Positions 1 to 64,000 of a stretch of 64,000 bases of DNA are shown here, piece after piece. Each line of letters opens with the position of its first letter. Positions within the stretch are counted from its first letter, which is position 1. The position numbers and the translations under genes are program-made. The notes below the pieces were generated by a model. The model was not told the DNA's origin. It searched no databases and saw only the letters and a program-made list of their open reading frames with translations. Source of the stretch: Azolla caroliniana (taxonomy: Eukaryota > Plantae > Polypodiophyta); assembly GCA_043228905.1 (NCBI GenBank), contig JBHGNT010000006.1, positions 16,368,001 through 16,432,000 of the forward strand, in the 5' to 3' direction.

Positions 1-529
1 TTGAAGATGGGCCGGAGTACGAGGTTGTCGCCATCCTTGATTCCAAGATTGTTCGCAACAAGCTCTACTATCTAGTCGATTGGCTAGGCTATAGCCCCAA
101 CGAACGTACTTGGGAACCGATCGAGAATGTGACCAATGCTCGTGCGCTTCTTGAAGACTTCCATCGTCAATACCCACACAAACCAGGTCCTCAATCCAAG
201 ACGACTCGTGACACTTGTCGTTTTAAAGGGGGGATAGTGTCATGATATGGCAAGACTCGAACCCATGACCTTAAGTTATATGGGTCGAGCTCTTGACCAT
301 TAGATCATCTATTGTAAGTAGGATATTATTTTCATTTACATTTTATTATAGGAAATTACTGTATATTCCAGATTTCTCTAGAACATTCTAGAAGCTTCAG
401 GATTACTCCTGAAAACACTATAAAAGAGGGCATTAGGCATTATATTGAACCAAATTGGTTCAACGCTAGTCTTAAGCCTTTTAGCCACCATTGTATATTC
501 TCTTCATATAATACATATCTTTCTTATCA

Positions 530-581
<52 letters not shown>

Positions 582-686
582 CGTCTCGCTCACTTCTTCC
601 TTCTCTCGAAGAAGTTCCACACCTCTCATAGTACTAATCCTTCGTTTAGTACTAATTCCTTCTCTGTCTCAGTACTGTTCCTGACA
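1..686 (+). mobile_element. 3' end of a Ty3/gypsy chromovirus (Tcn1-like): chromodomain, PPT and 3' LTR (238-686), nested in the RNase H region of a related element
   Basis: 1-237 translates as EDGPEYEVVAILDSKIVRNKLYYLVDWLGYSPNERTWEP (chromodomain). PPT AAAGGGGGGATAG precedes an LTR TGTCA(238)...TGACA(686) with a TATA box and (CT)n. The sequence after 686 resumes in RNase H (LSQISEDGELHPVAFHSRKF). Confidence 0.9.
381..398. promoter_or_regulatory. Heat-shock element array in LTR U3
   Basis: GAAcaTTCtaGAAgcTTC is four perfect alternating nGAAn units about 20 bp upstream of TATAAAA. Confidence 0.6.
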
Positions 687-3119
687 CTATCCCAGATTAG
701 TGAAGATGGCGAACTGCACCCTGTGGCTTTTCACTCACGGAAATTTGGAGCTGCAGAAATCAACTATGAGATTCACGACAAAGAGCTTCTTGCCATTGTG
801 GATTCTTTTCAACAATGGCGTCATTTTTTGGAGGGCTCTTCTCAACAGATTATTGTCTTCAATGATCACAAAAATCTAACATACTTCCAAAGTGCTCGAG
901 TCTTGAATCGTCGACAAGCTCGTTGGGCGCAGTTCTTAACTCGTTTTGATTTTGTAATTCTATATCGCCCTGGGATGCAACAAGGAAAAGCAGATGCTTT
1001 ATCTCGACGTTCGTATATGGAACTTCAACCAGGAGAAGCCGCATTTGAAAGTCAAAAGCAAATCCTCTTAGGTCCTGATCGTCTACGAGTAGTGGCAATA
1101 CATACTATCAACACACCAGGAGATTCGAGGCTTCTTGATTCCATTCGAGAGCAGATTGCAACAGATGGATTCGCCCAAGAGGTTTTGAGTCATATTATCC
1201 CCGATCGTGCTTCCAGCTCTCAATCTAAAAATCCTCGTCTAGACTACACCCAGTTCAATTGGCATGATGGTTTGCTTTTTCGACAAACTCTCTTGTATGT
1301 GCCTGACGGTCCTTCTCGACTCAAAGTCGTGCAACAATGTCATGACATGCCAATGGCTGGACATTTCGGCATCCACAAGACTTTTGAGTTGATTTCTCGC
1401 CGATATTTGTGGCCACGGCTTCGCCATTTTGTTACGGATTATGTTCGTAGTTGTGATACATGTTGCCGATCAAAAAAGCCTCGACATCATCCATATGGTC
1501 TATTATAGCCAATGCCTATTCCAGAGAGCCCATGGAAATCTATTTCCTTGGACTTTATTATGGATCTTCCACCTTCCAAGGGATTTGATTCTATTCTCAC
1601 GGTAGTCTATCGTTTTACGAAGATGGCGCATTTCCTTCCATGCACGAAGACCATTACTAGTCAAGAGACAGCCGATTTACTCATGCGGGAAGTGTTTCGC
1701 CATCATGGTCTTCCGGATGATATTATCAATGATCGGGGTCCCCAATTCATCTCGAAATTTTGGCGGCACATGTTCAAACTCTTACATACTTCTTGTAAAC
1801 TCTCTTCCGGCTACCATCCAAAGACTAATGGGCAGAGTGAGCGCACCAACCAAACAGTCGAACAATATCTACGTTGTTTTGTCAACTATCAACAAGATGA
1901 TTGGGTGGATTTATTACATTTGGCGGAATTTGCTTACAACAACTCCGAACATTCTTCTACTGGCTATTCCCCATTTTTTGCTAACATTGGGTACCATCCT
2001 CGTTGGACGATGCTTGAACATCCCGAACTCCCGAAAAACCCGGCTGTTGAAGATCGGCTCACTTGACTCCAAGAAATTCAAGATATACTTTTGCATCATT
2101 TATGTGATGCCCAAAACACTCAAAAGAAGATTGTTGATCGTCATCGGCGTGATTCATCAACTACGTTTCAAGTAGGAGATCGTGTATGGGTCTTACAAGG
2201 TAGCATTAAAACCACTCGACCTTGTTACAAATTGGATTATCAACGTTTCGGCCCATATGTGATCTCTGGTAAGATCAATGATGTGACATTTCGTCTTGAT
2301 CTCCCTCCTCATATGCGTCTTCACCCGGTCTTCCATGTTTCACTTTTGGAGCCCTACACAACAAGCTCTATTCCGGGTCGTCTTACACCTCCCCCACCTC
2401 CAATCAAAGTTTCCAATGGCTCTGAATATGAGGTCGCTGCTATTCTCGACTCCAAGATCATCCGCAACAAACTATATTATTTGGTTGATTGGTTAGGTTA
2501 TACACCTAATGATCGAACATGGGAGCCTGCCGAGCATCTTGCTAATGCCTCTGACATGGTTGTTGCATTTCACGACAAATATCCCCATAAACCAAGTCCG
2601 AACTCTTGTCTTCCGACTCGTGGAACTCGTCATCGAAAGGGGGGATAATGTCATGAAGACAACATTTTGGTTATCAAGAATCGAACCCACGACTTCTTGG
2701 TCTATGTGTTGAACCCTTAACCATTGTAATAATATATATGTTGTGTGATTATAATAATTATGTTTCTAGTTATTACAATATATTAGAATATTCTAGAACA
2801 TTCTAGATTATTCTAGAACATTCTAGAACATCCTTTAATATTTCATGATTATATTTCTTATCATAAAATCTAAAATATTCTAGAACATTCTAGATTACTC
2901 CATAAGGACCTATTAATAATTGTCTATACATTCGTTTCAACTCATTTGGTTCAACACCAGTCTTTAGCCCTTAGCCTACTCATTGTAATCTTGTTTCATC
3001 ATAATATAATCTCATTTCTATTTCAAGTCTTATCTCTCTTACTCTCTCTCTCTCACGCACACACACACACACCCTCTCTCTTTTGCTCTCACTCTATCTT
3101 CTACCCACGAGTCTCGACA
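687..3119 (+). mobile_element. Ty3/gypsy chromovirus pol (RNase H-integrase-chromodomain, with in-frame stops), PPT and 3' LTR (2649-3119)
   Basis: ORFs 723-1508, 1512-2066 and 2091-2648 give NYEIHDKELLAIV (RH), the HHCC zinc finger, SLDF...DRGPQF...GQSERTN (integrase), GPY and chromodomain YEVAAILDSK. PPT AAAGGGGGGATAA; LTR TGTCATGA...CTCGACA. Confidence 0.92.
2786..2895. promoter_or_regulatory. Extended heat-shock element arrays in second LTR
   Basis: GAAtaTTCtaGAAcaTTCtaGAttaTTCtaGAAcaTTCtaGAA (2786-2828) and a second TTCtaGAAcaTTCtaGA cluster near 2878-2895. Confidence 0.6.
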
Positions 3120-3122
3120 GTT

Positions 3123-3600
3123 TGTAGAGAAATGCACGGAATATCGCTCGGCCACAACAAAGTAGTAAATCACTTCTATAAGAATCAAACAGAGAAATGA
3201 GAAATGGAGAGCACACAAGAAAATGACACAGGATGTTTACGTGGAAAACCCTAATAGGGAAAAACCACAGGAGCCCACAGACTCCGAACTATCACTATGA
3301 AGAGAAGGGGTACAATCAGAGACTCGGAGGCAATGACCTCGACCTCTGTTTCTTCACACAGTGGCGGTTACAACAGAGTATCACTTTGTATCTCTCTCTC
3401 TCTCTAACTCCCTCTCACTTTGTCGCTCTCTCTATACAACGGTTACAACAACAATAACAACACATATAAAGTGATTGCCCTAAGTCATATTTATACTTGT
3501 ATGAACTTAGGGCTATTTACAAATATAGCCTCAATGGGCTTACTCAGAAACATATTTACAGATATGTCTTCTTCATCCAATTCTCACCGAGTCTTCTACA
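3123..3600. mobile_element. Probable solo/remnant LTR
   Basis: TGTAGA(3123)...TCTACA(3600) terminal inverted hexamers around non-coding, CT-rich sequence. No matching TSD found. Confidence 0.4.
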
Positions 3601-6600
3601 TCCGATTCTCAAGATCCCATCCGAAGGGACCGAAATCCCAACACATAGGAGGAATGACAATAATCGACCACCGCATTGTCGATTCCATGATAATAGGAAG
3701 TTGAAAGGATCTCAACAGTTTTAGCATGATTCAAGAGCCAGAGATGACTCCGAATTCCAAGAGGCTCGTCAACCTCAGTATGAAAATGGTGAATCTAGTG
3801 GCTCATCTATATCGACTTGCTATATCTGCAGGAAAGATGGTCACTATCCAAATCAATGCCCGACGAAGGATAAATGCAAAGCCCCGATGGTGAATATGGT
3901 AGTGCCCGAAGTACAATAGGTAACCACTCATAATAAGGCTAACCAATCAGAGTGGGAAGTATCGGAGGCAATAAAAAAAGTGGCCAAGGATTGGGTCAAA
4001 GAGGCCAACAACAACATGTGGGCCGAATGCTGCAAGAAAGCGTTCTATCAACCAATAACTCGGAAAGTCGACTAGTTGAACAGTCGGCACCGACTATAGG
4101 ACCTGAAGACCAAGAAGCATGGAAAGTCTTGGTAGATTGTCAAGTGTCATTACCCCTAACTAAATTAATGAAATTAGTGTCAATATTTACTGAAAAGGTC
4201 GCCACAATTATTGCACAGAATGGGACAAAAAAAGTGTCGGTGAATTATACTAATCCAATCACAGGACCGGTGGTAATGGACGAGTAGAGTGCAACAATTA
4301 GGGTAATAATTCATGGCCAGGAAGTCTCAAGGAGCATTGTCGATGGTGGTTCTGGTGTCAATGTGATTAATAAGCTTACATGTGAACAACTCGGTATTAC
4401 GAAATGAGACGCCTGTCCTTTTTGGTTAAGAATGGCCAACACGAGTACTGTCTGGCCACTCAGACTGATTCGACAATTGGACATTGTCATCGATGGACAC
4501 ACATTTCAGATCTCGGCAATGGTTCTTCATTTAGATGCATCAGGTATATATCGTTTATTATTGGGTAGACCTTGGTTCAAAACTGCTAATATCAAGCAAA
4601 ATTGGCAGAAAACTATTCTGACATTCCGAAAAAGCAAGGGCAAGATTCGGTTGTCGACGCAAGAGAAGGTCACAATGTCTCGACAATGTTTATCAGTTCA
4701 TATGGAGGCAATTAACATGATGGAGGGATTGGATGATGTAGAAGAAGAACAGTACTTCGAAGATAATCCCAAGATCATTCCATTATTTGAAATTGACATT
4801 TTTCAAACACTCACGGCTTATTTCAGCAAAGAAGAAAAAGAAGAGGAGATGCTTGTCGATGATAAAACCCTAAATGAATTACGACTACAATAGGAAGCTA
4901 TGTAATGGGAGATGCGGGTATCTCAGCGAGCGCAGGCATCGGCATTAGAGGAATTAAATTTAGCCAAAAAGCCAATAAGACACTATAATGGGTTGGCCGA
5001 GTCAGCCAATAAGACACTATAATTTTGATGAAGATAGTCAATGAGAATAGAACTTATTGGAATCTGAAGTTGCACAATGCTTTATGGGCTTATCACACCA
5101 TGTACAAGACAATGATCAAGTAGACTCCGTTCCGAATGGTGTTCGAATTAGAGGCTATAATGTCAATCGAATTTCAAATTCCAACATTGCGCGTATAGGT
5201 AATCGAACTACTTGACGAGGAACAGCCGGAACGAGTTCAGGAGCAATTATTATTACTGGAGGAGAGTCGGCTCCAAGCCATGTGTCACTTAGAGCAGAAG
5301 CAAAGACAAACTAAGTCATTCGTCGATTGACACCGAAAAAATGTTCAAAGTCAGTAAGCTGGTATTAGTGTTCCAAACGAAGATGGGTTCGATGCCTGGA
5401 AAACTCAAATTCTGATGGGCCGGGCCTTTTTGGATTGTCAGCAGTAAGGATGCAACATATCAAGTCAGCACATTAGCTAGGGAGATCTTGCTGAAATGGG
5501 TCAACAGATTCCGACTTAAGCCATATCGAGGACTGACCCCGACTAACCCATTTGACCAAAGCGCGGACACAGGCAATCTGCCGCCTACCTAGTGAAAGTC
5601 GGTCAAGAGGACATGATTGTAAATAATATTATTAAAAATAATAAATAAATAAACAAAATCTTGGCAAAAATAACCGTAACAGAAAAACCATTCTTGTCAT
5701 CATTAATTCTTGGCACTGTCATTTTCAGACTATAAATGGACAGGCAGGTTAATGATTTATTATTCATTAAGAGTAGTGGCCATTAAAGCGACATTAATAG
5801 AAGATACTATGTTTATAAGGTTCTACTCGAGAAATGAACCATTTTTCCTCAAAAACTCCCACGGTTACATTCTGTGTCATAGAAAAACACAAACGTTTAC
5901 AAGCGAACAGGTCACGAACAAACCTCTCACAAAGTACTCAAGCTTCTCCACATGCAGTAAGCAGCAACAACAACCCACATAGGCACTCAGGCCTTCTCCG
6001 ACAAGCGCCGAGAGTAGCGGCCTTAGTTTCGAAGAAGATGCAAAAGACATAATGTTGATTCTAGTGTCAGATCGCTTGCGACAATGGCTGAAATCAAAAG
6101 GTTTGAAGGGATACCTCCGAGTGGTAGATGTCGAGCCACATCCTCAGGAGGAGAACCTCATTAAGGAGATCAACATCAACAAAATAACAAATAAACAGAT
6201 ACGTCGATTTCTCAATCTGAAAAACGAAGGTTATGATCAGATGGATGCTCTCGGAGCAAACGTCTTGCAGTCATATTTTGGGGAATATTCAACATCAGCC
6301 AAGGCATACAAGACTCAAGGCGGCAACGATGAAATTTTCCAAGAAGTCGCAAAATTTTGATTGGAGGTTGCATGTGTAAGTCCGCGGTTTTACTGCATGC
6401 CCAAACAACAGTCATGGTTCATCATAGCAATGTAAGAAGGGGAGAAGATTGACTGGGGGTATATTACAGGGCTAGCATTCCACGAGCAATTACATGGGGT
6501 ACAAAACAGGAAGCCCATGAAACTGATTTTCAGTCGATGGCTTACAGTCATATTCCGACACCTACTTTGGATGGTCACCTTAAGACCCCAAGGAAGGAGC

Positions 6601-8600
6601 AAGGGCAGCCGTCAAGACCAGGGTCAACATTAGCAGTCCGGCGACTAGTCCCACGAGAAGAATGGCAAGAACTGGAACCAACACATCCCAAAACCCAACA
6701 ACCGAAGCCGACCCAAAACCTTGAACCCGACATCCAGCAAAAACCGGAGTCAACTGGGCCCCCCGAACCCAAACCCATTACACAACGAGAACCAGCACCG
6801 ACAAAGGGACCTCAACCCAACCAACAGCTACGAGAGAGTCAGCCGCGACCACAAAAGTTAAGGAGAAAAGAAAAGAAAATAGATTGCCATAGCCATGGGT
6901 TCAAACCTTTCCCCGAAGCTACCGGTAGAAATCAACCGTTGCCAGTCGTTGTGTCCAACGAAGCTACGCATAATAACTGCCCCTACCAAAGTCAAAGATA
7001 TTCCCAAACAAAACAAGGTAGTCATCCGACTAAAAGACAGTGGGTCAACAACCAAGAATCTGCCGAACAGACGTTACAGTCGGAAGCCCAGAATAGGGCA
7101 AGAGTCGAATCAGTCGACACACATCCTATTGAAAGGGGGAAATCATCATCTATGACCCCAAATGAAGTAATTGGATAGCCTGAAATACCACTGGCGGCCC
7201 ACGAGTTTGCAACACTATTACAATTCAACACATCTTATGAACTCATTGATTGCCTCGCCAAGCAATTGCAGCACGCATCCGACATGCTGACCCGGGAACA
7301 TAAGGATCGAGAAATGATCCAAAAGTCCATGCTTAGCATAATCAAACCAGAGGAGTAGCAAGAATTGTAGATAACAGGATGACAACGGGATGCAAGAAAT
7401 AAGGGACAGGCCATTCAAATGTCGCCTCTTCATACAACATTGATCGAAGTACACAAGGAGTACACCAGAATAAACAAAGCTGCAAAGGACATGGCGGAGG
7501 CATGTAAAAAAGCAACAACGGCAGCTGATCGGCTGCATACACAATGTTCTACATTGCAAAGGGACAAGGACGACTTGTCGGATCAACTCCGACAAATAGA
7601 CGAGTAGTTTAAGGATGCCAATGGTACATGTAGAACCATGATCAACTACGGGCTATGGAGGAAGAGGTCGAACAGGCTAATAAACGTGCAGAAGAAGCTG
7701 AGGCTAGTTAAAAAGATGGAAGATCGTCTAAAGTTAGCTAAGACGAAGATAAGGGCATTACTTGATGCCAAAGATGGCACCATACAGCAACTGAAGCAAC
7801 AGGTAGAGCGCCAGGGAGGAGACACAACAGGAGCAGGAAAAGGTCGAAGGGCTTGAGCTATATGTTCGGATGCAGGAGGAACATTATACAGATCGGATGG
7901 ATGAGCTTGTACTCAAAAAGACAGAGATGCATACGGCATACGAGCAGCAAAAGGAACAACTCGGATGGCCCAGTATGAGGAGAAAAGACTGGCATTACTG
8001 GTGGCAGAGGCGAAGCTAATGTTTCACCAAGGGTTGGTAGAAGCTCACCTGGCAGAGATACAGAAGGATCTCACCACAATGCAATACAAGGTGAGTATGG
8101 GCGAGGAGAAGGTGCGCGTCATCTTGAGGGCACATAAGCGCCGAACACTGCAGATGGTCGTCGATTCACTAGACAAGCGTTGGAAAACATGGTCGGAACA
8201 AGCAGCCGAATTACAACTACTCCGCGCTGACAGAGAAAACCGGAAGGAGCAAGGCACATATTTCTTCAAAATAGACGAAACCTCCATCAATACCGTCCAG
8301 GACAATTTGGCACGAGGTCTGTATGAGTTGGCTGCAAACCACCGGGAGGAGATCGCACGACTAATGGAAGAATACGACGCCCACGAGATCGACACTATTG
8401 TACAGCTGGATGTCCGATATAAACGTGAGTGACGACAATAAACTGACGAAGTAGGGCCCAACAACAACAAGTCACCTTCAGAACATGCCGAGCAAATGAA
8501 CGAGTAAAGACGACTCGGAGCCAAAGGAAACATAAGCCGAATCAATGCTACGAATGGACGAGGAATAGAATGTGACCAACGCCGAAAAGTGGGGGGCTGA
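3601..8600 (+). mobile_element. Degenerate non-chromovirus Ty3/gypsy: gag knuckle, protease, RT/RH deleted, integrase C-terminus, long extra 3' ORF region, PPT
   Basis: CYICRKDGHYPNQC knuckle (~3820), protease IVDGGSGVNVI (~4340), integrase NGLAESANKTL to FRLKPY (4990-5525), PPT GAAAAGTGGGGGGC (~8584-8597). Collinear with the element at 28641-33273. Confidence 0.8.
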
Positions 8601-8970
8601 AAAGAAAGAGGAAGACAAAAGAGGAGGTCTGTTTATCTCTAGAAATTTAAATAGCTATCTCTCTATAGATATAACTTTTTATATCTATATAGATCAATAT
8701 AATGTTTTTGGGGGGTTTCAATAAGAAAAAGGTTTTCTGATGCTGTCATGTACATCAAAAAAATTTGCTTTTTTTCTGTAGTGACAATGAGATCGATTGT
8801 TCAGATCTAATACTGATCATAGGAAGTGTCGGTCGCAAAAACAACCGTTACTTTCATTTTTTAGTTGTCGAATTCTCCTTGTTCTAGCTTCTTCTTCTTT
8901 TTACTTTAACAACGAATATCGATAGTAGTTATCAGATTAGGGTATTCTTTTTAAATTAATCGACTTAGTA

Positions 8971-10322
8971 TCAAAATCCAACCGTAGTCACTATTCGGGT
9001 TGATATAGGCATCTTGTGAGCAACAATTTCCATAGCGGCTCTTGTTATCTCTTCCGACACTCCACCTGATTCATAGATTATTTGGACTGGCTTGACTATG
9101 GATACCCAATACTCTGGAGATCCTTTGCCTAATCCCATGCGTGTTTGAGCAAGTCTCATGGTGATTGGTTTGTCGGGAAAAACTCGTATCCATAGTTTAC
9201 CGCCATGGCGAGCATACCTCATTATTGCCCTTCTTCCCGCTTCTATTTATCTTGCTGTAATCCATGCCGGTTCGAGAGCTTGGAGAGAAAACTTTCCAAA
9301 AGATATTTTGTTACTGTGTTTTGTAATTCCTTTCAATCTTCCTCTATGTTGTTTACGGAATTTTGTTCGTTTGGGGTTAATACGATCGATGGCAATGAAA
9401 TCTTTCCATCTCTGATACGAAACCAGGCATGGGGATCTCTTCCCAACCGGCTCCTCATGAATTTTTATACCATTCCTTCTTCTACTTCTCTTTTAGTCCC
9501 CTCCTCTTTTCTCTTACTTCAACTCTTCATATATGAATTCGTTTCTTTTGAGTGGTGAAGAAAAATCCTAAAAAATATTTATTCCTACCAAATGTATCCA
9601 TCACGCGTACCTACAAATTATTTATGTTAGAGATGGATAGTTCTTATTTGGTATTGACTCCACGGACGAAAATGAGCTCAAAAACTTCTCTTTTGTTTTC
9701 AAACAAAGAAAAAATTGTCAATTTCCATTCAACGAAAGACAGGCTTCTTCCACCACTCTATCTCCCAGATCTACTTGATGTTTGAATCCGATTAAGAAGT
9801 CTCCTCGTTCTTTCAGTCTCTTCTGAAAAATGTTTGGGTTCACCTCGATGATGAAGCCCATTCCAATACCTAACTTGATGGGTTATCCTTGTCAACTCTC
9901 ACCAAACATGGGGCTTTTACGTAGCATCATGATAATAATGCTATATCACATAGCTTTTCGGGAGTTTATTGGTTAACCATACGATCTCAAGGAGAATCAA
10001 TTTGTAAAGTGTCTTATCTTTAATATCCATGGTATAGATTTTGGCTTCACTTAAGAGGGTTATAATCCCCTGTGCGTGGAACTTTATGTCACACAAGTTT
10101 GTCCCGTACTTAAGGTTTCGGAAGCCTAGACTATTCTTTTCTTAATGGAGCAATATTTTAACTATGGGTAGAGAGATTTTGTTTGAACAAGTCGCACACT
10201 AAGCATAGCAAAGATTTCTCGAAAAAAGGAAAATGAAGGAAAAGAAAAGATTAAATTTGTGGAGAGCAATATTTTAACTATGGGTAGAGAGATTTTGTTT
10301 GAACAAGTCGCACACTAAGCAT
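8971..10322 (-). pseudogene. rpl16: Plastid rpl16 copy in a nuclear insertion (NUPT), with group II intron; exon 1 duplicated
   Basis: Exon 2 (8971-9375) [13 protein letters not shown]...WITAR*IEAGRR...[13 protein letters not shown] has an internal TAA at 9247-9249. Exon 1 ATGCTTAGT followed by GTGCG occurs at 10198-10206 and again at 10314-10322. Domain V-like GAGCCGG...CCTGGTTTC lies near 9420-9453. Confidence 0.92.
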
Positions 10323-10449
10323 AGCAAAGATTTCTCGAAAAAAGGAAAATGAAGGAAAAGAAAAGATTAAATTTGTGTTAAATCCAGAATGGAATGAAGT
10401 TGTTATGGGTTCCAACTTCATCGGTTGTAAGGGTAAGACGAGTTTTTTT

Positions 10450-11042
10450 TTTTCAGTATCCTAAAATATCCAAATCTTTATACCTAAAACCCCATAAATT
10501 GTTTGAGTTGAATGGTGACAGTATTTTATACGTGCTCTGATTGTTTGAAGAGGTACTCTACCTTCTCTAGCCCACTCGACTCATCTTAATACCCTTATTA
10601 CTAGTCCTCCCAACCGACTCGATAGACCTTTTCATCATCCTTCGAAAAGCAACTCTATTTCTTAATTGTAAAGCAACGTGTTACGCTAGGATCTTTGGTT
10701 CCCCATACCGTTGAATAACGTTATTTAGAGTTATTGGAAGTTTTCGATCTCCAATACCTAGCATAGTATCTACATCACATTTCAACTGATCAATCTTTAG
10801 ACCATGTTCTTCAATCAATAAATTGGGAAATTCGGTATGTATTTCAATTTTAATAAGATCGTTTCTCGTTGAATCTCTATATGCTCAATTCCACCATATT
10901 TCAAACTCCCTTCCACGTACTTTTCAATTAAGATGTGTATCCTCCTATCTTCATCAGGGAATTTTGGATAATCTTCTATTTGTGCAAACCAATAAGAAAA
11001 ATACTTCTGGTTTACACCGAGTGGATGAATTTTTTGTCTTGT
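10450..11042 (-). pseudogene. rps3: Plastid rps3 copy (NUPT), frameshifted
   Basis: N-terminus (T)RQKIHPLG-VNQKYFSYWFAQ, C-terminus [14 protein letters not shown]. Frameshifts, no ATG, and the conserved FRLG is deleted. Confidence 0.88.
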
Positions 11043-11156
11043 ACATTTATACTTATTCCCTGACTTAATATTAAATAAGCTTCTTTCTAAAAAAATCTTC
11101 TCTTTCAATTTTGTTGACGCATCTCCAAAACGGATTACTTTCTCTACATTTAAAAA

Positions 11157-11372
11157 TTAAGTCCCTTCTTTAAGCGACCTCAAAGTCGACTTAATAGTTA
11201 TTCGACACCTGGGTTTCCTTATACCACGTTTCCTTATAGGATAACCACAACCCTGAGCCCTGGGTCGAAACCTGTTGAGGTATGTGGAATTATCTAGTTG
11301 GATTTCACTAATGAACAGGTTGGTTTTCTTGAATCCCAGATTAGTAGTAGTGTTTTCCACTGCGGAAAGAAC
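11157..11372 (-). pseudogene. rpl22: 3' part of plastid rpl22 (NUPT), truncated by a copia fragment
   Basis: VLSAVEN...NLFISEI...RFRPRAQGCGYPIRK...CRITI matches uL22. The plastid order rpl22-rps3-rpl16 is preserved. Confidence 0.85.
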
Positions 11373-14300
11373 CATCGACTTCCGTTCCCAAATGAAAGAA
11401 ATCGGAGCCGAAACAAGCTCGTTTTAATCCATTTGGATGTATGTAGACCGGCGCAGAACGTGAGTTTTAGTGGAAGTCGTTACTTTGTAACCTTCATCGA
11501 TGACTACAGTCGATGATCAAGAAGAAAAGCGAAGTCTTTTCCTACTTCTTGAAGGTGAAAAGCCTTGCTGAACGGGAGACAGGACGAAAGATCAAGAGTA
11601 CTTTTTTGACCAATTCTCTAGCTATCTGCAAAAGGAAGGAATTTTCGACGTGAATTCTCCTGCAGATACATGTCGCAACAAAAGGTGTGGCTGAGACGAA
11701 GAATCAAACGATCCAACAAGTGGCAAGGGCAATGCTTGAGGAGAAGCATATGCGGAAGTTCTATTTGGCCGAAGCAGTCAGAACAATCGTTTACCTACAT
11801 TGGACATTTGCAAATGGAGGAGTCTCGCTACATGAGGTGTATTTCGGGAAGAAGCCAAACTTGGCACAATTGAGGGTATTCTGTAGTATCGCATATGTGC
11901 ATGTGCCGAAGGAGAAGCAAAGGAAGTTAAACACGAAAGCCAAGAAGTGTATCTTGATCGGCTACTCGAATCAGCAAAAGGGTTATAAATGTTATAACCC
12001 CCGAATGAAGGAGGTTCGAGTAAGCCAAGATGTCATTTTCGATGAGTCGTCTTCATGGTACTTGCCTTCACCTCCAACCCCCATCCACTCCATACTGAAT
12101 TTTGAAGATGAGGCCAGTGAGGCCGAATTGTCCCTGTATGAGGAAGAAATCGGAGCTCTGGAAGATAGTCCGATCTCATTTCGGCCAAGTGGACCGAACG
12201 AGCGGCTGAGTCAAAAGGACCAGTCATATGATGAGTTGGCCAGTAGTGGAGACTCGGTCGTGTAGTCCCCGCACTAGAAACTGAGGAGACAGTTTACACG
12301 CAAGGAGAAGGGGAAGATGAAGATGATGAAATACGCCAATGAGGCTGATACATCGGATCGAAGCGAATTCGATTTGGCTAGAAGCAAGGAGGGACCTCCA
12401 AAAACAAGGTCGAAATCGACCGACAGGTCCATGAAATCGGTGAACCAGAAGTTGCATTGATCCACCCGCTAGAAGAATCCCGTAATTCGGTATGGGTATA
12501 ATGAGTATATGGTGCATCATTATGCATATATGGCGAAGCTGGCAGAAGCGCGTGAGACGGAAAGCTACGTAGAAGCGACGAAAGTCGCCAATTGGCGAAA
12601 ACCCATGGAGGAAGAGATGCAAGCATCAGAGAACAAGACTTGGGACTTGGTTGACACCCCCAAGGGTGTGACGGCAACCGGATGCAGGTGGGTGTACAAG
12701 GTCAAGTAGAACGACGATGGCTCCGTCAACCGATACAAGGCCCAATTGGTGGCCAAGGGCTACAAGCAAAAACACGACATCGATTACAATGAGACCATCG
12801 TGTCAGTCGTGAAGATGACAACTATCCGTGTATTACTAGTTGTAGCAACGGCAAAGGGGTGGCACTTACATCATATGGATGTAAAGAACGCATTACTACA
12901 AGGCGATCTTGAGGAACAAGTATACATGGTACAACACCCCGGATTTCTATCCGAACAGAACATATCGGCAGTTTGCCGATTGAAAAAGTCATTGTATGGA
13001 CTCAAGTAATCCTCGTGTGCTTGGAACGCAAAGATCACGCAGCGACTGCGTAAGATGGGGTTTGCTCCGTCAAAATCAAACTCTTCATTGTTCATTCGGA
13101 CGAGTCAAACCAGACCAATTAGCATTCTGCTATATGTCGATGATCTAGTCATTGCTGGCGCCAACCTTAGAGAAATCGGCCGAGTAAAGTCTCAGCTTTT
13201 GACATCATTTGAAATGAAGGATCTGGGGGACCTTCATTACTTCCTCGGGATCAAAGTGGTCCAAACCCCCGAAGGCATTTTGCTCAGCCAACATCATTAT
13301 GTGTTGAATATGCTCTTCAAATTCGGGATGGGAGATTGTAAGTTCGTCTCAACCCCTCTGGACAGAAACATGAAGCTTCGCCAACATTCGGGAACGACAT
13401 GTGACCCGACAAGGTTCCGATAGATTGTCAGAAGCCTCATTTATTTTACGATCACTTGGTTGGACCTCAATTATCCGGTCGGCTTGATCAGTCAATTCAT
13501 GTCACAACCAAAGGCCGACCACCTTCAATACGCACAAAGGATATTGTGATATGTCAACGACACCAAGGATAGGGCGTTGTTGTATCGAATAGGAGTAGCC
13601 AAGGAGTTAGTCGGCTACATAGATGCCGATTGGGCCGGAAATGTCGGCAATTGCAGGTCAACATCTAGATTCGCATTTTCGTTGGGAAGCATCGCGATCA
13701 CCTGGAGCAGCAAAAAGCAACCGACAATGCATTGTCAAACAATGAGGCCGAGTATTGAGGGGCAGTTATCACTACGTGCGAAACCATTTGACTCAAAAGG
13801 CTATTGAAGGATCTGCAGGTGGAGGTGTCTAAACCGACAGTGATATACTACGACAACTTCAACAGCATCCTTGACATGTCGAACTTGTGGGGGAGGTGTG
13901 AAGCCGAAAAGGAGAGAGACGAAGTCTGAAAAGTTGAATCGGATGAAGAATTCGATTTTGGCACGACTAAAGAAGTCAGAACATCTGGATTGGCTGAAGA
14001 AGCCGAGGACACATGGATAGGTGGAAGATCGGTTAAGCAAAGACTAGCCAGATGTAGGGGGAGCGGTCGAAAGAGAGTGTCGAAGCCAAAGCCAACCAAA
14101 CCAAGCAGGTAGAGTCGAGAGAGGCAACAGAAGCGGTAGAGTAAAAAAGGACAGAGCCGACCAAGTGAAGGCCAGGACCAAGACGTGGGCAGATGTGGTC
14201 AAGGGCCTGAAGGAGGACGAATTGAAGACAACCAATTCGAACAAGAACAGGAACGAATCGGAGATAGCTGATTTGATCGAGTAGTTTGATTCAGACGAAC

Positions 14301-14874
14301 CGAATCACATGAAGGCTAGGCGGACGAGAAGGTAGCCGAAGTCGACGTCAAGACGGAAGAGCCGACGAGTCAAGAGGCGCCAATACCGCAATAGTGAGGG
14401 AGTTGAGACGGGCTTGAGTAGCAAACAAGCCAACCGTAGGGGTCAAGGTGCACGAAACCCGACGAGTCGAGGAGCGCCAGACTGGAGGGGTCATGGGACG
14501 TGGGACCGGATTGGATGAGGAGCACAAGCAAGGTGTGGGGACACCATGAGAGGAGGCTGGATTGACGAACCAGCTAGAGCTGACACGGTGGAACCTCAAG
14601 TTGAGCTTGAGGGGGAGTGTTGAGAGACAAGCTCAACATGGGCCAAATCGGCTGAAGAAGCTGAGAACCGAATCGAATAGAGCTTAATTCAGGTGTGCCG
14701 AGTCAGATGAAATCCAAAAGGCCGTTAGTGTCGGGCTCATTTATGAGCATTCAAGTACTGATGGTACTTGTGTCAACCCACTCGTGAAGGGCTTGTATAA
14801 AAAATGTACTCTGAGCACTATTGTAAATACTAAGTAAGTCTCTTAGTAATTGAAATATTGTTGTCTGCTCCACT

Positions 14875-14916
<42 letters not shown>

Positions 14917-14988
14917 GTTTACCTAATTGTCGAGTTTCTGAATAACCGGTGTCTATTGCACATGCTTCCGCACACGTATTCTTTTACA
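11365..14988 (+). mobile_element. 5'-truncated degenerate Ty1/copia (integrase-RT-RNase H), long 3' region, PPT and 3' LTR (14618-14988)
   Basis: YFVTFIDDYSR (IN), KGYKCYNP, HMDVKNALLQG and LYVDDL (RT), YIDADWAG (RH). PPT TGAGGGGGAG; LTR TGTTGAGA...CTTTTACA. Confidence 0.9.
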
Positions 14989-16942
14989 CTTCACAAAAAA
15001 TATAATATACAAGTTAGTCAAGTCTACTTTTAGCACACTACGTCTATAATAAAATATTACTATAATTAATATAAGAAATTAATTAGACAAAATAAGTTTT
15101 ATTCGAACCGACTCATAATACTTCAAGATCAACGACAATTAATCGTTTTGACTACCCATGGCCATCAATAGCAACAGAACTGATATTTCATGGATCTTAA
15201 ACCAATGGGCATGTTGTGATGTCTAGCTTTTGTTCAAAAATATAGACAATTTTATTTAAGTTGTGGAGAGACAATTGGGTGTTGTTGAAAAATCCATCCA
15301 TTGAAGTTTTTTGTTGGATGTATAACAATAATGGTGCTTCAAAACATAGCATTTGTTTAAAGTTTACATATAATCTTTTCATCGATATCCCTTCATATTA
15401 ATATTTTTATAACTTATGCTATTAAAAAAAATGCCAATCTAAAAACTCACAAAACTTAAGAAGCAAACTAGCAATGTAACTTAGATATTAGAGAAGTATT
15501 TGTTGGACTCTATGCAATGAATCATGGAGAACTTTATGCACTTCAACTTTTGTAATGTGTATGATACCTTCCCCTACCCGAAATTCATCTTAATATTACA
15601 CCAATACTAGTAAAATCATGCTCCATACATTACGAATTCCCCTTTAAACGTCGTGTGTATAAATTCTTCAAATTATATGATAAATGCAAGAGCAAGCATC
15701 CATTTTGTTAAATATTAAAGTTCCATGACCCTTCAGCAATCTAGATTAAAGGTTTAAACATATAATAATTGTTGTAACAAAGCATCTTCAGTGTTAAACA
15801 AAGGTTCATTTGAGTTTAATTATGGTGATTCTTGCATTCAAAATTTTTTGATTGGAATGCATGTTGGTCATCTAATAAATACACTGCAAACATCATCAAA
15901 TCTTGTTTAATATCCATCTATGCTCATAAATAAATTGATTATCTCCGGAGTTTGTTGTCCCAAATAAAGTGGAGTATAGTCCCAGGATACACACATGTTT
16001 GGATTCATGCAACATGTTAGCTACTCAGAAGCTGGTGTTGAGAAGCATGTTCATAATTCAACACCCATTGTCTCTGTTCTAACATGTGGTTCATCTTGCC
16101 TAAACACATCCAATCTCAGAAACACACAAAAAACAAAGTTCATAAAACATGTACTACATGCTATAGATTGATTCTTATATACATAACTTCACTCAAATTC
16201 ATACATGGATGAAAATGCCACAAATCCATGTATGAAATTTGAAGCAATTGTTACTAGAGACAAGGCACTCTCATTGTATATTCTTGGTCATGATTTCAGA
16301 CACAAGAGCTGGAAAACTCAGTTGAATCAAATCATTAGTTATGAAAATACTCCTCAGAATATCTACAACATATTCAATGAAAGATGTGGTCAACTAGAGA
16401 CAAAGACTCATAAAAGTTCACTTTGACCATTTGGGGATCTAAAATGAAGAGTGAGTTTTTCAATATTGACAAGGGGAGCACCTACAATTGCCATTGCCAT
16501 CCCCTATCTTTGGAATAAGATACTACACTGTATTGATTGGAGAAGTTAAGATGTCATCACATCAACCTCCACAAATTATTTGCATACAGCATTGCTTTAT
16601 ACTATCATACAGTGGTAGAAAGATTCTTTTACTCAGTATAAACTCTCGTAATGGAAACAATGCTCATTTGAGGTGGGAAAAAGAAAATCAATTCTACAAA
16701 CCGTTTGTAACTGAGAGAATGAGTGAGAAATTTTCTTAAGTCAAGAAATAATCCTTTAAAGAGGAGTGGAGCAAAAAGTGACCTGAGCAAAGCAAAAATA
16801 TGGAAGAAAAAAAAATGAAAGCATTAAATTGAGGAAAGGGAATGAGCCTCACTGAGATGGTGGATTCTTTTAGGGTTTCAAAACTTGTGTATGGGGGACC
16901 TATGAGATCCAATAGATACAAGAGCTAGCAAAAGTTTTTTCA

Positions 16943-19900
16943 TCATCTCTGCGATGAATCCAAGGTCAAGATGTGATTTACTTTCTGAATCATGAATTGC
17001 TGCGCCATCTGAACACCCTCTGCTGTTCCGGTTATTGTTACTTTGCTGCGAGAATCATAATAAACACATTCAAAACAGTAAAAACATTCATGAGAATCAT
17101 AAAATATGGTTGGCCACTCTCAAGTTTATAAAATGAGCTCCTGAAACAACTCGCACTACCAATTTTAAGATTACTCTATGGGTTTCAAATGAATTTATGC
17201 TCAAGTTATTCATTTTTACTTCACACATAAGCTGGCTTTTAACTTTGAAATATAACTGAAGCTTAACCTTGCAAATATTAAGGCAATTCGCTGCTAAATA
17301 AAAACTATCTATGACTTTTTTTTTGCTAATTAGTAATAACATCTATTCAAATGATCCATATTTTATACATCCCATTTTTGGTCTTGATAACAGTGATGAG
17401 GCTTTGATAGTGTATTAATATATGATAATTTTCCAAATTTACTGGCAACTAGGATGTAGATATCAGTGCATTTTGGGAATCTTGTAATTGAGCTGCATTT
17501 TGGATATTCTTGTAAAATTAGAGTGGCATTACGATAAAATGCCATAAGCCATCATTTGAATACAAACAACATCAAGGATACCTACCGATCAGTTGTACCC
17601 GGAACATAATCACCCCGATCTGAAATTTTAATTCGGACACCACTGCTCTGAAAATTACAAACAAAGAAAAGGTCAAACGAAGTTAAGCAAAACACTTGAT
17701 GAAAACAATTTGTACAACCACCCCGAAATATACCTGCTGAATGTCTGTTATTATTTTTCCACCCCTGCCAACAATAGCACCAACATGCTCATCAGGTATG
17801 GTAAAATTTAAAGTGGTGGGTGATGACCCTCCCGGAATCACTGGTACTCCTCCCACAGAATTCGTTTGCATCGGAATTACTGATGGTATTAGACCCTATT
17901 TTGAAATAGTGAAGTTCAGCATCGTACAATTGCAAAGGTACTTTCATTATATTGCCCATTTTTATACTTATCCCTAAGTACATAGCCAACCTTCATCCGA
18001 TATTCACCATTCATGCCATTACGCAGCAATGGTGCCCTTCCATAACCCATCGATGAGTATCCTGCAGTAGGAGGACCACGCAATCCCACTACATTTGATG
18101 CTAAACCTGGGTGCTTATCATTCATAAACTATGTTTAGACAAGACGCAATACTAACGCAAAGAAGAACGACAGCACCAAAATTTCCTATTCTTACCTGTA
18201 TACGAAAGTGATGTAGAAGCATATTGATGATAATTTGGATCTTCAGAAAGCTTTGTTACTATAAGTGCAGCAGCGCGCAGTTGCTGATCTAAAGTGCCAG
18301 TTATTGTGACAATGCGATCATTAACTCCTGGAAGACTCTGTTCTAGAGGAGATAGCTTTATACTTGCATTTGACTCCTCAACAAATCCTCTGCATTATTG
18401 TGCAATAACCAAGGATGAGAGGGAAGACAGAATATATAATAATAATAATGCAAATGATCAAAGAAAACAAATATACCATCCTTATTTTAAAATTACTTCA
18501 AACATGTATATTGGTAATCAGAAACAAAATGAAAATCCTAACTAGATGTAAAATCTTCAATGGTATAAAAATCCCATTGGGAATTATACTTGTACAACAT
18601 CATGCCGACTAATATCACGATTCCTATCCAATAACTACAGAATCTATCAACCAAGGGTTTACCGTAGAGGTCAATAAAAATCATGCATGTCGCATTCTGA
18701 CACATGACCCAATCGTAAATTAAGCCAATCATTTAAGTTGCTTGTGAACCGTTTTCTTGTTTAGTACTATCTAGTTCCCTGTCTTTACTCCAATTCTTCC
18801 AACCAATTTCAGCATCTCCTTCTCCTTCATCTATTTGTTTTATTGATGAGGCACATAACCCACCACAGCAGTAGTTTGTTCTCTCTCCTGTCCAGTCAAG
18901 TAGCATCATCCTCCATGCAAGTTGTTTCAAGACATAACCACCATGCCGGTAGTTCGTTCACTCTCCAGCCCAGACCAGTAGCATCATCCTCCATGCAAGT
19001 TGTTTCATGACTATGCATATACTCTTCATTATCTACTTGAGACACGTACATCAAATCTCCAACAATTTCTAGGTAGTCTTGTTTTCCCAAATTCCCCCTC
19101 ATTTCTTTCAAATAGGGGCCAAATCTAGTATATTAGAACAGTAGTTTTAATTAATAAGTTTTTCTATGATTTTGGTAATGCTTATGAGTGTCGATGCAAG
19201 CTTGATCAAGAATAAAATAAGAATTTTCAATTCATCCTAACAGAATGGATGTCTCAAGTGAAAAACAGCAGTCTCGCTATGTCCATCTCAAGATCAAGCC
19301 TTGAAGACTAAAGTCTCAGGTTTAGCTAACTAAGGTTTGAAAACCTGGAACCTATCAAGTACTCATCTCACAAAGATGGTTGAAGATATTTAAGGAAAAA
19401 ACAAATCATATGTTTTCTTGAAACAAGGTACCTACTCTTTTGTATACTTTTCATAATTGAGGTCTGAAAACTAGAATCAAAGTGAAGGTCCTTGTGTGAG
19501 AGTACATTTTTCAGGAATTACTTTTTCAGTAGATATGAAATGAGGTCTATTATGGTGAATATTCATACAGTATTGATGACTCACTCTACAATAAGCAGTG
19601 TTGTTATTAATCAGTTCGCAGTACTCATGCACATCATCTCCAGTCTTGAAGGATTCACATATTTTCAGGTTTTCCAATCGAGGAGATCCTGATAATCTGT
19701 CATGAACTTCTGTAAATTGATCCCCCACCAACTCAGGGACGTTAATAGAGTCAACATCCAGGTGGTCAATCATTATGTTGATCCAAAGTCAAAGTTCAAA
19801 GCATCTTGTAACTCGTACATACTCTTTCATCTTGCATCAAATAGTGACTGGTTCAATTGATCCTACCTTCACTATACTCCAGATATGTCTCATTAGGATA

Positions 19901-21161
19901 CGTAAATATTAATGTGACACAGTCTTTGCTATTCCTTTTTTCTTTTCTCTGTTTCCTTTTCTTTATCTTCATTTTGTCTCTCACTACGTAACAAATGCTA
20001 CCATTTGTCTTCTTTTTCTAGCATCAGCTTCAAAGGAGCTTCTTTCGGTGCACATAGTTGTTTGCAAACATAAAACACATGTCCACATCATTCCAACACA
20101 CAACTAAAAATTACAGAAGAACTACAATCATTACATGAACAGGAAATCTGAATCCTTGTTTACATTAACAAAATAACAGTAAGAGCATGTCAACATACTT
20201 TATTGTTGCACCTGCTTTGCCAATAATTGCTCCACATACAGGATTGGGAACAATAAGCCTGACCTGGTTTGGTTTCATATCCTGGCTGTTATCTTTCTCA
20301 CCCTATTTCCAAAACGTAGAAGTAAGAATTGGCATAAAATAAGTAACAAAGCCAAATGTACATGGGCTCCACGGGAACTATTAATAAATGATTTTACCTC
20401 ACTGATTATTTTTGAAAGTATAAGATGAAATGCTGTCAAAACTTCTTTAACAGCACCACTAAGAGAGATTATCCGATCAGATGTTCCTGGGAAATATTCA
20501 TGGTTCCTGGAGAGCTGAATTTTAGCACCCGACTGAGTTTGAAACTCATTAATGGTAGTTCCGCCCTTTCCAATTACTGATCCTGCAGCTATATTTGTGA
20601 TAAGGAATCGAATGCTCGATATAGATTTCTCGATGGTCTCTGCGAGAAAACAGCATTGTCCGCATAAACAAACCAAAAAATATGCTAGAAACACATTGAT
20701 ATGTTCATTCTTCCTAATCTAGTATGCATCTCGAATAGAGTGGGGGTGAGCTCAGATTCTAACTTTTTAGGCAAGGCATTTAAGGAGCACAAGTATATCT
20801 TTATTGTATACCTGATGCACACGGTTCTCTAGCTTTAGAACTCGAATCCCCCAATGTAGTCAAATTTTACTCCAAAATAGTCACCATACAACAGTTTTTA
20901 TATCTGTCATTTCCCCTTGTTCTAGATACAAGGAGGATATAAACTTCTATGTATACATCTGGTTCAAATCTCATTCACTTCAATGCTTTAGTGCTTTCCA
21001 CTATGGAATGTAGGGATTGTTCCCAGCCATTTTGACGACTGATGTCTCTAGCGCTATAATGAGCAATCAAATGTTTGCCTTCAGCTCTAGGATTTGTATT
21101 AATTTTCTTTAAATTATTATTTACGATGATGATATTCTATCATATATGAGACTATAGTTGT

Positions 21162-21195
<34 letters not shown>

Positions 21196-21913
21196 GCTGT
21201 ACCCTAATGGTGAGTCAAGTACTAACTCATGCACCCTGGTTCAAATCTCACCATATGCATTATTTTATTATGGATGCTACTGCGAAATGTGGGGTGGTTG
21301 AATCATGACCTTCTGATATCCACCGGACAACCTTACCACCCGAGCTATAATGGTCTGAGCCCTAACTGTGAATATATCATACATACATGCATGCATATAT
21401 GTGTGTAGAATAACGATTCTTTATATATCTACTCAGCACACTTCCTGGAACAGATCAGATAATGACATAAAAATAAAAATTAGTTAAGGGACTATCTCTC
21501 TCTCTCAATCCACGGATACACGTATACATATGTATGAGAGAGACGGACACACAGATGCACACGCGTATGTGTACGTACTTGGTTTAGGGATGTGTTTGTC
21601 TGTGGAAAACGTCGAACTGAGGTGAAATCCACAATGAATATGTACCAAGTATCACATTAGAACAACACAAAAAATTAAGCCCCCCCCCCCACACACACAC
21701 ACAAGCATACATATATGTACATGCACATACATTGTACATACATAATCTGCTGCATAAGGAACGTCTAAAAAAGACAGAAGCATAGACATGAAGAGAAAGA
21801 GAGGGAGAGGGAGAGGGAGAGAAACCTGATGAAGGTGGAGAAGAAACGGTAGGAGGATGAGGCATTGGAGAGGAGTCAGATTGGGTGCGTTCGGGTGAGC
21901 GTGAAGAATCCAT
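16943..21913 (-). CDS. BTR1: Triple KH-domain RNA-binding protein, BTR1/NOVA-1-like, 356 aa, 8 coding exons
   Basis: Exons 21913-21826, 20639-20398, 20302-20199, 18389-18196, 18106-17991, 17895-17734, 17647-17586 and 17045-16943 have GT-AG borders and consistent phases, total 1071 nt. Three KH loops: [28 protein letters not shown]. Family motifs [16 protein letters not shown] and [22 protein letters not shown]. Symbol is by similarity to Arabidopsis BTR1. Confidence 0.92.
18852..19007. repeat. Two-copy ~78-bp tandem duplication in intron 3
   Basis: AGTAGCATCATCCTCCATGCAAGTTGTTTCA at 18899-18929 and 18977-19007, with similar upstream halves. Confidence 0.75.
21270..21352 (-). mobile_element. 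tRNA-derived SINE fragment in intron 1
   Basis: Minus strand TAGCTCGGGTGGTAAGGTTGTCC...GGTCATGATTCAACCACCCCACATTTCGCAGTAGCATCC aligns with the SINE at 25172-25322. Confidence 0.65.
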
Positions 21914-22075
21914 AACAAGGGGACAAAGCAGAAGAAATAAGAAGGTTGGGTTGGGTTGGGGGCAGAAGAGAATTCACGAGTCAGTTCCCTGTGTAGTAGT
22001 AGATTCACGGGAAGGAAGGAGATCGATGAGGGGGAGATCTGTGCGGAATGCAGAAGAGCAGCAGCATCATCGTGT

Positions 22076-22176
22076 TCTCTTCTCTTCTCGTCTCGTCTCG
22101 TCTCGTCTCGTCTCGTCTCTTCTCTTCTCTTCTCTTCTCTTCTCTTCTCTTCTCTTCTGATGAGGTCCGCAGAGAT

Positions 22177-22223
<47 letters not shown>

Positions 22224-22232
22224 CTGTGTCTG
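22076..22232. repeat. Compound microsatellite (TCTCG)n(TCTCT)n(CT)n upstream of the KH gene ATG
   Basis: Directly visible. It explains the low-complexity ORFs at 21652-22418. Confidence 0.9.
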
Positions 22233-22337
22233 TCCAAGGTCTCCGCTTGTTTGTCTGTACATACGATACGAGCGCAGAGCACACATACACACACACACAT
22301 CACACATTGGCAGAGGAGGAGGTAACATACATGTATG

Positions 22338-23000
22338 CATAGATTGACATATTCGCATTCGTGGGGTTTCCCATTCGAACGCATACGAATGCATGGTCCA
22401 GTATTCGTTTATCCCCAAAAAAAAAAAGAGTCCAAGAACTCCCTCTTTTTTAGTTTACTAGGATAAAAAAAAAGAGACTTCACAATACAATAAAAAGGAA
22501 CATTAAGAGGGAGGGACTTGACACTAATAAATTTTTATAATAAATATAAAAGTATTCTTTTTATTTTTAATAAATAAATAAAATATAATAAAGGTTCATT
22601 AATTCTTCACTTTTTATTCTCTCAAAAATTATAGATATTTTTATTTTGATATTAAAAATTGGACTTCACACTAATCGTATTTCTATAATAAATATACAAA
22701 TATTCGTTTTTTAAAACAAATTAATTAATTAAAATAAAGGTTCTTAAACTTCCCTATTTTTTATTTGACACTATAAAAGAGAGTTAATACTAATCATATG
22801 TATATAATCTATTAATGAATGATTGTTCTTTTTTTAGTGAAATTAAATTTATTTAAATAAAAAAATAAATAAATTAATATTTTATATATTTTTGTAAAAC
22901 GAATGGTTTTATAATATTCTTGGGGCCATTTCGTATTCTCGAATATTGAGAATATCACGCATGGAGAATATGACAAATATCACGCATGTGTCAATCTATG
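22338..23000. mobile_element. hAT-type MITE in the KH gene upstream region
   Basis: TIRs CATAGATTGACA / TGTCAATCTATG, 8-bp TSD CATGTATG (22330-22337) / CATATATG (23001-23008), AT-rich non-coding interior. Confidence 0.75.
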
Positions 23001-23164
23001 CATATATGTATGTATGTGTATATACATACATATATGTACATTTATATGTATGTACAACAAGTTTATTTGTAGTGGTAACTTGTTAATTTACTAGCTTTAC
23101 ATTTTGGATTTGAGATCCAGTTTTCTCATTTCTCCATTATTATTACTCCATGGATATCCTCCTA

Positions 23165-23412
23165 ATTTACTAGATGCCATTGTGAAATTTAGGTGTTGAA
23201 TCCATGACCTACTTATTATTAGTCTTCATCCCACACATCCATCTGGGTACCTCTCTTTTGTTCTTATAAAGAGCTTACCCAATAGTGGTAAGCTGTTTAC
23301 ACTAGGTAGCACTACATCTTGGGTTCGAAACCCAATTTTCTCACCTCTCTATTATTACACCATAATGACCACCTAGTCTCCATTGGGCAACCTTACCGAC
23401 TAACCTACATTC
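23165..23412. mobile_element. Cluster of tRNA-derived SINE fragments
   Basis: 23165-23210 and 23362-23412 are reverse complements of parts of the 25172 SINE. 23281-23335 has plus-strand A/B-box-like TAGTGGTAAG...GGGTTCGAAACCC. Confidence 0.55.
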
Positions 23413-23959
23413 ATTTGGGCTCTCTCTCTCTCTTTGAGATGAAAACACACCATTTATATAAATGTGTGAAAAACACAACTTACAATGGGTGTTCACAATG
23501 GAGTATGATCACCCACTAAATACACTACATGGGTAGTGGAACATGTTGAATTGCCAATAAGCTAGACAAACACTCCGTCGAGGAAAGAATTATCATTTGC
23601 TCCAATAAAGAAATTTGTCACATTAGTACTCCCTTCAACTTTTGCCTATATGCTTTCACTCCATGCCTCTAATACAGGCTCGCAAAGAAATGTGAAATAT
23701 GATACATCGTAAAAGACGAGCGCGGAAGGCATCCCAATATTGGGACCTCTACCATATGCTCATGAGTAACAATTGTGCCACTACCCAAAGGAGATTACAA
23801 TAACAAGACCAAAACAACCATTAAAGTTACTAACACCTAGTACACATATATAGAGAAGATACTATCTATCCTATAGGGATGGGGACCCATGGAAGAGTGC
23901 AACATAGCAAAGGAAGATGGACGGTAGGTCAACATTCTTGTAACAACGATTTATAACTA

Positions 23960-25990
23960 ATGAAAGGATATTTTCATGGGGGGAAAAACACATATATAGA
24001 GAAACTTTACCAAGCCTCGAAGCACATCATATATGCTCGAGAGTGCCTAGTAACCCCTTTCCTCATTCTACTCTTTACTTTCGTGAAGGGTTTTCCACCA
24101 CAATGGACCATGAACACAATGGCCCATGTACATAATGGAGGGGATCCCATGGACCCCAATACATATAAGACTATTATGATTGATCATAGACTTGCTAAAT
24201 TGTATGGTGCATGATGGAAGCAAAGCTCATCGACTATATGGAGACATTGTATTTGTCTTTGAGCACCCCAACAGGCCGACTCTAGATGAGTCATCTCTAC
24301 TATTGACCATATATATTCACACTTAGATGCTTAATTGACTAGATCGAGCCTCATAAAAGGAAATTATATTGTTGTTTTGTGGATTTCCGCAAAGCCTTTG
24401 ACAAAATCCCTAAAGAGCGGTTGTTTGACAATCTAAAGCTTGGAGATACCAGATGATATGATTTGGGTCATCTATGCTTTATATGAACAAGTCTCCAAGT
24501 GTGTATGATGTCCAAGCAACCTATCAAATTACTTCACTAGCATCATTAGTGTAAAACAAGACTGTCCCCTATTACCGACTCTTTTTTGGATTTTATTGAT
24601 CGTAAGGGAGGCAATGGAGTAGACCTAAGGGCTATGCAAGTCAATATATTGCTTTATGCATATGATATAGTTTTACTCTGAGTTTGAACACAAACTATAA
24701 GGGCATCTTTAATGCCTCAGATTACTTTTGCACACAAAGAGGACTGATAGTGAATCTAGGGTAAACTAAAGTCCTTATCTTCCACACATGTGCTTAAGGT
24801 AGGAATAAATGTTAGCTAATGCTCTCTAATAGATAAGTTGAAGTAGTCAATCATTAGTATACCTTATAGTCATTTTTAGTGCTCGCTTAGGTAAATTTTC
24901 AATGACACATGTAGCAAAAGATTGACTAACAAGAGGACATGTGTCCCTCTCACTCTTGGAGAGTGAATGCCACCATGCACATTTCCAAGAGCCACGAACA
25001 AAGAGGTGGTTCTTCGACCCATTAGTAACCCCCTCCCTCATGTATGCACTGGTGGTTTGGGCTCCAGGGCTACCACCTTTCATGTGGTTCCAATTAGAGA
25101 GATTGTTGATCATGTTGCTATCACAACAAATCCGAAGCAAATCAACAATGTCATAAAGGATAGTTCACTTTGCCCAAATGGATGTAGCTTAGTTGGTAAG
25201 GTTGCCCAATGGAGACCAGGAGGTCATGACTTTAACCCCCACATTTCATAGTGGCATCTAGTAAATTAAGAGATATATATGAATTAATAGAGACAAGCTA
25301 ATTGGGATAAAAAAGAGAGAGAAAAGCATAGTTCACTTTACCTTTTATGCTAGTTGAAATACTTTTTCAACTGGTAGTTTTTACTAATAGGATACATAGC
25401 CAATCACATGTGCATACCTCATTAGGCTTTCAAGGCATCTCAATCCCTCTATGAGTCTGGAGATACTAGTTCTTGGTATAGTATTGTGGTAAGATGACTT
25501 TTCACAAACGGCCTAGACATTAATAACCTACCATCTCCTAGGTACGAGTACGAGACAGGAAAAACTTCAATCTCATATGGGAACCATAATAAAGTGATAC
25601 TCAACATATATGGATCAATCCACTAGAGCTACTCCCATCTAAAATATTGAATTATAAGGAGCATTTCATGCATTTCTGTGAGTTAGGATTTATTGTACGA
25701 CCAAAATATCTAGATATGTTATTGCCATATGCACTAAGGGTTGTCATTGGACAACTTAGAGTATCATCCAACAAACTTTAGATTGAGAATGGTCGCACTA
25801 ATGGATATGTAGATTATGTCATTTAGAGATAGAGGATGAGTGTCATGAACATCTGGCAATGACTACCACTTTACATGCAAATGTCCAACTTACATCAAGA
25901 TAAGGGAAAAATATAAAGAAAAACTTGGACCCTCTCCCACACTCTCCCAATTATGAAATACCTCGGACATAAAGACACTAGGTAGGTATA
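23960..25990 (+). mobile_element. Highly degenerate non-LTR retrotransposon (LINE) RT
   Basis: Fragments NTYKTIMI, STIDHIFTL, FVDFRKAFDKIP, SVKQDCPL and ILLYAYDIV match LINE RT motifs. Many stops and frameshifts. Confidence 0.7.
25172..25322 (+). mobile_element. Full-length ~150-bp tRNA-derived SINE inserted in the LINE
   Basis: A-box TAGCTTAGTTGG, decayed B-box, A/GA-rich tail, 17-bp TSD AAAG(G/C)ATAGTTCACTTT (25155-25171 and 25323-25339). Confidence 0.8.
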
Positions 25991-26229
25991 TTGTGGAGTT
26001 AAAACGGTATAGAGAGACTAAGCTACAAAATGTTAACTATAAACTTTCTAGTATTCACCAACAGGTAACCATTGAATTTTTTAAGGACAGGGGGATGATG
26101 AATGTGGACACATTTGCACCAATCAGCCTCTCCCACACTAAACCAGAAAATCAAAGAGCAACCAAACAACCTTAGGTACCAAACTTTGATGTTACTCCTT
26201 GTCATGTAGAAGCAATTAAGAAGATAAGT

Positions 26230-27022
26230 TGTTGAGAATCAAACTCAACTTCCCGTGAGTGGAACACACTCTATTACCTCGTACGAGATGTACGGAGGAT
26301 CAAGTGTGATGAGCGAGGGTCAAATGTTATCATAATGTTGTGTATGTGTAGGGGGCATAAATGTAATTGTGAGTCGATACATATGTGAACACATGCACAC
26401 GTGTGTGCATGTGGATGGATACGAGGAGGTATGAGTGAGTGTCCAGTATGAATGCTCTAGGGGGCTTACACCCCTTTGTATCTACCCCCTCTTGTACTAT
26501 TTAACCCCCTTATGGGGAATGAATGAAAAAGGAATCATTTCTCTCTATCTATCTCTCTTTTCATCTCTCTCTCTCTCTCTTCCCTCCCCTTAACGTTGAA
26601 CCCCCTTGGGAGGGGGGTGGAGCCATTCTAGGCACCACCCCCCACCCCGCAATGCTTCTCAATGCACATGATCTCTCTCGCCATCAATCCCATACTCTCC
26701 ATCATCATCATAACCACCATGTCTATCTTTATCATGATTATCATCGTCCTTAACCCTAGCCCTAAAACATACAACACACTCTAGGATACTCAAGTGTGTG
26801 AACACCCCACCTCCTTGTATAGTAACTAGTGTGTCATAGAAGTTAATGTCCTATGACACATATTCCTTAGGTAGTTAAGACACGACCTCTTTCCCAAGAG
26901 GTTGTACTGGTGAGAGAACTTAGAGAGAAGGTGACTACATAAGCACCTTCTCCCTCTCATTGTATATGTTGGTTGTTCTTGCTTTCTCTGTAATATAGTT
27001 TTCTGATTTTTTGTAATCGTGA

Positions 27023-27060
<38 letters not shown>

Positions 27061-27917
27061 CACAATTCTTGTGCTGCATAGAATCCATCAGATTCTTCAC
27101 ATGGTATCAGAGTGCGTGGTTGCTTGATCAAAGCCCATCGCCTTTGCGTGTGATGTGCCCGATTCTGCGTTCGACATGAACCGACTAATCGTTGTAGCAG
27201 CCATCTACACAACTCACATCAAGAAGAAGAAGAAGCTCAACATGAACACACAGATGGGAAGCGCTCTTCCTACCGAAAAGCTCAACAGAAACAACTTTGC
27301 GTCGTGGGAGTACAATTTGCACCAATACCTTGTCGGCCAAGGCTATTGGAGTTATGTCGAAGGGGCAAACGAGAATTGACCCAACCCAACACATGCTGAC
27401 TACCCAACTTGGGAGCAAGCGGCGAGTCATGTGTTGTACTGCCTTGCATCATGCGTCCATGATCACATGCTCGGCTACATCCAAGAGGTCAAAACACTGA
27501 AGGAGTTGTGGGGAAACCTCAAGAAGATTTTTGCAGCCAACATGACCGCAAGAAAGCTTCAACTCCGTCAAGAGTTGAACGACATACAACAGACAGACAT
27601 GTCAATCGGCAACTGCACCTTGAAGATCAAGGAGTTGTGTGATGCCCTCGGGTCGATCAATGTTAGCACTGACGAGGATGAAATGGTGCAAATTTGCCTC
27701 AGAGGATTAACACCTCAGTTCGGGTCCATTCGGTCGGCTGTGCTCGCAAGGGAGAATCCTCCCTCCTTCTTCGATCTCCAGTCGATGTTGTTGGTCGAGG
27801 AGAATCATGTTTGAACAAGATGCAATGCGCAAGAAGGATAGATGCTCTATTCGAACTTCAATGGAGGAAGAGGACAAGGTTGGGGAAGAAGAGGCTGATT
27901 TGGCCAAGGACGACTAT
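26230..27917 (+). mobile_element. Ty1/copia 5' LTR (26230-27101), PBS (tRNA-iMet) and gag, interrupted by a gypsy LTR
   Basis: TGTTGAGA...TTCACA, then TGGTATCAGAG. Gag EKLNRNNFASW...ARKLQLRQEL is close to the copy at 61293. Confidence 0.9.
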
Positions 27918-30900
27918 TGTCCGCCGGAATAGTAATCGACGGACAAGAGCGTAGGAATAAGAAATACTATAAGATCATAACGCATGTAACGGTTCACGTA
28001 GGAAGCGTGAACGGCTAGATAGACCCTGCATATATAAAGGGCAGAAAACCTCTGATAGAGGGCGCGTGTAATTTTGGGAATGTAAAGAAACGTATCATAA
28101 TAGAATTCTATCTTCTCTGAAAGTCTGTGCATAGCTACGGCTAATTTGCTGTGTGTCTGGAATGCTTGAGCGTGTAAGAACGTAAGTGTAACCATTGCCA
28201 AGGAGTCGGTTGTAGCTGTCTCCCTCATACGCTGATAGGTTACAGGGAGCATTCCCCTACGCATTATGCATAGACGCCTATTCATTGTTCCACAACCACT
28301 TGGAGGTCTAGGTCGAAGGATTGACCGCGAACCGTGTTCCTAATCGGTAACACTTTTGGCACGCTTGGTGATCTTTGTCTTCTCACAGACGAGCAATGAC
28401 GAATGGACGTTTAGCCGCAGACACCCCAGAGAACCAACACGACAAGACCGGCCAATCACAAGGTCCGTCACACGCCAGGCAGAAGAACGTGCACGGCAAA
28501 AGCCTCGCCTCAGCAACCTCAGTACTACCTGCCGTGATTACAAAGGTGATTCTTCGCTTTCCAAATACCTCGACGAGACACGGGGACTACGCTCACCATA
28601 GCCACCCTGTGGTCTTTCCCAACTCGGCGTAGCCCCCAACATGGCCTTTGCCTACCCCCGCTTTAACGGTGAAACCAACGCCGCAACTCATATTCGCATG
28701 TTCCTTAATGTCTGGAATGCGAATCACATGGCACAGAGCCTTTCGGAGGTGGTAGCGCACGATTCGAAAATGACGGAGTTCGGGTTAACATTGGATGGGC
28801 GAGCGGCGTTTTGGCATTCACAGATGGATTTACCAGCAATAACAACCTTCGATCAGCTACAGTCCGCTTTCTTGCGGTTCTTCCATTGGAGGGTTCCACA
28901 ACGTGAAATCCTCGGACAGTTCTACACAATTAAGCAACTGCCGACCGAGGCGATAGCAGACTTCAGCTTATGTTTCCAAAATTTACGGCAGAAACTAGAA
29001 CGGAGCCCCACGGAGGACGAGGCTCGAGAAACATTTCTGGCAGCATTACGCCGACCCATTCGGGCAATGCTCAACAACAATAGCGTGAAAGGGGAAACGA
29101 CGTATATGGTCATTGAACGAGCGTTACAGCTCGAGTTGGACGAGGAGGAGGAAAGGTTTTCTATGTCCTCCTTATGACAAGCGTTACCCCAGGACGAGGA
29201 ACGCCAGTTTCGTCAAGCAATCCAGTGCACGATCTGCTTGAACTCGGGGCATTCCGTAGTGGAGGGCAATATGCGAATCCACTGCCCAATCTGCCACTCG
29301 AAGGCTCACACAATCGAACAATGCGAATACAATATGTTGAATAGAGCCACTCCTGCAGTCCGCAACATGGACACCCAGCGTCCACCACGCCGGACTGAAC
29401 AAAGGAGGCAAGAAGACCAACCACGGTATATGGATTGCAACCCACGCGAGGACTGGCACCACCGGAATCGCCGAAATCACAACGATTCCGAGGAGGACGA
29501 ACCAGAGGACGAGGATTATCGTGGACATCTGAGTTATGCTAAAGGGGCCCGACGCTACGAGAATCACTGGCCGACAAACAAACGGGGCAACTTCAATGGT
29601 TATCATGGTAAGCCGCGGCAATATCGAGATCACCGGCGTTACGACGAAAGCTCAGGAGATGAGCGACACCAGGAACAATGACGGGACCAACAACAACCAC
29701 CGCGTGCGTTCCGACAAACGAGGCCGGACCGCAAGGAGCAAGTAGCACCAGGGGAGCGACACACACCATCAGGAGCTGAGAAGGGTGAATCAAGCATCCA
29801 TTGTTTTATTTGTCAGCAGCCCGGACATTATGCCATGCAATGCCCAACACGCAAGGGAAAGGGACCCGCTGTCAATATGATTACGGCAGAAGTGCAACAA
29901 GTCATGACACGCCAACAAACAAAAACGACTGATTGGGCTGCGCAAGACGAGATATGCTGACAAGCCCAGGCATGGGTGGAAAAAGCAAACGCGACCAATA
30001 CAGAGCGCATGCGGAAGGAGTCCGCGAACGCGAGGGAGCGAGCAGAGGACGAAGGACCGGTCCTAGACCCCATTTGGCAGGCATTAGCGGGCTGCGAGAT
30101 AACGTTAACCATGGAGAAACTGCTGCAGCTAGTCCCACGCTTCCGCCAGACCATGGAAGAACGGGTGACAGGCATACCCGGGGTGAGTATCGCTACAAAC
30201 CTTACAGACGTTAGCGACGGACCGCCGGTAGTGGACCAACACAACGTAGCTATTACATTAATATTACACGGAGAGGAAATTCCTGGATGCGTAATCGACG
30301 GCGGCTCAAGCGTCAATGTAATTAGCGTGAAAACTTGCGAGCAGTTAGGCATTTCAGAATGGGAGGCTTGCCCATTCTGGCTCCGAATGGCAGATACCCG
30401 CTCAGTACGACCATTGGGGTTAATTCGCAAAATAGGCATTATCGTGGGCGGACACCGCTTCGACATCTCGGCGGTCGTCCTCGACTTGGACGCCCCAGGG
30501 GCGTACCCAGTGCTTCTGGGCAGACCATGGCTTCAGGCAACAAATATCAAGTAGAGCTGGCAACACAAGTGTATCAATTTCCGACACGGACGCACCAAGG
30601 TTCGCGTACCTACGAAAGGAAGCACGCCACAACCCAAGGGTATAACACCATTATACGTAGAAGATATAAATATGCTGACTGGGGTGGAGGATGCAAAATT
30701 AGAGGCATACCTAGATGAGCACCCATGGATCATTCCGTTGTTCGAAATCGACGTCATCGCAACCGCGGCAGGATATGCCACGACCACTATTCTCCACGAT
30801 GAGGCTTACGAACCAAACCCAGAGTCCATATTGGAACTCAGCAGAGCACAGGCGGCATTCGAAAGGGAAATGGAGATTTCACGACGAGTCACCGCTTCCG

Positions 30901-33900
30901 CCCTGGAAGAAGTAAATGTGGGTACGGAATCGGAGCCCCGCTTCCTCTCCATCGCAAAGGAATTAAGGCCGGACCATAGAAACACGATGATCGCACTACT
31001 CATGAAATATAAAGATGTGTTCGCTTGGGCTCACGAGGACATGAAGGGGTTAGATCCCAAGTTCTATAAGCATAAGATCAATTTAGCAACCGACGCGAAA
31101 CCCTACCGCATGAACCCAAACTACGCGACCCGCGTGAAAGAAGAAATTGACAAGCTCCTGAAGGCGGGGTTCATACGGCCAGTTAAACAAGCGACATGGT
31201 TAAGCCCGATAGTGGTCGTTCCAAAGAAAAACGGAAAAATACGGGTATGCGTAGATTACTGAAAATTAAACGCCGTAACCATTACAGACGCATTTTCCGT
31301 ACCCTTCACCGATAGCGTACTGGACGCCGTCATAGGACATGAGATATACAGTTTTTTAGATGGCTTCAATGGCTATAACCAGGTACGCATGCATCCCGAG
31401 GACCAAGAAAAGATAGCATTTGTCATGGACTCGGGAGTCTATGTGGCAGTCGTCATGATGTTCGGGCTAAAGACGGCGCCGGCAACATTTCAATGAACAA
31501 TTACGGAGATCTTTGGGGAATACATTCTGGCGTTCATGCAAGTTTTTTTAGACGACTTTGTGGTATATGGGAGAACAATAGACCATTTTACGCACTTACA
31601 ACTGTGCCTGGAAAGTTGCCGCACCGCACGCTTAAGCCTGAATCCCGCGAAATGTGCTTTTGGCGTGACCAGCGGGACTCTCCTGGGCCATATAGTCAGC
31701 AAGGAGGGAATAACGGTTGATTCGAACAAGATATCCGTGATTACGCAAGCCAAAACTCTGACAAACGCCAAATCGCTCAGCAGGTTTTTAGGACAAATAC
31801 GTTGGCATAGTCGGATGATACGGTATTTGGCGGACTTCGCCACGCCGTTACATGTTGCCGTACATTGGACTCCTTTCCAATGAACTGCAACGGAGGATAA
31901 GGCCTATGAGGCACTTAAGATAATGCTCACATAGGCCCCCGTCGTACAACCACCAGTTTGGGCGAAGCCATTTCACGTGTTCGTCGACACCTCAGACATA
32001 GCAATAGGAAGTGCACTAATGCAGCTCACTGAACCAAACTGGTACCGGCCAATGTACTACGCTAGTCACAAATTATCAACAACAGAGCGTAACTATTCCA
32101 CAACGGAGCAGGAGGCGCTAGGGATGATCTATAGCATCAATAATTTCCGGCATTATTTACTAGGAAGGAAATTCACGTTCCACGTGGATCATTCGGCGCT
32201 GCTGTATTTGGTGGAGAAACAAGCCCTAATGGGGAAATTGGCACGATGGATGCTGCTGCTCCAAGAATTCGATTTCGTAATCCAGCACCGACCAAGGACG
32301 CAATACGCAATGGCAGATTTTTTGAGCAGACTTGAGAATGGCGAAACAGTACAGAAAGATGACGACGATTTTCCGGACGCTGACATCTTGCGAGTAGCAG
32401 CACTAGCAAAAAGAACGGAATCGACCTTTCCGAACCAGTGGCTTATGGAAATGACGTACTTTTTGACTACGGGACTTCCTCCACCACAATTACGCATGGA
32501 CGAGAAGAAATGACTAGCCGTCTGAAGCCGTCACTTCTGCCTCGTCGAAGGCGTTTTATATCACAAAGGAAGTGACGGCATTTGGCGACGTGAGGTACGT
32601 CAGGATGAGAAGGAAGCAGTTTTACGGGAGGCGCACTGCGGCACGGCAGGCGGCCATTACGCGGGTGACGTTACAACCCGGAAAGTATGCCAGGCAGGCT
32701 TCTGGTGGCCAACAATGCAGAAGGACACATCCGAGTATTGTAGAAAGTGTGATTTGTGTCAACGGATGGGCTAGCCCGCGGAGGGCGCAAGGATGCCACA
32801 CCAGCTCGTATTACCGCTCGACCCCTTCAAAAAGTGGGGATTGGATTTTGTGGGCCCCTTCACACCGGCGGCGGCCCGTACAGGCAATAAATACATATTG
32901 GTAGCCACGGATTATTGCACCAAGTGGGTAGAAGCAAAGGCACTACGTGAAAATACGACGACCGTCACAACCAGATTCCTTTACGAGCACATCTGGTGTC
33001 GGTTCGGTTGTCCGATTGAGCTCATCAGTGACCAGGGGAGTCACTTTCTCAATACGGTGGTTCGGGAACTAACACATCATTACGCAGTAGTCCATAAGAA
33101 GAGTACGCCATATTATCCACAGGAGAATGGGTTAGCAGAATCCACCAACAAGACGTTGCAGACCATTTTGAAGAAAATCGTCAATGAAAATAGAACGGAC
33201 TGGGATACCAAATTACAGAGTGCGTTATGGGCGTACAGAACCAGCTACAAAACAAGCATACAGTCAACACCGTTGTCGCGAAAATACGACGAGGATACGT
33301 GAACGTTGAGGCAAGACCCCGGGGCCTTTGTCTAGAGGATATTAAATTCGTGTATTTATATACTAAGAATTAACCGAAATGAGAAAGATTAACAAATTTC
33401 ATTAATAAAAGGGAAAGAAAGATTACAATCAATCCCAAGATTGGGATTACAAAAGTTTTATCTTATGGAGATGATTAGAATAATAGATTAGAGGAAATAA
33501 GAGATTATGATTCTTGAGTGATATGGCTTTGACAAGGAATTTTGGATTTTGAGAGATTGCTTCCGTATAGAAATTATGGTTTACTTGAGAGATAGCTTCC
33601 GTAGGGAAGATTAGGGTTATTGGCTTCGATAAGATAAGAGAGCTCCCCAACAAAAGAAAAAAAATTTAGATAATATGGAGAGTGAGTCCTAGTGTAGGAA
33701 AAAAAATAGAATAAATATGGAGTTCTCCCTTGATCATAGCCTTTCCACTTTTTCTTGCATGGCCTCTACTTTTAGTTGCCTAGCTTTTTCTTTTGGTTGC
33801 ATGTGACTGTCCACATGACCTTTACTTTTTCCATGCACTCCTTCTTTAGTTGCTTGCGTCCACATGGCCTTTACTTTAGTTCTCTTCACTTTACTTTAGT

Positions 33901-34589
33901 TTGTTGCATGATCCAATCTTTCGTCCGTCCGCGTCCAACCTCGTCCGGTAGCCGGTTCCATTTTGCTTGCCGGTCAGTTCCGGTTCCGGTTTTGCTTGCC
34001 GGTTCCGGTTCCGGTTTTTCTTGCCGGTTCCGATTCCGGTTTGCTTGTCCGTTCTGAATCCGATTTTGCTTGCCGACCGGTTCCGATTTTGCTTGCCGGC
34101 CGGTTCTAGTTTTGCTTACCGGCCAGTTTTCGGATTGCATACCGGCCGGTTTTCGGATTTGCTTACCGAACCCATTTTCCGAATTTGCTTACCGGCCGGT
34201 TTCCGATTTTAGGGAATTTGGCCACCATCATCCATCAAGACAAAGTGGCCAAAGTGCTCTTAGCACAAATGAAAAATGAGGGAGCTCAAGGTGTTTATAT
34301 AGCCAGGGCCTTAACTTTCCTATCTATGTGGGATAGTTCTAATTGCCCTATCTAATCAAACTTTATTTTCTTATAACTTGATATGTATTTCTCCATTTTG
34401 TTTATAGTAAAATACATTTTGAAGCTCTTGAGTATATCCATCTTTCTATAGTAAGTTACTAATCTAATCTATAATAATTATTTTATTATTATTTTACATA
34501 GTGTGTGAAGATTCACACGACATTCACCCCCACCAAACCTGCACATCCACCGGTATGTGCCAATTTTGGTGAGGATTCATTTTTGTTTA

Positions 34590-37500
34590 CTATACTTTTT
34601 CATCGATGCTTAAGACTGAATCGTCAAAAGCTTCGAATCCAATTTCTATTCTATCTCTTCTCTTGAAGATCTTGATTCTTTTACCGGCAATTGGCAAGGC
34701 AAGTGGTGTACCATCCAGTTCTACTAAATGATATGTTGCATTATCTTTCACTTTCTTCACCACATATGGCCCAAACCATCGTTGTGAGAATTTTCGAGCC
34801 GTACTATGTTGGTTATCTAGGCTACTGTCATAGACTAGCACCCAATCTCCTTCAACGATTTTCCTCGGCCGAAGTCGATGTCGTTTATTGAAGTCTTTCT
34901 TGTTCTTTAGCCTTGCATTCTTTAGCCACGCTTTAGCCACCTCTACATCTTCCAAATTCCACTCTAATTGTCGAATCCTCAATGCTAGAAGATCTTCTCT
35001 ACTTATCTCATCTTGCCATGGCAATGCAAACCATGAAATAATACTTTGTTCTACCGGCATTATTGGCTTTTGTCCGAATATGAGCTCTGCCGGCATGTAT
35101 CCCGTCACCGTGCTATGAGTAGTCCTGTCAGCCCATAATGCAAATGGCAATAGACGTGGCCATTCTCCTATTTTCCCATGGCAAGCTTTCACTAGAGCCT
35201 TCACAATCGGTCCATGTCCACGTTCCACCTTCCCATTTGCTTCCGGATTATACGCCATGGTAAGAGATAATTTGATTCCCATCCTCGAGAAGAATTCTCT
35301 AGCTTCATTGGCGTCCAACTCGCCTCTATCAGCCACTATCTTGCCGACGCATCCATATCTGCAAATAACATCTTCAAGAAGGAATCGGCATACTGATGAT
35401 GTCTCCTTAGTTCTTAATGCTCGCCCTTCAACTTGATTGGTAAGATCCTCTCTCGCGAGCACAAGATACTTCATCTGCCATCGTCCCATTGGCATCATCA
35501 CTATGTCCACCATCCACTTGTAATGCATAGCCAACGGGTAAGTCGGATGAAGTCCATCTCGATGGCAAATATTCGAAAACATTTGACATTCCTTACATGT
35601 TTCCACATAAGCTGCTACATCTTTGTAGATGCCCGGCCACCAATATTTCTCCTTAAGCTTCGCAAACATAGCCCATATTCCTCGATGGCCTGCAAAAACA
35701 CTATCATGAAATTCAGACATTAGTTTTTGTTGGTCTTCTAGCTTGCAGACAACTCTCATCGGAGTCCCATTCTTCTTTTTTGCATGCTTCCAAAGAGCTC
35801 CATTCTTAAGGAAATACTTGTATGCTTTCTTCCGAATTCGATGGATGTCTTCCGTCGACCATGATTCATCTTTTTGGAGAGAACTCAAGTATTTCCCGAC
35901 CTCCACGAATTCGTCTTCGTAGTCGTCTTCTATGAAAGTAATCAACACCCGAGCATAGGAACTTGCAAAGAAATCCAGGCCAACATCATCTTCATCAGAA
36001 TGTCGATCTTCTTCTCCGTCGTATCTCGCTCGTGATAGCATGTCTGCAACGACATTACGCTTCCCAGCTACATGACGGATCTCGGGGTTGAGTGATTTGA
36101 TATATGCAATCCAACACAACATGGCAATATCCGGTGTATTACAACCAGATATCATACCCAAAATTGGTAGGCAATCTGTCTCAATTATGACTTCTGCTCC
36201 AATAAGGTAATCACGATCAGATTTGATTGCCGAGACGATCCCCCATAGCTCCCTCTTCACTTGGGCATACCTTCTTTGCCTGTCACTTAACACTTTCGCG
36301 CCAAACCGAATTGCATATCGGTTGCAATCTTCATCTTCTTGGTTGATAACCCATCCAATTCCGATTGGACTAGTATCCACAGTCACGAAAATGGGCTTGC
36401 CGTATGAATAGTCCGCTTTCCGTAATGCAGGTGCCTCCATCAATAATTTCTTTAGCCTTCGGATGGCGATTGTATGATCGCTCGTCCATTCAAACATCCG
36501 CTTCTTCTTTAGTAGACCATATAATGGCTCAGCAATGTGGGCGTAGTGTGGAATCCAAATATGATAAAACGCGCATGCTCCAAGGAACCTTCGAACCTCC
36601 GTTTGGGTTACATATTCTTCTTTCATGCCTTGAATTGCATTCACCTTGGATGGCGAAGGCTTCCGACCGTATGCTCCACACAAGTGACCTACCACCAGGA
36701 TCTCCGGTTGCCTGAATGCGGATTTTTCTCCCGAAAATGTCAAATTCGCATCTTCGAGCCTTTGGAGCACCTTCTCGCAATTTTTCATATGATCCATGAC
36801 AAACTTTCTACATCCATCCTTATCTTTTGATTCATCCTTCTCTTCATCTGAACATCCTTTTATCGGAATATCATCTAAGAATGGCATCGTGATATCCGGG
36901 ATGCAATCCTTCAAGACCTTGTTCATGGCATTCACCATATGAGCCACCGAGTTCGTTGTGCCTTGAGGTAAGGTACACATCCGCACCAACCCGATTGGAG
37001 TTTTCATGGTTGTAATGTCACGACTGTCGACCGCCAACTGGAATTGATCATAGCCAGAGTAAAGATCACCGATGGAGTAGATGGACCGGCCCGCAAATGC
37101 CTCGGCAAATTCATCCACACTTGGACCGATTCCAGCATTCCGAATTGTCACCTTGTTGACGGGTTGAAGATCTTGAATGAATCGCAACGATCCATTCTTC
37201 TTTGGCACCATGAACCACCTATTAGAATAAGGAGTGTTCCACGGTTCTAGAATTCCCATCCTCACCTTCTCCTTTAAGAGCTCGATCAGCTTCGGTAGGT
37301 GTGCTCTTGGAACCAGTATCGGTTTCAAATTCCAAGGCACATGCGGCATCGTGAAGATCACCATCGGTTCTACCGTCCTTGGATTAGCACACCCTATTTC
37401 TTGTGGGAAAAACGCGAAAGCCTTCCCATGTCTTTCAAGCATTCCACGAAACATCCGCTCTTCTTCAGGGAGGAGGAAATCCTCCCTTCCAACTCGTAGT

Positions 37501-38045
37501 TTTCCCTTCGTCTCTTCAGTGAAGATGTGACCAATTGTATTTGGGTTCCTTAAGCTTGGATCTTTTGCAACTTCCTTCATCTTTTGCCAGCTATCTTCCG
37601 GTAGCGGAACTACAACTGGCTTGATCTTCCTATCCACGATTTTATATTTTGTGTTGACTTCGACTTCCTCTATCAAGATGCCTCGATGATATTCATCGAT
37701 GATAGTATACATGTTGACGGAGTTAACCGAAATCACATGTTGATGGTGAGGATAACTCAAATCCACGACTTCCTTGATTTCGCCGATGGTGTCGTTAAAT
37801 GAGGCTTCCTCCAGAATATATGACACGAATTCTTCTTCTTCGATTATGCTTTCTTCTTTCAGCACCTCCTCGAAGTCTTGTATCTGACACTTTTCCTTCT
37901 TGTTGAGTAGTCTAAGTTTGCATGCGCCACCAAGTGTGACGCATGTTGCTTCTCCTTGCAATCCACGCACTTTGCTTCCTTGTGGGGACTTATGATTGCT
38001 CGGACTATTTGTGCCCCATGCTTCAATAGTCCGCTTTAAAAATCC
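34590..38045 (-). CDS. Retrotransposon Pol (RT-RNase H-integrase), in the -1 frame relative to Gag-PR
   Basis: 1126-aa ORF, open upstream to the gag stop. RT LPQG...PFLDDIPIKG, RH VDTSP...YAQVKRELWG, IN HHCC, MVD...ADRGE...NGKVERGH and GPY. Confidence 0.92.
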   Translation of the reverse strand, partial: GFLKRTIEAWGTNSPSNHKSPQGSKVRGLQGEATCVTLGGACKLRLLNKKEKCQIQDFEEVLKEESIIEEEEFVSYILEEASFNDTIGEIKEVVDLSYPHHQHVISVNSVNMYTIIDEYHRGILIEEVEVNTKYKIVDRKIKPVVVPLPEDSWQKMKEVAKDPSLRNPNTIGHIFTEETKGKLRVGREDFLLPEEERMFRGMLERHGKAFAFFPQEIGCANPRTVEPMVIFTMPHVPWNLKPILVPRAHLPKLIELLKEKVRMGILEPWNTPYSNRWFMVPKKNGSLRFIQDLQPVNKVTIRNAGIGPSVDEFAEAFAGRSIYSIGDLYSGYDQFQLAVDSRDITTMKTPIGLVRMCTLPQGTTNSVAHMVNAMNKVLKDCIPDITMPFLDDIPIKGCSDEEKDESKDKDGCRKFVMDHMKNCEKVLQRLEDANLTFSGEKSAFRQPEILVVGHLCGAYGRKPSPSKVNAIQGMKEEYVTQTEVRRFLGACAFYHIWIPHYAHIAEPLYGLLKKKRMFEWTSDHTIAIRRLKKLLMEAPALRKADYSYGKPIFVTVDTSPIGIGWVINQEDEDCNRYAIRFGAKVLSDRQRRYAQVKRELWGIVSAIKSDRDYLIGAEVIIETDCLPILGMISGCNTPDIAMLCWIAYIKSLNPEIRHVAGKRNVVADMLSRARYDGEEDRHSDEDDVGLDFFASSYARVLITFIEDDYEDEFVEVGKYLSSLQKDESWSTEDIHRIRKKAYKYFLKNGALWKHAKKKNGTPMRVVCKLEDQQKLMSEFHDSVFAGHRGIWAMFAKLKEKYWWPGIYKDVAAYVETCKECQMFSNICHRDGLHPTYPLAMHYKWMVDIVMMPMGRWQMKYLVLAREDLTNQVEGRALRTKETSSVCRFLLEDVICRYGCVGKIVADRGELDANEAREFFSRMGIKLSLTMAYNPEANGKVERGHGPIVKALVKACHGKIGEWPRLLPFALWADRTTHSTVTGYMPAELIFGQKPIMPVEQSIISWFALPWQDEISREDLLALRIRQLEWNLEDVEVAKAWLKNARLKNKKDFNKRHRLRPRKIVEGDWVLVYDSSLDNQHSTARKFSQRWFGPYVVKKVKDNATYHLVELDGTPLALPIAGKRIKIFKRRDRIEIGFEAFDDSVLSIDEKV
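37983..38045 (-). promoter_or_regulatory. Programmed -1 ribosomal frameshift signal (slippery heptamer + pseudoknot)
   Basis: G GAT TTT immediately before the gag TAA, 5-nt spacer, 9-bp stem CGGACTATT/AATAGTCCG, and loop TGGGG complementary to downstream CCCCA. Confidence 0.8.
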
Positions 38046-40252
38046 GAGGATTCGCCTCCAAGGCTATCTCGGTTCCTTTCATGATTAGCTCGCACCGTCA
38101 GGAATTGAACGGATCTTTTACTATCAAGACTCTTGACGCGCGCGAAGGCCGCTCCATTATCGAACACCTTGGTCTCCATCCGGGACGATGTTATATATGG
38201 TTGTCCTAGGATGACGGGATGTGAAGCCGAGTCTTGCACGAAGAAGTGTTGATCAATCTCTACATCCCCGATCGTGACTTTAACGTTGGGGCAAGCTCCG
38301 TACAAGTCCTCCGTAGCCTTCGTCGCTGCTCGAATCTTCCATCCGTGGTTTGTATTAATCGGCCATCTTCCTTTCTTGTAGAACTCGGTCGACATGAGGT
38401 TGATCTCAGAGCCATGGTCAATCAAAGCGACCACGGTCTCTTTCTTCTCCCCGATCTTCACCGGTGTCTCCGTTGTCACTCTTGCCCAATGAGGTCGCGA
38501 GTAATGGCTATCCGCCACCACTTCTTCTTCTTCCTCCTCTTCCAATTTTGCCATGGTTATGGCACTTGTTTTCACCTCCTCTTCATCAGATTGTTGCCGC
38601 TTCCTCTTAATAAGGTCCACGATAGTATCATGGAACTCATTCTTCGCGATCCCAAGTAGCTCTCTCAAGGTAAGGTCGACATGACTATCTAAAACCTTCT
38701 CCTCAAGGACCTTCCGCAAGTTAGTTGTTTGTTCTATGTCCGACCTTAGCTTGTAAGTCGGTGCCGCTCGTTCTTTTCCTTTCTTCGTTGATTCTTCAAC
38801 TTCCATCCGAGCAGGTTGGTTCGATCCACCGGGCTTCATGTTTGTTTCACCAATCTCTTTTCTTGGGATAGGTTGCGGTGGCCCTTCTTTCCCTCCGTTC
38901 CTCGTGTTAGGTCGCTTTGATGTGCCATCTTCTTCACCAGTTTTCTTCCTCTTCTCTTCGACAAGGGCTTCATAGGTGTCACACACAACCTCCGCAAAGC
39001 TTGTGTTTTCGTCGAGTGGATCTGACCATCCGGTTGCTCGTCGCACATTTCGGTCAGCAAGTTTTAGATCCTCCGAATTGATTTTGCCTTTTTCTTCGCA
39101 CTCGAAGACCGTTGGCCAAAACCCAGCTCCTGGCTTGATCATTTTAAGATTCTCTTTTCCAACTCCTATCCCAGCCGAAGCGGCATAGTGAATAGCCTCC
39201 ACATGCCTTGCATCTTCTTCTTCTACAATCTTTTTCAGCCCACCTCTTCCGAAGTTCACTCGTAGTGGCTTCCGGGTCTCGCTTGAGTGAATCATGTTGC
39301 CATCCAAATAGACGACATTCTTGCGGATCGCATCTTGCAAGTCAGCACATTCCCTTCGTGAGTGTTCAAAGCTATCGCACCACACACATCTATACGCTTC
39401 TTTTCCCTTGGGCCCGCGTCGACCTAAGTTGGCTAGCGATACCGCTTCAAACTTCTTGGAGAGCTCTTCGATTATAGACTCCTCCATTGCTTTCTTGTCG
39501 AAATTGTTGATCGGCTTACTAGGCTCAATCGTCGTAGGTGCGTTCTTCCACAATTGTGGATTCTCGACCTCAGCTTCCTCTTGCCATTGTCGCCGCTTAT
39601 CAAAACGGCTGCAAGCCTTCTTCACCGCCGCCCAGTCCGCTACCAAACCATTTGGTTGTGTTTCGTCCTCCAAGAAACTACCCAATTCTCGCCGATCTTT
39701 CGCATCCATTGCCTTTAGGAATAGTAAAACTTTATCTCCGTCGAGAACTCGTTGCTCAACACTCGGAAGTCGGTTGTACTTCTGGTCGAATTCGGCATAA
39801 ATTCCCGATGCACACAGATTCTTCCCTTTCTTCTCGATCCAATTCATTAACATATGCCGAGTCATCCGCAATGCGTCTTCAAGCATGTATTCAGTGAGAA
39901 GAGCCCTTTCGAACTCCGCCCAAGTTGCATGCTCGTTTTGGATCTCCATCACGCGCTCACGGATCCCGGGTTCTACCACACGCTTAAAGCTTGAAATTTG
40001 TTTTGGATCATGGACATCTCTTTGTTGCATCTCATTCCGGTAGGTAGCAAGGAGATTTGTGATGTTCTTCCCACCGAATCTTCCAACTGTCTCCACAGTT
40101 CGGTCAACAGCTTTGTCGACTAAAGCCTCCCGATCTCTCTCTTTCAGCATGAATCCGACGACGGACACCATGCCTTTCGTCAATTCTTCTCCTTGAGTTC
40201 CACATGTCGAAGCCATCTTCGTACTAGATATCCTCCTACTGCCTTGTTTCAC
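38036..40252 (-). CDS. Retrotransposon Gag-protease polyprotein (first ATG at 40216)
   Basis: 738-aa ORF with CVWCDSFEHSRREC knuckle-like motif and aspartic protease ALIDHGSEINL...VILGQPY. Confidence 0.88.
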   Translation of the reverse strand: MKQGSRRISSTKMASTCGTQGEELTKGMVSVVGFMLKERDREALVDKAVDRTVETVGRFGGKNITNLLATYRNEMQQRDVHDPKQISSFKRVVEPGIRERVMEIQNEHATWAEFERALLTEYMLEDALRMTRHMLMNWIEKKGKNLCASGIYAEFDQKYNRLPSVEQRVLDGDKVLLFLKAMDAKDRRELGSFLEDETQPNGLVADWAAVKKACSRFDKRRQWQEEAEVENPQLWKNAPTTIEPSKPINNFDKKAMEESIIEELSKKFEAVSLANLGRRGPKGKEAYRCVWCDSFEHSRRECADLQDAIRKNVVYLDGNMIHSSETRKPLRVNFGRGGLKKIVEEEDARHVEAIHYAASAGIGVGKENLKMIKPGAGFWPTVFECEEKGKINSEDLKLADRNVRRATGWSDPLDENTSFAEVVCDTYEALVEEKRKKTGEEDGTSKRPNTRNGGKEGPPQPIPRKEIGETNMKPGGSNQPARMEVEESTKKGKERAAPTYKLRSDIEQTTNLRKVLEEKVLDSHVDLTLRELLGIAKNEFHDTIVDLIKRKRQQSDEEEVKTSAITMAKLEEEEEEEVVADSHYSRPHWARVTTETPVKIGEKKETVVALIDHGSEINLMSTEFYKKGRWPINTNHGWKIRAATKATEDLYGACPNVKVTIGDVEIDQHFFVQDSASHPVILGQPYITSSRMETKVFDNGAAFARVKSLDSKRSVQFLTVRANHERNRDSLGGESSDF

Positions 40253-42829
40253 GTTAGGTTCACCAAAGATGTCGCGAAAATACGACGAGGATACGTGAAC
40301 GTTGAGGCAAGACCCCGGGGCCTTTGTCTAGAGGATATTAAATTCGTGTATTTATATACTAAGAATTAACCGAAATGAGAAAGATTAACAAATTTCATTA
40401 ATAAAAGGGAAAGAAAGATTACAATCAATCCCAAGATTGGGATTACAAAAGTTTTATCTTATGGAGATGATTAGAATAATAGATTAGAGGAAATAAGAGA
40501 TTATGATTCTTGAGTGATATGGCTTTGACAAGGAATTTTGGATTTTGAGAGATTGCTTCCGTATAGAAATTATGGTTTACTTGAGAGATAGCTTCCGTAG
40601 GGAAGATTAGGGTTATTGGCTTCGATAAGATAAGAGAGCTCCCCAACAAAAGAAAAAAAAATTAGATAATATGGAGAGTGAGTCCTAGTGTAGGAAAAAA
40701 AATAGAATAAATATGGAGTTCTCCCTTGATCATAGCCTTTCCACTTTTTCTTGCATGGCCTCTACTTTTAGTTGCCTAGCTTTTTCTTTTGGTTGCATGT
40801 GACTGTCCACATGACCTTTACTTTTTCCATGCACTCCTTCTTTAGTTGCTTGCGTCCACATGGCCTTTACTTTAGTTCTCTTCACTTTACTTTAGTTTGT
40901 TGCATGATCCAATCTTTCGTCCGTCCGCGTCCAACCTCGTCCGGTAGCCGGTTCCATTTTGCTTGCCGGTTGGTTCCGGTTCCGGTTTTTCTTGCCGGCC
41001 GGTTCCAATTTTGCCTACCAGCCGGTTTCCGGTTTGCTTGCCGGCCAGTTCCAGTTTTGCTTACCGGCCAGTTTCCAGTTTTGCTTGCCGGCCAGTTCCA
41101 GTTTTGCTTACCGGCCGGTTTTCGATTTGCATACCCGTTCCGGTTCTGATTTTGCTTGCCGGCCGGTTCCAGTTTTGCTTACCGGCCAGTTTTCGGATTG
41201 CATACCGGCCGGTTTTCGGATTTGCTTACCGAACCCATTTTCCGAATTTGCTTACCGGTCGGTTTCCGATTTTAGGGAATTTAGCCACCATCATCCATTA
41301 AGACAAAGTGGCCAAAGTGCTTGCCGGTTTGCTTGCCGGCCGGTTCCGGTTTTGCATACCAGCCGGTTTCCAGATTTGCTTACCGGACCCATTTTCCGGA
41401 TTTGCTTACCGGCCGGTTTCCGGTTTTAGGGAATTTGGCCACCATCATCCATCAAGACAAAGTGGCCAAAGTGCTCTTAGCACAAACAAAAAATGAGGGA
41501 GCTCAAGGTGTTTATATAGCCAGGGCCTTAACTTTCCTATCTATGTGGGATAGTTCTAATTTCCCTATCTAATCAAACTTTATTTTCTTATAACTTGATA
41601 TGTATTTCTCCATTTTGTTTATAGTAAAATACATTTTGAAGCTCTTGAGTATATCCATCTTTCTATAGTAAGTTACTAATCTAATCTATAATAATTATTT
41701 CATTATTTTTTTACATAGTGTGTGAAGATTCACACGACACCGTTTCGACTAGCGTTTAGGCTGGAGGCTATGATGCCGGTCGAATTTCAGGTACCCAGTT
41801 TGCGGATTCAGGTACGGAACCGACTATCAGAAGCCAAGTCGGAGGAGGTACGGCTCCATCAACTACTCGAACTCGGGGAAAAACGCATACACAGCATGGC
41901 TATGTTGGAGCAGGAACGACGACGACATAAAGCTATTGTGGATCGACATCAGAATGCAAGGGAAAAGGAGTTCGTCGTGGGTCGGGCGGTGTTGGTTTTC
42001 CAAACCCGCATGGGCCATATGCCAGGGAAGTTACGATTCCGTTGGACCGGCCCATACTGGATAATTGAAGCGGAACAAGGCACGTTCCAACTAGGTACGC
42101 TGGCTGGGGAAGTAGTACGGCAAAAGGTGAATGGGTTTCGGCTCAAACCTTACCTGGGTTGTGGAACAACAAATAGGCATCTATGCGTAATGCGTAGGGG
42201 AATGCTCCCTGTAACCTATCAGCGTATGAGGGAGACGACTACAACCGACTCCTTAGCAATGGTTACACTTACGTTCTTACACGCTAAGGCATTCCAGACA
42301 CATAACAGATTAGCCGTAGCTATGCACAGACTTTCAGAGAAGATAGAATTCTATTATGATATGTTTCTTTACATTCCCAAAATTACACACTCCCTCTATC
42401 AGAGGTTTTCTGCCCTTTATATATGCAGGGTCTATCTAGCCGTTCACGCTTCCTGCATGAACCGTTACATGCATTATGATCTTATATTATTTCTTATTCC
42501 TACGCTCTTGTCCGTCGATTACTATTCCGGTGGACAACACCTAGCACGCCTGTGGGATAGTGCCATGGCACGTCGGACCCATCCCGTTAATCCTCTTCCA
42601 AAATGGCCTGGATGTTTGGCTCTGCTGCGGTGTCCACGTCCGGAGGCAACGTAGGGTCCGTAGGTGCATCGTGGTGTGGCTCCCCTATTTGGTCGGACTG
42701 GTTTCTCCCGGTGTCGCAATTGTCGTGTGTGGGCGGTTCGGGTACGGTGGGCTCTTCTTGAGCTAGTGGGTTGGGTATATTCCTTTGAATAGGTTCCCAC
42801 TCTGATATCCGATCATCATCTACCTCTCA

Positions 42830-45247
42830 TAGTTAGAAATGCAAAATCCATCGATGGATTAGTTTAGCCACACCATCACCTTTAGCCCAAAGACATGTAC
42901 ACAAAGTCAGGGTTGATTCCAAGTTTGTTGCTCACTCCCTAGTTTTGGTGAGGACCAATTTTGACATTGTTGCTCACTCCATCCCAAGGGTACCAATTTC
43001 CACTTGGCCACCCATCTTGACTCCCTCCCTATGAACTATGAACTCCTTTGATGTCTTGTTCAGGAAACATAATGTGGATTGTTTACTTGAACATTGACCC
43101 TATGATTGTCCAATTGACTTGCAAGAAGGCACATGTTCACCCTACGGTCCCATTTATGGGCTATCTAAACCAAACTTGTTGGCTCTCTAAACTTATATCA
43201 ATGAGAACCTCAAGAAGGTTACATTCAACCATTTAAGTTGCCCACAAGAGCCCCATTTTGTTCATAAAAAAGAAGGATGGTTCGTTGTGTCTCTATGTCA
43301 ACTACGGCAATCTCATTAAAATTATGGTACGTAATTTTTACCCATTACCTTTCATTGAAGAGCTCCTCGACCACCTTCAAGCTGCTCATATCTTCTCCAA
43401 AATTGATCCGCAGGGAACGTGCAAACTAGTGGATATCAAGCCTGGTGATGAATGGAAAACGGCATTGCGAATGAGATATGGCCCTTTTGAATACAAGGTA
43501 ATTTCATTCGGTCCCACCATGCTCCAACATATCATGAATGATATATTTTGGGAGTAAACTGGATCATTTTTCATTATCTTCCTCGACGACATTCTTGACA
43601 ATTGTGCAACCCTTGATAGTGTTTGCGCACAAAGATGTTCCTTTTCGTTGGATTATAGATGTCCAAATTTCCATTAGGTTACTAAAGCAACAAATTCATC
43701 ACCGCTCTTGTACTCTTGCATCCTAACTTGACCAAGCCCTTCCCTATCAAAATTAATACATCCAACTTTACAATTGGAGTCATCCTATCCTAGTACATTG
43801 GTACCACCATTTTTCATCCAGTGGTCTACTACTCTCGAAAGTTCATTGCTCTAGATATCAACATTTCGATATTATACAACAAGGATCTTGCTACTATTGT
43901 CATGGATCTCAAAGAATGTCTACCTTCTTTGGTTGGGGTACTACATCAATCCAAGTGATACTCGAGGCATTTGTGGCTGATAAATTTGCAAATGAAATCA
44001 AGGTAAGCCTTAATAACCCATCGAATGAGAAGAACAAGACAGAATTCAATTGGTTCAAAGTCAAGAGTGGATTTGTATATCGAAACAATATTTTATATGT
44101 TCACAAAGAACTGTGTCGAGCCTGAGTATTGCAAAAGTGTCATGAGGACCCACTCACTAGCCATTTCAAAATCACAAAAACCATAGAACTTGTCTCTCAC
44201 GGATATTGGTGCCTAAACAATGAAAGTTTGTCAAAGAATTCATCAATACATGAGATACTTGTGATGGATCCAAAGTAGTACATCATTGGCTATACAATCT
44301 GCTCCAAACACTACCCATTCCAAACCGATCTTGGGTGTCTATCTCCATGGGCTTCATCACTAACTTAGCTCTAGTAGGTAGGTTTGACTCATTGTGAATA
44401 ATGGTCTACCGTTTTACCAAGATGGCTCACTTCACCCCTTGCGCCAAAACCATTACAAGAGGAGACAATGGATCTATTTTTAAAGAAGGTCGTTTGACTA
44501 CATGGGCTACCAGATGATGTCATTTCAAAGGATCTCAATTTGTCTCTCATTTCTGGAGATGTCTCCTCCAAACTTCGGCACTATGGTGAATTTGTCTTTG
44601 GGATGTCATCTCCTAATTGGTGCTCAAACAAATCAAGTTAACCAAATTCCTAATATCCCATTTCCTACATGTTATGACCATTATGAGTTTTTCATATTCA
44701 TGTCATTTTGCTTGACTAATGCTCCAACACTTTTCAATAAGAAATGAATAATGCTTTTCAAGATCAACTTGGTCATTTTGGCATTGTTTTCTTGGATGAT
44801 ATTCTCATTTATATCCATACTTTGGATGAACATTAAATTCATGCTCATAAATTTGTCCTAGAACCATTGAAAGACAAGCATTTCTACGCCAAAAAGTCAA
44901 AGTGTGAATTTTTTCTCTAGGTTATTCCTCGCACTATCCAAGTTCTAACTTCATTAACTCCTTGGTTTAGTTAGATCTTTGCAAAAGTTCTTTCGTAATT
45001 TTTCACAATTGACTACATCATTTATTGATCTTTTAGAAGGTGAAAAGCATAAGGCTACGAAACAAATTCCTTGGAACGACCATTTATAAGAATGTTTTAT
45101 CATCCTCAAGGAACATGTATGCATTGCTCCTACACTTACATTGCCTAACCCTTCCAAAGCTTTTGAGGTTGAAACTAACACTAGTAATTAGGAAATTGGT
45201 GCCATTCTTTACAGTAAAAAAAACCTATTGATTTTGAGAGTCAAAAA
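42830..45247 (+). mobile_element. Old scrambled Ty3/gypsy pol remnants (RT, RH, IN, then a second RT-RH); RH continues at 55587-56120
   Basis: FIKKKDGSLCLYVNY, GDEWKTA, FLDDIL (twice), RFTKMAHF. RH PIDFESQK|LDSTQHHYS is split by the hAT element. Confidence 0.7.
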
Positions 45248-46129
45248 TAGCAATGGGCACGGTTTCGGCTCAAACCGAACCAAACCGTTAAACTTTGGCT
45301 TAATTGTTTATCGGTTCAAATTTAAATAGATAGTTTGGTTTGGTTTAAAAAGTGTAAGTTCAATCTAGTTTTGGTTTTGATTTTAATGGTTTTTCGGTTT
45401 GGCGGTTTTTCAGTTTCGGTTTATGTGGTTAGGTTTAAACGTTTATAGGTTCTCACCCTACCCCCCTAAATTTTCAATGTAGTCTCCTAACTACTAACTT
45501 TGTAAGTTTCAATTTTAAACCCTTCGGATTTTTACTATAGCTAGTAACTACTGTCAAATAGAAGGGAAGCACACTATACAGATGGCAACGGCCACTTCAT
45601 CCTTCTAACAAATGACAAGGGATAATAAGAATATAATCATTGTGGATGCCCACTGACTCAAGAAAGGGGCAAGACAACCATTGTTGGATGAAGGCTAGTT
45701 GTCTTTCAACTCCATCGGATCCGCCCATGAGGCCATCGTATTGGCTCTTTAGAGTAGCATTAATGTTACTGGATGCACGGTTTGGTTGGAGAAGGCCCGT
45801 CTACATCACTGTTTCCATAGAATCTAAAGAGTTATTGGGTTGACCAATTCTAGCACAACTTGAGATTTGTCATTAATACGAGTTGAGTGGGAAAAAAAAA
45901 CCTCTTGTGCTTTTATCACCAAAGTCATCCCCTCCTCCTGAAGTTTGTATTTGTCAACATGGGCCTACCATGATAACCAACATACATTTCTCCACTTGAT
46001 TGTGCCTTGCACCTAGCATAATTGCAATAAGCGGCTAACCCCCCGCCATATTCTATGAGTCTTCTTAAACTCCTAACTCGGAATATGTTTATTATTTATG
46101 CCCCCCACTCCTTACATATAAATGGGTCC

Positions 46130-46285
46130 CTTTTTTTATACTAAAACAACTTCCCTTTTTTATACTAAAATAACTTCCCTTTTTTTACACTAAAATGTGT
46201 AAAACAACTTCCCTCTTTTTACATTAAAATGTGTAAAACATCTTCCTTTTTTTACAATAAAATGTGTAAAATAGCTTCCCCTTTC
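46130..46285. repeat. Short tandem repeat (AAAACAACTTCCCTTTTTT..., ~5 copies)
   Basis: Directly visible 23-31-bp units. Confidence 0.7.
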
Positions 46286-47452
46286 TAGATTGTATTGCAA
46301 ATTGGCCTAGCCAAATGTATATAGGCTTATGATCTAGTGTATGCACACTTACATATGTTTGTCCAAATATGGTTGTGTGTTCTTAATTTCCCTAAATGTC
46401 CTTGAGCAATCCTCAAAAAAGTCTAAGTAACTATAAGTGCTATTTGAGTGATTGATATGAGCGGATTGAGTTTTATAGGAATAACATTAAATGGAATCAT
46501 CATCAACAATGCCACAACTATATAGGATGACATGTGATTACCTCACTATACCAGCATCATCAATACTTATTGAAGAGGTTACTTGAGCTGCAAAAATGAC
46601 CTTTGATAACAAGATCAAACTACACTCATGCACATTCAAAGCCAAAATGTGTATTCGATCATGGATGGATGTTTTACAAGAATCTAATGTTCAGTTGATA
46701 GATAATTTTCACACTACTTATGAAGAACTAATAATGAATTTGGATGATCTTGTTGTTGAAGATGAGGTAATAAATTTTTTTATTTTTTATTCCATAAAAA
46801 TTATGCTCCATTGGTATTAAAATTAAAAAGGCCAGAGGCACTATATAAATAGAATATAATATTTTCCATCTCTACAAGTATATATCATCAAAGAAAGGAC
46901 CAAATATAAGTGATGGCATATGGCAAAATAAGGATAATATAATCTATGAAAACAAATCTCTTGCCAATAACACCTTTGCTATACCACATATAAAGGGGAT
47001 ATACTCGGGGACACTACCATCAATCTCCCCATAACCATACTCAACATATAAACAAATTCCCGCAGTCCAAGAGAATACATTTCTTGTTTGTAGTCATGCT
47101 CAACATACCCTGGTTGTCCACCCTATTTGTTGGTAGTCCTGCTCAACATATATACCCTGTTTGTCCACAAGATATTGCTTTTGGCAAATTTTTGTACATC
47201 AAGGCCTTCTTCATCTGTTGTAGTTGAAGACACCAAAACAGTCCATGATGCACATGCCGCTTGAGGTAAAACATGATTGGCCGCCTTGGACAACCCCAAT
47301 CTATCCTCTCCTATGTCGAAACGACCATGTCCTTCATCTCCACGATCATTGAAAATATACTTGTATTGAATATCCATACCATCAACACTCTGGTTTATCA
47401 CAACCTTCACGTTCTCACAACAGCCATGCGCCAGTTACACCACAATCATCTA

Positions 47453-48907
47453 CCCACTCATGATAGTCGGCTTCGACCCCCCCACCATCTTCAGTTATCC
47501 TTATCATAGAAGAAATTCTTCATTCAGTCCACATCAGTCATCTCGCTTATTAACATCTTGCCAATGCCAATGTCCACGAAAATCCTGTGTTAATAACAAA
47601 AAATTAGTCCAAAAGTTTCATCACCCACTCCTGATAGTCGGCTTCGACCCCTCCACCATCTTCACTCATCCTTATCATAGAAAAATTTCTTCATTCAGTC
47701 CACATCAGCCATCTCGCTGATTAGCATATTGCCAATGTCCACGCAAATCCTGTATTAACAACAAAAAATTAGTGTAAAAGTTTCCTCACCCACTAATGAT
47801 AGTCGGCTTCGACCTCCCCACCATCTTCACTCATCCTTATCACAGAAAAAACATTCCTTTGTTCAATCCACATCAGCCATCTCGCCGATTAACATCTTGC
47901 CAATGTCCACGAAAATCCTGTATTAACAACAAAAAATTAGTCTAAAAGTTTCCTCACCCACTCATGATAGTCGGCTACGATCAACCACCATCTTCCCTCA
48001 TCCTTATCCCAAAAAACAATTCTTCATTCAGTTCACATCAGCCATCTTGTCAATTAGCATCTTGCCAATGTCCACGGAAAAACTGTATTAAAAACAAAAA
48101 TTAATCTAAAAGTTTCCTCGCCCACTCATGATAGTCAGCTTCGACCTCCCCACCATCTTCACTCATCCTTATCACAGAAAAATTTCTTCATTCAGTCCAC
48201 ATCAGCCATCTTGCCGATTAGCATCTTGCCAATGTCCATGCAAATCCTGTATTAACAACAAAAAATTAGTGTAAAAGTTTCCTCACCCACTCATGATAGT
48301 CGGCTTCGACCTCCCCACCATATTCACTCATCCTTATCACAGAAAAAAATTCCTTCGTTCAGTCCACATTAGCCGTCTCGCCGATTAACATCTTGCCAAT
48401 GTCCACGAAAATCCTGTATTAACAACAAAAAATTAGTCTAAAAGTTTCCTCACCCACTCATGATAGTTGGCTACGACCCCCCACCATCTTCCCTCATCCT
48501 TATCACAAAAAACAATTCTTCATTCAGTCCACATCAGCCATCTTGTCGATTAGCATCTTGCCAATGTCCACGGAAAAACTGTATTAAAAACAAAAATTAA
48601 TCGAAAAGTTTCCTCACCCACTCATGATAGTCGGCTTCGACCCCCCACCATCTTCCCTCATCCTTATCACAAAAAACAATTCTTCATTCAGTCCACATCA
48701 GCCATCTTGCCGATTAGCATCTTGCCAATGTCCACGGAAAAACTGTATTAAAAACAAAAATTAATCGAAAAGTTTCCTCACCCACTCATGATAGTCGGCT
48801 TTGACCCCCCCACCATCTTCACTCATCCTTATCACAGAAAAATTTCTCCATTCAGTCCACTGCAGCCATCTCGCCGATTAGCATCTTGCCAATGTCCACG
48901 AAAATCC
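47453..48907. repeat. Tandem satellite, ~165-bp monomer, ~8.8 copies
   Basis: Unit starts CCCACT at 47453, 47624, 47789, 47957, 48121, 48286, 48453, 48617 and 48781. Confidence 0.95.
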
Positions 48908-49099
48908 CCATCAATCATCTCACTGTCATCGAGTATCCCCAATAGCTTAAACCTACAGAAACAAACATGAATGCACACTCTCCTCTCCTTATGAAAATCA
49001 TTATTAGTCATCCCTATCTAAGGTAAAGCATCATTATTAGTCATCCCTATCTAAGGTAAAGCATATGCTTTACTATCCGCACCAATCATATCGGAGATT

Positions 49100-52000
49100 A
49101 CCGCCAAAAGCTTCTTTTATGAAAAGACTCTTGCTATGTCCCAGAATCACCTCTTCCATGTTGATTCATGTTGTGTGCTCTAAGGATGGTGTTGGTGGCA
49201 GGAACAACCAATGAGGAGGTATGTAATTCCACTTGACATTAACCTCTGCATCCAAGATGATAGGAATAGATGACCAAACTCTTCTAATTCTCCTTCTTTT
49301 TCGACTATTTGTGTTTCCTGATCCCTTACAATTGTCATAATCACCTTTAACCGTATGTACCAATAGGTCCCAAAAAGACTTAACTTGTTCTACAACATGA
49401 GTATTTTCATCCTTGTATAGCTTGGAACACCTAGCTTTCCAAAGAACCCATAAACCCAAAGAGGAAACAATTTGCCAAACATAACTCTACAAGAAGAACT
49501 TGATTCCCTGCAAGGAACTTGAACCAACATATACTTGCAAACTTCTCACATGTAAAGACAAAGAAGAATGCTGATAATGATAAAAGGTCGTGTGTTGATC
49601 CAACATTCCCCAAAAGACTACATCCCATGTGAAGAAAGCCGAGGTATACTTACGACCTAAAAGCCTAAGAATTCAAAACCAAAACCTTTTAGCGAACACA
49701 CATTCCCAAAATACATGATGCAATGACTCAGATGCAAACCCACACATAACACATGACCGATCACACATTGAACCCCTCAATAGTTCACCTACTGGCAATG
49801 CCTAATGAATCATCAAACAACGAAAATGCAATATCTTATTCATACATTTAGTTACCCAAAACCGTTTCCAAAACATCCACATATGAGATGATGAGACATT
49901 ACCTTCCTCCCAATACTTTTTTCCCATTGGGACCAACTCGGTCTAATTCAACATAAAGTTTCTACCCAACGCCACCGAATATGAGAAGAATGGAAGGATC
50001 TTATTCGCTGTGTCAGACATGGACAATTTCCAACCATAATCTGATGGGTCCCACTGTAGATCGACAAGTGGCCTAGAGTGTAAAACCCAAATATGAGATG
50101 CATAGTTAGCAATTAACAGACTAGGATCGATCACTAGCAACTGCTTTGCATCGGACATAATTGGAGACTCCTCCGCCACTAATATCAATCTACCATTGTC
50201 CAAAACTTCATAGCAATAAAAATTGCCATTATGATGATATAAACGAGCTCTTATAAGTATATTAAATGTCGAAAACATATCGTACCAACTTTGAAAATGA
50301 TCAAACTGCAAAGTTGGTAGTGTGACCTGATACACCATGGACAATTGAGAGAACATTATCCTTGCCCCTCTTAAATTAGACAACATATTCTTTTGGTTGT
50401 GTGCTGAAGTTTGTAAAAACTGTATCCAATCCGCAACTGTACGGGTTGGCACACTATCCATTGCTGCCCAAGATAACCTCGGTTGTAGACGCAAAACACA
50501 TGCAGCTTCATCAGTAAATAATTTAGGATTCCATATCAAAGGTTCATGCATGAATTGATGATAATTTTTCGATGGCAAGAAAACAAGTGCTTGTCGAAGA
50601 TTTTCCCATGCCCGAAAAATTCCACTAAAGAAATGTAATGATCCAACATTGGACTTAGGTAATGGAAAATTTGAATTAAAAAACCACCTAAGACTATCAT
50701 GCCATTGCCCTCCTACTGAGGGCTTGACCTTATGTAAGAGTTGAATCCATAGCTTTTTCCATAACTCATCTCCTGGCAATAAACTCCTAACAACATGTTT
50801 AGCAATTAAGGCTTTACTTTGCATAAAAGGATCAATCAAACCTAGACCTCCTTTCTATTTAGATTGTATAAGAACCGACCAAGCTACCTTTGCTACATAA
50901 TTGTCTGCAATAGTGTTCCCCCAAATGAAATTACGTACTAGGCGTTGAACTTTAAGCATTATTGACCTAGAAAACAACCAGGTAGATGCTATATACCAAA
51001 TCGAAGACAAGATCACTGAGTTAGCTACAACTACGCGTCCTGCTAAGGATAACTTCTCCTTGTTCCAATATATTAACTTGTTCCTTAATGTTAACAACTC
51101 TGCATTTAAACCCAAACCCACTCTACAACCTAAATATCTAATGGATTGACCATGAGGTATCCATGTAAAACCTGAGGTAGGTATATTAACTAGCAGATCT
51201 CCCAAAGCGATCCAAAAACCCGATGATTTATCCCAATTTATCAATGCTCCGAATGCATGTGAGAAATCATCCACAGCTTTTTGTACCTGTAACATATTAA
51301 CTTGTGAGGCTGCAACATATAGAGTTGTATCATCAGCAAACTCACTATCCACGCCAGCGTTTTCCACAAATAGTGCTAAACCATTAATATTTACATCTTG
51401 AGAATTTAGATGTACTGAAAATGCTTCAGATACTAATGAAAACAGAAAGGGAGCAAGTGGACATCCTTGTCGCACGGACCTTGACATAGAAAACCGCCTA
51501 CCAATATCCCCTGCAAATAAAAGAGAACTATGTGCATGACGATATAATGTTGACACTCCTCGTATCCATGTGTTGGGAAAACCCATCCTAACCAATGTTC
51601 CCTCCATGAAATCCCATTCCACTCTATCATAAGCTTTTTCAAAATCAAGAAATAACATTGCTAGATCTTGCTTATGTAATTCAGCAAATGCCACCATTTC
51701 CCAAAAAAGAATAATATTGTCAAAAATACTTCGCTCTTTCATAAAATCGGTTTGGGAATCATGAATTAGCTCCGGAAGATAAGGTTGTAACCTTCTAGCT
51801 ATCATTTTTGCTAATATCTTATAAATAACATTCAACAAAGTAATTGGTCTCCAATGACGAAGTTCTTCTAACTGTCCATTTGTTTTAGGAATCATATAGA
51901 TTAACCCCTCAGTCCATTCTTGTGGCATATTTCCTAAGTCTAAGATCTATTGATAAGCTTTAGTGATGCCATCACCTATCAAATCCCAATATTGTATATA

Positions 52001-54745
52001 CCATTGAACTCCCATCCCATCCAATCCAGGACAAACATCCTTTGCAAGGGCTTTTACTGCTTTAAGAATCTCTTGAGAACTTAAAGGTTGTAGAAGACAT
52101 TCTGAAAGTTGTATCAACACCCTCTTATGAACCCTTGACCATATGATGTCCCTTTTAACTAAATCATCCCCAGAAAAGGATCTAGCTTTCAATAAAGTCT
52201 CATAATAATCAAAGGCTATTTGACGCATTTGATTAGGATCAGTGGTATAAGAACCATCATGACATTTTAACCAAGAAATCCTAACAGTCGACTTATGATG
52301 ATTATGCACTGCAACGAACATTTTATTGACTTTATCTCCCGATTCTGCCCATGTAGATGATATATTATGATAATTAAAATCAGCGGAAATCTTTTCTAAT
52401 TCCAATATCTGATTCCCTAGTTGTACCACTCGGGAAATTATATAACTTGAATATGGTGTTTTTTCTTGTAGATGTTACAAGGACGAAAGTCTTCCTATTT
52501 TAGTAAAAGACGCATAGAATATTTGTTTAGCCTTAAAATGGAAAAATTGTTGTATTTCACCAAGAGCCTTTTGAACACTAGATAGTGCATAATCATAAGA
52601 ATAGTCATATTTATTCCAAATATTATGTACACTAGGAGCACACTCTTGACTAAGAAAGACATGATTTGGAATTCTAAACCTAGAAATTTTGTAATGTTCC
52701 TGCAATACTATAACTAAATGAAGTGGTGCATGATCAAAAAAGGAAAAGGAAGGTATGATTCCAATGGAACCTCCTTTGTCCCATAAAAACTTATCAGCAT
52801 AAAATCTATCTAACCTAGATAAATTGGTATGTGCTTCTCTTCTATTTGACCTTGAGTAAGCTAACGAATCTTGTATCTTTACAAAAGAAGGTACATGCCA
52901 CAAGTCCATTAAGTCCAAAGAAAAAATCAAATGTTCCCATTCATATAATTCTGTGCCGGATAATGTTTGTGATGTGCCTCCTAACCTATCACACACATCC
53001 TCCAACATATTAAAGTCACCCGCAATTGCCCAACAGTCAATAGCCGGTAACTGTGATATTATATTCTTCCATAATATCGTTCTATCTCTTGCATGATTCG
53101 GTGCATAGATATTTAGCAAACCCCACTTCTTCAAACCTAGTTGAAAAATTACATAATGACCTCTACCACATGTCAAGATGCCATAATGTAAGAACGAAGG
53201 CCACCAAATATCATTTATTGCAATGCAAAGTCCCGCTTTCAAACTATTATCACCAATCGCAAGCACCCAGAACTGCCTCCACTGGCCTGACAACAAGTTT
53301 CCATATTTTTGGATCTTTTGTTCATTTAAATGATGCTCTTGAATAAGAAGAACATCAATCCTACCTACCAAAGACTTCCTTAACTAACGACAGAAGACAC
53401 TCTTTACTTTACAACAATGTCTACCTCCTAAACCCCGTACATTCCATGAAATAATATTTAAGCTATCCATCATTCATGTTTTTCCCTCCTACTCTCTTTT
53501 CAGTAAGTGCAACATCTCTACCCTTCCGACCATCCTCTGAAGCTTGTAATTGTCTCCTATTTGACCAAATGTCTTTCCCAGTCAATTTATGTGCTCGCAC
53601 TCGCACATGCTTATCTACTATAGAAACCCTATTGGAAGACACAGTGGTTGTAGTAAACGTTATTATATTCCCACAATCCATGTGAACATGTTGAAGGTCT
53701 ACCTTGTGCACTTCAATTTTTTCCCCCATTCACACCTAAAGACCTATCATCTTGTTTTAGTTTATCTAAAAGCATATGTTTATCCTTATTCCATTGATTA
53801 TTAACCTTAGAAACATATTCTACAATTTGTACCTTCAAAAGTATGTCTTGTGAATTTTGTTCCACCCGATCTTCCTTTGTGAAGTTTGGAATGGAAAACC
53901 CCACCTCCATTGTACTAATCCCTGCATCTTTTTGCACTTCCTACAAAGACTAATAAGGATTAGCTTCAAGTAATAACATTGGATTAACCATCATACTAGA
54001 CGGTTTAAAAACATGTTTATTAGAAACTGTAGACCAGTCATCATAATTAACATCTGGTTGATTAGGTGGTTGGGCCTCATTGTACGGATGTCGCTTCTGA
54101 CAATCTCGACCTAAATGACCAAACTGATGGCACACAAAACATTGATAAGGCAGTCCTTGATAATATACCTTTTGCACAACCGGTGGTTTATTTAAAAGTG
54201 AATTAGGGAAAGATATAGTTGTTGGCAAACGAACGGATCTTGGTGCGATCAACCGAACAACTGGTACCCCACCCATTCTATCTGTCCCATGAGCCTGTCC
54301 ATCACGCGTGGCAATGACTTTACCTAGCAAAGCCCCAATGATAACATCCTCGAGACATGAATTGAATGTCGAGAATGTTATCCGCTTCCTCCGAGAAAGC
54401 AGCGTACAAAGTATGACAGAGCTCCGATCTATTCATTCGCGAACCCTGTACCTGCACTACCAAAGAGAAAGCTTCCAACCTATTTACCTCACCCAAAACT
54501 ATAGCTCTGTCCTCCTCTGACAATACAAGGTCAACTGACTCATGACACAGATGAGGCGAAAGTTGGGGGGGTGCACCGGACTCCCCTGCTCGCGTATAGG
54601 GTCCAGCCGCAGAAGAAGTATGGGGCTGGCCCGCGGTCGATCTCCTGATCATTTTGGGAGCACCTGTCATTGTGGTTACGTTGTTCGCGCCACACGCGAC
54701 TTGCGTTTTCTCTGTTGTCTGCATTGTCTCGATACATGAGGTAAT
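49100..54745 (-). mobile_element. Near full-length L1-type LINE (ORF1 with CCHC knuckle; ORF2 EN-RT-zf), disrupted
   Basis: ORF1 CFVCHQFGHLGRDC. ORF2 starts at 53470 MDSLNIISWNVRGL, with EN motifs NIYAPN, GDFN, SRLDRF and DHAP, and RT motifs WRPITLLN, LDFEKAYD, RQGCPL and FADD. Ends are approximate. Confidence 0.9.
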
Positions 54746-56573
54746 AGATTACATATTACATGATTGTCAAAGGAAAATAAGGTGTGCATACTTTTACTAT
54801 TTGTTTTTTATTTGAGTCGTTACTTATTATTTTTATTAGTGATTACTTGTTTTATGTATTTTATATGTATAGGAATCATGTTGATTCTTCACAAGTTAAT
54901 GACAATGGTGGTTGCAATTGGAGATCCTTGAAGACATTGTAATTTTTACTACAAACTTTTTACTATTTTGGTTTTTATTCAATTCTTTCAATATTTTATT
55001 ACTAATTACTTGCATCTTTTACGTATTTTATACTTTTAGGAATCCCTAATTCAAACTTAAAGAAAACATTGGAAGCAAAAAGTGGAACATTCGTTTACAT
55101 AAAGGGATTTGGAAAATGTTTCATTTAAAGTTTGAAATCTATTATATGGATTCTTATTCTTAAGTTGTAGGATTTCAGGCTTTTGTTATCATTCCAAAAA
55201 ACATTTATTTTTTTATGTTATATCTTATCTTTCTCCACAAATTAGTAATTTTCAGAAAATGTGGTACATAAATTTCTGTTTATTTTATGATGTTCTAGAG
55301 TCTTTGGTTCGGTTCAATTTATAGTTCCATTTTGGTTGGATTATGTAAAAAACAGTTTGGTTTGATTTGGTTTTTATGTATGATAAAGCAATTTGGTTTT
55401 TATTTTTGAAAAACCAGTTTGGTTTGGTTTAAATTTTTCGTAAATGATTTGGTTTCTCCTACCTTTTAAACAATTCGGTTTAAATGGCTTCAAATTTTTT
55501 TAATGGTTTGGTTTGGTTTTATTATGAATAAATGGTTTGGTTTGGTTTCAAGGTCCAAAAACCAAACCAAACCGTGCCCATTGCCAATCAAAAACTTGAT
55601 TCTACTCAACATCACTATTCAATTTAAGAAAGACTAACTTTTTGTTGTCATTCATGCAATTAAAACTTAGAGGTGTTATTTACACAAAAATCTTTTTGAG
55701 GTCACAATAGACCATTGTCCTAAATGTAATTTTGCACTCAACATGATCTTGTTGGTCATAAAGATCAATGGCAAACCTCATTCAAAACTTTGATTTTTCC
55801 ATTAATTATCGTAAAGGTTCAATAAACACAAATGTCAGTGCTCTTAGTCATATTCATGCATATAATTTTCTTAACTTTAGTGAATTAAAATCTAATCTTT
55901 TTTAAGAACTATGAGGGGAATACCACGATGCCTACTTTCTTTGAAAGATACCAAATGAGAGTTGAATCTGGTAAAGGCACCACTAAAATCACCATACCCT
56001 CGAAAACGACCTTTTACATTTGTAACTGATTTCCCTCAACTAGGCACCCTTGAATACATAAAAGACTCATTCTAACTTGAAACAACTTCTTTTGGCCTAA
56101 ATTATCCCATGAGAAGCAATTAGCAACAATTCGGTTTGAACCGCATCGAAGTGCTAAATCACAGTTGGATTGTTTAAATGACTAAATTTGGTTAGATTCA
56201 AGTATGATTTTTCGTAAACGGTTTGGTTTTCGTTTGATTTGGCTATGGTTCGGTTTGAGCCTTAGTTTATTGGTTTGAAACCATGGTTTAAATTGTTTAA
56301 AGAGCTGCTTAAATGTTTAGGGTTGACATTTTGTTGGATATTTTCTTGAACAACATTTTAAAACTTTTAAGGCTAATTTTGATCATTTAGGACACCTTTG
56401 GATATTTGAATTTGAACTAACTTGGAAAAACACATAAGACAATCTTAGAGAGTATTTTGTAAAAGAAGAAAGTTGTTTCTCTTCTTCTATTATTGCTTCT
56501 TCTTCTTCTTTTGCTAAGTTCTTCCTACTTTCATCTTCTTCTTATTTCTTCTATGTTCTTCCTCTTCTTTGAA

Positions 56574-57560
56574 AACTTGAGTTTATAATTACTTGTCAAG
56601 GCCCTATAATTTGTTTTGTAACAAAACCAAAACCAAACCACGTAATCGTAATTTAACATCTTAATGGGTTTGTAAAACTCGAGAACTATTTAGTTTTAGC
56701 TTGATTTCCTATGACGGTTTAGTTTGAACTGTTTTTGTTAAAATAATTGTGTGGTTCTATTAGGTTCAGGTTAAGTATTAATTTATAAAATGATTTGAGT
56801 TTGAGACTCCTAAACCAAACGAAACTACTGTCGCTTGTTAGCCATGATGTGCACAAACTTATGTATTTATATGTTTGTAATGTTAGATGAATAAGTTTGA
56901 GCGACATAAAGTTGCAAGTCCTCTACATCCGCTAGATATTCACTGTTGGGTTCTTGTTTTGAATCACAAAAACTTATCCACTTTAGGGTTATGAGAGTAT
57001 TTATAGATAGGGGGGAAAAACCTCCTAAAGAGGGACAAAATGCCCCTTGTCCTAAGTGTGTTCACACACATCATTGTCCTAAGTGTCTTCACACATCACT
57101 ATCCTAAGCGTGATCACACACATCACTATCCTGAGTGTGTTCACACAACATTGTCCTAAGTGTGTTCACACACATCACTACCAAAATATAACTTGAGTTT
57201 ATAATTACTTGTCAAGGCCCTAAAATTTGTTTTGTAACAAAACCAAAACCAAACCACTTAATCGTAATTTAACGGCTTAATGGGTTTGTAAAACTCGAGA
57301 ACTATTTAGTTTTAGCTTGGATTTCCTATAACGGTTTAGTTTGAACTGCTTTTGTTTAAATAATTGTGTGGTTCTATTAGGTTCAAGTTAAGTGTTATTT
57401 TTATAAAATGATTTGAGTTTGAGACTCCTAAACCAAACCAAAATATTGTCGCTTGTTAGCCATGATGTGTGCAAACTTATGTATTTAAATGTTTGCAATG
57501 TTAGATGAATAAGTCTGAGCGACATAAAGTTGCAAGTCGTCTACATCCCCTAGATATTCA
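56574..57560. repeat. Two ~370-bp direct repeats separated by a spacer with ~29-bp tandem repeats
   Basis: AACTTGAGTTTATAATTAC...CTAGATATTCA at ~56574-56942 and ~57191-57560. Spacer has about 5 copies of TCCTAAGTGTGTTCACACACATCAC. Confidence 0.85.
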
Positions 57561-59199
57561 TAATAATAAATGGGAAAGTATATATGGATTTGATTATTAG
57601 CTTGCTCGAACAAAATAAGGTCACAACTTTATATGGGTGATTATTAGTTGACTCACAAAATTAGCAAAGTTTATACCAACTCAAACCATGATAACGTAGC
57701 CCTTCCTTATCAATGTTTTTGTTTTGTCAAAAAAAGATACTACATTAGTATTAGAAACGGCATAAGGCTATACATACATGATACAAGATATACCACATAT
57801 CCCCGTATTTTTCTAAATTCTAACCATCGGCTTAAATAAATACTTTGGTGTTGAGTAAAACCACTCCACCTTATCAAAAAGCCGTCTATAAAATATACCT
57901 ATGTCCCAAAAATCCCTTATCAATGTTAATTTTCATCTAGATGAATTAGAGAGTAAACAAAATTTTCTTAGGGATATGCAAGAAGTGTTGCGTATTACAT
58001 GGGTATTATGCAAGATTACATTAAGATTGTGCAAGATAGAACAGGTTTTAATGGCAATCTTGATAAACATCCTTGTGTTAGTGTCTTATTGGATGTTCCT
58101 CCTAATTCCAAAACTTTATTTACAAGTGTGCTAAATTAACTCTATGCCAATTGCATTAATTTTCTTGAGGTAGGTGTCGACGTTCATCATATTTTCCATG
58201 TTAATTGCCTCAAAAACGTATTGGTTCCGATGATAACATAGTCACCATAAAAGTTTTGATAACTCATGAAGATTTATCTTCTAAAACTCATTTGCCAAAT
58301 ATAATCTTAATTCTCAAACTAAATATTTGAGATCTAAACACATCTGAAAATTCAATCTTAAATGGTTGGATGGAACTGCACGTGATGCCACTTCGAAGAA
58401 AGAGCACATGCTTAAACCTAACTTCCCAAATTTTGATTTTTTCATTGCAATAGTGTAAATTCTTGGAAAGATGGAGTATGCAATATGCATAAACTTATGG
58501 ACCAGTTTCATAGCTAATTTTAATAGGTTAAGGGTAGGATAGTTTGGAAACTAGTGGTCATAGGATTTGGGACAAACCCATATGCACTTATGACATATTG
58601 GACCACGTGGTGGTCTTGGGGCCTTAGATGTTGAGTTATATAAAGAGGACTAGCTACCCCGTTCGTGATGACATCTTTTGTTGTGAAGACTCATATTGAG
58701 AGTGGTATAGAGCAACAAAATATAGTGAAGAACACACTTCATAGAGCTACTATATAAATATACTTAAGGCATTGGTGTGTGTTAATTTGAATGTTGATTA
58801 ACATAATCTTCATGTTATAAATGAAAATTTTCCACAAGTGAAAAAAATACAACCATGGATGTCAAATACATGTGAATAATTTCAACCTTCGATTTAAGCA
58901 TTTATTTTCTTGAAGTGCCTGAACAATGGATATGTTAATTGCACTCCATGATAGAGCAACAAAATGCATTGAAGAGAACTTCATAGAAGTACTATATAAA
59001 TATACTTAATGCATTGTATAGGATACATGGAGACAAAGACAATCTACAAGAGAACCAAGATGTTTTTTGTTTGCCGATGGCATGTAAAGAATGCACATGT
59101 TTTCCTTCTTGTGAATTGTGGATGTTAAGCACACTTTTGCATACATATAATATATACGATCATAATATGCCTATGAATGTACATTTCCTCGTAGTTGAT

Positions 59200-60500
59200 C
59201 TATGTAGTGTAAGTTGCATAAACAGTGGGTAGAGTAAATCATTCAAAAATAACTAGAATATAGTTTTAAACTAGTGATTTAAAGTTTGCCTAGGTTTAAG
59301 AATACGCCATATGACTATAACTCATATAAGACATGCAACTAGGAATCAACATGGAGGTTTGCCACGCCTTATGCACATCAAAGGTTGCCACATCTTTACA
59401 TAAACAATATATTTGAGTAATGTAATAGAACCATCCAATTCGTGCACTTGAGTCATGTACATGATGCGTTGAAAAGTTTTCTTGCTCCACAGAAGGGTGT
59501 CTTGAATGACCCTTTCTAAGTTCATTTAATTTGGCTAGAGGCTATTAAAATCATTATGAATATTTGCGTTCTTATTCTCAATAATAAAATTTTATTTTGT
59601 TATTATCTTTCTATATATGTTGAAGCTCCTTAACCAATGTATGTACTTGGGGGAGAGTGCAAGGTATAAAGGTTGATATTTCCATGTGCAACTATTATGA
59701 TTTATCCTATCCCATAGATGGTAATATTTCTTTTTCCTCGCATAAAAGACTCTCTTTAGACATCAACATGATGGCATAATAGTAGCAATTGTACCTAACA
59801 TCATTCAAATCTTGAACAATGAGCCTCAATAGAAAACATATTCCATTCACCCTTCCATTAACCAAACAAGTTAATGCACCCACACTTTTTATTGCTTGTT
59901 TCCTTTTTCATGAGAAAACATGGGTAGTGCAAACACCTTACTCATGAGAAAAAACGATTAAAAAAACATGTTGATACCTTCCTTTTTCATGAGAAAACAT
60001 GGGTAGTATAAACACTTGATTCATGAGAAAAATGATCAAGCAAAACATGTTGATAATAAACTCGAGAGATGATGATAATTAATTTGGAGCATGATTGTGT
60101 GTGTATACACATATAAAGGAACTTGACCAAAATACTCCTAAATTTTCATGAAACTTATTCTCCAAATACTAGTCTCCACGATCCTATATCTCTTCAAATT
60201 TACATTTTCAAGATGTAATCTCTTGTTGGCATCATAGGTCATTTTGGCCTCTTAAAAGACATCAATATATCTACATTCTCTTTCTTTCTTTAGTTTATCT
60301 ACAAATCATAGCGAGGGAGAATAGGAAGAAGTAATGTGGACGAAGAAGCATTCTCACCATTGCAAAAACATTGAGGAGTAAATTGGGTGTTTTGAAGTAC
60401 CAAAAGTACGAACATGATCTATGAAACATGAATGGAATCATTGTACAATTTGTAATGAAAGAGAAAATTTAGATTGATAAGTAGACAAATTTTATTATCA
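59200..60500 (-). mobile_element. Possible very old PIF/Harbinger-like transposase remnant
   Basis: Weak, correctly ordered fragments (SCTWKY ~ CMHWxWK, HNDFNSL ~ NDINVL, YYIT...ATF ~ YYLADGIYPxWATF). Heavily decayed. Confidence 0.25.
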
Positions 60501-60740
60501 TCCTTAGAGATAAATAAATGTGTGGACCAAAGTGAAACATTTCATGTAGTAGTATGTGTGGAGTTGAGGCGATGACTCTCACTTGATGTTCTAGAATTTT
60601 AGCAATGAAAGTTATAGTTGAAAGCACATGTTATTGTGAGATTAATGTGTAGTGATAAAACTACATTTGTTGATAGTGAGAGTTTCCTCGCATGTGCCTA
60701 ATTTCAAGTCAAAGAGGATGTGAGTTATGACATTTAAATG

Positions 60741-61049
60741 TGTTGAGAATCAAGCTCAACTTGGTTGAGTGTGTGAACTCACCTTGAGAGTGAAGAGACA
60801 CTCCAACGGTCAAGAGTCATCATTATATCACCACTTTATATTCTAGCATTTAGTATGAGTCATAGAATCATATTCTATAACACATAACTTATGAGCTTTT
60901 ACATTCCCCATGCTCCATGAGACTTGTAGTTAATGAAGAGAGACGGTGACTACATAAAGCACCCTCCTCCCACCTTGTATACTGTTGTGTCTTTCTCCTT
61001 TGTTAATATACTTAACCTTGCGTATACTCTGTCTCTGTCTCTCTCTCTA

Positions 61050-61087
<38 letters not shown>

Positions 61088-63657
61088 CACACCTATTCCG
61101 CTTCACAAGAATCCATCTCTTGATTCTTTACATGGTATCAGAGCGATTTGGTAGCTCGATCTAGCCCATTCGCCTCATCGTGATCGTGTGTTGTGCTCTA
61201 CGCCGACGACCAAGAACCGGCTCATAACTATCGTAGCTTTGCTACATAGCTCGCATTCGAAGAGAGAAGAAGAAGAAGAAGAATCGACATAATGAATACT
61301 CAAATGGGAAGCGCTCTCCCTACCGAGAAGTTGGATTGAAACAACTTCGCATCTTGGGAGTATAAGATGCACCAATACCTTGTTGGACAAGGCTATTGGA
61401 GCTACATCAAAGGAGCGCATGAAGACCGACCCACCGAAGCGGCTCCTGGATACGCGACATGGGAGCAAGCCGCGTGATGTACTGTTTGGCGACATGTGTT
61501 CACGACCACATGCTCGGTTACATTCGAGAAGCCAAGACGCCGAAGGAAGCGTGGGAAAATCTACGAAATATTGTCGGCGCCAACACGACTGCGAGGAAGC
61601 TTCAACTCCGCCAAGAGTTGAACAACATTCAACAAAGGGACATGTCCATCACGACATACACCTTGAAGATCAAGGAGCTTTGCAACTCGCTCGGCTCAAT
61701 AAGCGTAAGTATAGATGATGTGAGATGGTGCAAATATGCCTCGGTGGCCTCGCACCACGGTTCGGCGTGATGCGAACCGCCGTTCTAGCACGGGAGAAAT
61801 CTCCCTCCTTCGAGCTCCAATCAATGCTATTGGTCGAAGAAAACCACGTGCGTACAAGGAGCAATGAGTCGGAAGGCCACATGCTCTACACGCACTCTAA
61901 TGGAGGAAGAGGACGCGGACGAGTGAGAGGCCGATTCAGCTAAGGACAAGGCAAACGAGGTACGACCTACGACAACAACTCCCAATTTCGGCCGCAAAAC
62001 GGAGGCCAGTGAGGAACCTTCGCAAGAAGGGGGAGTTTCTAATCCGGCCCGAGCCGTCAAAACGCAACCAAATGCGGATATTGCGGAAAGCTCGGCCACC
62101 ACGAAGAAGAGTGCCGAAAGAAGATGCGTGAATCGGCTTCCACAAGCCGACAACTCACGAGTTACGCACACAACTCCGACTACAAAGATCGTGGCGGAAT
62201 GTATGCACACAACTCCGACCATGGCGAAATGTACGGGCACAACTCCGACTACGAAGATCGTGGCGGAATGTATGCGCACAACTCCGACCATGGCGGAATG
62301 TTCATGATGAAACATAGAGCAAACTCTATGTCGGCCGCTACGTCAACTAGTGCCTCCGGTCCGGAAGACGTATGGTTCGTCGATTCCGGTGCCTCGAACC
62401 ATATGACATCGCATCAACAATGGTTCCGAGAACTTCGAGAGCCGGACCGACCCGACTATGTCGAAACCGAAGATGACACTACACACCCGATTCGTCACAT
62501 TGGCAATGTTCCATTCGGAAAAGAAGGTAAGCAAAATTACATTAAAAATGTCTTGCATGTACCGACCATTATGAAGAATTTGGTCTCCGTCGGCCAAATT
62601 GTAGAGCAAGGGATGCAAGTTCGATTTAATCAAGGCGGTTGCTTCATCGAAAAAGAGGGCCGACTCATCGCATGTGGAAGAAGAGAGGGCCGGATGTTCA
62701 TTCTCGATTCACGCGAGATGAAATCCGCCATGTTCGCGAAAAACACGAAAGCCGACTCCGACATAGAGCTATGGCACAAGCGAATCAGCCACATCAATCT
62801 CAACAAACTCAAAGCAATGAAATCGAAAGGAGTCGTCATCGGACTCCTGACATTCAAAGAGAAGGAGATTGAAGGTGTATGCGAAGCGTGCCAATTCGGC
62901 AAGCAACACCGACACCCATTCCCGAAAGAGCGGAACGTGAGCAAAGGTCTACTCGACGTAGTCCATTCCGACGTATGGGGACCGACGCAGACGGCTACAT
63001 TCGGCGGATGCCAATATTACGTGCTCTTCATCGACGACTTCTCTAGGCACACTTGGATCTACCCGATGAGGCAAAAGAGCGAAGTGTTCGGACACTTCCA
63101 AAATTTCAAGAATGAAGTCGAGAAAGCCACGGGCCGACATGTACGATGCCTTCGATCGGATGGCGGCAAGGAGTACTTCTCGAACAATTTCATGGCGTAT
63201 CTCCGAAAGGAAGGAATTCGGTGAGAATTCACTTGCCGACACACTTCGCAACAAAATGGAGTAGCCGAGCGCAAAAATCGGCACATCCTCGAAGTAGCGC
63301 GGGCCATGATGAACGAGAAGCATATGCCCAAGTCATATTGGGCCGAAGCTGCAAATACGACCGTCTACCTAATGAACCGGTGCACAACATCCGGCGTGCA
63401 CGAGGTCACTCCGCACGAAAAATACTTCGGAAAGAAGCCGGACTTATCGCACATCCGGATATTCGGCGCGATAGCGTACGTGCACATCCCCGACGAGAAG
63501 CGTTAAAAGCTTGATCCGAAGTCGGAGAAATGTATCCTCGTAGGATACTCATTGGAGCAAAAGGGGTACAAGTGCTACAACCCCTCAACTTGAAAATCTC
63601 GAGTAAGTCGAGATGTCGTTTTTGACGAGTCCGCATCCTGGTACGTCGTTTTTGACG
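60741..63657 (+). mobile_element. Ty1/copia 5' LTR (60741-61132), PBS, gag-protease-integrase; 3'-truncated
   Basis: TGTTGAGA...TTTACA then TGGTATCAGAGC. CGYCGKLGHHEEEC, WFVDSGASNHM, WHKRISH...CEAC, HSDVWGP, LRSDGGKEY. Homology stops after SRDVVFDESASW. Confidence 0.92.
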
Positions 63658-64000
63658 TCTTTACAAAATGCAATAATGCAAATAGTGGACAATGGGATGG
63701 GATCTAGTATGCATGGGTGAGTAAGGTTTCCTTGTTCGGATAAGCATATAGTTGTGTAGTTTGGTACAACATATGCAATATAATATGTGAAATGTGATCT
63801 TCCACGTATCTCCCTAGGTATGGTATATTGACATAGCAAACAAATGATGTTGATGTATCATACATTCCATCTTATTGTAATGCATTCCATCTTTCAAACC
63901 ATATCTTCATATATTGCATCACGTATGATTCTATGAAGTCGAAATGAGGGGATTCTTTCAAACATAAAGCAAGTATCCAACACTCCTTTCTATGGCCCAT

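Follow-up and report, generated by a model that had tools for sequence, protein, structure and literature searches.

An antisense, tRNA-derived A/B-box module in the LTRs of Azolla caroliniana chromoviruses: a candidate docking site for Pol III factors

Why would full-length, protein-coding LTR retrotransposons carry, at the outer edge of both LTRs, a pair of tRNA-like Pol III boxes that faces out of the element? The known Pol III promoters of LTRs drive tiny non-autonomous elements, and a conserved outward-facing one in coding elements needs a different job. The question arises from a 64,000-nt stretch of contig JBHGNT010000006.1 of Azolla caroliniana (this whole stretch is called the window here; the genome searched is 523 Mb), in which a sequence-only reading had placed A- and B-box motifs on the minus strand of two LTRs, LTR1 and LTR2. 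The motifs lie where they had been placed: the minus strand of LTR1 has the first base of the A-box motif at 307 and the B-box motif at 264–254, and in LTR2 the B motif spans 2688–2678, while the quoted A motif starts at 2729 rather than 2730, tRNA position T8 being at 2731. The claimed tRNA-like geometry with a 43-nt offset also stands, since the distance from T8 to G51 is 43 nt in LTR1 and in LTR2, and when anchored on the B box both modules align in register with host tRNA genes, including the 5-nt variable loop. In both LTRs the module sits antisense at the outer edge of U3 (Table 1). An A+B matrix was built from six host tRNA genes, and each sequence was compared with 100 dinucleotide shuffles of itself. 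LTR1 scored 19.7 bits and LTR2 22.1 bits, values that 0 of 100 shuffles reached in either case; all six control windows, from five other repeats, were unremarkable (13–97 of 100 shuffles reached their scores).

Table 1. Positions of the features discussed, numbered from the first nucleotide of the window
Feature	Positions	Strand	Evidence and remarks
Chromodomain at pol end, nested family-A element	3–167	+	Pfam Chromo E=1.8e-15; best PDB matches HP1/SUV39H1/Clr4 chromodomains
Polypurine tract preceding LTR1	225–234	+	Sequence; same place in family copies
LTR1, family-A 3' LTR	238–686	+	TSD CTATC 687–691; 5' LTR 5.3 kb upstream, 93.6% identical
tRNA-derived module, LTR1	243–314	-	tRNA positions 1–72 in register; no cloverleaf
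B box, LTR1 (tRNA positions 52–62)	253–263	-	Matrix score, alignment
A box, LTR1	294–307	-	T8, R9, A14, G18, G19 kept; G10/C11 lost
GAA/TTC array, LTR1	381–398	+	Pattern scan; identity 0.73 across 6 clade-1 lineages
TATA-like box, Pol II promoter of LTR1	418–426	+	Alignment/sequence
Predicted self-primer at R start, LTR1	452–463	+	Complementary to PBS behind 5' LTR
Family-B host element: RNase H, integrase, chromodomain	687–2645	+	Pfam RT_RNaseH, Integrase_H2C2, rve, SH3_Tf2-1, Chromo; in-frame stops
LTR2, family-B 3' LTR	2649–3119	+	Its 5' LTR 89.2% identical, ~9 kb before window
tRNA-derived module, LTR2	2667–2738	-	A box 2731–2718, B box 2687–2677
Decayed, rearranged pieces of the two-headed SINE-like family	23159–23420	-	Second head 23284–23331 on +
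Shortened copy of the same free SINE-like family	25172–25327	+	12-bp TSD at 25160–25171 and 25328–25339

The two LTRs had been taken for a diverged pair, and this has to be revised: each is the 3' LTR of a separate Tcn1-type chromovirus, one from family A and one from family B, and the family-A element (5,757 bp, TSD CTATC) is nested in the RNase H region of the family-B element. Pfam matches follow the order RT, RNase H, integrase with a C-terminal chromodomain, which is HP1-like by its best PDB matches; pol frames are about 1,130–1,200 codons long in several families, and the gag–pol elements measure 5.3–5.8 kb. The Tcn1-type label is a putative one because it rests on RNase H and chromodomain sequences that, compared by eye, are close to those of Selaginella SM-Tcn1; the few named RT matches include fungi and amphibians, which fits the Tf1/Sushi group. 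From the outside in, the LTR consists of a TGTCA end, the antisense tRNA-like module, an AT-rich stretch, GAA/TTC arrays, a TATA box and an 11–12-nt segment complementary to the PBS. The GAA/TTC arrays, which we take to be heat-shock-element-like, lie upstream of the TATA box in families A, A2, A3, B, D, F, G and J2 (the second stretch in the window is at 2786–2890), and the same pattern scan finds none in families C, E, H and I; they may give their carriers stress-induced transcription.

In families A, A2, B, D and E the PBS shows 11–12 nt of complementarity to the R start of the same element (some copies are decayed), and because the R-start segment and the PBS change together across these five families, the carriers are predicted to self-prime in the manner of Tf1, as reported for Tcn1. 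A B-box-like motif at the R start was set aside, being this self-primer, which turns into unrelated sequence in D and E. In SM-Tcn1 itself (supplement S3 of PMC2864245) the 5' LTR is followed by 11 nt that, by eye, are complementary to a segment downstream of the TATA box, a self-primer which according to the paper was not found. Several LTR copies (L092, L048/L056, L099, L100) terminate in fold-back inversions, which lie at the self-primer or the GAA/TTC palindromes or close to them, and are possibly aberrant reverse-transcription products.

The scan for tRNA genes that had been proposed as a check came out negative, and the module is neither a tRNA gene nor a tRNA pseudogene: ARAGORN found no tRNA gene in the 64-kb window or in any of four LTR loci, Rfam gave no tRNA match in window positions 1–4000 at E ≤ 10, the best RF00005 score among 11 loci scanned (25.2 bits, in two family-D loci) is below the cut-off of 29, and there is no cloverleaf. 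On the 3' side of the B box the identity to tRNA breaks down, and likeness to tRNA 3' ends is absent. No donor isotype is singled out by identities of 32–65% between the anchored core and six host isotypes; the best-matching isotype differs by lineage, with matches of 8–17 nt (against 56 tRNA sequences that cover few nuclear isotypes), of which the 16–17-nt matches of families B and G2 are to tRNA-Lys. Nor is an RNA product constrained in any way we could detect, as fold z-scores of -2 or below occur in only 4 of 14 modules, with no structure common to them, and no oligo-T terminator is conserved close by (the first T4 run lies 19–927 nt downstream, depending on the lineage). The family-A module (window 243–311) does fold as a long rod in which the A-box side pairs with the B-box side (z = -5.6), but this is lineage-specific and a shared RNA fold was rejected; the family-D module has a 12-bp terminal stem. 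Genuine tRNA genes occur in tandem arrays at loci L061, L068, L069 and L078–L080, where they are Lys(UUU), with some GUU-anticodon variants on a Lys body, Ile(UAU) and Arg(UCU).

A first look at the genome gave 1,197 family-A and 615 family-B candidates, and a tight pattern counts 1,375 family-A LTRs. So that the module would not decide the choice, loci were sampled by chromodomain (30 loci plus 40 of the other 120 rows, mostly lower-scoring ones); these and LTR-selected loci gave 126 readable junctions, of which two without an LTR start were dropped, and the remaining 124 together with three metagenome loci formed 20 clusters. The representatives of 14 of these 20 clusters pass with 0 of 100 shuffles, all on the minus strand (antisense to pol). 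Their B box lies at a variable distance of 6–53 nt from the LTR end, whereas the A/B spacing is 34–36 in 12 of 14 rows (35–36 in tRNAs). The A boxes of clade-1 and J/E are degenerate (A score 5–13, against 13–20 for tRNAs). A and B boxes at suitable spacing with AT-rich DNA upstream, the layout of a type-2 promoter, are present, the A box being degenerate outside C/D. Such a fixed place and strand in both LTRs, in a module that has neither tail nor TSD of its own, speaks against sporadic insertions of SINEs with their own TSDs, the outcome that had been named as fatal to the idea.

The clusters that miss have separate causes. D(del) and A3 are single-copy deletions, and true family loss was rejected for the A3 copy without a B box, the module being retained in 14 of 14 other A3 members. 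The J representative has decayed, but its sister J2 passes, and G3 is one rearranged metagenome copy. Only H and H2 represent a family that has no module (all 15 loci examined score ≤10.5). This family has amplified without it (217 first-look candidates), and the loss there shows that the module is not essential. In all, the module is found in 13 of the 14 LTR lineages of this genome. Of three close metagenome relatives, which come from a single scan with an off-frame ORF query and so sample the breadth of relatives poorly, two have an intact module and one is rearranged; two scans of viral contigs yielded no relatives. No module is visible by eye in the LTR of Selaginella SM-Tcn1, so that, judged by this one outgroup, the capture is probably younger than the Tcn1 clade. 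A further Ty3/gypsy element in the window (about 33264–41740, minus strand) has DUF4100 in gag, no chromodomain match and a pol frame that stays open for 1,157 codons; two test windows of its LTR contained no A/B module.

Are the boxes kept better than neighbouring U3, as the sequence-only reading had asked? They are, across lineages, in anchored and unanchored alignments alike. In an unanchored alignment of 10 lineages, the B box reached an identity of 0.74, the variable loop with the T stem 0.71 and the A box 0.59, whereas the anticodon arm had 0.39, inner U3 0.41 and the sequence past the B box 0.26; the B box is thus about as conserved as the TATA box (0.77). An anchored alignment of eight deep lineages gave 0.81 for the A core and 0.71 for the B box against 0.33. 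Over the same depth the fourfold-degenerate sites of integrase are only 30–42% identical between deep lineage pairs (42–62 sites per pair), which is near saturation. (Rows H and I, which are frameshifted, were left out of the protein table, and the first version of the DNA tree had long branches that came from nested insertions.) The claim that the sequence between the boxes has diverged holds for the spacer, which is still homologous, but not for the variable-loop and T-stem bases ahead of the B box (44–51, outside the minimal B box), which are as conserved as the box itself.

Of the individual bases, G18, G53, T55, C56 and A58 are shared by all 13 rows, whereas positions 59 and 60 are variable, just as in tRNAs. 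The mean is 0.83 over the tRNA-invariant columns and 0.63 over the remaining ones (p = 0.0006, from rows that are not independent). The conserved bases are in other words the invariant promoter positions of tRNA genes, and the RNA product is unconstrained. Among 1,375 inserted family-A copies, 232 have a mutated B-box CpG and 204 a mutated spacer CpG (p = 0.16), so no protection from CpG decay is seen in them, and C56 has nevertheless never been lost in any lineage. That the site mutates readily after insertion and yet persists in replicating lineages we read as selection via the element's own propagation; most inserted copies show no sign of protection.

Elsewhere in the genome a closely similar sequence stands at the head of a free SINE-like repeat of about 205–215 nt, which has two tRNA-like heads, the second of them inverted, and an A-rich tail. 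There are 1,899 first-look candidates, mostly inside GA microsatellites. Both ends could be located in 14 of 30 loci (184–205 nt to the end motif), and clear non-repeat TSDs (12 and 15 bp) were found in 2 of the 30, TSDs being unreadable within GA repeats; the repeat thus has the tRNA head, A-rich tail and variable-length TSD of a SINE. Its head is 84–92% identical to the modules of C/D LTRs and 44–57% identical to those of other intact lineages, and the likeness to C/D extends to the LTR terminus. In a short tree the head nests among C/D modules (100/99), with a weakly supported place inside D (82/73; the bootstrap had not settled). The module spacers of B/G and D are 65–69% alike, which suggests one ancestral capture. 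We slightly favour the view that the SINE budded from a C/D module by way of an outward transcript; that a SINE head instead overwrote an older module, in the same place and on the same strand, is only somewhat less probable. The finding of near-identical sequence at the head of a SINE indicates, indirectly, that the module is able to work as a Pol III promoter.

We consider it likely (roughly 70%) that the module acts as a DNA site for Pol III factors, and a barrier that serves the LTR's own Pol II promoter is a possible role for it, although we hold this second step tentatively, at somewhat below even odds. TFIIIC reads A and B boxes and sets TFIIIB on AT-rich DNA up to 50 nt upstream, and TFIIIC/TFIIIB complexes block silencing in yeasts (PMC13578239). 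By analogy, TFIIIC would likely bind the antisense boxes at the outer edge of U3 and load TFIIIB on the inner side of the module, and the complex would then form a tDNA-type chromatin barrier, or an open patch, that shields the Pol II promoter in heterochromatin, where chromodomains are reported to steer integration (PMC7466625). The backward orientation would keep Pol III away from the HSE-like/TATA region, and an outward transcript, if any, would be a by-product. This reading is favoured by the combination of retained promoter bases, an unconstrained RNA, the position of the module between the flank and the Pol II promoter and the HP1-like chromodomain; the occurrence in 13 of 14 lineages on a fixed strand and in a fixed register, with no shared fold or terminator, also counts for it. 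The suggested Pol III promoter or insulator agrees, as a candidate function, with the pattern of conserved bases. Several facts count against a barrier: the equal decay of B-box and spacer CpGs makes most family-A copies look unprotected against methylation, family H has multiplied without the module, the A boxes of clade-1 and J/E are degenerate, and SM-Tcn1 shows no module by eye. TFIIIC tolerates flexible A/B spacing, and the box spacing here is tighter than TFIIIC needs; this and the conservation of bases 44–51 also count against the reading.

Other explanations account for parts of these data. The module could be a working outward promoter whose antisense transcript, or whose transcription itself, is selected, for example to regulate pol from the 3' LTR or to open the flank at the 5' LTR. 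Boxes at tRNA spacing below AT-rich DNA and a SINE head that resembles the C/D modules as far as the LTR terminus, as a read-out transcript would, fit this, but the first T4 run wanders with the lineage and few modules fold significantly, none in a shared way, and we think it rather unlikely. We judge as unlikely a neutral relic of one old SINE or tRNA capture, or a relic retained for other (Pol II) factors. The loss in family H and the control-like CpG decay of inserted copies agree with a relic, though decay after insertion is expected under any model, and a relic does not explain why box bases survive where fourfold sites and neighbouring U3 are near saturation, or why the survivors are the tRNA-invariant ones.

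Pairing of the module in genomic RNA with the D and T arms of a host tRNA, in the manner of the U3 half of the bipartite Ty3 PBS (in packaging, dimerisation or strand transfer), or sponging of tRNA fragments, has in its favour the orientation, which is the required one, the conservation of positions 44–58, the tRNA-Lys matches of families B and G2 and the Ty3 precedent (PMC5371799). It is nonetheless improbable: the PBS pairs and covaries with the element's own R start, no single isotype is matched across lineages, the tRNA 3' end has no counterpart, and no G-to-A change has been fixed at 18, 19 or 53, though wobble would permit it. As the elements are predicted to self-prime, a role as tRNA primer is unlikely, and so is the tRNA-fragment decoy that had been proposed. 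Least probable of all is a landing pad or integration aid, in which the boxes attract Ty3-like, Pol III-targeting integrases or tether the cDNA end. The B box does lie within 6–53 nt of the att end, but module-like matches, scattered in their distances, occur in 4 of 117 insertion flanks against 23 of 900 background tiles, the internal breaks of LTRs (at 73–353 nt) do not cluster, and genome-wide no LTR end lies within 30 nt of a family-A A box, in a search that detects TGTCA-type ends only.

tRNA-like sequence in LTRs is in itself not new. The closest known case is Helenus/TRIMp3 (Kojima 2024, PMC10886601), where tRNA-derived sequence is present in both LTRs, is conserved around boxes A and B, is neither a functional tRNA nor an RT primer, and is likely SINE2-related; the same paper remarks in passing on tRNA-like parts in "not a few" Repbase LTRs and argues that autonomous partners must use Pol II. 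Helenus elements are non-autonomous, 311–1263 bp long and tRNA-primed, with boxes proposed to drive their own RNA, whereas the carriers described here are 5.3–5.8-kb gag–pol elements with a TATA promoter, a self-complementary PBS and an outward module (the orientation in Helenus is implied rather than stated in the text of PMC10886601). Cassandra, the comparison originally drawn, is apt in that a Pol III-type internal promoter has been kept in plant LTRs over long times, but it is a weaker analogue than the tRNA-derived Helenus, since Cassandra is 5S-derived and non-autonomous, transcribes itself and has conserved terminators (as described in PMC10886601), none of which is true here. Size, coding capacity, orientation and priming thus rule out identity with a Helenus or Cassandra TRIM. 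The Tcn1 elements of non-seed plants share with our carriers a Group-I chromodomain, short LTRs with TG...CA ends, a 5-bp TSD and predicted self-priming (Novikova 2010, PMC2864245; Neumann 2019, PMC6317226), but the available text of these two papers makes no mention of a tRNA-like U3 module.

HIV-1 U3-R contains tRNA-Lys3-like sequence. Ty3 has tRNA-complementary sequence in the U3 of its genomic RNA (PMC5371799). Both of these act together with a tRNA primer, while the elements described here have no tRNA-type PBS and match no single isotype; one mosquito element has a tRNA dimer at its PBS (PMC3286476), which is a different arrangement. Yeast tDNA/TFIIIC barriers and B2/MIR SINE boundaries also consist of A/B-box DNA beside silent chromatin, where it is proposed to limit spreading (PMC13578239, PMC9540200, PMC8136502), but they serve the host genome and have been shown by experiment, whereas the present module, a candidate barrier, is borne by a selfish element in a plant. 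A literature search that stopped short of subscription papers, Repbase entries and the Helenus supplements yielded no report of a selected antisense module that is shared across a clade of autonomous elements.

If the module is a barrier, it suggests how an element that steers itself into heterochromatin could keep its promoter usable. Pol III-factor chromatin barriers in plants are undescribed according to a 2026 review (PMC13578239), and the module would be a short, mutable object with which to test for them; its thousands of LTR copies would also be potential TFIIIC sites in this genome, and the SINE link is a traceable case of LTR–SINE sequence exchange. It is conceivable, though doubtful in our estimation, that all of this belongs to one history in which heterochromatin-seeking autonomous chromoviruses carry their own tDNA-type insulator, whose outward transcript, retroposed once, founded a SINE family; the LTR would then have given rise to a SINE and would also be the first Pol III barrier in plants. 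Among the other repeats of the window, a tandem repeat of about 165 bp is present in at least eight copies at 47453–49008 and adjoins a LINE-like RT region at 49943–53383 on the minus strand.

Follow-up and report, generated by a model that had tools for sequence, protein, structure and literature searches.

A candidate −1 frameshift signal between protease and reverse transcriptase in a Phygy-type Ty3/gypsy retrotransposon of Azolla caroliniana

The retrotransposon and its two reading frames

The window (64,000 nt of an Azolla caroliniana contig) carries on its minus strand an 8,466-bp Ty3/gypsy retrotransposon bounded by long terminal repeats (LTRs) with TG..CA termini, the 5' LTR at 40270–41739 and the 3' LTR at 33274–34522. 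Copies of a 4-bp target-site duplication, CCGT (plus-strand reading), flank it at 33270–33273 on the left and 41740–41743 on the right. The element was inserted within the integrase region of an older, stop-ridden Gypsy element on the plus strand (28602–33273; gag, protease, RNase H, and integrase), whose interrupted frame picks up again after 41743. The two LTRs of the window element differ at 45 of 1,248 aligned columns, and just 6 of the mismatches lie outside 33975–34206, a stretch across which the alignment is unreliable because of tandem repeats (a 23-nt tandem repeat region lies within the 5' LTR). The 6 mismatches beyond this stretch point to a recent insertion, and the sequence indicates a young, intact retrotransposon copy. 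The primer-binding site (40248–40265, minus strand) begins 4 nt past the 5' LTR and may match tRNA-Trp. Two of its adjacent bases are unlike the common form of this TGG-led motif, which was found in 39 of 80 related loci (the best 80 of 186, described below). A pattern scan aimed at the primer tRNA yielded 31 loci, none of them with a tRNA gene. A purine-rich tract resembling a polypurine tract (34523–34539, minus strand) lies directly before the 3' LTR.

The internal region contains two long reading frames, both on the minus strand. ORF1 (38036–40216; stop-to-stop frame, 40327–38036) encodes Gag and a protease in 726 residues counted from the first AUG, and its C-terminus reads ...SSDF followed by the stop. 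It contains a CX2CX4HX4C knuckle at 39388, a DUF4100 domain, and a C-terminal retropepsin-like protease (38060–38476) with a D-H-G-S motif at 38419. The protease matched the Pfam family Asp_protease_2 weakly, with an E value of 0.0018 that falls short of the curated cut-off. A sequence search against the PDB gave nothing significant, and matches to structures were obtained by the fold search alone: with an AlphaFold model of the protease (pLDDT 76), Foldseek retrieved the Ddi1, XMRV, and HIV proteases with E values of 3.5e-6 to 6e-4. The predicted fold thus identifies the domain upstream of the shift site as a retropepsin.

ORF2 (Pol) lies in the −1 frame relative to ORF1 and comprises 1151 codons counted from the slip site (34590–38045). 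Its open frame (38063–34590) overlaps ORF1 by 28 nt. The size of 1126 aa given for Pol in a first-pass annotation of this DNA fits a GTG start at position 32 in a frame of 1157 codons and is replaced here by the count from the slip site. The first AUG of ORF2 is codon 112. The encoded protein consists, in order, of an N-terminal region of ~130 aa, reverse transcriptase (RT; FLDD at 36881), RNase H, an H2C2 zinc finger, and the integrase core, and a Pfam scan at an E value of 0.01 gave no match to a chromodomain in ORF2.

The junction and its conservation among relatives

ORF1 ends with the slippery heptamer G_GAU_UUU (GGATTTT at 38039–38045, minus strand), immediately followed by the stop codon TAA (38036–38038). 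Downstream, an H-type pseudoknot is predicted on the same strand. Stem 1 pairs a 5' arm at 38025–38033 with a 3' arm at 38001–38009, and stem 2 pairs TGGGG (38014–38018), inside the stem-1 loop, with CCCCA (37983–37987). The first-pass annotation had placed the heptamer, the TAA, a 5-nt spacer, the stem, and the loop complementarity at these positions, all correctly. Its perfect 9-bp stem 1 holds for the window, whereas the conserved core has 8 bp: it starts 6 nt past the heptamer (38032–38025), and the outer pair C38033–G38001 pairs in only 17 of 51 junctions. The site is the top-scoring H-type pseudoknot among 5,600 start positions along the element, which places it beyond chance. The minimum-free-energy fold, obtained with a method unable to represent pseudoknots, kept stem 1 and paired the slippery site with the 3' arm of stem 2 (z = −1.76); a ribosome sitting on the slippery site would melt this competing pairing. 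No Rfam family matched positions 37800–38200 up to an E value of 10. No indel is listed over 37900–38200 in the contigs from four DNA runs, and among 40 of the 81 variants from these runs, the sole one in 37993–38062 turns TAA into TAG. Three poly(A) raw-read runs, of which ~12% each was sampled, gave 41–57 aligned reads apiece; most of these were partial, and hardly any reached the junction.

Relatives were collected by a metagenome scan using a protease alignment, and the best 80 of 186 loci (protease identity, 60–99%) were analyzed. The host sampling is narrow, with 76 of the 80 coming from one numbered assembly series. A stop codon is present in the protease frame of 79 of these best 80 loci; one locus without a stop within its bounds (L030) and 16 loci too short for Pol placement were left out of the counts. 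In the 63 testable loci of this set, Pol is in the −1 frame in 58, in the +1 frame in 4, and in frame with the protease in 1. By the first-pass annotation's own criterion, undamaged copies carrying gag and pol in a single frame would refute its reading, and the loci gave no such refutation. The sole in-frame locus (L062) is a broken copy; like L063 and L074, it retains the standard heptamer and stop and is broken downstream. Seven of the 80 junctions lack an in-frame heptamer (L015, L018, L036, L042, L060, L079, and L080), and these show point changes, breaks farther upstream, or rearrangement of the ends. Removal of these, of duplicates, and of one truncated junction left 55 distinct junctions, and exclusion of four near-duplicates left 51 for the alignment (A2).

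The ORF1 stop of the 55 distinct junctions is TAG in 27, TAA in 21, and TGA in 7. Since three stop codons alternate, the stop itself appears to be maintained by function. The heptamer was assessed by locating the terminal Asp-Phe of ORF1 by protein only. It is encoded as G_GAU_UUU in 43 of 48 distinct loci and never with GAC (the others are 2 G_GAU_UUC and 3 with a different first base), and the dipeptide is absent in 10 loci. Control Asp-Phe pairs at other places in these loci take the G_GAU_UUU form in 2 of 104 cases and use GAC in 62 of 104, and within the protease the conserved Asp and Phe positions draw on both codons. This codon usage indicates that G_GAU_UUU is fixed at the nucleotide level.

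The downstream structure was scored as a perfect-helix H-type pseudoknot starting 4–8 nt past the heptamer with a stacking energy no weaker than −23 kcal/mol. Such a pseudoknot is predicted in 49 of the 55 junctions versus 42 of 5,500 dinucleotide shuffles, and none with perfect helices was found in the remaining 6. The distance from the heptamer to the stem-1 core is 6 nt in 53 of the 55. Covariation across family copies, which the first-pass annotation had proposed as a check, is present in both stems of the predicted pseudoknot (51 sequences): in the 8-bp core of stem 1, 96.6% of the alignment cells are paired and 6 of the 8 pairs show two-sided changes, and in stem 2 the corresponding figures are 76.5% and 4 of 5 pairs. 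When the partner columns were slid by 1–3 positions as a control, pairing fell to 39–49%. In a partner-swap test on 22 cluster representatives (median nucleotide identity, 66%), cognate arms outscored swapped arms for both stem 1 (−14.6 versus −10.1) and stem 2 (−13.2 versus −10.7), with 0 of 20,000 permutations as extreme in either case. The shuffle and swap statistics are inflated by relatedness, and the structure model was derived from the same sequences. Stronger evidence than these statistics comes from distant subfamilies that rebuild the same predicted topology with other letters (L055, L058, L059, L068, L073, and L078), and from L112, a locus from a different collection. L112 has the heptamer followed by TGA, a Pol frame open for 917 codons in −1, and a stem 1 of different sequence in which 11 of 12 positions pair. 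The covariation of stem 2 is weaker because it is short, consists chiefly of G/C runs, and shifts its register (loop 3 = 10–16 nt). Searches for relatives in viral contigs found none, and those in prokaryote genomes gave two stray contigs with relatives, one of them usable.

Named relatives at the protein level come from Physcomitrium patens, Riccia, and Adiantum, and the P. patens proteins are 57–65% identical across the protease region. Among 56 Gag-protease ORFs called in the assemblies, 51 end in DF/GF or 4–5 residues past it, 2 end in VF plus one residue, and 3 end in neither way. Named gene models end in the DF/GF style in 15 of 62 cases, including P. patens, Riccia sorocarpa, and Adiantum nelumboides. 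The other 47 do not end at the site, and many of them continue into Pol. In the fused models the join point is variable, with 149–265 residues between markers (a −1 shift would give 257), as expected of predicted introns. The −1 arrangement is not universal among relatives: protease and RT share a single called ORF in P0108 (one member, RT 56% identical, broken further on) and in the distant families P0284 and P0286. In two further distant families, P0285 and P0288, the called ORF starts without a protease. Our guess from the sequences is that these four distant families are fungal in origin. Kinship of the window element with Ylt1 is conceivable. Ylt1-like elements are described in fungi (PMC2864245, PMC3248453).

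Recoding and alternative routes to Pol

Programmed −1 frameshifting is very probably the explanation for the split between Gag-protease and Pol, and the comparison of loci indicates that its signal (heptamer, stop, and predicted H-type pseudoknot) is lineage-wide in Phygy-type elements of seed-free plants. The window junction can be set against the canonical −1 signal. A heptamer of the form X_XXY_YYZ is present in the zero frame, with G_GA as an accepted exception listed in a 2016 frameshifting review (PMC5009743). G_GA is an imperfect XXX, and P-site re-pairing from GAU to GGA is partial. The 3' structure expected 5–9 nt downstream is represented by the predicted, co-varying pseudoknot with a spacer of 5–6 nt, and a conserved coding ORF without its own start lies in the −1 frame.

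According to this model, the predicted pseudoknot would fold in vivo and pause the ribosome while tRNA-Asp (GAU) occupies the P site and tRNA-Phe (UUU) the A site. The two tRNAs would slip one base back, onto GGA and UUU, and translation would proceed as ...Asp-Phe-Leu-Lys-Arg. Most ribosomes would terminate and yield the 726-aa Gag-protease, and a minority would produce a Gag-protease-RT-RNase H-integrase fusion of ~1,875 aa (726 + 1,149). Protease output would then equal the Gag level, with RT and integrase alone rationed. The adjacent stop codon may contribute to the pause, an effect reported with the same heptamer in PEMV (PMC5009743).

The best-surviving alternative, which we regard as unlikely, accepts a programmed shift and assigns the stimulation to stem 1, together with the adjacent stop, so that stem 2 would be dispensable or unformed. 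The much better conservation of stem 1 (96.6% versus 76.5% paired), the mere 5 bp of stem 2 in the window with its variable register, and the pairing of its 3' arm elsewhere in the best nested fold of the free RNA are in line with this idea. It is opposed by the co-variation of the stem-2 arms among subfamilies that differ in sequence (L055, L058, L059, L068, and L073), by the partner-swap result for stem 2 (0 of 20,000), and by the H-type spacing, which fits in 49 of the 55 junctions.

Two other routes dispense with frameshifting and are both very improbable. In one, Pol would be translated from a spliced RNA lacking the Gag-protease stop, in the manner of Ogre, and the Riccia and P. patens gene models that join protease to RT would reflect such splicing. 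Yet the frames of intact −1 loci overlap by 13–124 nt with no non-coding spacer, and the joins in the gene models vary from gene to gene; on these two grounds we consider splicing unlikely. The 450 nt preceding the stop contain one donor-like AG|GT, which lies within the protease, and splicing leaves the fixed heptamer and the stem 6 nt downstream unexplained.

In the other, equally remote case, Pol would be translated separately, by re-initiation, by internal initiation, or from a subgenomic RNA, and the structure would serve initiation or RNA packaging. Structured RNA around gag-pol junctions can serve packaging, which makes such a role conceivable here, and in one locus, L064, an in-frame AUG lies just ahead of the junction. 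However, there is no conserved start codon, which makes separate initiation unlikely: the first AUG of 35 long Pol frames ranges from codon 4 to codon 112, the latter being that of the window. Over the 100 codons past the slip, the −1 frame is open right from the heptamer in 46 of the 55 distinct junctions and the 0 frame in none (0/55). Separate initiation also cannot account for the fixation of G_GAU_UUU at synonymous sites.

We rejected the idea that a mutation private to this copy, or a mistake in the assembly, had split a single-ORF element and that the structure arose by chance: dead copies often carry one-base indels in T runs and distant single-ORF relatives exist (P0108, P0284), but the −1 relation is shared by 58 of 63 loci down to ~60% protease identity, three stops alternate, the terminal codons are fixed as described, and the four DNA runs list no indel.

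With −1 frameshifting as the preferred reading for the lineage, two loci deserve separate treatment. L058 and L064 form a two-family clade (support, 100/99) whose junction reads CAG GUU UUU (G/U)AC UAG, and their stem-1 core lies 5 nt past the heptamer, compared with 6 nt for the remaining 53; this spacer motif was set after the alignment had been inspected. The −1 frame closes after 2 and 7 codons, and the open Pol frame, which is +1/−2, spans 1153 and 1100 codons. The shorter spacer and the change of frame amount to a single event and do not count as two observations; the weight lies in its persistence. Identity between the two Pol proteins is 82% (dS, 1.16; dN/dS, 0.088), a pattern that points to purifying selection on Pol in this frame, and both loci retain the strongest class of predicted pseudoknot. 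Among the members listed for this cluster, five have a full 724-aa Gag-protease ending in VFD and four have a 1152-aa Pol beginning at the overlapping codon. This shared layout argues against a single-contig error. The Gag of L058 itself has an earlier stop, and the upstream in-frame AUG is found in L064 alone.

The sequence AG_GUU_UUU of both loci fits RG_GUU_UUU, the consensus of the arterivirus nsp2TF −2 frameshift (PMC5644247), and the frame that Pol occupies downstream is +1/−2. In an HIV cassette, shortening of the spacer favours −2 over −1, as the review passage has it (PMC5009743). We give about even weight to the proposal that Phygy elements use a pseudoknot-driven −1 shift after the protease and that the L058/L064 subclade switched to −2 through loss of one spacer base at AG_GUU_UUU. 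A +1 shift or some other route could bring ribosomes to the same Pol frame. The likeness to arteriviruses is limited to this subclade, the window element being of the −1 type, and arteriviruses rely on a protein complex with no RNA structure, whereas L058 and L064 have a strong predicted pseudoknot instead. If the proposal is true, the subclade would be a natural, long-lasting case of spacer-length control, hitherto shown in engineered cassettes, and of a −2 shift in a retrotransposon.

Relation to known elements and significance

Judged by described features, the window element matches the Phygy lineage of non-chromovirus Ty3/gypsy elements. The reference table of a classification study (Neumann et al. 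2019, PMC6317226) gives Phygy a 4-bp NCGN duplication, a length of 7,656–9,968 bp, and a coding layout of "ND" (not determined), with tRNA-Trp as the primer in 81% of elements. The CCGT duplication fits NCGN, and 8,466 bp lies within the size range. The window ORFs (40216–34590) fill the internal part between the LTRs ending at 40270 and 34522, with no extra ORF, and the order is GAG-PROT-RT-RH-INT with neither a chromodomain nor a second RNase H; relatives occur in P. patens. The Phygy description includes no −1 overlap, heptamer, or pseudoknot. The present relatives reach liverworts and a fern. No paper on a frameshift in Phygy or in gypsy elements of bryophytes came up in our literature search, whose coverage stops short of journals behind subscription, the reports in Repbase, and files 1 and 3 of the PMC6317226 supplement, which may annotate the ORF layout of each element.

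Three other assignments were rejected. Membership in Ogre/Retand (Tat) disagrees with the one RNase H region and the 28-nt −1 overlap. Troyka elements, described as having a 3-bp duplication, CG..CG termini, and animal hosts (PMC12440569), differ from the window element with its 4-bp duplication and TG..CA ends. RLG1 of P. patens is not of the same lineage because it has a chromodomain (PMC7466625).

The usual account of LTR elements in plants is that they have one ORF or are controlled by splicing (PMC5580714, PMC12786077). The first-pass annotation had called a retrovirus-like Gag-protease/Pol split with a pseudoknot unusual for a plant element. The split with a predicted pseudoknot stands; the position of the protease in the first ORF is shared with Ogre and Retand, plant gypsy elements that are tabulated with GAG-PROT ahead of RT and a spacer or an in-frame stop between the two (PMC6317226). 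Where the window element has a −1 overlap, these have either a spacer that is spliced or one stop within a single frame, and they carry an extra aRH domain. Tcn1, Selgy, and SIRE are likewise tabulated with overlapping GAG and PROT-POL frames, implying recoding (PMC6317226), but their frame break precedes the protease and that of the window element follows it. For sireviruses, the review passage describes a +1 stem-loop, and a 2003 survey, as cited there, reports for plants no cases other than +1 (PMC5009743).

Retroviruses offer a parallel in position.

In alpharetroviruses such as RSV, the protease is part of Gag and a single −1 shift is used. A review passage assigns the alpharetrovirus protease to pol (PMC5009743). 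The pro-pol −1 shift of MMTV and HTLV, as described in the same review passages (PMC5009743), has the same position as that proposed here. MMTV and HTLV need a prior gag-pro shift, whereas Gag and protease form one ORF in the window element, so that one shift would be enough. For the heptamer itself, the first-pass annotation had named dianthoviruses and MMTV. A precedent does exist: in the review sections on plant viruses, G_GAU_UUU is that of the umbravirus PEMV, and dianthoviruses are documented with G_GA sites (PMC5009743). PEMV 2 uses the identical heptamer on plant ribosomes, and a nearby downstream stop affects its efficiency, according to that source (PMC5009743). PEMV and the dianthoviruses have a bulged stem-loop with a partner kilobases away, whereas the structure predicted in the window is an H-type pseudoknot, compact and local, within a retrotransposon.

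The mechanism is a known one, and the host lineage and position are new as far as the literature search reached. The conserved −1 cassette in moss, liverwort, and fern relatives would fill the "ND" entry for Phygy and would account for the variable introns that gene predictors invent at this site. The compact pseudoknot signal appears to sit in a lineage found in the model moss P. patens. A shift past the protease would alter particle stoichiometry, with protease made at the Gag level and RT and integrase alone rationed. More than 50 natural variants of one cassette are available, and the subclade with a one-base-shorter spacer may test in nature how spacer length bears on shift direction.

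Protease motif, LTRs and primer-binding site

The active-site motif of the protease is D-H-G-S in the window element (window 38419, minus strand), and D-H-G-S or D-N-G-S occurs repeatedly throughout the clade; the usual motif of such proteases is D-T/S-G. Each LTR contains an array of 23-nt tandem repeats (window 33975-34260 and 40900-41480), the copy number of the array is unequal between the two LTRs, and the 5' LTR is longer by 220 bp. At the primer-binding site (window 40265-40248, minus strand), two adjacent bases differ from the form common to 37 of the 39 motif-bearing loci. Judging from this two-base difference in the sequence, the window copy may prime poorly although its ORFs are intact. 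The ORF1 frame contains 37 open codons 5' of its first AUG (window 40327-40216, minus strand), a stretch that spans the LTR end and the primer-binding site.

Repeats and retroelement fragments surrounding the insertion

The element is inserted in an older Gypsy element with in-frame stops (window 28602-33273 and 41740-42200, plus strand), and the entire nest is enclosed by a 381-bp inverted repeat pair of 95% identity (window 27917-28297 and 42157-42537). A direct repeat of 72-76% identity is located at window 27242-27875 and 61292-61914. Tandem units of approximately 165 bp, present in at least eight copies, form an array with a higher-order pattern (window 47450-49010, plus strand). Other retroelement remains are a LINE-like element whose single frame, encoding endonuclease and RT, is broken by three stops (window 49943-53383, minus strand), and, on the plus strand, a Copia-type pol fragment (window 62043-63224), a Gypsy pol fragment of another element (window 318-1508), and a fragment of an SH3-like retroelement domain (window 11654-12265).

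Mosaic and divergent relatives

Window 34600-40000 was compared with four related loci from the metagenome scan (L001, L002, L003, and L005). L002 is 91-98% identical to the window element across Gag, protease, and RT and 64-69% identical in the integrase half, where the identities of L001 and L005 drop to about 75%. By these identities, the close relatives of the window element are mosaics, produced either by inter-family recombination or by chimeric assembly. Two bacterial genome assemblies also contain members of this plant retrotransposon family (L112 and L113), most likely as contaminating contigs; one assembly is a MAG from a cyanobacterium, and the other is a Streptomyces record. In P0108, a divergent relative represented by a single member with a broken integrase, one called ORF spans Gag, protease, and RT and retains Asp-Phe after the protease.

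Junctions of the L058/L064 subclade

AG_GUU_UUU is present in both junctions of this subclade (L058:2836-2903 and L064:2498-2565). The spacer is shorter by one base, and the predicted pseudoknot is retained. Pol of both loci is intact in the +1/-2 frame and is under purifying selection (dN/dS 0.088). The L058/L064 junction is a candidate -2 frameshift site.
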